Below, in pieces: positions 1-60,725 of a stretch of DNA of 60,725 nt. Source of the DNA: Proteromonas lacertae (taxonomy: Eukaryota); assembly GCA_002245135.1 (NCBI GenBank), contig NGBS01000877.1, positions 186,001 through 246,725 on the forward strand, given 5' to 3'. Numbering within the stretch: the stretch's first letter is position 1; every line of letters begins with the position of its first letter. The translations under genes were made by a program, and so were the position numbers. A model generated the notes under the pieces. That model did not search any database and was not told the origin of the DNA. It saw only the letters and a list, made by a program, of their open reading frames with translations.

Positions 1-1273
1 TTAAACAGATCTTATCATAATCAAATGCGAATTTCTCTTTATTAGTTGTTTTCCATGGTATTTCACTGATTTTCTTAGTGTCAAAATCACCTACAATTAT
101 AGTTTCACATGTTCTAGCTATCATATATCGACCTCTATATATATGCACATCATCTATGGAATATCCTTTATTACTATATAATAATCTTACAGCTGTATCA
201 TTCGTTTCACTTTCAGTATCAGTAATAATGATTCTGGATGGTGATACATAGTTATATTCAAATGCACCTTGTTTACAACGACGTAATGACACTTCGAACA
301 TTTCAACTGCACCTGTCACAGAACCAACTACTACTCTACTACCATCTGGTCGCCATGAGGTAGCAGTTACACTGTATAAATTATTGATTCTCTTTTCATA
401 TGATTGTTCCCAACTCTTTGTCTTTGTTTGATATGAATAGATATAGAATCTATTATAGTTACCTACTACAATACAATCACCATCTGGATTAGCAGCAGCT
501 GTCTCAAACTCTTTTACTAATGGGTCTTTATTATAATCGAATGATCTTTGAATTGATCCACTGGTTGGTTCATAAAATAATACTCTCTTATCATTTCCAC
601 TTGCACAGATTGATACACCCCAGGATAAAGCATAAGGTGTTGTTGGATGAGTAACTACCTTGGAGGAGGATGGCTGTTTACCGGTTGTTTCATCACCAAA
701 TCTATAAACATAGATTGAACCATCTAAATGACCAGTGACTATTGCATTTCCTTCTGGGTTAGAACACATTGATACACAGTAGGATTGAGTATCGAACAAG
801 GAGGAGGCTTTACTCTTGTTGTTTCTACCAGATTTGATTGATCCATCTGCACAACCAAATACGACTTCTTTTGGCTTTGATGGCCATGCACAACAGGTTA
901 TAGCTGATGATACGACATATCTCCCACGAACTGCTTTCTTATCTCCCCAATGATTACCAAGCTATTTAAGAATTATATAAAAACTAAATATTTATACATA
1001 ATAAACATATAAACAACAATCTGATTGAGCGATTGCTAATTGATCTGAGTCTGGACTGAATACCATTCCTTTAACAACGTAATTCTTACCACAGTTTGGT
1101 GCTGGCTTTGTGGAGAATTGTTCAACATATTTACCAGTTTCGTCAAATAAAAACACTACTCTATTGGTGGTACATGTAGCTAATCTCATCATATCAGGTG
1201 ACCAACAAATGGCTGTGACTTTAGTTAAGGTTTCTGATACACCAGCAATATTTGCATCATGTAATAACTGCAT
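1..1273 (-). CDS. IFT172: Intraflagellar transport protein 172, N-terminal WD40 part (continues off the left edge)
   Basis: MQL...KVTAICWSPD...FSTKPA...FSPDSDQLAIAQSD; removing the 36-bp intron at 962-997 gives YVYYLGNHWGDKKAV, matching the IFT172 N-terminus. Confidence 0.93.
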
Positions 1274-1352
1274 TATTTAAATTGACTTTCTTATTATTGA
1301 GAAAAATCGAATTAAAATCAACAAATCAAAAACGCTTTTTTAAATTTTGTTT

Positions 1353-1406
1353 GGCTTGAAAAAGGTGAGGCTAAAAAGTGGAGGCTTAACTTGACACTAG
1401 GCTTGA
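1353..1406 (+). promoter_or_regulatory. GGCTTGA motif cluster in the divergent IFT172/V-ATPase B spacer
   Basis: GGCTTGA at 1353-1359 and 1400-1406, GGCTTAA at 1383-1389; the same heptamer recurs in other divergent spacers. Confidence 0.45.
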
Positions 1407-1450
1407 GTTATTCAATCATTTTTATTAAATCTTCTTTTATCTCCAAGATA

Positions 1451-3067
1451 ATGTCGGTTTTAACAGAAGGAAAACCTACTACCTTTGATATTAATGCTGC
1501 TGCTGCTATCAGAGATTATTATGTTGAACCAAGATGTGGTATTTATTAATCATTTTCATCTTCCATAGATTACAAAACAATATCAAGTGTCAACGGACCT
1601 TTGGTCGTATTAGAGAATGTTAAAGTATAACAAATCGTCATATGCTGAATAGGGACCTTGTTTCAACGAAATTGTTGAATTACAGTTAGGAAATGGTGAA
1701 AGAAGAAGAGGGCAAGTGTTAGAAATTTATGGTAAAAAAGCAGTTGTTCAAGTATTCGAAGGAACAACAGGTATTGATAATTTAAAGACTTGTTGTACAT
1801 TTACAGGAGATGTCATGAAGATTCCAATGTATAAATATCAAATATATTCACATAATTATAATATTTGTTTAGTTCAAGTGAAATGTTGGGAAGAACATTC
1901 AATGGATCTGGTACTCCAATCGATGGTTGTCCACCAGTATTAGCTGAAGATTATTTAAATATTGAAGGTAATCCCATCAATCCCTTCTGTAGAACATATC
2001 CTAAAGAAATGATCCAAACTGGTTTATCTTCAATTGATGTAATGAATTCTATTGCTAGAGGTCAAAAGATCCCATTGTTTTCTGCATCAGGTTTACCACA
2101 TAACGAATTAGGTGCTCAAATCTGTCGTCAAGCTGGTTTGGTTGCTGGTAAAGATATATTTGACCATCATAAAGACAACTTCGCTATGGTATTTGGTGCT
2201 ATGGGTGCTAATAAAGAAACAGCTAGATTTTTTAGAAATGATTTTACTGAAAATGGTACAATGCAAAGAACAGTCTTATTTATGAATTTAGCTGATGATC
2301 CAACTATTGAAAGATATATTACACCACGTCTAGCTCTTACAACAGCTGAATATTTAGCATATGAACAAGAATTGCATGTATTAGTCATTCTAACTGATAT
2401 GTCATCTTATGCTGATGCTCTTCGTGAAATATCTGCTGCTAGAGAAGAAGTACCTGGTAGAAGAGGTTATCCAGGTTACATGTACACTGATTTAGCCACT
2501 TTATATGAGAGAGCTGGAAGAATTAATGGTAGAAATGGTTCAATTACTCAATTACCTATATTAACAATGCCTAATGATGATATTACTCATCCAATCCCTG
2601 ATTTAACTGGTTATATTACTGAAGGACAGATTTACATTGATAGACAATTATATAAGAGAGGTATTTATCCACCTATCAATGTATTACCATCATTATCTAG
2701 ATTGATGAAATCAGCCATTGGTAAAGGCATGACTAGATATGATCATGGAGCAGTTTCTAATCAATTGTATACTAACTATGCAACTGGTAAGGATGTATTG
2801 GCTATGAAGGCTGTGGTTGGTGAAGAAGCTTTAACACAAGAAGATCACTTGTATTTGAAATTCACTGAAGATTTTGAAAGAAAATTCTTATGTCAAGGTT
2901 CTTACGAATCTAGAGATATTTATAAATCATTAGATGAAGCCTGGAACTTATTGAGAACATTCCCTAAGGAAATGTTGAAGAAAATTGATCAAAAGACTTT
3001 AGATGAATTCTATGCTAGAAAAGACAAGAAAGATATTCCTCCAGCACCAGAAGCAACATCCAATTGA
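1451..3067 (+). CDS. VMA2: V-type H+-ATPase subunit B
   Basis: ATG at 1451; introns 1539-1568, 1625-1652 and 1829-1872; motifs [51 protein letters not shown]. Confidence 0.98.
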
Positions 3068-3152
3068 AAAGTGTAAAAGAATAATTAAGTTACTATTTTG
3101 TTTTTTGTTTATGTTTATATTATTTTTGTATTGATGTGTTTTGTTTGGCTTT

Positions 3153-3562
3153 TTATTTATAAACTGATAAATGACTTGGAGATGGAATAGTTCGACTATT
3201 TGGAGATGGAATTGGACTTGGATTTCTATTTTGTTTTAATTGATATTCTAAATCATCAATCATATCTTCATATTGTCTGATTTGTTCTTTTAATTGTTCG
3301 TATTCTTTTTGTAATGCTTCACCTTCTGTGATTGGTAGATGCTTTAATAAAAAATAAACAGTTTCATCAATTTCTAATTTCTCACCATCTTTTAATCTAC
3401 TTATACTTTCTTTATATTCTTCATCATCATATACTTTATTCATTAGATTCGCTATTATGTGATTTACAGCGTCCATTCTCAATCTATCATAAAAAGACAT
3501 TATTTCATCTTCACCAATCTATTAACTGTGTAATTTATAAGTCATACAAACGTAAGAGACAT
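3153..3562 (-). CDS. Small hypothetical protein with C-terminal coiled coil and Pro/Ser tail
   Basis: ATG at 3562 and a 29-bp intron at 3519-3547 extend the 115-aa ORF in frame (MSLTF|IGEDEIMSFYD). Confidence 0.65.
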
Positions 3563-3712
3563 TTATTATATTATAATTCAACTTATAGCAAGTAAAAACA
3601 ACAAAAGTAAGAATATTGTTTCAAAATTTATATTCGGTTCTTTTCTCAAATCAGCATTATTATTGGTTTGTTTCAAATTGAATATTAATTTTTTCATTAT
3701 TCTCTGCCTCTG

Positions 3713-5295
3713 ATGATAGAAGAATGTATATAGAAAGTTTATAATTTTTATTAGCACATCCAGATGAGTTATTTGTCAAAATTAGGGGGTTTTCTTGGAC
3801 CGATACAAAAGATGACATAATTAGCTTTTTTAAAGATGAAAACATCAAACCAGGAAGGGTAGTTATTCCCATGAAAGATGGTAAAAATATTGGAGAAGCT
3901 GTAATCGAGTTTTCAACAAAACCTGATGCTGTTAATGCTATTAAACGACATAAACAATATTTGCATAACAGATACATGGAAGTGTATCAGAGTTCATTTT
4001 CAGAATACCTTGCTAAAGAAAACTATAATGGTGATATTCAAAGTCAACCTGTGAATAACTATAATCAAAACCCAGTTCCAAGTAAAAATTATCCCTTCAG
4101 GTGGAAGAGGTGGTAGATCTAGTGATAACCATCCTAATTCTTCATATACTCGAGCTGCTCCTTATTATGCTCATTCTCCTCCAATAGCACATCCTTACTC
4201 TCCACCTGTACCAAATGCATATTCACCACCACCTCCAGTTGATGCTTATACAAATTCAAAACCGTTTTACCCAAACGATCCATATAATTCTCAACCATAC
4301 CCACGAAACCAATCTCCACCAGTTCATTCTAACAGTCCACCATTACATGAACCTGCTAGAATTGCTATACCATATAATTCAAAATTACCATCACATTCTT
4401 TTATTGTTCGTATACGGGGAGTGCCTTTTACTGCTACAAAACAAACTATTTCTCATTTTTTCTCACCACTAGTGGTTGATGATAAAAATATAACAATTGT
4501 TTTAACAAGGGAAGGTAGACCATCTGGTGGTGCTTTTGTCGTGTTTAACAGTGAAGCAGAAGTGAGACAAGCATTAGCTAAATCTAAAGATAAAATGTCT
4601 GGTAGATCTGTTGAGTTGTTTAGGAGTAGTATTTCGGAATTACAAAATGCTAATACACAAAACGATAATTGTCTTGCTAAAAATATCGCACTTCGTCCTG
4701 GGGAGACTGCTATTATAAAATTAAGGGGTTTACCTTATTCTGCTCAAGAAAGGGATATTGTTAATTTCTTTAAAAAAGCTGGGGTTGTTGATATTACTGA
4801 AAAAAGTGTTCATGTCGCTCGTGGTACAGATGGGAGACCTTCGGGAATTGCTTTTGCTGAATTTAAATCAACTGATGTATATAAATTTTGCTATTTTTCT
4901 TTTTTACATCTTTTAAATACTCTAAATTATTTTTTAATTATATTTTATAGGATGTTGCAAGAGGTATGATATGTGATAGAGAAAAAATTGCTAATAGATA
5001 TATTGAATTATTTCATTCAAATTTTACAGAGATGAAAACACATTGTGGACCTATAGATACAATCGGTGTTGACTATTCTCAACCTCCTCCATCACCTTCT
5101 CAAAGAGTATCACGTGGTCCTCCTCCTCCAAGAGGTTATTATAATTATCCACCAAATTATTATTCAAATTATTCTGCTCCTCCTCCATCTAGAGGATATT
5201 ATTATCAACAACCTCGTGCATACATGCCACCTCCACCAAGACAGTATGATCCTTATGCTGCACCTCCACCATCTCAATATGCACCAAGAAGATAA
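3713..5295 (+). CDS. hnRNP F/H-like RNA-binding protein with three quasi-RRMs and Pro/Tyr-rich low-complexity regions
   Basis: Motifs VKIRGFSW, VRIRGVPF, IKLRGLPY, GRPSG.AF and RY(I/M)E(L/V); introns 3726-3754, probable 4082-4100, and 4877-4950. Confidence 0.9.
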
Positions 5296-5402
5296 ATATA
5301 AAAAATAAATAAATAAAAATTTAGAAATTAGTATTTTTATTGTTTTGATTTTTTGGGTAAATGTCAGAAATAGAGAATAAAACAAAATGAAAATTTATTT
5401 AT

Positions 5403-7183
5403 TTACACTTTAGTTACCTTTTCTATATCACTAATTGTCTATATAACAATAAAATAATAATAATAATAATATATATACTATTGGTATTGATTTTGTTAAA
5501 ATTTCTGGTTCATTCTTGTGATTTATTGCTATTACATTACTTATTCTTGCACTTATTCCCTTATATTCCTCTGTTATTTCTGGTAATTTGGGATTTATCT
5601 ATTCATCGTTATAATAACAATAATAAAAGAGAAATAATTCATACATAAATAGCAGCTCCAAATGTAAAAACATTACCAGGTATTAGTTTCTCGTCAAATG
5701 AAATTGATGGTGTATCAATTGGATCAATTCCTAACCAATTAGACACATGATGTGGAAAAACTTTTAAATATAACTTTCTTTCAATAATTGACTTTAAAGT
5801 ATTATTCTTCATTACTTTATAATCATATAAACCTTGACATAACAACTTGATTACTATTTTATATAAATCATTCAATGAAACTGGTTGATTTTTCATTCTT
5901 AATCTATTAATCCCTCCAATGTAAGCATTATAGATTATGCTATATATCTTTTTCTGTGGTTCACTAAATTCACCTGAAACAGGCCAAGTTCTAGCAACAT
6001 AGGAACTATATCCATGATATTCACAACCAGCTTGAAAATTGATTAACTATTAAAATAAATAAAATGACATATATACTTCACCACCATTTAAGGCTGCTTT
6101 ACAAAATGTATTATTTAATAAATAAGATGTTTTTCCAGCTAGTATTAAGAATAATAAAATGGTTATAAATACAGGTTATAACTGGTTCATTACACATTCC
6201 TTCTGAACCTCTTGATGTAATATTATATTGAAAATTGGAGATTACTGAATATTCATAAGATCCAGGTCTTATATTATAATTAAAGAAATAACTAATTTAT
6301 AAGTAATATAATAAAAATTTAAAATGATATTAACTTTCTGCATTGTTTCTAAAAATGATTCTGATAATATTTCACTTCCTGATTTTATTACATTCATTTC
6401 ATTCTTAGATTTTATAAATCTTAATTTATCAATAAACGACATTAATGGACTATTATAATTAAAATAATCAATATATATATATATACTTGAGTTGATATTT
6501 TAATGGATTTAAAATCATTTTTATCTGATTATCAATAATTGGATGATGGTTTGTTATACAATAGATTTTATCATTTTTTGTAAGAAGAGATGGTAATAGT
6601 TTCTTTAACGCTTGAATTCCTAGTACATTATCAAAGCCAAAACATTCTCTAATTGCAGCTAAACTTGAGATTCTATCATTCCATTGAATATCAAACTGTT
6701 TAGGTTCAGGACAAAATATGATAGATTGCGTTGAATTGGCTGATGCTTTTCTCAAGAATAACAAACAATCTGGTTCCTAGCATAATATAGTATAAAATTA
6801 ATGATTTCAAATACCATAAGTCCTGTAAGATAGAAAAAGTATGAATTTTGGTGAAAAGGGTATGAAACGTTGTACGACTTTTCAGTCAAACTGGAGGATG
6901 CAATTATAGTGACTGAATTTTCAGGTAGTGAATTCATTAGCGCTATTTGTCGTTCATTATATCTAAAGAATAACTCAAAAAGTCTATACTCATTGCCTGA
7001 AATACCAGGAGTAATTTCATTTTTCTTTATAAGGAGTGGATGAGTCCAAAACGAAGGCTATTAAAATTAGGATGAAAAATTTACTTGAGAACAAAGATGA
7101 CTGGGTTGTTTGGTTGATGCTGTTCCATAATAACGTAGTAAAAACGACAATCGTAGACAATTCCTTCTCACTAAAAAGGACAT
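5403..7183 (-). CDS. ICP55: Aminopeptidase P / ICP55 (XPNPEP3)-like protein, predicted catalytically dead
   Basis: Arg/Ser/Leu-rich N-terminus; motifs THPLLIKKNEITPGIS, YPFHQNSYFFYLTG, RTWPVSGEFSEPQ, FPHHV; several short introns. Confidence 0.85.
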
Positions 7184-7203
7184 TTTATTATTGAAAAGAA
7201 CTT

Positions 7204-7210
7204 GGCTTGA
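7204..7210 (+). promoter_or_regulatory. GGCTTGA motif centred in a 42-bp bidirectional spacer
   Basis: Lies midway between the ATG at 7183 (-) and the ATG at 7226 (+). Confidence 0.5.
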
Positions 7211-7225
7211 TTCACATTTAAAAAA

Positions 7226-9441
7226 ATGTCATTTATTTCGATATACAGACATATTGTAAAAGAAATACATCCATTATATACACAAAATATAGTATCTTTT
7301 TACGAATACATCTTTAAAGAAAACAATATATTGTTGTAAAGGATTAATGATAAGAAAACTATCAAATGAAACAAAATATCATTCAAATACTGAAAGAATT
7401 AATCACATTAGGAAGGTATTTTACATTATAATAGTGTTATTAAATAGGAATTGAGAAAAATGAATTATAATATTCCAGATAATCTATTTACATATATTGG
7501 AAGTTATTCTTATTCTATAAAAGCTGTTGATGAATGTTTGAAAGTATTTAGAAAAGAAAAGAATTCAAATAAAGAAGAGGAAGAAGTTTTAGAAATAAAT
7601 TCTTTACTTCAACCATATGAGTAATATTTAATTGAATATATTTTATAATAGAGATGCTAATGTTGAATTAGTTGATATTTCAACTGCAGATAGTGATCTT
7701 CTAACAGTAGCATTAGATATGAATCACATTGAAGATTATAAATCGTTTGTATATAAAATATCAACAAAAGAAATAATTTGTGAATTTGAAAATTGTAGAG
7801 ATGTTTGTTTTTCTCCAAATTATCCAGTTTTGAAATTATATTATTTGAAATATAATGATAGACATATGAATAATCAACTGTGGCAATACAATATAGAAAC
7901 TAAAGAGAATATTTTGTTATATGAAGAAAAAGATCTTGAGTATGTATTAACAATGAGAAATAGTGGAAAATATATTATTGTTACATCTGCTTGTAAGCAT
8001 TCAAATGAAGTACGAATAATTGATGAAAATAATAAAGAAAAAGAAACTAAATTAGTATTATTTAAAAGAAGAGAAAATAATATACACTCGATTGTTTCAA
8101 ATATAAATGGTAAATGGATTATTTATACCAACAAATACAATCCAAACTATCAGATTTATTTATCCAATGATATTGATGAAAAGAAATGGAAATTGATATT
8201 TGAAGTACAAGATAATCAAACAATGGTTAATTTTGAGAAATTTGGAGTATTTATATTCTCTATTATGTTAAATATATATTGTTAGCCAAACTTAGTTTTG
8301 AGTCTTTTTACAGAAACTCATCCAGAAATAAAGATATTGTCATTAGAAGATAATAAAAAGCCTTATACTATTAATTTGAAAAATCATTTCACATCTATTG
8401 ATTGTAGTCCACAAAATGTATTGCTAATTTACTTTTATATAAGAAATAGTCTGAATATCCAAAACTTCAAATTAATGCTTGTAATCCATTTACATTTCCT
8501 CAATATTTTGATTTTAATTATCAAACAAAAGAACTAATAAAACTGAAAGAATATGATCAGGAAAATGAGTATGAAGATAGAATAAAAGATTTTTGTTGTG
8601 AAACACATTTTGTAAAGAATAAAAATGTTGAAATACCAATTACCATATGTAGAAATAAAAATATAAATAATAACTATAAATCACCAATATTAGCTAATGT
8701 ATATGGTTGTTATGGATTAACACTCTCTACAGATTATAATCCATTGTATTTATATTTACTTCTTCATGGTTGGAGTATTGCTTTTTGTCATGTAAGAGGA
8801 AGTGGAGGAAATGGAATAAAGTGGGTAAATGAAGGAAAATTATTAAAGAAAATGAATTCAATATATGATTATATTGAATGTTGCAAATATTTATCAAAAC
8901 TGCCATTTGTAGATAATAGGAATCTGTTTTGTTACGGTGGTAGTGCAGGTGGAATAGTTGTAGGAGCTACTATGAATATGGTTGAAGATTCTGAACTTAT
9001 TAAAGGATCATTACTGTTTTCACCGTATCTCAATGTAATTGATGAGTTATCTGTATTTATATTAACTATTATTATATTTGTTATATAGAATAAAGAAAGA
9101 TCTTTGTCAAAACATGAAAGAGGTGAATTAGGAGATATAAATAAAAAAGAGGTAAGAGAATATATCATGAAATATGATCCACATTATAATATAAAGAAGA
9201 AAAAATATCCTAACATGTTTATAGTAGCTGGAAGAAATGATTATAGAGTGTCTTTTGGTGATGTAGAAAGATATGTGAAGAAAATTAAATTGATGAATGA
9301 AGGTAATTCTACTATAAGATTTATGAAATTGTATTCATATATATTTTAAAATATATTTATATTTATAGGGATTCTGGCCATTTTGGATATGAAGATTGTT
9401 ATGATAAAGCAATTCTTTTTCTTGAGAAGATGAAAGAGTAA
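7226..9441 (+). CDS. Oligopeptidase B / prolyl oligopeptidase (family S9A)
   Basis: Motifs VYGCYG, HVRGSGGNG..W...GK, catalytic GGSAGG, GRNDYRV and DSGHFG; multiple short introns; TAA at 9439-9441. Confidence 0.9.
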
Positions 9442-9582
9442 TTTAATAGAATAATTTGTTACATAAAAGTCATTTAGTAATATTTTTGTGGTTATTTTGT
9501 GTTTTATTAATGTGATAATGAAAATTTAAAAATATAGTCGTTAAATTAATATATATTTTGCACAACGTAATTTCAATTTTTA

Positions 9583-10812
9583 ATGAAATATCTAGTTATA
9601 CCATTATTATTAGTTTCAATATTAGCATGCACTAATTATTGTAATGCACATGGATCATGCGAGAAGGGTGATAGATGTGCTTGCTTTCCTGGATGGGGAG
9701 GTGCAGATTGCTCTGAACGTATTGCTTTTATTTTATTATTAATAATTCTATTAATAGGTGCCTGCCCTTTTGGAGAAGCTTTTGTAGATGGAACTGTTGG
9801 TGATTTAAATTTCGATGGAGTTATAGATTCTACTCCTGTTAAAAATGAATGGTACCCTAATGGAAGAAGTGAAATTCAAACAAAAGAACGTCCACATTTT
9901 TATGCAGAATGTTCAAATGCTGGTATTTGCAATAGACGAACAGGAGAATGTCAATGTTTCCCAGGATATGGTGGTGAAGAATGTGGTCGTACCGTTTGTC
10001 CTAATAGTAATGGTACAATGTGTACAGGTCATGGAGTATGTATGTCTGCTTATATGGATACTTATATGAAAGGTAATATATATTATGGTTGGGAAATGGA
10101 GAAGTATTATAAGTGTAAATGTGATAAAGGTTGGACTGGTGTTGATTGTAGCGAAAGAGAATGTCCTAAAGGAACTGATCCATTTGAATCTCCTGTTAAG
10201 AATTATTATACATATTATATGAGATCTGGAGCAGATCATCGATTTATTTTAGAGGATTTTGATGGTGTGACTTATGAATCTGTACCTATTCTTAAGAGAG
10301 CTAAAATGTGTGATGCTAGTATATCATCTGGTCAATTAGCTGATTTTAGAACTGAAATAGAAAGAGCTTTAAGAGGAATGACTCCATTTTCACAAGCAAA
10401 TGTTAATGTTGAATGTGGAGAATATCAACAAGATGGTAATGGTGGTACTGATAATCCTACTATTGATCCAAAAGTTAAACAATCTTATTACAAAATAACT
10501 GTCACATTAGATTATATAGATTCTGCTTTATTAAGATCATCCAGATTAGTGATTGAAACAAGAAGAGCAAATAATAATGATACAGATAATTATGATTGGG
10601 CTGTTGCTGATAAATACGAAAATACACCTTCAGTAGATCCAGCAAATCAAGCAAATCAAGATTATCCATATTTAGTATTGAATATGGGATATGAGGATAT
10701 TACATATGAATGTAGTAGAAAAGGTTTATGTAATTATTCAACTGGTGAATGTAAATGTTTTAGTGGCTACTATGGAGTAGCTTGTGAAAATATACAATCT
10801 CTACCTCTTTAA
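9583..10812 (+). CDS. Secreted EGF/tenascin-like Cys-rich protein of the tubular mastigoneme (Ocm1/Sig1) type
   Basis: Signal peptide; C..HG.C...D.C.C..GW.G.DCS.R.CP, HFYAECSN.G.C.R.TG.C.C, CP.GTDP and a terminal ECS..G.C...TG.C.C..GY.G..C; 39-bp intron at 9719-9757. Confidence 0.8.
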   Translation: MKYLVIPLLLVSILACTNYCNAHGSCEKGDRCACFPGWGGADCSERIAFILLLIILLIGACPFGEAFVDGTVGDLNFDGVIDSTPVKNEWYPNGRSEIQTKERPHFYAECSNAGICNRRTGECQCFPGYGGEECGRTVCPNSNGTMCTGHGVCMSAYMDTYMKGNIYYGWEMEKYYKCKCDKGWTGVDCSERECPKGTDPFESPVKNYYTYYMRSGADHRFILEDFDGVTYESVPILKRAKMCDASISSGQLADFRTEIERALRGMTPFSQANVNVECGEYQQDGNGGTDNPTIDPKVKQSYYKITVTLDYIDSALLRSSRLVIETRRANNNDTDNYDWAVADKYENTPSVDPANQANQDYPYLVLNMGYEDITYECSRKGLCNYSTGECKCFSGYYGVACENIQSLPL

Positions 10813-10899
10813 ATATATATTTTATTATATAAATTAATTTGATATTGTTTTAGAAAATCAAAAATTCATAATCAAACATGTTTGAAGAAACAGAATTTT

Positions 10900-11881
10900 A
10901 TGATTGAAGATTTATCAGATATACTCAATTTATCATCATCCGCATTGTCAGTATGCGGTTCTTCATTTATTATCATTTCATGGTTTATTTTTCCAGATGA
11001 ACAGTTCTTCATTAGACAAATTATTATGTGGTTGAGTGTTGCAGATCTGTTAAGTTCACTTACATTTGGTGTAGCATCATCAATCCATCTATTTGACAAT
11101 AATTTTATTTCAAATTCAACAATCTTCTGCAAAATCCAAGCTGTATTTATGCATTTTTCAGTTTTATCATCTTATATTTGGACAATGTGTTTTGCACATT
11201 ATTTATACCATCTTATTTCAAGACAATCTCAACCTCCATATCTCAAAGTTCTATATCACATTTTAGGATGGATAGTTCCATTTTTAGTTGCACTAACTAT
11301 GTGTATTATTATATTCATTATATTCATAGTTTTGTTGAATGAATTTAATGTTATACAGTTAGAACCAACTTCAGAAGCTGCTTGGTATATTCGTTAGTAT
11401 TAATAATTGTGTTAGGTGTTGGATTTCATCATCAAAACCAATATATCAGATTATTTTGTATTATATACCAATTATTTTCATATTCTGTGCAAATTTCATA
11501 TTTTGCTTATTAATTTACACAAAAATATCATCAGATGTAGTTGGTAAAGGAATAAAGAAGAGAGTTTTGTGGTATTTATTGATTTTCTTAGTTACAGCCG
11601 TATGGGGAATTTTATGCAAATTTATACCAAATTCAGAGGTTCTTAGTTATATTGACAACTTTGTTTCGCCTTTGCAAGTATGTTTTTATGTATTTACTTA
11701 TTTAGGGTTTTTTGAATGCTTTAGTGTATGGATTAAATAAAAAGATCGTTCAGTCGTTATGTAAGTGTTGTGAAAGAGTATTTATATAGTTTTTTTATCT
11801 GTGTTTTTATAGAAATCTATTTTCAGAGTGGGTAGCTATCCAGATAATGAAACAACCAATCTGTTAGAACAAGAACAATAA
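10900..11881 (+). CDS. 7TM receptor of the cAMP-receptor/GCR1-like family
   Basis: LS.CGS.FII, WLSVADL, C..QA......LSS..WT.C.A, YH..GW, CWI and the spliced SPLQGFLNALVYG motif; four introns. Confidence 0.85.
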
Positions 11882-12303
11882 TATTTATATATATCTTGAT
11901 TTGTATAAGCTTTTAAGTCTATTGATTTTCGTATTTCAAAAATATTTTTTGCTGTTTCGAGTGTAATAATTCTTGAGGATATTTATTTCACATATTTCAT
12001 CCTTAATAAATGATTGAATCAATAACTATAGAATCAAACCTATTCAAACATAGCTTCAAATAAATACCTAAAACTATTCAAAAATTGCTATTTAAAATCC
12101 TCTTACAGTTGTTCCCCCTTCAAGACTTTTTTTAATAGTTTGGGAAGATATTTCAATCCTAGGATCAGTATATAATATTTATTATCAACTATACTAATAC
12201 ATATTATTATTTTCTTGCATACATTTCAAATTTATATTTATACTCACATTTTTATGTGTATAGATCCGTCTAGTTAGTATTTATTTTGACATTTTTATCA
12301 CAA

Positions 12304-14207
12304 ATGAATGCTGATGCAAATACAACTAAAAAACCCGTAGGTAAAGACAAATCTACACAAAAGATTGATAAAGAGGGTTATTTATACATGTCACCAGAAG
12401 ATGGTAAAGCATTAAAAAAATACTATGTCGTATATATTATTACAAACATTATTTTGCTTTATTAACCTCTTCTTTACCAAATTTCTTATAATCATAGATA
12501 TTAAGCGGAAGTACACTATCATATTACACAAATCCAAAGGTATAAATGATATTCTTACCATTCTTATAGGATGCTGAACCTGTTTCAGTTCTTAATGTTG
12601 AAGGGGCAATTTGTCGTGAAGCTGAGAATAGATCAAGTAAAAAAGCAGGATTTAAATTATTATTATCTGTATATATATCTTATTAATAATATAATATACA
12701 ATAGAGTGAAGTATCTTCTAAATTAACAACTATCGCTGAGGTTGATAGTAGATCCAGTGTAATCTTCTACAGTGATAATAAAGATGACATAATGACCTGG
12801 ATATCTATGTTAAATCGTGCAATATTACCTTACAGATGGCCATCATTATTACCATTTACAGGCATCAATACAAATGATAAAGAGTTCTTCCAAAGTTTAC
12901 CAAAACTAAAAGATACAGTGATCACTCATCGATTAGCATTATTATATAAGAAATTATGTTTATGTTCAGTAGTATTTACACCTCCAGATAATAGTAATGA
13001 AAATTGGAAAGATGGTTCAATGCAGGAATATTGGGATAATAAAAGAACCACATTATTAGAGTTAATGGACAGTGCAGAATCAATGAAAGGATTATTTGGT
13101 GATAGCCGTACTTTAAATGATACATTTTATATGATCAGTGTGAATATATTCAGATCACTTCCATTGAAAATTGATCCACAAGGAATGGGTGAAGAAGAAG
13201 AAGTGGTATTTACTGATCCATTATGGCAACATTTACATATTGTTTATGAATTATTATTAAGATTAGTAACTACTACACCATTAGATCAGACTTTACTAAG
13301 GAAATGCATTGATACTAAATTCATTGTAAATTTAATTGATCTTTTTAAATCAGAAGATATGAAAGAAAGAGAAATATTAAAAGTATTAATTATTTTTATT
13401 ATATATTATTAATAGACTGTTACACATCGAATATATGGAAAATTAACACATCGTCGTACAATAATCCGTAAAACTATTTATAATGCATTTTTCGAATTTA
13501 TATATGAACGTGATGGTAATAGTAACGAACATCCTGGTATTGCACAATTATTAGAAATATTAGCTTCTATTATCAATGGATTTGCTTTACCATTAAGAGC
13601 AGAACATAGAGATACATTAATTAAAACATTAATACCATTACATAAAGCAACTAATATTGAAGATTTTCAACCACAATTATCATACTGTATGACTTTATAT
13701 GCAAAGAAAGAACCACCACTTGCTAAAAATGTATTTTCTTTTTTTAATATTATTATTTATCATATTTAATAGATTGTAATGGGATTATTAAGATATTGGC
13801 CATTAGGTAACAGTGCAAAAGAAATATATTTCCTCAATGAATTGGAAGAATTATTTGAAACAATAGACTCCAATATATGTCTACAAATAGCTTCACCTTT
13901 ATTTAAACGTTTAGCAAAATGTTTAAAATCTGATCATTTTCAAGTTTGTGAAAGAGCCTTATTCTTATGGCATAACCCAAGAATTGCTAGTCTCTTAGTT
14001 GAAGATAAAAGTATTCGTACTATTGGATTACCTTTAATATATAAACCATTATACACCAATTCGATGGATCATTGGCATGAGTATATATATATTATTATTA
14101 TTATTTTATATTTTAGTGGTGTAAAACAATTATCTCAACACATTTTGGGTTTGTATTTAGATTGTGATGGACAATTATATGATTCTTTGAGATCATCAAC
14201 ACACTAA
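12304..14207 (+). CDS. PH domain fused to a PP2A regulatory subunit B' (B56)
   Basis: N-terminal KEGYLY...KKYYV|ILSGSTLSYY...WISMLN (PH); B56 motifs NIFRSLP, W.HL..VYE, SED..ERE.LKT..HRIYGK, GIA.LLEIL.SIINGFALPL, HFQV.ERAL. Confidence 0.9.
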
Positions 14208-14363
14208 AAGTTATATTATCTTGTTTATTAATATGAGAAAAAATATATAGAACATAAAATTGTTTTGTTGTAAAGGGAAGTAAAAACCAATAATAACAAC
14301 AAAAATACATAAAAAATCATAATTAACGACAATTTTGAAAAATATACTAAGTATTTGGTATGT

Positions 14364-17300
14364 TTACGATGGAGAAGATGCTGATGTAACATCAGCATGA
14401 GTATTATCAGTTTCATTTACATGAGGTAAAGCCATTTCCTTATTTTCTTCATCTTCAGGGAAAGAGGTGTTAAATACATTGTTTTTATTATCATGACTCT
14501 CAATAGAAGTTGATAAATTACCATAAGCTTTATTCATATCCTCATTATCTTTAAAATCTTCCTCTTCCTTCTCTTTTATTGGTAATATGGGTGATTGAGG
14601 ATATTCTAATTCTTTATTAGCCACATTCATATCATCATCATCATCACTGTCACTATCATCTTCATCATTATTAGTAACTAATGAATTTTCACTAAAAGGT
14701 GATATGGTAGCAGTTGGTTTATGATCAACTCTCTGAGGTGTATGTAAAAAGAAACTCAATTCAGCTAAATCATCTTCTTGAGCTAATTCACCTAAAACTC
14801 CACTTACTAGTTGCTCAGTTACTGGATTAAAGATTGTAACAGACAAACCACATACAGGAATATTCATTGGAATAGAATTCTTTGGTAAAGTAGTGGATAA
14901 TGGAGTATTTGTTACACTTTTAACGATTTGAGGTTTTTGTGATTGAACAGTTTGAAGTGTAACTGGAGGATTATCCATTAACTCTTGGATCTTTGATTGT
15001 AATTTAATTTCATTCTCTGTCTTATCTTCCACTCCTTCTTGCTGCTGTTTTAATTTCATTAATTCTTCAGACATTTGTCTTATATAATCGAAATATTGTT
15101 CATAATAACCATAAATTCTTCGACTATCTTGTTCAAGATATTCTAAATCTTTATTTCTAATGATTATTTCATTTTCTAATTCAGAGATATGATGTTTTTG
15201 ATCTTTTATATCTTCTTCTAATGTGACAATTCTTTGCTTTTGTTTTTCATTGATTGTCTCTAAATCATCTTTACTTATATGCAATTTCTCTAATTCTTCA
15301 TTCAAATAAGAAATCTTCTCATTCTGTTCAGCTACATCACATTCTAATTTGTTATTCTTTTCATTCAATATATCATTCATCTTCCTAGTTTCAATATATT
15401 CGGAGTATAAATCAGTATAGAAATCAACACACTTATCTTTATCACAAGGTTCTAATAAATCAGGAGATGGTGGTAATTCTGTTGTATTGTGTAAAATAAA
15501 GTTCAAATCATCCACACTCTTCATTAAATCATTTGTTTTATGAGTTAAGTTTAAATTCTCATCTCTCAATTTCCTTACTTCTTCTGTTGCATCTGCATCT
15601 ATTGCTTCCATTGTTGTTTCATCAAATACAATGTGTTGAGGAATAAATACATTGATTGGATTATCTAATGATGGTGTAAATGGTGGAATAGCTGTGTTTA
15701 ACATTGTATGAACATTTGTATAAGCAGCTACAGTTGATGAGAAGATATGTTCACATTTTAAGATAAAATCTAAACCAGCTAATTCATCATCACTTTCATT
15801 GCTATTATTATCAGTTGTTGTTGTTGTTGGATTATTTTCTAACTGTTGTTCTATTAATGATCCACAAATAGATTCAGTAACTTCAAATATCATAAATACC
15901 AATTGATCTTCTTCTTTCGTTAGAATAGATTCTGTTGATATTATTATTGAACTCATTACAACTTCTTCTTCTTCTACAGCTTTAGATGGAGTTATTGATA
16001 TTAAATCATATTCTTCAATTGACATTTCTATTACTTCTTCCTTGTTCATATTTTCATCTGATATTTCTGGTATTTCAATCTTTGCTAATGATGTAACTTC
16101 TTCATATAATACTGAATCATCTGCTTGAATTTCTTCTTTCTCTACATCTTCATAGTTACATTCAATAACTTCAAATTCTTCTAGGGTGTAATTGAATAAC
16201 TCAGCTTGTTCAGTCAATGAGACTAAATCATAAACATAATGATTTAATTCTATGTTATTTTCTTCAATTATTATTGATTCATCAGCTTGTTGTTCTGATT
16301 CTTCTTTATCTTCATAATGTGATTCTATGACTTCTTGTTTCTGTATTTCTGATGTTTCTAAAACTGCTACTTCTCTTTGTTCAATATTAATCACATCATA
16401 CTCACAAATAATTAATGATTTGGCTGTAGTATGAACATTTTGTATTAAGATAGAATCATCTAATTTATCTTCATTAAACTCACCTTCCTCATAATGACAT
16501 TCCTTTACTTCTTCATTATTCTCTTCATTCTCTATCATAGATTCTTCTAGATTAGCTAATTCATCTTCTTTACCTGATTCTTCAATTGTAATCACATCAT
16601 ATTCACAAATATCAAAGGAATATGTTGTTGGATGTACATTTTGTATTAAAACAGAATCATCTAATTTATCTTCATTAAATTCACCTTCTTCATAATGCGA
16701 TTCTTTCGCTTCTTCTACTTCTTCATTCTCAATCATTGACTCTTCTAAATTAGGCAATTCATCATCATTCACTTTCTCTTTTTCAATTACAATTGAATCA
16801 TTCAATTCATTCTCTACATTCTCTACTTTATCTTCAGTAGTGCATTTCCTTTATTTCCATCTTTTCTACCTGGGATTGCTCTAATTCTGGTACTTGTCTT
16901 ATTGGTTCAATTGATATTATATTACTATATTCAACATCACAGAATTGAGGTTGTTTATCTTCTTCAATCATATTTAATAAATCACCACTTAAATAACTCA
17001 TTTCAGCTGCTTTTTTCATTATAATCTTTTCATCTATTTCATCTTCATCAAATTCTTCTTCTTCTTCAAGATAAGCAGCTTCATCTGTTTCTAAGCCTCC
17101 TTCAACTTTCAATTCATCATCTTCTTCATTTCTATTAAATCTTCTTCCTCTCCTTCTTCTTCTCGTTTCAATAGAATCAATAGCAATGATTTCTGGTGTT
17201 AAAATCTCAATTGATGGATCTACAGTGAATTGTCTAATATAATCAATATTATCTGATATATGAGTAGTTAATTCTTTCACTTCTAATTCAGATGATTTTA

Positions 17301-20300
17301 ATGTAATTAGTTTATTTGATATTAATGTATATTTCAAACTATTCTGTAATGATATTGTGTTGTTTAATGTATCTATCTTTTCCTCTAATGTCTTTATCTT
17401 GTTATTTACTTCATCTGGAATAGATGATTGGTTTTGTAGACTTAATTTCTCTTCTAAAATTTCAATCAATTTCTCTTGAACTTTGGTCTTTTCATTATCT
17501 TTTGGATTGAGAATATTCTCGATATATTTAGCTATTACCAACATCAATCTTTCATTCTCTGTTAATTCATTAGAGTTGGGTAATAATGTCTTTATTGTTT
17601 TATATAAATCATTACAATTATCACTATTTATACAATCAACCATTGTTGATATAATAACACTCAATTCATTATAATCAAATTCTAAACTATTGTACATTTC
17701 TTCCAATTCATTCTTTTGTTCAGTTATTTCTTCAACTCTTACTTCTAATTGTTCTATTTTATTCATATTTTCATCAATACCATAGGACATTTCATTAATT
17801 TCTTGTAAAGTTTCATCTTCTTCTTCTTCTCTACCTGTTAATTCTCTCAATTTCTGATTTTCTTCTTTCAAATGTTCTATTGTATTTTTCAAATGATCTT
17901 TTATTGAACTTACTTCTTCTGCTTCTGGTGTTATTGTCTGGATTTCTTGATGAGGTGATGATGATTCTATTATATCTATTGCATCAGAATAATAGAATAT
18001 TAATTCTTTAATAACTTTCATATTTTCATCATTTTCATCAATATATTCATCACTTTCATCATCTTCATCATCCAATAATCCACTTTCTGCACCTTCATAT
18101 AATCCTTTAATCTTTAATTCATCATCATTTATACCTCTTCTCATTCTTCTTCTCATTCTTCTATCTCTCTTTAATATACTACTATCTGATATTATACTGG
18201 CTGAATATATCATTAATGATTCTACATCATCATCATTATTAGCCTTTCTATTTTCTGATATATCAATATTCATTGGATTCTTCAGTTGAGATTTTAAGTC
18301 ATTTATTTCATTGTTTAATTCTTGAATATTTGATTGTAAAGATTCATTATTCTTTTCTAAATCTTTATTTGTTTTATTTGTTTTCTTTATTTCATCTTCT
18401 AATGTAGAAATTTCATTCTTTTTCTCTTCCAATTCATTCTTTGTATTGATTAACTCATTATTCAATTCATTCAATTTTCTATTCAGTTTAACTATATCAG
18501 TTGATTTCACAGAAGTAGTATCTTCATATTGTTGTTTATCAATTGATAATTCTTCAATGGATCTATTTAAATCAAACGATTCTCTCTCAAGGTTAGAATT
18601 CTGTTCGGTTAAATGGTCATTTATTGATGATAATTGTTTTATTGTTTCCTTTAACTCATTCATTTGGTTTTCGTGTTCTTTATATTGTTCTTCTATTGTG
18701 TTGTATTTCTCTGTTATTTCATCTAATAATTGCTGCTTTTCTGTCAATATGTCTTGTATTGTATCTATTTTGTATTTTATTTCATTATTTTCTTCATATA
18801 AACTCTTATTTTCTATCTGCAAATTTGAATTTGTATCTTCAAGTGATTTATAACCAGTTTCTAATTCTTTATTGTGATGTTTAAGTTGTGATATTTCTAA
18901 TAGTAACTCATTAATATTGTCTTTTAGTTTATTGTCATCTTCTATCTTTTCTTTTAAGGAGTTGTATTTCTTTATTAATTCTTCATTATCTATTTCTGGT
19001 GAAACATATTCTGCACTGTTTTCTGATATTATATCTGATTTATAAACTATATATTTATAAACATCTTCACCATCTTCTTCATTCTTATTCTCATTATTTT
19101 CTTCTTTGGATTTATCAACTTTTAAACATTCATTATCATATTCCAAATTTTCATTTAATGTCTTTAAATCTTCGATCTCTTTTTCATTTTCATTCAACTT
19201 ATCTTTCAATTCATTATTCTCATTCAATACATTCTCATTCTCTTCTTTCAATTCAATATTCTCTTTTTCTATTCTTTCATATTCATTCTTCTTATTTTCT
19301 AATTCTTTTTCTATTTCATTCTTTTCTTCCAATATTTCTTTATTATTCCTTTGAAGTTCTTCTATTAAGCATTTCATTTCTTCTATATCCTCTTCATTAT
19401 TATCATTACTACATTCAGCAGATTCAATTCTTTCTTCTTTTACTAATTCATTTCTACTCTCTTCTAATTGTGACTTCAATTCTTCTATTTCATTACTCTT
19501 ATTCTCATTCTCAGACTTCAGCATTTCAATTTCATTCAAATATTCATTCTTCACTTCTTCTAATTGATTCTGTAGTTCAGAATTATCATTTTCTAACTTT
19601 GAAATGGTTTGTTCATTCTCTTCTAAAGTGTTTTTAAGTTCATTTAATTCACTTTCATCAACTTGACCTTGTTTATTCATCAGATTTTCTTCTAATTCTT
19701 CTATTTGTTTGGTTAATTGTTCATTTTCATTCTTTAAATCAGATATTTGTTTTTCACGTTGTGTAATTTCTTCGATTATATTCTTCATTTCTTCAATTTG
19801 ACTTTCATATTTCATTTTATCTAATTCTTTCAATGGAAGTGATTCTAATATTCTTAATACCTTGTTTCTATCTAACTCTGGAGATTTCTCTATTAACTCA
19901 TCTAATAATTCATCTCTTTGTTTCATTAAACTAACTAATTCAGCATCTTCATTTGTTTGATTCTTTAGATTCTCTAATTCATCACATTTTCCTTCTAATT
20001 CACTCAAATAACTTGTAACATCATCAGATTCTAAGCATTTCTTCAATTGAGCTATTTCTAACTTTATTCTTTCTTTTTCATCTTCATTTTCTACCATCAT
20101 CTCTTTTAGTTTCATATATTTCTCATGTTCAGATATCAATTGGTTACACAATGCATTTAACATATCAACATCAGCTGTAGGGTATTTCTTATACAATTCA
20201 TCTAACACTTTATCTCTATTTTCTTGGAGAGTTTCTAATTCTGATTTATGTGAATCATTTTCTAATATTTCACTCAATATTCTATGTATCTTTTCTATTA

Positions 20301-23300
20301 ACTCCTGTTTCTCTTCATATCCTTCTATATCCTTTTTCATTTGTTCATTTTCTTTTTCTTTTCCTTTTATTTCTTCATTCAATTCATCAATCTTTGCTTT
20401 AAGATCTGTGATTTCTTGTTCATTTTCTTTGATCGTTTGTATTGTACTTTCTTCTATACTTTGTAGTGACGATGTTAATTGTTCATTATCCAGCTTCAAA
20501 TCATTTATTTCATTCTCTAATTCTCTTGTATGCGTTTCTAAATTGGTTTTATCTAATTCATATTGAGATAATTTATCTGAAACATCTTCTACATTTATAA
20601 CTTGTTGTTGTTCTTCAGTTAGTTTTACTACTACATCAATCATTGGATAAACTAAAAACATATTATTATTATCATATTGTTGTTCTGGATTTGTCTCTAA
20701 GCTAGATTCTTCTGTTAGTTCAAGGTTTTCTACCTTTATTTCAAGATCATCTTCTACTTCTTCGTTTCTAGTTTCAACATCTTCTTCTTTGGATTTATCA
20801 ACTTTTAAACATTCATTATCATATTCCAAATTTTCATTTAATGTCTTTAAATCTTCGATCTCTTTTTCATTTTCATTCAACTTATCTTTCAATTCATTAT
20901 TCTCATTCAATACATTCTCATTCTCTTCTTTCAATTCAATATTCTCTTTTTCTATTCTTTCATATTCATTCTTCTTATTTTCTAATTCTTTTTCTATTTC
21001 ATTCTTTTCTTCCAATATTTCTTTATTATTCTTTTGTAATTCCTCAATATTTTGAGTCAATTCTTCTATTGAGTTTTTCATTTCTTCTATATTCTCATTA
21101 TTTTCATTATTTGCATTACTACTTTCTGTTGCTTCGATTTTCTCTTGTTTCAATAACAATTCGTTTTTACTTTCTTCTAATTCTGACTTCAATTCTCCAA
21201 TTTCATTCTTTACATCTTCTAATTGATTCTGTAAGTCAATATTTTCGCTTTCTAACTTCTCTTTTTCTTCCTTAACAGTTTTCAACTCTTCAAGTTGTTC
21301 TTCATTTGGTTTATTATTATTTTCTTCTAATTGAGATTTCAATTCTTCTATTTCCCTGACTTTCTTTCTATTATCTGATTTTAATGTTTTGATCTCATTC
21401 TTCACTTCTTCTAATTCATCTTGTAAATCAGAGTTTTCACTTTCTAACTTCTTCTTTGCTTCTTTTATCACTTTTAACTCATCAGCTTCTTCTTCATTTG
21501 GTTCTACAGGTCTATTTTCACTCTCTTCTATTTGGGATTTCAATTTTACTATCTCTTCTTCTAATCCCTTTTTCTCTTCATTAATTCCATCAATTTCTTT
21601 CCGTAATTGTTCTTCTTTATTCTCTTCAACTTCTTCATTCTCCATCCTCGCTTTATACTCTAAAAATTCATCGGTTAGCTGTATTTTCTCTGTCTTCAAT
21701 TCAACAACTTCTTCATTCAAATTATTAACTTGATTCTGAAGTTCTTCTGATTTCTTTATTAAAGCTGCTATTGGTGCTTCTGGATTAGTTTTATATTCTT
21801 CTAATTCTTGTTTTGCATCATCTAATTGTTGTTTTAACTCCTCCATTTCTGTGTCATCACTCTCTATTGTCATTAGATCATATTGAATATAATCATTTAC
21901 ATCATCATCATCATTTCCATTATTAAATGGGATTGGCTCGATATTGGCTCGTCTCATTAATCGACTTGGACTTCTGTTTGGACTATTTGTTGGTGATGTT
22001 CCATCCATAATAATAGAACCATCTACACCTAAATGATATTTAATTCCAGTAACTTCATTATTCAATTTCAATACCTGTGATTGAATGTTTGAATATTTAT
22101 TAGCCAATTCTAAGATGTCTGAATTCTTTTTCAATTCTTCAATTTCTTTCTTTAACATCTCATTTTCTTCTATTAATTTATTAATCATTTGTTCATTCTC
22201 TTCTTTTACCATTTGTAGACTATTTATCTCCATATCTTTACTCTCTATTTTAGATTCTAATTCTTCATTTATTTCCTTCAAATCATTTATCATTTTTTCA
22301 TTTTCTTTCTTCAATTGTATCAATTCAGTTGTTTTATCAGCTAATATACTCTCAATAGCTTCCAACTGTATTTTAATCTTCTTATTATCATTCTTTACTT
22401 CTTCTAATTCCTTCTTAATATCATCATAATCACTCATATTCAATAATTGTTCATTTAAATCATTAATTGATTTATTACATGTATTAATTTCTTCTTCTTT
22501 TAATTGATTGTCATTTATCAGTTGATTATTAGCTTCTTGTAATTGATTAAGTGTATTTTGGAAATTACCAATAGTTGATTGTAAATTTGAATTGTCTTCT
22601 TTTAATTGGTCGTTTTCTGATTGATAATATTTATTGCTTTCTTCTAATTGTTCATTGGATGATTTTAATAAAGAATTATCTTTTGTTAGATTTATATTCT
22701 GAGTTTTGTATTTCTCTAAATTGGTTGATAATTCATTATTCTCTTCTTCTATCTTAGTATAACTCTCTTGTAAGCTTTGTAATTCAGTATTTATGTCATC
22801 ATATTTGCTGGTAATATCAGTTAATTCATTCTGGAATAATTCAACTTCATTCTTTAATTCATCATTTTCTGTTTTCATTTTTTCTAATTCTTCTTTAATC
22901 TGGTCATAATCACATTTTGATAATAATTCATCATTCAACATATCAACTTTAGAATTTGAATCTTTCAACTGAGATTGTAACTGTTGAATTAATTCTTCCA
23001 TTTCATTTTGCTTTTTCATTAAATTGTTATATTTTAATAACAATTCAGGATATCTTGGATCAGCTTTTACTACTGGTTCTTTTACTATTTGTAGTTCTTC
23101 TTGTTGTTGTTGTTGATGATTTGTACCAGATTGTCTTCTTAATTGTTCATTTTCTTGTGTTAAAAGTGATACTTTAGTCTGTTCTTCAATTAAGTCTTTT
23201 TCTGTTTTATCTAATCTTTGTCTAATATCTTCTAACTGTTGTTGCAAACTTTCATTATCTGAATTAAAATTAAAATTATTGTCATTATTATCATTGTTTT

Positions 23301-23892
23301 CATCATTTATATTGGAGAAAAATGAGTCTGTTATTGCACTTTCATCATTTTTCAGTTTCTTTGGTGATAATTCAGTTATCTTCTGTTCAATATTGTGCAA
23401 TGTGTTGAATAATAGTTCGTTAGTCTTTGGAGTATGAGGAGTACTGTTCTGACTTATTAATTCAAGTTTATGTTGTAATTCAACTTTTTCTTTTTCAACT
23501 TTCTGTAATCGGGTAGTTAATTTTCTGTTTTCTTTATTGTATTTTGTATTTTCTTTCTTTAGTTCCAAGGTTCTATCTTGCATCTTCTTAATTCGTTCTT
23601 CCATCTTTTCAGCAGTTGGATCGGAGGTAATAAGTTGAACCATTGATTGTAAATCATTGCATTCATTATTTAACCTCTCAATTTCTTCATCTTTCTGTCT
23701 TAAGAGAATATCGTTATGATATAGTCTGTTTTGGAGTTCTGCCTCTTTTGATGATAATTGTTCTTCTAAGTCATTAATATATAGTTTTGATTGACTTAGT
23801 TCATTATAAATATCTTGTGAATGAGATAATTGGCTTAATGGTTGAGTCCTAGTTCTTAGACGATTAGGAGATTGCGAATATGTGCCATCCAT
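14364..23892 (-). CDS. Giant acidic coiled-coil protein 1 (about 3175 aa if the two ORFs are joined across a +1 break near 16835)
   Basis: 2352-aa and 813-aa ORFs of the same E/N/K-rich composition; the downstream frame is open across the upstream TGA and lacks a nearby ATG start (the ORF track starts it at TTG). Confidence 0.75.
16380..16767 (-). repeat. Tandem duplication of about 65 aa (DEL.NLEESMIENEE...HYEEGEFNEDKLDDS.LIQNVH...ICEYDVI.IE)
   Basis: Two near-identical copies in the 813-aa ORF, followed by more degenerate copies. Confidence 0.85.
19099..19348. repeat. 250-bp direct repeat, copy A
   Basis: Appears identical to 20782-21031 (offset 1683 bp); translations match in several frames. 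Confidence 0.92.
20782..21031. repeat. 250-bp direct repeat, copy B
   Basis: Appears identical to 19099-19348. Confidence 0.92.
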
Positions 23893-24149
23893 TGTAAAAA
23901 TTTATTAAATAAATTAATTAAATAAGTTGGGACTTTGAATCCTGCTTTTTAACTGTGGTTTTTGATCAACTGTTACTTTTTCTAAATTCAAATTTTTAAT
24001 CGATAAATACACTGAATCCATCCTAAAAATACGATAATCGTGGCTGAATTTTTTTTATTTATTGGTAAGTGGAGAGAAAATGATGAATCAAGAAGAATAT
24101 AACTCCAAATTCACTAATTAACACAAATATAATGAAATTAAAAAGAAAA

Positions 24150-25988
24150 TTATTTAATTATGTTAGTTTTGACATATATCTCACACTCATCTTTAGATCC
24201 ATCTGGATTTTCCATTTGCCACTCAAGAATTGCATCTAAGACTTTCTTAACTGCAGGACCTTTTGGAACACCTAAACTCATAATATCTTTACCATTTAAA
24301 AGAGCTTTTACATTATAAAATGAATCTAATTTCAAATCATAAATTAATTTGTGAAAACTATTGAATTGATTTATAGCTTCTTGTATTTCTATTCATAATA
24401 ACAAAATATAACAAAAATGATATATATACTATCAGCATCACAAACAATTTGATAATTATCATCACATGCAATGTAACGCAAATACAAATCATATATAAAA
24501 GTAAGTTCTAAAGCCACTTCCCAGTATTCTTGTGCCTGTTTAATCGCTCTACCAATCGACACAGGTTTATGATCAATAATAGCTTGTTGAAATAACTTTA
24601 TACTTAATAAAATATTCTCACATATTTTACCATCAGATGTTTTACACTTTAAATTATCATTTACCAAACTTTTAACAAACTTACAGAAGGATTTATCATC
24701 ATTAGGAATATGATTCTCTAAATATATTGGCATAATAAGACATATGAAATATAACATTGATTTAGGAGACTATTCATATATATATATAAATATATACTCC
24801 AAGTGATATTGTAGTAGATTCATCAATATTTGTATTTGGAATGGTGGATATTTTAATCAAATTATTCTTAATAAGCCATTCACATATCTCTGTCAATATA
24901 AATCCTTTATTTAATATTTCATTCTGTTTATATATCACATTATCATCACTTTGAATCACTACGGATAAAGGTGATAATGTAATTGTTGTTGTTTTAATAA
25001 TTGGTATTGGCTTAATAATTATATTCAATAAACCAGTGAAGTATAACAATTCAATACCATATTGTGGATTTGGACCTAACAATGCCTCACAGAATTCTTT
25101 ACCTATTCTTTCATTACTCACTTTTTGACATAACGCTTCCTGCATAATAATAAAAATAATAATAATATATATATATATATACATGCACAACTGGTGAAGA
25201 TAATCCTTTATATAATTCATCATATACTTTATAATTATATCTACTTGCAAATCTAATTGCTCTTAATGCTCTTAATGGATCATCGGTTAATGTTGTGAGA
25301 GGATCGAGTGGAGTTCGAATTATACCATGTAATAAATCATCAATACCCTAAATATATAAACAATAATATGCATTTTTTATCATATTTATACTCTTTCAGT
25401 AAAATCTTCCACTTTACTTTCATTAATATTATAAAATAATGCATTAATTGTTAAATCTCTACGAAATGCATCTTCTTTAGGTGTACCATAGGTTATTGTT
25501 GGTATTCTGCTGTTTTGAACGTAATTCTCTGATCTTAAATTCACTAAATCAATCCATTCGTTTAGTATTCTAACTCTAGCTGTTTCTAAATGTTTAGATT
25601 GCTCTGGATTTGCTTCAATTTTACCAATTGTATGAGTTTCGAGATTCTATTTAGTTATTTATACATAACAACAATTAATACTTTAGATTTCATATAATCA
25701 TTAACTATTTCAGCAAATTGAATACCACTTATATTATCAAGAGCTATATCAATATCCATTGAATCACGACCAAGTATCTAAAACATTATATTCTTAATAA
25801 TAAGATACTTTATCTCTTACCCAACCACCAGCTATCCTCATCACAGTATCCTGCTTTGAATATGCGCATGCACCTTTTAATATATCTATAATACTTGCTT
25901 CTATTGGATTGAGTTTAAACTCTGTAATTAATTGATTTGGCATGCTATATGTTTTTGTTATAGGAAAATTAGCCACTGTAGACATCAT
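24150..25988 (-). CDS. CCA1: CCA-adding tRNA nucleotidyltransferase (class II)
   Basis: Motifs RIAGGWVRDK|ILG...DIDIALD, NPEQSKHLETA, DLVNLRSENY...SRIP, EDAFRRDLTINALFYN, DDPLRALRAIRF, KVSNERIGKE. Confidence 0.95.
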
Positions 25989-26702
25989 TCTTATAATTTT
26001 TACACTTAAATAAAGTCTGTTTAGTATTTTTCCGATAAAAAATGAAAAATAAAGTTTGATGAAGCTTGATTCCAAAAAATGAATTTTGAAGGTTAAGAGA
26101 ATCCATATGAACAGAATACCATTTATTTACTGAGTATCTATATTTTTATGATGGTTTATTTAAAAAAGTATAATACAAATGCTTATAACTCTTTATTGCA
26201 CTTTAAGGCGTTATTTATAACAAATGTTTTATAAATCAAAACCCTATTGTGCTATATTTATGATGTTTATTTATTATAGTATATTCAACTAATGAAATGT
26301 TGTTGTTGAATGATGCTTATAACGTCATACATTTTTTCTATAAAATTAACACAACTTGATCTTATTCGAGTATAATATAAGTATTGTACTGTGACAATAA
26401 TACTAAAATGAATCTTAATTGATAATGATATATTTATAAATAGATTATGAGAATGGTTGTTTATTATGCTTTATTAAATGTGAAAAAGTTGTATTTGCTG
26501 AATAAAATAATAACATTGAAGATTTTACTGTAATGAAAATGTGCAAATGAGATGAATAGCAAAAGTTGATGATTGCTTTGTGATTATTAAGCTGGTGTGT
26601 ATTTATATCGTTAAATTAATTTTCTATTGTTTGTGTTTTTTTTATACCTTGTCAAGCCTTTCTTTGGTTCGTCATTTGAAATTCTTTAATCTTTTCATAT
26701 CC

Positions 26703-27811
26703 ATGCAACACGTATGAGATTAATAATTATTATTATCTAATTATAGCGTATTACCATTGCTATTTGTTTAATTGCCCTTTGTTGTAGTGCTTGCGCTGTA
26801 AATCGTATAACATTTTTCTTTTATAGTTGTATAGCTCGTCGTGCTGATGATACAGAAGCTCCAATAACTCAATCACCAACTACGCAAGCACCAACACATT
26901 CACCCACAACTCCAGCTCCAACTACTCAAAAACCAACTACTTTAGAACCAACTACTCAAAATCCAACAACCCAAGCACCAACAACTCCTAAACCAACAAC
27001 TCCTAAACCAACAACTTTAGAGCCAACAACTGTAAAACCAACAACTCCAGCACCAACAACTCCTAAACCAACAACACAAAAGCCTACAACTCTAGCTCCA
27101 ACAACTCCAGCAACCCAAGCACCAACAACTCCAGCACCAACAACACCAGAGCCAACAACTGTAAAACCAACAACTCCTGAACCAACAACTCCAGCACCAA
27201 CAACTCCAGCACCAACAACCCAAGCACCAACAACTCCAGCACCAACAACACCAGAGCCAACAACTCAAAAACCAACAACTCCTGAACCAACAACTCCAGC
27301 ACCAACAACTCCTAAACCAACAACACAAAAGCCTACAACTCTAGCTCCAACAACTCCAGCACCAACAACCCAAGCACCAACAACTCCTAAACCAACAACT
27401 TTAGAGCCAACAACTGTAAAACCAACAACTCCAGCACCAACAACTCCAGCACCAACAACTCTAGCTCCAACAACCCAAGCACCAACAACTCCAGCACCAA
27501 CAACACCAGAGCCAACAACTCAAAAACCAACAACTCAAAAACCAACAACTCCTGAACCAACAACACAAGCACCAACTACTTTAGAGCCAACTACTTTAGA
27601 GCCAACTACTCAAAAACCAACAACTGGATCACCAACAGCTGAACCAACTACAGAAGCACCAACTGATAAACCAAATGATTCAACAGGTATTAGTGTTTAT
27701 ATAGGAGCTGGTGTAGGAGCAATTGTTATCATAGCTATCGCAATAGCTATTGCATGTATTGCTAAACGTAAGTGTTCAAAGAAAAACAATGAATTATTAT
27801 TACCAAAGTAA
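26703..27811 (+). CDS. Type I membrane mucin-like protein with PTTxx pentapeptide repeats (missed by the ORF track)
   Basis: ATG at 26703; intron 26712-26746; hydrophobic signal ITIAICLIALCCSACA; probable 30-bp intron 26805-26834; Thr/Pro stalk; TM segment VYIGAGVGAIVIIAIAIAIACIA, then KRK and TAA at 27809-27811. Confidence 0.9.
26876..27664 (+). repeat. 15-bp minisatellite CCAACAACNNNNNNN, about 52 units with higher-order blocks
   Basis: Directly visible period-15 array encoding PTTPA/PTTPK/PTTQK/PTTLE/PTTPE. Confidence 0.95.
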
Positions 27812-27931
27812 GAATGACTTTATTAAATGTTTTATGAATTAAATATTTTCATTTATTATTGTTTGTATAAATTATAAAAGAGAAACATTTAAAAAACAAT
27901 AAATAAATCAAATAATAAATCAAAATATTCA

Positions 27932-30900
27932 CTATTTAGGTGGATCCCATAATCTGATTGAATGATCAAGAGAAGAAGAGACTATATAATTCAAATCTGG
28001 ATGATATAACAACCCTGTTATTTTATTTTCATGTCCATATAAACACCACTGATTTGAAGGATCTTTTAAATCAAATACTATTCAATATAATAAATACACA
28101 ATATTATACATTTTATTTCACCATTAGCACAACCAGCAACCATATAATTGTCATATGTAACAATTGAACTAACAGTAGAGCCAGTATTAGATATTTTGTA
28201 ATTATTTAAAATCTTTACAGATGAATTAGATACACTCCATTGTCTAACGATTGAATCAGAATATCCAACAAATAACGAATCAAATGGATGAATAGCTGTA
28301 TCATAAAACCCATAAGGTAATCCATTAACATTTTGACATACTAATTCACTAACCATTGACTTGGAATGAGGTACTTTTAAAGTCTTTGAATTTTGACCAG
28401 ATAAATTCCATATTCTCACTGTTCCATCTTTAGAACCAGACATAAATTTCTTAGAAGATCTTATCTTATCAACAATACTAACTCCACCTCTATGTTGTCT
28501 TAATATTTGTCGACTATCAAGCTTTCTCAAATCGATTAAACTACATGTATTATCTTTAGAACCACTTAATACCATTGTATCAATACAGGATAATCCATTT
28601 ATACTATCTTTATGACATTTATATTCTTTTGTAATTGTTCTTTTTTGTCTTGGATCTATTATCAATATATTCCCTTTATTATTTCCACATATTATTATAT
28701 TTATATCTGATGTTTGATTATCACAATACATACATTTTATTGATTCTTCTCTTGGACATTCTATATTTAATAATATTTTATTTGTTTCAACATCCCATAT
28801 ATTGATATGACCATGAAAATGACTTGATATAACCTTCATTCCACTGTTGTGATATAAAACATCTGTTATTTCATCATCACATTTTATTTTTCCCATTCCA
28901 TACATATCTTTTGTTCTTGTTACAGGTATTACACTGATTGTGTTATTACTAGTTGTTGCTATACAATATGGTGTTGTTGTGTGTAAAGGTCCCCATATTA
29001 ACTTCATTATATTTGAATCAGATTCAGGTATGGTTATTACTATTGGTTGCATAATATGTGAGTGAAATAAATCATTGTTTAAACTTTGTCTTATTTTCAT
29101 TCCTCTATATATTGATTGTATTGTTAAAGTTGCTTCTTCTAATGTCATTGGTATTATACTTTCATCACTTCCATCACCTAATGATACTTCTGTTCCTCTT
29201 CTTTGTCTTTTTATTACATTTGCACTGACTATATTCCTATTAGTTACATCTGCACTTTCTGCTTGTCTGTGATACAATGATGTGTATCTGACCTTTTGAA
29301 TTGCGGTTACACTTCTCATCGTTTGAGGTTGTTGAGGTTTATACCTTCTAGCAGATGGATGGAAACATTCATCAGGTGACTAAATAATAAATATAAAACA
29401 TACTTCTCTTGATTTCTCTAAAGTACTGCCATCAATGGAAAGATCCAATTGATCTGAAGGATGTGCATTAATTGAAGGAAAGTTACTAGGAGGTGGCATA
29501 TCAGAATGTTTTGTTGATTTGCATGGATGCTTTAATGAATTTGGTCTTGAATCATTCTTTTGGGAATGAGTAGATGCTATTCCAAGTGATCTATAAATAT
29601 TAAGAAATAAAGAATATACTTTTTAGAAGAACTTGTAGAAATTGGAGGTAATTCTGTTGATACTGGTGTTGAAGCATTTTTTGTTGGTAATTTTGTTGGT
29701 GATTTTGTTCTTGTTGGTTTTTGCAATGCTTCTTTTGGTTCATTTTCATTTTGATGTTGTTGTTGTTGTTGTTGCTTTATTGTCACACTTTTTCTTAGTG
29801 TTTTTGTATTTTCTATGGCTATTGGTGTAGACACTAATTCTGGTTGATTGATTATCATTGTGTTATTATTGGAATTGATTATTACAGTATCATCAATTAT
29901 ACTAGTTTTTCCTATGTAATAATAGTATTTAAGAATATATACTCTTTACATCAGAATTAGGTGAAATATTGATAAAATCTATTCAATATAATTACATATA
30001 TTAATAATGATCATACCATCTTCAAATTCTTCAGAATCATCATCAATTGGCGAAGGTATCTTTTCCACATTAATTTCTTTCTTTTTCTCACCTTTTGGTA
30101 TGGAAAATGGTAGAATTGGTCCTTTCTTCCACGATAAACCATTACTATCATCACCAAACTCTTTTACAGAAGCCGTAGCTGGTCTTGGTAATTCTACAAT
30201 AGGTGGAAACATACTTCCTTGATTATCGCCATAACTATCAATCTTAACTTTAGCAATATATGGATGTAATAGCAATGCAGTAACTGATGGTCTTTTACTT
30301 GGCTCCCTTTCTAAACATAGTCTAATAAAATCCAATACATCTGCTGGAATTGTATGTGGTAATTCAGGTAATACCGCATTATTAGCTATATTAAACATCG
30401 CTGCTATTGGGCTGCTGTATTGTTGCCATGGTGGTTTACCTGTCGTCATTTCAATCATTGTACATCCTACACTCCATATATCTGCTTTTAACCATCCTTG
30501 CTCTTGACATTCTCCTTTTATTACTTCTGGAGCCATCCACAATGGTGTTCCTTGTAGTTTACTTTTCTCTGTCTTGTGAAATTTGAATCTTTTACTTGAA
30601 CCAAAATCTGAAAGTTTTAATGTTCCATCATATGATAGTAATAAATTTGCACCTTTGATATCTCTATGTGCAATTCCATTTCTATGTAAATACTCTAATC
30701 CAAGTAATATTTGTTTGCAATATGACTTTAAAATATCACCTTCTATTATACCATATTTTTGTAATCTCATTTTAATACTTCCACCAGCTGCATATTCAAG
30801 AAATATATTTAAATATGGTAATTCTATTTGTACACCATAATACTGTATTATATGTGGATGGTTAAAACTCATTAACATTGTTATTTCCCTTTCCAAAGAC

Positions 30901-31488
30901 ATCTATTAATAAGTTTTAAATATAAAATATAAAATATATATACTCTTTGATAACTATCATAATCAGTTATTTCTATTTCTTTTACAGCCATCATTTTACC
31001 CAATGGCAATGAAAACCCTAAGTATACATTGCCTGTAGCACCAGTCCCTAATATCTCTGCTTTTTTCCACTTAATTAAAGTGGTTTGTGGTATATTGGAT
31101 GTTTCTTGTTTTATATTATTTACAACTGGTAAAGATGTGTGTAATAAATCTCTTTCCGTTGAAAAGTTTTTTGGTAACGTTTCAATTTTGTTGATTATTA
31201 CTTTTACTGTACCAGTATTAGACCCTAGTAGTTCATCCAAATCATTTTGAGTCTCAAGTGTTATAGTATCATTATCTTGATCCAAATACCTCAAAGAAAC
31301 AGGAAATCCATAATCATCTGATAATCTCGATTTTAACGATTCTATTGTAGTAGTCTCATCAATTACTACTACTCTAAAAGATCCATCGTATTTACATTTC
31401 AGTCTATAACAGATTAGATAAAAAATATATCTTACCTTAGTACTCTTCCTCCATTCGATGTAAAAGAAGCTGATTGAGATACATCCAT
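27932..31488 (-). CDS. MAP3K (STE11/MEKK-like) with N-terminal PB1 domain, IQ-like motif and C-terminal WD40 propeller
   Basis: RLKCKY...YLDQDNDTITL (PB1); LGTGATGNV, MAVKE, HRDIKGAN, DFG, GTPLWMAPE; IQSIYRGMKIR; WD repeats ending IRLWD; in-frame splicing links all the ORF fragments. Confidence 0.88.
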
Positions 31489-31678
31489 TCTTGAAATGAT
31501 TATCTAATTTTTCATTCAAACAAAAAAGGTATTAATAAAAATGACCGTTTCAATCTATTCAAAAACCAAATAAACAGTGAAGAACTAAAAATATTATAAA
31601 AACAAATAAAATTAACCATAAAATCGACATACATAAATTATACATCTATACAACTTAAGATTATAAAGGATTTTAGTA

Positions 31679-32235
31679 TCATTCAATAATTGAATTTGTA
31701 AATGTATTTGCGTCTACATCTTGACACCATGACATATCCACTCTTCTAGTTGGTTCAATCTTCTTTAAAACAACATACAAACTAGAACCAGCTAAAATCT
31801 ATACAATATAGTCACAACTATATAGCATGTTTATTATACACTAAATGCACCACCAGCTATAGCAAATATCATTCCAAACATCCTGTAAGTATCGTGGCAT
31901 AAACCAGAACAAGGAATAAAATATCCAAATAAAAAGCACAAACCAAAAGTAACTCTAAAATAAAATAGTGATATACGTTACAACCAGATTAACAAGTGAA
32001 TATAGAGCGAAATATTTTAATCCCGTATAATCATCAAATTCTGCCGCATAAGAGCCTTCTATAGTGGCAATTACAGTAATTATCCCATAAACTGAAGACC
32101 ATTCACTTCTCACCCAAATTATACACACACCGGCCAAAAACTGTAATGAATATATAGAGAATAATTAAATACGTTATATATAAACGCTATTACAGACACA
32201 ACAAACGTATTAGTCCCTGAAATAAAAGGTTTCAT
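31679..32235 (-). CDS. Small multi-pass membrane protein, hypothetical
   Basis: ATG at 32235; three GT-AG introns join hydrophobic exons; last exon ends ...FTNSIIE-TGA. Confidence 0.6.
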
Positions 32236-32511
32236 GTTCAAACATAATCAAGCTTATTTTTTCTAAGTAAAGTTTTACAGAAGAATATACATATTTTATG
32301 TTTTTTTTTGTTTTAAGTAGACTATTATGCGGTAGTATATATCACTACAATTAAAAAGAATACTCCCTTTTTAAATATCGCGTTATATGTTGATATTCAT
32401 ACCAATAAATTCACTCACAAAACAGTACTACCTAATTCTACATAATTATGGAGAAAAAAAGAGAAAAGCAATATTTGCTCAAGCTTCAAACTTAAAATCG
32501 TCATAAATAAA

Positions 32512-35436
32512 ATGTGTTTTTCAATTTTTAGGTTGTTGCTATGTATATTTTTTTCTTTCTATACCTTTATTAGTAACTTTGTTGTTGACTGGGTGTTTAA
32601 CATCGCAAGGCCTCAGGAAGGAGAGTATTCTATTCATTATTGTCACATCTTAGATAAGCGAGCTCTCCAGAGTGGTTACAAAGCAATGCCAAGTGATATG
32701 GCTGTATTTGGATCGGGATTTCAGGAATATAAATACTATACCTCAAAATATTATAACCACGAATATGATTATAGCTATGGTAAATTAATTTTATTTGCCT
32801 CAATAAATAGAACTGATTATGGTATATATATATTATATATATGTAGATGGTTATACTGTTTTTGAAACATTTGAACAGTATGTCAATATGACTGGATTTT
32901 ATTATCCATATATGAATGGAGCACCATGTGGAAATGGAGGATTTTTGCAGAAAGATGACTATATAGCTTGTGGACAAGAGTATCCTTCTGTGATTCAATT
33001 CCAAAAAGAAAAAGTATGTTTTGCTGTAGATAGTACAAATACTTTAACAAAAATGAATTGTAATAATCCAACTCAACCTGATGATGGTGATTGGGGAGAT
33101 TTAGGTCGAAGACAGTTACAATTTGGTGCAATGATGTATGTAATGAAAAGTGAAGAAGAAGTATTAAAGCAATTATTAGGTTATTTTGGTGATCTTCCCG
33201 TTTATAGCGCTTTAGGTGAAGATGATGGAACTAAAGCAGAGTCTTTCGATAATAATAATAATAACAACTTTATTCTATCCAAGAATTCAATGTATATGTA
33301 CAATGATGGTTATAGTTATTCTGTTCATAAGAAGTTAAATATTAATAGAAAAAATGTTAATGATGCTACAAATGCTCAATATCCATCATATACTGAAGTT
33401 ATTGTTGTAGGTTACAGTGAAGATTCAAAAGTCAAAATCAATTCAAACAATTATGCCACAAAATGGCATTTGGAATTAAAGGAATATACATATACAGAAA
33501 TTAAAGGAATTATTAACGAAACAGAATTTAAGACAATATTTAAATCTGTTGATAATTTTGTTATGGTTAAAATTGGACAGATTGCTTACATTAAAGATGG
33601 AGATGTAGTAAATGATATTTATACACATACTATTATTAGTATATATATATATATAATATTTATATCATTTTATAGATTATAATGAAGCTGATAGTGATAT
33701 TAATGAAATACTTGGTATTCCTAATGAATATGAAGGAATTGGTGTAGTTAATGGTATATATAATGAACAAAATTCGCAGTTTATATTATTCCATAATACT
33801 TATCGATTGGAATTGAAGAGAACAGCAAATCTTACTTATTATGAATCAGTTGCAGTTAGAAGAAGAGACTCAAGTATAATAACTATATTGTTTATATATA
33901 TATAAATATATATAAATAGGCAGTTATACAAGATATGATTTAACATTGACAAGAGATGATATATCTTCAGGAATATTATTTAATACTGAATATTATTTAG
34001 AAAGTGTTTGTGGAGAAACATATACTGAAACTGGATTCTATTCATTTAATCAACTAAAAGAATGTAAAAACTATGAAGAAAAGATAGGTGAATATTTATC
34101 TGATGTAGTTGTAAATAATCCAATTTGTGTAAAGATAAGAAAGAGTGATAATGTATTATTAATAGATAATGGTTGTAAATTTAGTAATTATGAAGAAATT
34201 CCATCCGAATCTATTCATATATATCCATTAAGTCAAATCGAAGAAATAAAATCTACCAATTTAAAACCCAAAACATACAATGTATATTCTTTACCCAGTG
34301 ATATTGGTTTATATTCCTATTCCAATGATGAATCCGATAGAGGAAATACAATATTATATCATTCATTTACTAATGATATTTATATGAGTGTAGATAAAAG
34401 AAAAGAAAGAGTATATTCTACAATTCAAACTACCAAAATGGAGAGAAAGAATTATGATTATATGAGTGTATTTAAAATGAATGAAATAGATAAGAATCAA
34501 AGTGGTTTGATATTTTATGATATTAATGGATTTACATCCTGTTGTAAAAGTGCAAGTGACTTAGAGAATAATAAATTCTACAATATAAATGATTTGAATG
34601 ACAAATGTGTAGATTGTGAAGATTTTCTTACTAGTAATTTTGTTTTAGATGAAGATATTTGTTCAACTATACCATCACAATCTTCTTTAAGTGGAAAAAT
34701 CGTAAATTGTAAAGATGCATCTGAAGAAATAGAAGATGGTTATGAAATAAAAACAATTTATTTCATAGAAAGAGAGAATTATAAAATGATAAATGGTAAA
34801 TATCCAGACGCAATTCCTACTTATGCAGTTCCAAAATCTTCAATATTATATCGAAAAGAAAGTAGTGATGATTATGAAAGAAACTATACTTTACATGATG
34901 ATTATGTAGAAACTGAAGTTGATATAAAATTGGATAGTATTTTAGGTGCTGTATCGTTTTTAATAGTACATAATTCAAGCAAAACTGATGTATTAAATAA
35001 TGAGACAAACTATATGTATACAACATACACTGTGAAAGATGTCAATAATGAAAAGAGTGGTGTTGTAATTGATGAAACTCTAAAAGCGTCAATAACAACA
35101 TTCTATGGTTGTCCTGAGAATATAACACTTGGATTTATAACAATGAAAGAATTAGAAGATGTTTGTAGTGAAGGATTGGGTAGATTAGAAGATTTATTGA
35201 AAGAATATAGTTTAACAGGTAAAATATATAAAATAGGATTAAAAGAAGAAAATGGAAAAATTGCTTATGAATTGAATGATAATTTATTATTTGATGAAGA
35301 TAGTGTAAGTTATACAATAAGTAAGGATTCTTCTACTGATGGTGGAAGTAAAGATGATTCAACTTCTAATGATAGTAATTATATTATGCCATGTTTAATG
35401 ACATTATTATTATTACTTTCAATATTAGTTCTTTAA
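32512..35436 (+). CDS. Large Tyr/Cys-rich surface protein with signal peptide and GPI-like C-terminus
   Basis: Spliced N-terminus MCFSIFRLLLLTLLLTGCLTS; five short introns join the three ORFs; C-terminus has an S/D/G spacer then YIMPCLMTLLLLLSILVL. Confidence 0.75.
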
Positions 35437-35563
35437 TGATAATACTGATTTAAAAACTTAACGAAAATCTATTATTCTATTATAAATGATATTTCACATA
35501 TAGTTTGTGTGTTTTTGGATGTTAGAAATACAAACTAAATAAAAGAAATAGAAAAATATATAG

Positions 35564-37081
35564 TTAATTAACAGAATTACAAGTTTGATAAGACACTTTC
35601 TTTAATAAACTAATTGTATCATCAAAGCATTTCTTTATCACAAATCTAGCAAATAGTTTAACTGCCTTTTTACTTTCAAATTCTTCTAAATCTTCATATA
35701 AAGGATATGTATCATCTTGTTCATCAACAAATGGTTTTTGATAATTTTTAAATTCTAAATTGGGGGTATATTTATTATGATTTTCTATTCTATTATTAAC
35801 ATCATCACCATGTAAATTCATTGCTTTTACTTTCTCGTTTGGAGATACAACTACATCATTTAAATATAATAAATTCGATAATCTATAAATCACTCTTAAT
35901 CTGAAATATGTCCTTGTTATTATGGGATTATCTAATATTCTTAATTTTCTTAAATACTGTAATGGAATTAATGAATCCATTTTGAATAAGCCATCAATCA
36001 AATTATTTGAAACATCTAAATCTTGAAGTGATGATAATTTCTATATATAAATATAAAAACATTTATATATATACTCCAATTTCACTGATTTCTAAGAATT
36101 TATTATAGGATAAATCCAAAGATATTAACTTCGTTAAACTACTAAGATTTGTAACTTTACTGATTTTATTATGTGATAAATTTAATGTTTTTAAATTCAA
36201 ATCATCTAACCCAGAAATATCTTCAATTACATTATAAGACAAATCCAAAGTAGTGAGATATTTTAATTCATGTAATCCTTTAATCAATTTAATATTATTA
36301 TGATTTAATATAAGTGTATTTAAGAATCTATGTTGAGTTATATCTAACATTGAATAAATATGATTATATGATAAATCACAATATTCTAATAACGATCCAA
36401 TTCCTGGTTTTTCTTCACTCCATTGTTTATTTGCATTATAATCTAATAGTTTTGATATTTTGTTATGGGCTGCATGTAGTTTTACTAATTGTACAGTATC
36501 TTCAAGTGGTGTTAAATCAACAATTTCATTATTCTCAATATTGATTTCTTGAAGTTCTGGATAACTACGAAGTAATTCAATTGATGTTATATTTGCATTC
36601 TATTTTTATTATAAAGATATTATATATATTATACTGGTAAATCAAACATAGTATAAACATATGAAAGTAAATTTGGACTTAAAACAATATTCTTTAATCC
36701 ATGCTCAGCTTTTTTCCTATTAAGTGGTCCTCTTGTTGTATCTAGAGGCTCTTCTTCACTTTCTGGCTCATCTTCTTCTTGTACTTCTTCTTTTTGTTCT
36801 TCTTTTGTTTCTTCATTATTATTTTCTTTATTTTCTTCATTTTTCATTTCTTGTTCTTTTTGCTCATCAAACATATTTTCATTCTGATCTAATTTAGATT
36901 CATTTATTTGATCAATTTGATCTTGTATTTCTTTTGGAGAGTGTTTTGCTGAATTTTTTCCAGAAGATCTAGCAGATCCTTTTGCAGAGCTTTTACCGGA
37001 ACTTTTACCTCTTGGACTATTAGAACCTGATCTACTTGAAGATTTCCCTTTAGATTTTTTCGATTTATCTTTTCCTGGCAT
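35564..37081 (-). CDS. SDS22-type leucine-rich-repeat protein resembling the LRR region of LRGUK/LRRC23 (axonemal)
   Basis: Repeated L..LDLS.N.I..I.GL; cap NPI....YFRLRVIYRL..L.YLND..V...EKVKA.N; basic then acidic N-terminus; two introns. Confidence 0.8.
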
Positions 37082-37117
37082 TATAAATAGAAAAAATATA
37101 TATTTTGTAACAGTAAT

Positions 37118-37124
37118 GGCTTGA
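37118..37124 (+). promoter_or_regulatory. GGCTTGA motif in a 68-bp bidirectional spacer
   Basis: Lies between the ATG at 37081 (-) and the ATG at 37150 (+). Confidence 0.5.
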
Positions 37125-37149
37125 GCTTCAAATCACATTTTATTTTGAA

Positions 37150-37490
37150 ATGGAGTGTTTATCAATTGAAATAGACATTTATAAAGATAAAAAACAAATA
37201 TATCATGAATTTCAAAGCACAGAACATATACATCCAACTCAAGAACAGCTTCAATATGATGGTAATAATGACCTACCAATGTTAAATGAAACACCAGAAT
37301 TGAAATTAGCATATGCAATTGATGTAAGATATTATAAAATTATGATTTTTAGGAATTGAAGAAGAAATCAGGTACTTTTCTAGGAACAGAGATTGAGAAG
37401 AATAAATCTGCAGAAATTGTATAGATAATATTTATTGAACATTAGGGGCATGTTAATAAGAAGCAAAAGATAGAAAAGGAAGATGAATGA
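37150..37490 (+). CDS. Small protein of about 95 aa, possibly GON7-like
   Basis: Introns 37324-37352 and 37419-37445 give ...LKLAYAIDELKKKSGTFLGTEIEKNKSAEIGHVNKKQKIEKEDE-stop. Confidence 0.65.
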
Positions 37491-37574
37491 GATTATTTTC
37501 TTTATACTAATTTAATGATGTTATTTTTTTGTGTTTAAATACAAATTTAAAACAACAATAATAAAATGAAAACA

Positions 37575-39416
37575 TTAAAGTGTATAAAGAACACTAGATT
37601 GTAATACATCATTCATTTCAACATTTGAATACTTATAACCTATTGATTTACTACATTCACTTACTTTCATATCAACGACATCTTCTTGTATAACAACTAA
37701 ATCACCACAACTACACCTCATTGTCAATAAATCACCCTTACTACTCTTTAACTGTATAGAAGGAGTATATATATATGATAATTGATCATATTCATGATAA
37801 TGAAATAAACAAGTCTTACTTGGAGTAATAGCAATGAATAATGAATTCATATTACTTCTTATTCTTTTATGTGATGTTTTTGGTCTTACTATTAATTCAC
37901 TTATATCATTATTATTATTGCCATTATCTTTAACAGTATCTTGTTTTATTATATCATTATTATCTAATCTTCTTTTTATTGGTACATTTATATTTTTATC
38001 TATTTCTTTTTCTTTTTCATTATCAATTACTATTGAATAAACATCTTCTTTATTCATTATCATTTCTTCTTCATTCTCTACTTTTTCCACTTCTTCTTCA
38101 ACTATTAATATTTCTTCTTTTCTACGGTTATTATTATTATTATTCAATTCATTCAGTTTATTATATAATAATTGAACTTCATCTCTGTATTTAGTCCCTT
38201 GTAATAGATATAAATATGAGTTTAATTCATTGATCTTATTTCTATCATATTTAATTTCATTAATATAATCTAATATATATTGTAATGAAGATGTTCGTGT
38301 GAATAAATTATCTGATTTTAACAGCAATATATTTTGTTTCATGATATTATAATTATTGTCTTTATCATCTTCTTCTTCATTAATAATAGTATTATCTATT
38401 GATAGATTCAATCTCATATTATTATCATCTGATAAAGTAGTTGTTGCTGTAGGAGGAATACTGTCATTATATTTATTAATTGAATGTCTTTCAATCCATT
38501 TATCTTCATCCGATATATTATTATTGTATTTATGATATTGATAATTATTATAATATTTAGATATTTCACTTTCTTCACTATTATTATTATTATTATGAAG
38601 CGGTGGTGGTGGTGGTAATGATATATCTTGCTGTTGTATATTATCAGTATTTGTAATAGACATAAATCTATTAAATATATCTCTCTTCTTATTACCATAT
38701 ATTTGCTTGGCTTGAGAGAATGTTGAAACATATAATGGTGATTGAGATTGAGGAATTGGAATAGTATTACTACAATTATTACAACTGTTTATAAATGGTG
38801 ATTGTTGTAAGATATTATTATTATTATTATTATTATTACTGATATGATATGGTGATTTAGTAATTGGTTGTTGTGCAACTTCTTCAACATAAGGTTCACC
38901 AAATGTACAGATATTAATTTCACTTCTAAATATAATATAAATATAGTATATAACTTACCCATTATCACTCTTCCTTGTATCTATAACGAATGTATTAATT
39001 ATATATATATATACATTCATATGTTGGAATATCATTGGAATTATCTTCTTCCTCTATATACGAGGGTTGAAACTTGTGCTTTGGTGGTGTACACATGATT
39101 TGCTGCGTCATTTCTCTTACTGGACGATACTGTTGAATATTTGGATCTTCATTTTCATTACTTGCAATTCTCTTCTTTGGTATAGTGAATGTGTGCTTAT
39201 AAGCTTCAAGACTCTTAATGTCCTTAATATAAATGAAATAAAGTTATTCTACTTGAGATTTGCTTGTATCATATGATTTTGGGACATTCATTTTGTTTAT
39301 AACCACTCTCTGGCTGTAAGCTTTCTTCAATTTATCTAAAGACTTCTTTTTACTGTAACTCTTTCTAATATTATAAAAAACACTACATCGTACCTTAATC
39401 CTCCAGTCCAATTCAT
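37575..39416 (-). CDS. Asn-rich low-complexity protein starting MNWTGGLR
   Basis: ATG at 39416; several short introns lead into the 362-aa ORF; internal exon boundaries not all resolved. Confidence 0.6.
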
Positions 39417-39561
39417 AATATCAGCGAATCAGTCAACAAGTCAGATAAAAATTAGAAAAATATTAAAAAAAGGATCAAATCAGAATCAAATATATTGTTA
39501 TTTAAAAACCAAAATAACATGAAAAGAAAAACTAAGATTATTATAACATTTTTAATATATT

Positions 39562-40436
39562 TCAATTATTTGATTTATTGTATAAATAACATTGTTTATC
39601 AGTGATATTGTGAATGGTAAAGGATAATATGAATATAAAGATGATATCGATAATAAAATCATTTGATAATACTAGATTTAATATTATATTCATATAAATG
39701 TATAAAATTGAAGATATTCTGAGTAATTCACTGTTCATCAAAGGAAATATAGCCCATACAGTCCACAATATCCATGCAACAAGAATACCAGGTATTGAGT
39801 AAATATACATAGGAAATAATGAATTTGGGAGAGTATTAACAAATGTATATTTTATATCACACATTTCATTTATCAGTTAAAGATATTAGTATTAATAGAT
39901 ATAAAAATGATATATTCGTTCCGCATGAAGTTATTAATCTAGGAGGATAATAAGGAAATATAAAATAAACAATTGAAATAACAACATTCACAATCAAAAA
40001 GGAATTTCTTGTTTTCTAATCATATTACTCATCAAATAATACTATATATCTTCTTAGATCTTTATTATATAAATAAAATAGAGTAGATAGTGTAATTAAT
40101 GGTGTGAATAAGATATATAACCAACTAATTATAGAAATGACGTTTTTTAAACCAATAAATTTCATCTATTTAGTTATTATGTAGAATGATTAATACTTGT
40201 ATATCTTCTTCAAAGAATAAAAACATATATTTTTCAATTTTTATTAATCTGTATAGATTATTCACTTTATATGGTTGATAGGATGGTATGATCCAATTTA
40301 AATGAGATAAACTCTCGCAGCTAATATATAGATATCATTTATACAAGACTATTGTGGAAATGAGCAAAATCAATTCTTTCTTTCCATTTGAAACAATTAT
40401 TTTCTTGTCTTTCAACATCATTTCATTTGCTAACAT
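39562..40436 (-). CDS. Multi-pass membrane protein, hypothetical
   Basis: Hydrophobic exons with GT-AG introns; start and end approximate. Confidence 0.5.
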
Positions 40437-40566
40437 AATTAAATAACAATATAGCAGTGAAGAATATTTTATTCATGAATAATACAAAATACAGTCAAAA
40501 GTGTATTTTACTAAAATTTATTAAAAACCACCAAGAATGCCAAAAACATATAATAAAACAATTAAA

Positions 40567-41487
40567 TTATACATCATGAAAAGCTCCACTAACAGCAGCT
40601 TGAGCTCCAGCTTGGAACAATTCAGGATTATTCCTTGCAGCATTCATACCCATGCTAAACACCTTTTGACTCATCTCTGGATGTTCACTAACCATTCTTC
40701 TCATCTCAGCTTCTCCGCCAGTATAAATCACTGTAGGATCATCTTTTAATGACATTTTTATATCTCTTCCTTTTCCTCTGAAACTTGGATGTATACAGCA
40801 AGCGAAATATTGCCATAAGAAATTAACGAAGCATAATGCAGCACAGAGATATCCTCCCCACCAATGGGCACTTACACAGATTGTAGCTAAACTATTTAGA
40901 TTAGAATTTATATGTGAATTAATACAATAGATAGTAATTGGCTCTTCCTCTAAAACTAAACATAAATCCATACCAACTATAACAATCATATGAATATAAA
41001 TATACTGCATTAAACGAGTTCGAATGAATTTGAAATTTACTTCTTGTAAAAACTGGATGAATCCAAATAAACTATAAATTTATATATTATATGAACCATA
41101 CAAGCAATAAGCAGACAAAAATACAGAACCTAGACTGAAATTCACTAGATTACCAATAACACCCAGTATTCCAAGTAGACTAATAAAAAGAGATAGAAGC
41201 AAGTTAATGCATCTCATTCTACTCAACAAACTGTTAATACTCATCTTTCGAACACTAGAATAAAAATTGAAAAGAATACTCTAACGCCCAACAACTTTTT
41301 CCAGAACTTGCTCCAACTGGCTCAGATCCTACAGCAGTTGGAACTGACCCACCTGTTAATCTGTTGACTTCATCTGGATCTTCTTGAGCAACAAGGCTAC
41401 GCTATTAAAATATAAGCAAATCTAATATATCAAAATAAAAGATAAATGAAAACAGAAGAAGAATAGTAATCATACACCGTTATTCAT
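40567..41487 (-). CDS. COPI-associated/TVP15-like Golgi membrane protein
   Basis: Spliced sequence has FG....QE...K......YGFMFSFRGRANYYL within four hydrophobic segments. Confidence 0.75.
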
Positions 41488-41597
41488 TAATTTAAGAAAA
41501 ACAAAAATCAATCAATTCAAGCTTTCTGCTTGAAACAAAAACAAAAAATGTCAAATTTACAAATCCCAACCATAAATAGAAGAAAAATAAATATACT

Positions 41598-42495
41598 TTA
41601 TTTATAAGATTGAGTAATGGACCATGTAGAACTTAAATGAGGAGGATTTTGCATTAGTATCCTTTGATTTTCAAAAGAAAACATACTTTCTCTCTATTGC
41701 ATAAAATAATATATTTATATCATACGTTGTTCAATGTTGATGATGTTAAAATAGGTTCAAATTTAGGAAGTGACTATTTAAGTGAAATAGAAGGATAAAC
41801 ATACATTATTATTTGCATCCATTGAATGTAATCTGTAATATATATCCGATTGTAAAACTTTCAATTTCCAATAAGCTGCTTCATTATATAGTTGTTTTAA
41901 AGTTTCTCTTTTGTGTGGTAAATCTTTATTTCTTAAATAGTTTAGTAAGTATCTAAATATCCACCAATCTCCTCTTACATAATATGAACCATCTGATTCT
42001 TTGGTAAAATGAACTGGATTATCTTCACACAATGTAGCTAGTAAGCTGTCTGGTTCTTGTTGTAATACTGACGATGATGTTTGAAATATTTGACCTCCAA
42101 CGTTAATGGTTATAATCTTTTGAGGATTTATTGATTTTATTCTGTCAATATACCATTTACTTGATTTAGCATCTTCTAGTCTTTTTCTTTCATTCTCTAA
42201 TTCCATATTCTTTAATTCTAATTGATGTCTTTGAAATTTTAATGTTTGATATTTCTTCTTCAACTAATTCAAAATAGATAAATGAATAAATACTTCCTTT
42301 TTCTTATTGAGTAGAATTAATCTTCTTTGTGCTAATTGTGCTTGTTCAGCCCTATAGAAATTCTATGAATACATAAGAATACTGTATTGAATAATAAAGT
42401 TGATCCATAATTTGTTTACTTTGGTAAGATGTATTATTTAATGTCTGTGAAACCATTCTTTGATTATTTGGGTAATAATTAGTTGAGTTATACAT
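41598..42495 (-). CDS. Coiled coil plus BTB/POZ (KCTD/T1-type) protein
   Basis: Motifs ITINVGGQIFQTS...L...PDSLL, FRYLLNYLR, L..EA.YW.L..L. Confidence 0.85.
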
Positions 42496-42562
42496 CACAA
42501 TTTCAAAATCAGTTTAAATTTCATCAAATAAGTTTGATTATTGAATTGACAAAATAACATCT

Positions 42563-43148
42563 ATGGAGCGTCCAAATATACATATAGAAACAGGAGATAA
42601 TATATCTCCGAGGACTCCAAAGAATAGAAATATAAAAACACCTTCAGGCAATCTTGAAGTTTGGCCTGAGTGGTTGGTCGAAGAGTTAGAAGAGCATTTA
42701 AGTATATCTAATATCTATTTAATCTATAGAATCACCTGTAAGACAACAATTCATAGAACGAACAATTTCTCAGACAGAAAAAGAATTACGCAATTTAGAA
42801 AATAAATTATCACCTCACGATGATTCGACTGAACAAATAGAAACTAAAACACCAATTTCACCACCAAAAGTTGAAAATATACAAAATGTGGAACAACCTA
42901 TAGTAACAAAGCAAGAAGTATCTTTATTTGGACCTCATCCCATATTTGGTTTGGGTTTGATTGGTTTGATATGGGGATTTATAGTTCAAGTCGTTTTAAA
43001 ATTACTTCATTTCCCTGTCTTTCAACATCAGTTGTTTTGTATTGGTATAGTTATTATTCCGTCATTAATTATTTGGTTTATAATCCTACAAATGGATAAT
43101 ATGTTGTATAAATCAATAATTAATACAAAAGTCAATAATGTAGATTAG
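42563..43148 (+). CDS. Small protein with two C-terminal TM segments, hypothetical
   Basis: One intron near 42702-42729 joins the two ORF fragments; two hydrophobic stretches. Confidence 0.6.
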
Positions 43149-43306
43149 TCTTCTAAAAATCACTTATATTAATCCTTTTATTTTCTTTTGTTTATTTTTT
43201 TTACTGTATTAATTAATCTAAGAAACAATAATCAAATTTAATAAAATCTTACTGATTATGAAAACCTATCATAAAATAAAACAATTAATTCGATAATTTA
43301 ACAAAC

Positions 43307-46273
43307 CTAAAAATATTTACGAGCATCTCCTTTCTCTTTTAAACTCAACAATACATCAAACAAAGTTTCCCCACAATTAGATCTTCTTATATCCAAAGCA
43401 GATATTTTATCAACTCCTTTTGGTCTTCGTATTAAATCTAATAATTGATATAATAAATTCTCAGGAGTACCCCAATTCGTTAATTCTTGAAATGACATTT
43501 GTCTTTGTTTACATTGTAAGAAATATAACATATCATCTGCTCCAATATAACCATCTATATCATAATCCAAACATCTAAACCAATATTCAATACTTGAATC
43601 AGACATTCTGTCTTTTTCAAAGAAATAAAACCATACAAAATCTAAATAATTCATTGTATTCTTTACTGTTGATGATAATTTCCTCGCTTTACCACTTAAC
43701 ACTTGTTCTAAACAAGCATTGGTTAATGAATATTTAGATGAACTTTTAAAATCATAAATATTAATTAAACCATCTCTATTACCATCGATTGATATAAAAT
43801 CTGAATAAATATTCATTATATAATCCGAACTGAATATTTGGACTCTATTTACGTTACTAGTCAAAGCAATAAAGAATGCTTCAATTAAATTGGAGGATTT
43901 TAAATCACTTAATGATAATTCATTATACTTTTGTTTACTAACTGTATAGAAAATTGCTATTGTTACTGTATCAATATATATTTTATGCAGATTTGAATCT
44001 CTTCTAATTTTATCCAAGTCATTTTGTGATAAGAATATCTGTAACAATGGTTTTAATTCATCTTTACCAATTGATGTTTTTTCATTTACATTTAATAAAT
44101 TCCAATATTTTAATGTTGTATCACAGTATAATACTTTATTTTGATAATAATCCATAAATACATTCAGAGTTAATTGAGTGTTTTTATCTTTACATATTCT
44201 ATTATACAGCAGCATTGATAAAGGTGCTGGAAATCCACAAATCTATGAACAAATAGAATTAAATAAATATATATATATATATATACATCATTTGTCAACA
44301 TTGATAATTCATTAATATTATCTTTGCTAATTATTCCATAACATGACTTAAATATATTATTAATCTTCAACAGTGTTTGACTAGGAGCAGATTGAGATGG
44401 ATTTCTAAATGATTTTTTAAACAAAACAGTTGGTAAATAATGATGTTCAGTTGCTTCTTTTAATAAAGAAGTTGTCCTAGCTTTCTCTTCTTCATACATC
44501 GTATTAAGTGTTTGTAACTTTTGTACTGATGTTGTTAATTGTAAAACTCTCTTTTTATCATTTGCTTCTAATTGTTGTATTCTTTTTTGTAATTCTTGTT
44601 TCTCTTCTTTTAATTTCTTCATTTCTGTTTGTAATTGTAATACCTTTTCACTATCCACATTGTTTTGTGTTGAAGTATTATTATTACTATTTTTTGATAA
44701 ACATGAACTTATTCCTAATTGATATAAAAATGAATTTACTTCTTCTAAATCACTTACTAAATATACTGGTTTTCTTGAAATACCAGCAGGTAATAGAGCT
44801 TTATCTTTATTTAAGTTAACATCTAATGCTAATTGTTTAATACAATACAAATAATGTCTTGTATTTTTATATACATCTTTAACTGGAATCATTGTTAATA
44901 CACCATGATAATATATCTTCCTATTATATTGGTATAATAAAGTAGTTAATGTTATTTGTGAACCTGTTAATTTCGCTTCTTTTAAGTCTTTAATATCTTC
45001 ATCTGGTGTCGCTGATCCAAATATAACTGATATATCTTTATTCAATATGGATGGTAATGGCCATTGTGTTATTTTACAGAAATTGGGAGTTACATGGATG
45101 ATCTTTTCATTATTAATTCCCTATTGATAATAGAACTGCAAATATATATATACTTTATAATCAGTTACAATATAATAAAATTCTGGTATAAATTGAATCA
45201 TTGCATGTAATGGATCAATTTCACTTGTTCCAGTAACTTTAGTGATTGGATCTGATTGCATTAGTTTAGCAGATGATTGTGTTTGAGGTTGGCTACTGGA
45301 TCTTTCAACGGAAACAATATTATCATCATAATCATCACCATCTTTACTGATTCTAGCTCGAATATAGGCTTGAAGTCTTTGCCTTTGTAAATAGTTTTCT
45401 ATTGCTTGTGTTATATCTGCTGCATTTACTGGTTTGTGACTATCAATAAAGCATAATATATATTTTTTTATAAATACAGAATATCTGCAATTCCTAATTT
45501 TTGAGCTTCTTCTATTTCTGCACTATCCGCATCTACTAATGCTGTGAATATAAACACTGGAAGTGACTTCAACTCAGGGTGACTTCTAATCGATTTCAAA
45601 ACATCCACTCCATTCTTGCCTGGCATTAATAAATCTAAAATAACAGCATCATACTATTTATATTTTAATTAAATTTTGCATATATATACTGTATTACTAA
45701 TTATATTATTCAATGCTTCCACTCCGCTATGAGCTAAGGTTGGTATATATCCCTTACTTGATAATATTCTACTTAATATCTTCAGATTGATATCTTCATC
45801 ATCAACACACAGTATATTCCTTAATGTTCTTGTATCTGGGGAAATATAGAGTTTTGTTTTTGTTACTTCTTTTTCTAGCACTTCATTGACTTGTTTTACC
45901 ACTTGAGTTCTGATTAAAGGTTTTGTTATGTATCCATGAGCTCCTAATTCGATACTCGTCACAACATCCTTTTCATCGTCCTAGATAAAAAATATATTAT
46001 ATGGCATACTTGTGCAGAAATCATGATAATAATCATATCGTCCAGCCTTGGATCTAGCTTAACTTTCTTTAAAACCTGAAATCCATCCATCTTAGGCATA
46101 TTTATATCTAATATCATTAATGCTGGTATATTAAATTTTAAATATTCGAGGGCTTTCTCACCTGAATCAACTAGATTTAGATTGTAGCTATTTTTAAGGA
46201 ATCTATCCAATGTAGTTCTAATGATTAAATCATCATCTACCACTAGTATCGTTTTCTTTTCATCAGTTTGCAT
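43307..46273 (-). CDS. Receiver-receiver-PAS-coiled coil-PP2A B'' (PR72-like EF-hand) fusion protein
   Basis: Introns 45981-46009, 45654-45689, 45440-45477, 45121-45153 and 44243-44286 give one open frame; two REC domains, a LOV-like PAS, and the B'' signature DFVWF...EKD....SIEYWFRCLDYD.DG. Confidence 0.88.
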
Positions 46274-46509
46274 AATAAAATCGATTATAAAATTTCAAAA
46301 TGGTACAAACCAATCAAATCTTTTTATCAGTGTATCTTATTCATGCTGGTCATATATGTGGATTAGACACATAGAAAATATTACAAACTACGTAAATTAT
46401 GTACATGAGCATAATATCATAAAAATACCCATCATTTGTTTTTATAATTTTGATTGAAATACAAATTAAAATGAGAGTGTCTTATAAATAAAATTATATC
46501 ATATTTTCC

Positions 46510-49156
46510 CTATTTATTCTTCTCAATATAGTATTCAAGCGACACTTTACTTCTATCTTGTAAATAGCCTGCCATTAGAATATTCTCTTCCTCTAATTCA
46601 TCAACCCATTTCTATAAGCATATATAATAACATAATAATATATACCTCTTTAACTACTGGACATTCCTTAACATAGTTGCAAGGGTAACTGCCTACTCTT
46701 CCTTTCAATTCACCTTCCTTCCAATCCAGTGTAGACTCAGGTGGACTTAATACTTTTATTCTATCACCTTTACGGAAAGGTAATTCATCTTCTTTCTCAG
46801 TTTTGAAATCATACATAGCAATAACATACCTATTCTCTTCAAAATGTTCTTCCTTCATAACAAAACCTTTTTCATACTGTTCAATTAAGCTTTGACAATT
46901 AATCTCAACATCTTCTTTAGGTTCCCAACTAGCACCATTCAAATCACAATTCTTCCAGAATACTCTATATTGAACAATACCATCATTAGATAAAAACCTT
47001 TTACCAATAATTCTATCAACAGTATAAGGTAAATTTCTTTTCACAGCCAATTCTTTATTCTCAATATTAACATCTGGTGTTGATAATGGTGTAGTAGTTA
47101 ATAATGATGGTTGAATTGGAGTAACAGGAGCAGATACAGATGAAGATAATGACGTTCTATCTGATATTCTATCAGGTTTTATTATTATTTCTTTTTTAAT
47201 TACTGTCTTATCTCTACATAAAGGACAAATGAAAGAATCATTATAATCACTTTCAGTCAAATCAAAGCAACTAAGATGAATATAACCATGACAATGATCT
47301 CTAGTCAAATTAGAATGACAAACAACCATCCCAGTTCTGTTGTAATTCAAGCACTTACAATATCTCTTTAATATTCCATGTTTTGGATAATTCAATTTGA
47401 ACTGTGATTCACTTCCACCACCTCCATAATTATTCTCATCTTCACTATCACCTGTTTCATCATCTCTTTCAAGATAATTCCATTTTAATTCACATAATTT
47501 ATTATACTATTAATAACAAACAATAATATTATATATATAATTATATACAATATTATTAATATAGAAATCTTTCATTGTTTCACCTACTTTTCTGTATATT
47601 TCAAGTCCTTTATAACTGTGATATTTTATACAGTTATTCCACACTCTCATTACATCATCATGAAAATCAGCATATTGGAAATATATTTTATTCTTTACAT
47701 TATTCTCTATGGTACGTATATCCATAGGTTTCTTTATAATCTCAAAATAATCAGGAACATTATCATTTATTGGATTTACTGGTTGTAAAAATATCGCTGA
47801 TTTCTTATACATTTTGATTGTATTTATTACAGATTTTAAGACACTGTCAAATATTAACGATTGTCTATTTACCATATCAGGACTCCATACTGGTGGAACT
47901 TCATTATCATCATCATCGTCATATTCAATTGGGTTTGTTATAATTGGTAATTTCGTATGGGAAGATGAAGAAGATTTTGTTGGTTTTTTCATATTCTAAT
48001 TATTATTATAACAAAATTATAAGTATATAAAAATACAGCTTCAAAATAGAAATACATCATTATATCTTGTTGTTTAATAATTGCTAAAAACTTCTCTATA
48101 CTATCAGTATATTTCTCAATATTAATAGGCGGTAATAAAAACCCATATATGATAATAACGAATGTTCTTCACATTGACAACATAACCAATGTTCTGTATT
48201 TGTATAAGTTAATATTCCACGACATTTACTGTGAAATGGAGCAAAACAATTACTACATCTGTGAAATTCTTTACCTTCCTTTTTCTCTTTATTACATACA
48301 ACACATTTATTCATCATTTTGAAATCTTGTGCACAATAAGGACAAACATATTGACTTTTACTACTTGCACATTTTGAACAACATTGTTTATAACAGAATA
48401 AACACCAATTTGGATGGTTTTGAACTGGTTGATTGCAGATAAAACATTCTGTATCATAATATACACTTGGATAATCGTATTGCATTCTTTTGTACTTCTT
48501 TAAGGCAGTTATTTTGAATTTTAATGTATTTGATTTTTTAGCTGTGATATATGCTTTTATACTAGGATCAACGTTTTTTATTGATTTGTCGATATAAATC
48601 AATGAATTTTCTTGGTTTTTCTGAGTTCCCCAATAATAATATGCATATTTATCTTTTTCATTTACATAAGATACTGGGTAGGAATTTTTTAGACATTCTT
48701 GAATCTTTTCATCAGTTCTTACTCTATGTTCACACATTAACCATAATACATTGATTTTATCAAGTAATGTTAATTGATCAAATGAATGGAATTTGAATCG
48801 AATGGGTATTCTCTTCTCAGCAAAATAATCTTTTAATGACACAATGAAATCAGCTGGGGGTTGAGTAATCCATTCCCTATTTGTGATTTTTTTAATTAGA
48901 CTTATTATTGAATCTTTCTATTAAATATAAACGTAAAAAGTTATACAATTTCTTTAGTTTTGGTATTTACACAATTATTCAATGTTTCTTTCAGTTTCTA
49001 TAATTATAATAAATATATTATACATCTTTATTTAAAAGAATAGTATTACATCCTAAAATACTGTTACATGAACTAATTAAATAGCATTTTACAATTATAC
49101 TATATGAAGTACAGGACAGCAGCATGCTTCCATGTGCATTCAGCATTCATGTCCAT
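46510..49156 (-). CDS. Chromatin reader with DDT/WHIM1-like, Cys-rich PHD-type fingers, bromodomain, PHD, chromodomain and SH3
   Basis: FDQLTLLDKINVLWLMCE (WHIM1-like); Cys-rich fingers; FLQPV...VPDYFEIIKKPMD (bromo); YTVDRII...YRVFWK...SWEP (chromo); AMYDF...DELPFRKGD...W..GE...G.YP.NYV (SH3); junction at 48096-48144 uncertain. Confidence 0.8.
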
Positions 49157-49180
49157 AGAAAAATAATGATTTAGTTAACA

Positions 49181-49187
49181 GGCTTGA
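49181..49187 (+). promoter_or_regulatory. GGCTTGA motif in a 72-bp bidirectional spacer
   Basis: Lies between the ATG at 49156 (-) and the ATG at 49229 (+). Confidence 0.5.
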
Positions 49188-49228
49188 TTGAAGTTTGAGT
49201 TTCAAAATTTTTATTCTTTGTTTATAAC

Positions 49229-51441
49229 ATGTCTGAAGTGGCAAAAGTATGGATGTGGGTAGGTATCTACTCAGAAAAGAAAGATGTATAATAAAATATA
49301 TCTATATCCTAGTTGGTCTTCGGAATTAACTATAAATCGTTTTATGTGACAATATATAAAGAAGAGAGTGTTGTATATTTATAAGTCTGATGTACATTAG
49401 GTTGATACATTTGCTTTCAAAAATATACTAAGAGCTGTTCCGAATTATTATGATAAGAGTAAATTCTCAATATATTTTCTTGAGTATATTCATCATTACT
49501 AAATTAATAGTGGTCAACCAAAAGTAGAATATAGCACAGCTTCTGTGTATGAAACACAGCTATTATGCAAACATTTGAATGATATATCCAATGGTAATAT
49601 CGATTATACAGATCATTATCTTAATCCAGAAAGAAATGAAGCAATGTATCACTGTGAATTAGAAAAGAGATTCAGTAATGAAAGAATCAAATTTTGTGTT
49701 GATGGGTTTAGAATACAAATATTAAAACTAACAAGAGCAGCTACTGGTATAAATATATTAATTATTATAAAATAGAATATATACCAATTATAGTCATTCC
49801 ATTATATGATAGTCGAGTTATTTTAACATCAGAAACTTCAATACAAATCACAACTTATAAAGACTATCACATTCTATTTGATGATTATGAAAAGTTAGAA
49901 GAATGTAAAATATGTATTGATAATGGAAGAAGAATAGCACAAGATCTCTCCAATCTAACACTATCAGTATCATATCTTATATTTATTCAAATAGGAAGGA
50001 TTTACAGTATGGAAACCAGATATAAAACAAGTCAAACCAAGACCAGTTAAAGAAACAGTTAAAGAAGATATTGATTTCCACAAATGCAAAATTACACTAT
50101 ACAGCTGGGGTGATAATAGATTTGGTCAATTAGGCTGTCCAGGTCAAGGTATATCAGACTATAGTCCATTTCCAGTGGAAGTTCCTTATATTACATCAAT
50201 TGTTAATATTAATTGTGGTTGTAATCATGCTGCTATTGTTAATAATGATGGTAAAGTATATATTTGGGGTGATAATACATATGGACAGTTAGGAATATTT
50301 GATCATGGACCGCAATCAATATCAAGACCAACAATTGTATATTTTATTTTTTTTTTACTTTTATTTTTATTTTAATATAGATTCCCAATTTACAGAATAT
50401 TACCTCAATTTGTTGTGGTAAGTCACATACATTAGCTCTTACTGATATGGGTACTGTATATAGTTGGGGTTATGGTAAGAATGGAGAATTAGGTTTAGGA
50501 GGAATGATATTATGTCCATCACCCAAATTAATTGAGATAAGAAATCAAACCAAAAATGAACCAGTGAAAATCACTAAATTATCATGTAGTTTTCACACAA
50601 GTGCATTTTTAACGAATAATGGTGAAGTGTATATGTGTGGTAATGGATGGTATGGCCAACTTGGTAATAATTCACAAGATAATGTTTGTAGACCTATTTT
50701 ACTATCTTTACCTAATAAAATGAATAAAGTATCTTGTGGTGAAACATTTACTGCATTTCTAGATATTGCTGGTTATTTATATATTACTGGAAAGATAGGA
50801 ATTAGTGAAGAACAGTTTAATTCTAATACTAAAGATTATTTATATCCAGTTGCATTGAGAATTATTGATGATAAAAGAGTTGAGTTGATTAGTAGTGGTA
50901 AAAATCATTTAGTTGTAAGTGCTGGTGAGAAAGATAATAGTGTAATACTGTCAATGGGAAATGGTAAAGGATTAGGATATAGTAATGAATATAGTGGTGT
51001 ATATATTATATTATTATTATCAAATAGAGTTTAACTTGTATTGCTGCATTAAATGGTGAACATGTGATAGATATTAGTTGTGGTGATGAATTTACTGCAG
51101 TTCTATTGGAAGATGGAAGAGTATTATCATTTGGTAGTAATGAATATGGTGAATTAGGAATTGGATATACAATTGATTCTATTGGTCCAATTCCAACCAA
51201 ATTAGTTCCAGATATGAAATATGTGAAAGTATTATGTGGAAGTCATTTTACTTTGTGTTGTTCTGTTGCTAATGCTGATTTGGATAGTAAGAATGAAAGA
51301 AGAGGAAGTGTTGTTTCTGGTAAAACAAAAAGTCCAAAAAAGAAGAGAGAAGGTGGTGGTGGTGGAAGAAGAAATACAAAAAGACCAAAGAAAGGATCTA
51401 GATCTTCAACTAGAACACTTTCTGTTGTTTTGCCTTTATAA
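49229..51441 (+). CDS. RCC1-repeat protein with an uncharacterised N-terminal region and basic C-terminal tail
   Basis: Repeats of CG..H......G.VY.WG.N..GQLG; many short introns. Confidence 0.88.
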
Positions 51442-51513
51442 TTAATTCTTTTATTTATTAATAAATTAAAATGAAATAATTTCATACATATATATTTTAT
51501 TTTATGTTCTTAT

Positions 51514-52666
51514 TTATAATGAGAATGATGTTCGATCTCTTTCACAAGCAACACCATAATAACCTGTTAAACATTCGCATTCTCCTGTTTCAGTATTACA
51601 ATTTCCTTTTCCACCACATTCTTCTGATTTTAAACTACTACCATTAACTGTATTATTTGCTTTAAAAGTTAACTCCTTTTGATTAGTAGCAGCAGAATTA
51701 TCTTTAACAGCCATTGTTTTTATATTTGGATCAATTGAACGAAATTTAATTGTTATTTTTGAATATTTTGATGGTGTAACAGGTGCTTTACATTCAACTA
51801 AAACTGTTTCAATTGACATTCCTGGTATTACTTTAAGTGCTTGATTTATATTCTCTGCAGTAATTGTATCTGTATTACTACATTCACCATTATTAATACT
51901 TTGTGTTTTGAATGTATTTCCATTTTTATATTCAACTTCAAAATAAAATTCAGATTTTAATACATCATCTAAATCACCAGCAGTAGGACTGTTATTATCA
52001 GCTTCATATGTTAATGTTGTATCACTATCAATATTAGAATAACCTAATGGACATGTTCTTAAACTACAATCACTTCCACTAAAACCCTCATCACATATAC
52101 AACTATAAAACTTCTCTAATTCCCAACCATTGTATGATCCACCACCATTTCCATTATAGTCTTTATATTTCTCATAATTTGATATACACTTACCATGACC
52201 ATTACAAGGTAATTTACTGTTTGATGCTGTTGGACAACTACGACGTTCACATGCACTTCCTTCAAAACCACCTTGACAAGCACACTCACCTGTTTTTCTA
52301 TTACATATTCCACTATTTGAACATTCTGCATAACGATGAAATCTATTTTTAGTTACATAACCAGATAAATCAGGGTTTATTCTATAAGATGTCCATTCAG
52401 TTGCGTATTTTACATTAATAGGACTGCCAGTTCCTCCTTCATGATTGAGATTTCCTAAAGGAAGATCAGCAAAAGCTTCACCATATGGACATATTCCTAT
52501 ATTATTTTTTATTAATAAATTTAATACTTAAACTACAATCATTACCTCCCCATCCCATAAAACAGCTACAAACATCCTTAGTACCACATTTACCATGACC
52601 ACTACAATAATTTTCACACCCTAAGGATAATATTATCAGTAGACTAAAAAAAATCCATTTAAACAT
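51514..52666 (-). CDS. Second tubular mastigoneme (Ocm1/Sig1)-type EGF protein
   Basis: Signal peptide MFKWIFFSLLIILSLG; CENYCSGHGKC...DCSLR|ICPYGEAFAD, HRYAECSNSGICNRKTGEC; 31-bp intron 52497-52527 at the same position as in the paralogue at 9583. Confidence 0.8.
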
Positions 52667-52817
52667 GATTTAAAAAAGAAAAAGAAATTGTAAGTTGAAA
52701 ATATATCCGTTTCAAATATATCAAAAAAAAAATTCTCATTCATAATCAATATAAAACATCTCAAATGATGTTAAAATAGATAAATAGAACTACATTAAAA
52801 CAATTAATAAATAATAT

Positions 52818-53493
52818 TCAACTATCTAATGGATGTGGACAATTCATGCATTCATAAAACATCTCATCCACACACTTACTTCCCTCTTTTGGATATACAA
52901 TCTATATCATATTAATCATATTTTAATACTTGAGTAGATATTGTAGCAAATTTTCTTATACAACTTTCATTGAAAAATACACCTAGACATTCCCCATACT
53001 TAGCAGCTCTTATTTCACTATAATATAAGTAATACTATTGTCATTTATACCTACAAGCAAGCATTTTACACTCTGAAAGATCCCAAGACTGTAGAAAGTC
53101 ATAATAATGTGTTAATTCGTGTATTACTATCATTTTTGCCTATTTAAAACATACATATATTCACCTGTATATACATAATCTAAATTTGTAGTTTGTTCTG
53201 CACATAATGTAATAGTAGGAGGTGGATTCTGAAAATAACCTCTTGATCTATTGTATGGTTCATCTATGATGTATCAAATATCAAGAATACCCATTTCACT
53301 GCACAAAGCACATTCAATTGTTACAGTAGATGGACGAATATTAGATGGCTATTTATAATTTGATAAACTATACAAATTGTTTGCTTTTCTCATCACAAGC
53401 ATTTATCATCTTTTTCACTGATTCTATCTTCCTTAGTTTTTCAATATACCCTTTGCATCTTGTTAATGTTGGATTCTCTTTATTTTTATTCAT
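52818..53493 (-). CDS. ATP23: Mitochondrial metalloprotease ATP23 (peptidase M76); missed by the ORF track
   Basis: Spliced sequence has ITLCAE, HELTHYYD, D...C..LACSEIRAA, CIRK.A..S, CVDEMF..C...P; five introns. Confidence 0.88.
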
Positions 53494-53617
53494 ATACTCT
53501 CTTTATTCTCTTTTTTTTAATTTCAAAAATTATATTCGTTTCATAATTATAAAAAATATTCAAAAAATATCATTAAATTAAAACAGAATGAATTTAATTT
53601 AATTATTATTATTATTA

Positions 53618-56600
53618 TTATGGTGTGGTTGGTTCATTTAATAATCCGTCTATTTCACTCAACATATTCAGTAATCTTTCTTCTGTAGCTTTCTTTTGAG
53701 TTTGTATTTGATCTACTAAAGCTTGCATATATTCAGTCTTATTAGTAATAGTAGGTAATGGAATATTATGTTGCTCTAATAATGTCTTTAAATCTAAACT
53801 AATATTAAATTCACCATCATCTTCATCATAATCACTACTATCAGATCTACTTTCCATTATATCTTTAGAATTTCTCTGTTGTTGTAATAATAACTTTATT
53901 CTCTCATTTAAAGGTGATAAACCTGCATCAGAAGAGTATAATGAAGATAATTCTTCTTTAATTTTATTCACTAACGGAGTTAATTTGGCATTTATTGTTT
54001 CTGATTCATTATTTCTAAATTTTTCTAATATGTCAATATAATCCAAAACATCATCTGTTGGAGGGATTTTCAAATTATTCTCTTTCATTATCTTCAACAA
54101 TTTCATTCTAAGATTCTCCAATTTTTCATTTTTATACAATATATCAATATTATCACACATTATAGTATCTAATGTAATATTTTCATTCATCGTTATATTA
54201 TTTGCATTTCTCACTATCATTGGAGTATAATCAAATGATTTACTTAAAGTGATTTCTGATTGGCTAAAACTATCTTCACCACCACCTAAACCATCTTGTA
54301 AACGGTAAAATTGAGGTGGTTTGATTGGTGTACAGAGTGATTTGGCTATTCCTAATTCAGTATTGAGTGATGATATTTGATGTTCATATTGATCTATTTT
54401 GTTTCTTAATATCATTATTTCTTCATCTTTATTATTATTATCACTACTAATTGTTAGATTCAGTTGTTGTATTATGTCTATTTTATCAAATTCTGATTTT
54501 GAATATGGTATTGATAATAAATCTAGATCTACATGTGATAAATCAAATTGAACTGATGTTGATTCATCAAATGGCTTTTGTTGTTGTGGTAATTTTGCTG
54601 GTGAATTTTGTTTATATTGAGATAATTCCTCTGTTAATGTAATAATCTGTTCTTCATATTGAGACAATTTCTCTCTCATTTCTTCAATCTCTAAATCTGT
54701 TCCATCAAAATATAGTGTTTGAAGTCTGTAGGATGTAGTTGAAAGATAATTTGATTTGATTTCTTCAGGATTAACATAAGCATGTAATTGCTGTTCAAGT
54801 TCATTGAAAATAGAAATTGTATTTTCTTTCTTTTCTCCACTATTACTGCTGTTATTACTGTTATCTAAATCATTATCAGAATCAGATAATAAAGTAATCA
54901 TCTTTGTATATCCATATCTTAAATTGATTTGATCTTGGTGTAGATAATTATTGATTAATTGAGATGGTTTATCTTCATCAATACCTGGACTTTTCAATGG
55001 AGTATATTGTTGTTTGTATTGTGATAATTCTTGGGTTAATGCTAAAATTTGATTTTCATATTGTTCTATTTGTTCTTTTAATGTTGTTTCTGTTTGAATT
55101 GGAGGTATTTCAATTGATAATGGATTTGGTAAATATGATATTAATGATGTATATATTGGAGTAGATAAAGATAGTTCTATACTGTAATTATTATCGGTAT
55201 AAGAATGATTTATTTGAGATGTTGATGTTGGTTCTATATATATTGAATATTCTTGTTTATATTTAGATAATTCTGTGGTTAAACATTCAATTTGATGAAT
55301 ATATTGACTTATTATTTCTTGAGAATTATCACTTATTTTTATTGTTATTACATTGTTTTCTATCTTTGATAATTCAGATGGTTTATTCTCTACCAATATT
55401 GAATCACATTCTTCTAATTCTAAATTAATTATTGGTTTTTCTTCTTTCATCATTGATGATGGTTCAATATATACTGATTCTTCTTTGTATTTACTTAATT
55501 CACTCGTTAAATCAATAATTTGTTGTTCATAACTCTTTAATATATCATCTTTATTATCATCATCTTTTTCTTTACTTTCTTCTCCTCTTATGTTTATAAC
55601 ATCATTCATTTGGATTTCATTCGAGGATTCTTTAACATCATCTTCTGTTTCTATTATTATGGAATCATATTCTTCTAATTCTAAATTAATTATTAGTTTT
55701 TCTTCTTTCATCATTGATGATGGTTCAATATATACTGATTCTTCTTTGTATTTACTTAATTCACTCGTTAAATCAATAATTTGTTGTTCATAACTCTTTA
55801 ATATATCATCTTTATCATCATCATCTTCTTTTTCTTCTTCTTCTCCTTTTATGTTTATAACATCATTCATTTGAATTTCATTTCTAGATTCGATTTGAAC
55901 TATTTCACTAGATAATACTTCACTTGATTCATTCTTTTCGATATAATTAGATGGTTCTTCTCTCATTGCTTCAATTTCAGAGTGATAAACATCAATATTC
56001 TTTGATTGTTCTTCCTTCTCATTATCTTCCCATGAATAACTTTCATAATCTACAAATGATAATTCCATATCATTCGATTTACCCTTCTCTTCATTTTTTT
56101 CTTCTTTTTCTATCATTACCATATCATATTCTTGAATTATTAATTCAACATCTTTCTCTTTATTCTCTTCTTCCACCATTTCTGAATGTGAATTCATACA
56201 ATTTTCATATTTGTCAGTCATCTCTTTCAGTTGTTCTAATAGTTTGCTGTTATTCTTTTGAATATGTTCTTTCTGTAGTGTAACTGTATCTATTTTATCT
56301 TGTAAAGTCTTTGAAGATGATAATAAATTATCATTTTGATGATTCAATTCAACTAGTTCTGTAGATTGTTTTATATATTTATCAGTAAATTGATCAAATA
56401 TTTCTTTCAATTCAGAAACATTCTCAATCTCTTTTGGTGTAATATCTAAGTATAATTGAATTGTTTCTATTATTTCATATAGTAAGGATTTGTATTCTTC
56501 ATTTAAAGCTGAATTTTCTTTCAATTTTTCATTTTCTTGTGATATATTTTCTAATAATTCTTTTGTCTCTTTCAGATTCTGTTTCATTTCATTTTCTTCT

Positions 56601-59600
56601 TTTTCTATTTGGTTATATTTTGCTTGTAAATCATCATATTCTCTTTGAATATCATTAATTTCATTTTCTAATATTCCTTCAGCTTCTATAGTTGAATCAT
56701 CTAAAGTAATCTCTTTCACTTTATTATTCAACTCATTCTTTTCATTTTCTAATTCTTTATTTCTATTAACTAAAACTTCAATTTCTTCATTCAATTTAGA
56801 TTTAACTATATTCAGTTCATCAATTTCTTCTTCTTTACTATTCAACATATTCTTTAATCTATCAATCTCTTTCATATTATTTTTCATTGTATTATTCAAT
56901 TCATCTATTTGTTTTTCTAACTTTGTTATTGTTTCTTTTTCTTCAGATGTTTTACTTGTTTGTTCTTCCATTAATTCTTTTACCATCAATTTCAATTCAT
57001 TATTCTGTTGTCTTAACATTTCAACATCTTTTTCATACTCACATATCATTGAAATTTTACTATTTAAACTAATAATATTCTGTTCTAATTGAGTGCTTCT
57101 CTTCTTTAATGAATTTGCTTCTCTTTCCTTTTCTTTATATTTCTCTTTCAAATCATTATTCTCTTGTAACAACACATTACTTTTATTTATCATTACACTT
57201 TCTCCATCTCTCATCATAGAAGAATATTGATCTTCTATATTCATTAACACTGGCTCATAGTCACCCATTATTTCATTCATATGCTTAATGAATGAGTTTC
57301 TTTCATCTTCTATAGACATCAACTGTGATTCTAACTTCTGTATTTTATTATTCAATCTTACATACACAAAACTCTTTTTGACTTGCGAATCAATATTTAT
57401 ATCATCTAAAGATACTGGCTGATATGATAATGTTAATGGTTTATACTCTATTATATCCAATTCATTATCATCATCATTATCTTCTTTTTCTTCTTCTTCT
57501 TCATTTATAATCTCTACATAATCACTTACTAAATAAACCAATTCAATTAATTCTGATGGTGATGGTAAAGGTTCCATTGGCTGTAAATAATTACAAAATA
57601 CTAATTCATTAGCTGAACATGTTGATGAACTAGATGGTGATTTTGGTGACATATTTAATCCAGTAATTGGAAATGAACGGAATGATAATTCAATCAAATC
57701 ATCTCTCGGAGTTTGAGTAGATTCTTCATACACATAAGTAGTAGAAGGGAATTTAATTTCTGTTTCAATAATTGTAGTTATTGGATATTCAACTATATGT
57801 AGCACAACATTTTCTCTTTCTTCTTTCTCTTTAGATAATTGTATTTCTCTCTTTACAGTAAGTGTAGAATCTAAACTATTAATAAAAACATCATCAGTTT
57901 TACTTTCATTTACTAATTCTGTTAATATTATATCAGATAAATCAACTTCTAAACTATTTGATGAATAGAATCCCATTTCTAATTCATTTGTAACTTCTGG
58001 AATAAGTATATCATAGACATCTTTAACTGGTATGTTCATTCTTTCTAATATTATTTTCTCTAACTGTTCAGTAATTTGTTCTTCAGTTATTTCATTACCA
58101 ATAACATCAGTTTTATCATAATCAATCTTCACTTTCAATTCTTTGTATGTTTCATCAATAAACTTTAAATATGGTGAAATATTGAGGTATTTTGATTGTT
58201 GATCATATACTAGTAATTCTCCTAATATCTTATCAAGGTTATTGAATGTATTATTGTGTTTTCTATAATATTTAACTAAGAAATGAACTAATCTACTTTT
58301 ACTGATAACTAAAGCTAAATCATCATCATTTTTGATTATTTCTAACTTATAATAAGTTAATAATTCTGTCACTCTATCATATTTTTCTCTCATTTCTTTT
58401 TCTACTCCCATTAACTCTCTTTTTGTCTTATTTAATTCAAATAATCGGTTAGTGTCCATATTTGATATATCTTTCTTTAATAATTTCTGCTCTTTATCCA
58501 ATTCAGCCAATTTCTTGTGAATGTTCTCTATATCACTTCCTAATTCATCATTCTGTTCATTTAATTCCTTCTGTTTTGATAATAATATTTCTATATCATT
58601 TACTGATGGTTGGAATATTGCAGTATTTCTTCTTATATCATTATCTAATACTTTGCACTTTTCTTTTAATGAATCTATTACTTCTACTAAATCATCCATT
58701 GTAACTGATTCATCAGCATATGTTTTAACTAATTCAATATCTTCTTGTAGCTGTTTCACTTTTTCTTCTAAATCAGACTTGATATTTTCATTTCTTTCCT
58801 TTTCTTCACATAAATCAATTAATTCATTATTTAATCTTTCTTTTTCAATTTCTATTTCTTGAATACTATCTAATATTTCAGAATTCTTTACATCTTTTGT
58901 TACAAGTAATTTCTTCATATTGATTATGGTCATTTATTACTTTCAATAACTCATCTTTATCTGGCAATCTATTGATCAATTCGAACTTCTCATTCTCTAA
59001 TTCATCTATTAGAGCTTGTAACTCTTTACGTTCATCTTTAAGTGAAACGCAGGATTGTGATTTATCTCCATATCTTATATCAAAATCACTAAATTGAATA
59101 TATTCCAATTCATTTGAATTTGGATCTAATAACATTAATTTACTACTTATAATATTCACCATATCATCTATAGATATAGAATAAGAATCTTCATTATATT
59201 CTTCATTGGATATTTGCATTGCTTGATCATATAACTCTTTTAAAGATTCGAACAATATTTCTTTTTCATTATCATCATAATTCATATCAATTAAACTAAA
59301 TGTAATTATTTCATTATTTTTACTCTCACCATCATCATCATTATTCATTATAACATCTACTTTATCATATATAACAATATCATTATCAGTTGATAAACTA
59401 TTTAATAATGATGAACTATCTAGTGATAGTGAATGTTCCATTGTTGCAGTTGATGGTGATGATGATGAGACTGTATCATTTGGATCAAATTGCATTGGAG
59501 CTTGATATTGTAACTCTTTAGTTGAATCTATTAGATTCTGATTTTCATTCATTAATCGAACATTTTCTTTTTTTGTATTGTCTAATTCTTTAGATATACT

Positions 59601-60725
59601 TTTGATTTGTAATTTCAATTCATTTATTTCATTCTCCATCTTTTCATTCTTTGAATTTGTTTCATTAAATAATTCTTGAAGTGACAATAATTCTTTATTT
59701 ACTTTCTCCTTCTCTTTCACTAATTCATTATTCTCATCATTTAGTGTATTTATCTTTAAGTTCATATTCTCTTCATTCTCATCAAAAGTCTGTTTCAATT
59801 CCTCTAATTCATCATCAATACGTTGTTTCTCATATTTCAATTTATTTGTATTATTCTCACTACTTGCTATTCCACTTAATAGTTGAGAATTTTCATTAAC
59901 TAATTTCTGATTCTTCTCTTTCAACTCTGATAATTGATTTGTTAATTGAACGGTTTCAGTATTACTATTAGACTTTAATTCATTCATTATTATTCTCATT
60001 TTATCCATATCTTCATCTTTTCTCTTAATCATTTTCTCTAATTTCTTATTCTCTTGTTCCATTATATTGGTAATCTTCACTATGTCTGATTTACTTCTAT
60101 GTATTCTTCTTAATGGACTTCCTGGTGATTCTGATCTTTTATTATATAATCTTGAAGGTGAAGCAGATGAAGATGGAGTTATTAATGATTTCTTTGTGTT
60201 TTGAATTTGTGGAGACTGTATATCTGATGTGTTATTGTTGGATTAATACTCAATCCAACTTGTTTTGTTTGTAGTTTCAGATTATTAATTGCATCTTCTA
60301 ATTCTATTGTACTGGCTGTCATTGTTTCATTAGTTGATTTTAATCTTTTATTATCATCTTCTAATTCAGATACTGTGTTGGATAATGTGTTTATTATTTT
60401 ATTGTTTTGTTCAATTGTGTTTTGAAGAGATAAATTTTCTTTTCTATTTCACTACATTGTGATTTGATTCTATTAATTTCATCATTATTAAATTGATTAG
60501 ATAATAATGAGAGTTTAATTCATTCACCTTTTGTATTAATTCCACATTCTTCTCATTCTTTTCATTCAATTTTTCTTCTAATTCATTTTTCTCATTTAAT
60601 AACATCTCATTCTCATCTTCTAATTCACTTATTTTCTTATCACTTGAAGTTTTTAATTCTATTTTTGAATCTAATAAAGATTTCATTGCATTATTCAACT
60701 GTTCCAACTTCTCTTTATTCACTTG
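53618..60725 (-). CDS. Giant acidic coiled-coil protein 2 (5' end off the right edge; several frame breaks)
   Basis: 1771-aa, 400-aa and 92-aa ORFs of the same composition, linkable by single-base frame changes near 58880, 60090, 60240, 60440 and 60510. Confidence 0.75.
55400..55881. repeat. Near-identical direct repeat with 261-bp offset inside giant gene 2
   Basis: Two copies of NEIQMNDVINI.GEE...KDDILKSYEQQIIDLTSELSKYKEESVYIEPSSMMKEEK.IINLELEE.DSI. Confidence 0.9.

Follow-up and report, generated by a model that had tools for sequence, protein, structure and literature searches.

The window analysed here, a 60,725-nt, gene-dense stretch of Proteromonas lacertae DNA with a GC content of 27.4%, carries on its minus strand a gene of six exons for a predicted protein of 928 amino acids, in which two receiver domains (REC1 and REC2), a PAS domain and a coiled coil precede a B'' regulatory subunit of protein phosphatase 2A (PP2A), in the order REC-REC-PAS-coiled coil-PP2A B''. 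The fusion of receivers and B'' appears to be real, conserved and so far undescribed, and would thus apparently represent a new type of output for a known kind of regulator. The gene (43307..46273) and its features are listed in Table 1.

Table 1. Exons, introns, domains and motifs of the predicted 928-aa protein (positions within the window).
Feature	Position	Strand	Basis
Exon 1, aa 1-88: ATG, REC1 beta1 to beta4	46010..46273	-	PF00072, E 5e-17
Intron 1, 29 nt, GT..AG, cuts REC1	45981..46009	-	retention gives stop at aa 105
Exon 2, aa 89-185: REC1 end and REC2 start, one frame	45690..45980	-	two PF00072 stretches
Intron 2, 36 nt, cuts REC2	45654..45689	-	in-frame stops inside
Exon 3, aa 186-244: REC2 with D192, T222	45478..45653	-	frame, Pfam, residues
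Intron 3, 38 nt, cuts REC2 directly ahead of conserved Lys-Pro	45440..45477	-	sole in-frame GT/AG solution
Exon 4, aa 244-339: REC2 Lys-Pro, helix 5 with P0189-like extension, linker, PAS start	45154..45439	-	no Pfam match alone
Intron 4, 33 nt, cuts PAS	45121..45153	-	retention gives stop at aa 350
Exon 5, aa 340-617: remaining PAS, coiled coil, hydrophobic motif, B'' core start	44287..45120	-	one frame
Intron 5, 44 nt, cuts B'' core	44243..44286	-	conservation stops at donor in 10/10 relatives
Exon 6, aa 618-928 and stop: B'' EF-hand core, short C-terminus	43307..44242	-	EF-hand_13, PDB, fold
REC1, about aa 7-124; predicted phospho-acceptor D56 at 46106-46108	45873..46255	-	PF00072, residues
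REC2, about aa 142-262; predicted phospho-acceptor D192 at 45633-45635; matches single receiver of P0189	45385..45821	-	PF00072, residues
PAS, about aa 319-437, LOV-like without Cys or flavin contacts	44827..45216	-	weak PAS_9, PDB alignment, Atlas
Coiled coil, aa 496-564, predicted parallel homodimer	44446..44652	-	fold, conservation, dimer prediction
Counterpart of PR70 N-terminal hydrophobic motif, aa 567-573, Val for F128	44419..44439	-	mapping inferred from vertebrate homologues
EF1 loop, aa 770-781, canonical in 928-aa protein	43751..43786	-	alignment
EF2 loop, aa 843-854, D-x-D-x-D-G, Asp at position 12; preceded by R840 (PR70 R398)	43532..43567	-	alignment
Counterpart of PR70 helix 439-446 contacting the catalytic subunit, aa 882-889: Q883, D886, R889	43427..43450	-	alignment

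The gene model was read from genomic DNA, and joining the exons by script yielded 928 codons followed by one terminal stop. The initial annotation had proposed that five short introns unite what it counted as four ORFs into one reading frame from the receivers to B'', and this proposal was borne out, with the correction that six exons make up the frame, as the spliced frame is free of stops, all five predicted introns (29, 36, 38, 33 and 44 nt for introns 1 to 5) possess GT..AG borders and each of them splits a domain: REC1 is cut by intron 1, REC2 by introns 2 and 3, the PAS domain by intron 4 and the B'' core by intron 5. The GC content of the introns amounts to 11-21% as compared to 25-35% for the exons, and retention of intron 1, 2, 3, 4 or 5 would result in an early stop at aa 105, 192, 247, 350 or 656, respectively. 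When a range of +-40 nt was scanned, introns 3 and 5 were each found to have one in-frame, stop-free GT/AG solution and introns 1, 2 and 4 to have 2, 3 and 4 such solutions; here the shortest one was chosen each time, and the alternatives alter few residues only. REC1 ends and REC2 begins within exon 2, REC2 ends and the PAS domain begins within exon 4, and in exon 5 a single frame runs from the remaining PAS domain through the coiled coil into the first part of the B'' core. Pfam identified PF00072 in exons 1, 2 and 3 (E 5e-17, 2e-8 and 1e-7) and EF-hand_13 (PF17958) in exon 6 (E 6e-10), with exon 4 by itself giving no Pfam match. A stop made by poly(A) addition was considered and rejected: a motif with one mismatch is located 3' of the stop, but matches of this kind are frequent throughout the window, and the relatives share the same end point. 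The neighbouring gene on the upstream side has a predicted 34-nt intron before its end at 46510, which lies 236 nt ahead of the ATG; the adjacent minus-strand ORFs located there (46510-48917), which encode a bromodomain, a chromodomain, Cys-rich PHD-like stretches and an SH3 domain, probably belong to a single spliced gene for a chromatin reader with SH3 at its end.

A search with exon 5 among 732 candidates of 152-487 aa yielded 10 proteins in 2 clusters, about 89% identical to the query, and in all ten of these close relatives similarity ends at the intron-5 donor. Beyond it, P0181 continues after nine codons in the +1 frame of exon 6 (a score reached by 0/2000 shuffles) and P0184 continues into the +2 frame (4/2000 shuffles), hence the intron-5 stretch varies in length between conserved flanks and is intron-like. 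The C-terminal end of P0014, a 71% relative with 4 members, is found at the same position, which supports the short C-terminus. Among more distant homologues, a HMMER search with exon 6 yielded 961 proteins at E <=0.001, and a search restricted to proteins of 546-2000 aa gave 12 matches among 2690 candidates, all of them ordinary B'' proteins at 25-31%. The best 150 of the 961, together with the latter search, made up 160 distinct B'' matches, among them P0014, P0078 and P0095 as fragments of a short-tailed subfamily. All 160 were scanned with Pfam, whereby neither REC nor PAS was detected in any of them. The architecture, which the initial annotation did not know from characterised proteins, was thus not seen to be widespread, and no paper on it was found. 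One of the B'' database matches, P0117, contains an apparent intein (PF14890, E 1e-6) at about residues 528-1139, in a conserved motif before EF1, which starts with Cys and ends with His-Asn ahead of Cys; inteins are not known from the PP2A B'' family.

A profile of the subfamily was run over 7324 candidates of 1162-3315 aa, a length range in which orthologues near 930 aa may be missed, and it returned two matches, one ordinary B'' protein and P0189. The latter is an Ala/Pro-rich metagenome protein of 1338 aa, which in a single frame combines PF00072 (E 2e-15) with PF17958 (E 1e-12) and is laid out as REC-coiled coil-B''. Its single receiver carries low-complexity insertions with the Asp, Ser and Lys residues intact, Pfam gave no PAS match, and an equivalent of REC1 is absent. 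The receiver core scores alike against REC1 and REC2; the post-receiver helix, an extension of helix 5, matches REC2 (8/5000 shuffles) and not REC1 (1359/5000). P0189 is the only full-length receiver-bearing homologue that was found, which counts against the reading favoured below, and being a single-member cluster on a 5.3-kb contig it counts as one witness. Scans of JGI contigs with exon 6 and with P0176 gave 152 and 47 pattern matches, none of which was confirmed, a search of the large ESM Atlas clusters with P0189 returned bacterial receiver clusters at 0.85-0.86 alone and no REC-B'' cluster, and generic B'' motifs had 0 matches in about 4 million characters of a published Proteromonas annotation archive.

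Phylogenetic analysis placed the 928-aa protein into a clade with P0161, P0095, P0176 and P0189, with a FastTree support of 99 on 160 rows (16 near-duplicates, one intein-bearing row and matches covering <200 residues being excluded). This five-row short-tailed clade was recovered in 100/100 under LG+C20 on 40 hand-picked rows, including long and oddly composed ones, and on the EF-hand core alone (31 rows) the 928-aa protein pairs with P0189 at an SH-aLRT of 100; a residual contribution of long-branch attraction remains conceivable, both proteins being long branches of odd composition. Shared traits are a D-R/K-M motif, found in 4/5 subfamily rows versus 14/155 ordinary ones, and tails of 9-18 residues as compared to an ordinary median of 73, a tail of <=25 residues occurring in 4/155 ordinary rows. 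As the fusion is present in two very different genomes, it would be an old, selected design.

Concerning the receivers, the PF00072 scores of exons 1-3 (62.5, 35.0 and 32.6 bits) all exceed the curated cut-off of 30.2. REC1 was found to keep D13/D14, D56, S86, Y105 and K108-P109, and REC2 keeps D148/D149, D192, T222 and K246-P247; the residue alignment thereby agrees with the earlier claim that both retain the acidic pocket, the acceptor Asp, the Ser/Thr and the Lys. By sequence criteria both receivers would be phosphorylatable, all catalytic residues being kept. The aromatic switch position in beta5 is occupied by Y105 in REC1, by I243 in REC2 and by Val in P0189.

The PAS domain is matched weakly by PAS_9 (21.3 bits, E 3e-4, below the curated cut-off of 27), the match covering the exon-5 part only, and the best ESM Atlas matches of the region are PAS at 0.95, with 10/10 in agreement. 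In the single-sequence fold of exon 5 the PAS domain has a pLDDT under 50 and the long helix alone is confident. Earlier described as LOV-like, the domain retains this resemblance, the best PDB sequence match of exon 5 being a LOV-type kinase domain (E 0.003) with phototropins weaker, but neither the photoactive Cys nor the flavin contacts remain: in the alignment of the LOV NCRFLQ motif to DISVIF the Cys is replaced by I369, the Arg by S370 and the Gln by F373, and the two LOV Asn positions align to Y402 and H411. These positions comprise the photoactive Cys and the flavin-binding residues of LOV domains, and with all of them replaced flavin binding is unlikely. The possibility of a LOV photoreceptor was hence rejected, as the GxNCRFLQ cysteine and the flavin-binding Arg, Gln, Asn and Asn are all absent; the domain is like phototropin LOV2 and the LOV domains of LOV-histidine kinases in sequence and differs from them in the missing Cys and polar flavin contacts.

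The following coiled coil is a confident 69-residue helix in the single-sequence fold and the best-conserved part in the close relatives, with 68/70 and 69/70 identical residues versus 87% for the PAS domain. Dimer prediction gave a parallel homodimer extending in register to Y567, with a score of 0.60 against 0.00 for the best control, a contact agreement of at least 89% and a pLDDT of 81-82. The mark was reached by 21/30 homodimers and 0/23 monomers in a microbial benchmark and by 17/29 homodimers and 0/30 monomers in a eukaryotic one, where only 1/7 of the homodimers without an older solved relative reached it, and the score obtained here may reflect similarity to already solved coiled coils. 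The model supports homodimerisation through the coiled coil. In the 928-aa protein, P0176 and P0189 the coiled coil ends in equal register before the hydrophobic motif, and the dimeric coiled coil is predicted to end at the counterpart of the scaffold-latching motif of PR70.

For the B'' core, PR70/PR72 were the only PDB sequence matches (E 1e-30), and its model (pLDDT 92) superimposes on the PR70 holoenzyme chain with a TM of 0.86, i.e., the fold is common with the B''/PR72 family (human PR70 and PR72; PDB 4I5L, 4I5N, 4MEW, 4I5J). Together with the PF17958 match and the conserved contact residues this corroborates the PR72/B''-type EF-hand region which had been assigned to the C-terminus. PR70 residue numbers were taken from the accessible portion of PMC3698643 and mapped onto the PDB-matched PR70 chain. 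According to the same portion, B'' subunits are under calcium control, R398, EF2 and D443 of PR70 contact the PP2A A and C subunits, and the exchanges R398D and D443K impair holoenzyme assembly and activity (PMC3698643). PR70 residues 105-129 were described to contribute much to scaffold binding and the C-terminal region to be a substrate platform (PMC4090178, accessible portion). The counterparts of R398, D401, D403, D405 and D443 are kept in 5/5 subfamily rows, EF2 of the 928-aa protein presenting R840, D843, D845 and D847. Two EF-hand loops, the residues of the R398 and D403 scaffold contacts and of the D443 catalytic-subunit contact, and a putative hydrophobic motif ahead of the core are features common with PR70.

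Other features differ. Position 12 of EF2 is Asp, versus Glu in 128/154 ordinary B'' rows, R288 is lost in 4/4 subfamily rows covering the position (Ser in the 928-aa protein) and W277 is K or R in the subfamily (Lys in the 928-aa protein), all of which were counted against the favoured reading; among ordinary B'' proteins the W277 position is W in 69/152 and the R288 position R or K in 121/155. Within the hydrophobic motif (I125 and F128 in PR70) L568 is kept and F128 is replaced by V571, a position at which P0176 and P0189 have Phe. Of the subfamily rows, the 928-aa protein is the one with a canonical EF1, that of P0189 being degenerate, and the YEHF and HPG motifs, present in 137/155 and 131/155 ordinary rows, are absent in 5/5 subfamily rows. 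The Val in place of F128, the degenerate EF1 of P0189 and the missing motifs were likewise counted against the favoured reading. Next to R288 and F128 also the substrate platform is gone, the C-terminal tail comprising 17 residues after F912 and lacking a counterpart of the PR70 substrate-binding region. As this tail is equally short in the relatives, the protein is assigned to a divergent subfamily and not to the ordinary B'' proteins. At the N-terminus, REC-REC-PAS-coiled coil takes the place of the variable low-complexity region of the PR70/PR72 family.

A His kinase or HPt donor was not identified by Pfam among the 52 scanned window ORFs. The domain counts given in the accessible portion of PMC12129017 list 10 receivers, 1 HisKA, 1 HPt and 5 B'' EF proteins for Proteromonas, 39 receivers, 19 HisKA, 1 HPt-superfamily and 1 B'' EF protein for Cafeteria, and 0-2 receivers, 0-1 HisKA, 0 HPt and 1 B'' EF protein for each of the Blastocystis proteomes. 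From these counts, which are of domains and not of architectures, we infer that a complete relay would be present in a Proteromonas-like opalinatan. PB1 was counted as 0 in 8/8 Blastocystis proteomes and EGF_2 as 2-4 per genome (PMC12129017, same portion); the window ORFs contain one PB1 and two EGF_2, a content closer to that expected of a Proteromonas-like opalinatan than to that of Blastocystis. The PB1 ORF lies upstream of a protein kinase ORF (29982-31531, minus strand), likely as one PB1-kinase gene, and a teneurin-like EGF-repeat ORF closely followed by a 7TM ORF resembling secretin and Dictyostelium cAMP receptors (9571-11737, plus strand) is possibly a single adhesion-GPCR-like gene. 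Further minus-strand ORFs of 828, 2355 and 1771 aa (14367-23901 and 53621-58933) gave no Pfam match at E 1e-4, and neither did a 354-aa plus-strand ORF on a tandemly repetitive stretch (26747-27808), which resembles a Thr/Pro-rich mucin-type protein. A gene for a B56 (B') PP2A regulatory subunit, comprising three ORFs, is located at 12705-14204 on the plus strand, hence the organism uses other PP2A B subunits as well.

Considering these data, we moderately favour the reading that the protein functions as a response regulator acting on the assembly or targeting of PP2A, whereby a phosphorylated receiver shifts the coiled coil and Ca2+ at EF2 serves as second input. A His kinase or HPt protein would phosphorylate REC2, the conserved receiver, with REC1 and the PAS domain as lineage-specific additional inputs. 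REC2 phosphorylation would then shift the dimeric coiled coil and thus expose or hide the motif binding the scaffold (A) subunit, Ca2+ at EF2 being a second requirement. Because the C-terminal tail that normally serves substrate binding is missing, the choice of substrates or sites for PP2A would also fall to the N-terminal half. Phosphorelay control of PP2A is kept conditional here, as the B'' half is divergent and tail-less and some scaffold contacts are lost. More tentatively, the protein may represent an old, overlooked class of eukaryotic response regulators, in which phosphorylation switches PP2A assembly via the dimeric coiled coil and which would act as coincidence detector for His-Asp phosphorelay and calcium.

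It is very improbable that the fusion is an artefact, i.e., that separate REC and B'' genes stand head-to-tail or that the assembly is chimeric. Such an artefact could be suspected since every junction was predicted from the DNA, introns 1-4 are without support from relatives and exon 4 has no Pfam match, but all five introns interrupt domains, neighbouring exons are throughout linked by one that carries parts of two domains, 10 relatives run in one frame from PAS through the coiled coil into the B'' start, P0189 holds REC and B'' in a single frame, and 236 nt separate the upstream gene end from the ATG. The reading as one gene follows from the domain-splitting introns, from the divergence of the relatives at intron 5 and from the single frame of P0189.

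Two other explanations accept the gene and question its output. The presence of two tandem receivers of which one is common to P0189, the aliphatic residue at the aromatic switch position of REC2 and P0189, and the loss of the substrate tail, which means that something else must recruit substrates, would all fit a protein that does bind PP2A but whose receivers dock on a kinase or HPt protein or act as phosphate sinks, so that PP2A is brought to phosphorelay proteins and not switched. This explanation is considered unlikely, as the strongly conserved coiled coil with its fixed register to the scaffold motif has the look of a signalling helix, which a pure tether would not need. Quite doubtful is a B'' half which no longer assembles with PP2A, the protein then serving another partner as a dimeric scaffold or decoy under receiver and calcium control. 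Although the loss of R288, W277, F128 (in the 928-aa protein), the YEHF/HPG motifs and the tail, the long branch and the 5 B'' paralogues listed for Proteromonas, of which one would be free to drift, point in this direction, the R398, EF2 and D443 counterparts are kept in 5/5 very divergent rows, P0176 and P0189 retain F128, and W277 and R288 vary among ordinary B'' proteins too.

Bacterial REC-coiled coil-effector regulators, including the REC-PP2C phosphatases and PleD/WspR, consist of a receiver, a dimerising helix and an effector, with REC-PP2C feeding into Ser/Thr dephosphorylation. The 928-aa protein shows the same order; the bacterial effectors, however, are catalytic and belong to other families, whereas here the putative effector is a targeting subunit, itself non-catalytic, of a PPP-family holoenzyme of eukaryotes. 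Among eukaryotes, Dictyostelium RegA is a response regulator of His kinase-HPt-response regulator relays, and fungal Ssk1 and the plant ARRs likewise possess intact receivers ahead of the effector and an intron-containing gene. Outputs described for eukaryotic His-Asp signalling are transcription, MAPK cascades, cAMP and Raf-like kinases, and those listed in the accessible portion of PMC6324907 include no PP2A subunit, in contrast to the B'' output assigned here from sequence. PP2A has 0 mentions in the accessible portion of PMC8142344. A description of a REC-PP2A B'' fusion was not found in the literature searched, and with subscription papers and InterPro architectures outside this search the term undescribed is provisional.

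Should the favoured reading hold true, the receiver inside a PP2A regulatory subunit would constitute a direct phosphorelay route to the main Ser/Thr phosphatase and a new mode of regulating PP2A assembly, an idea which is directly testable, as it concerns a single protein with evident point mutants.
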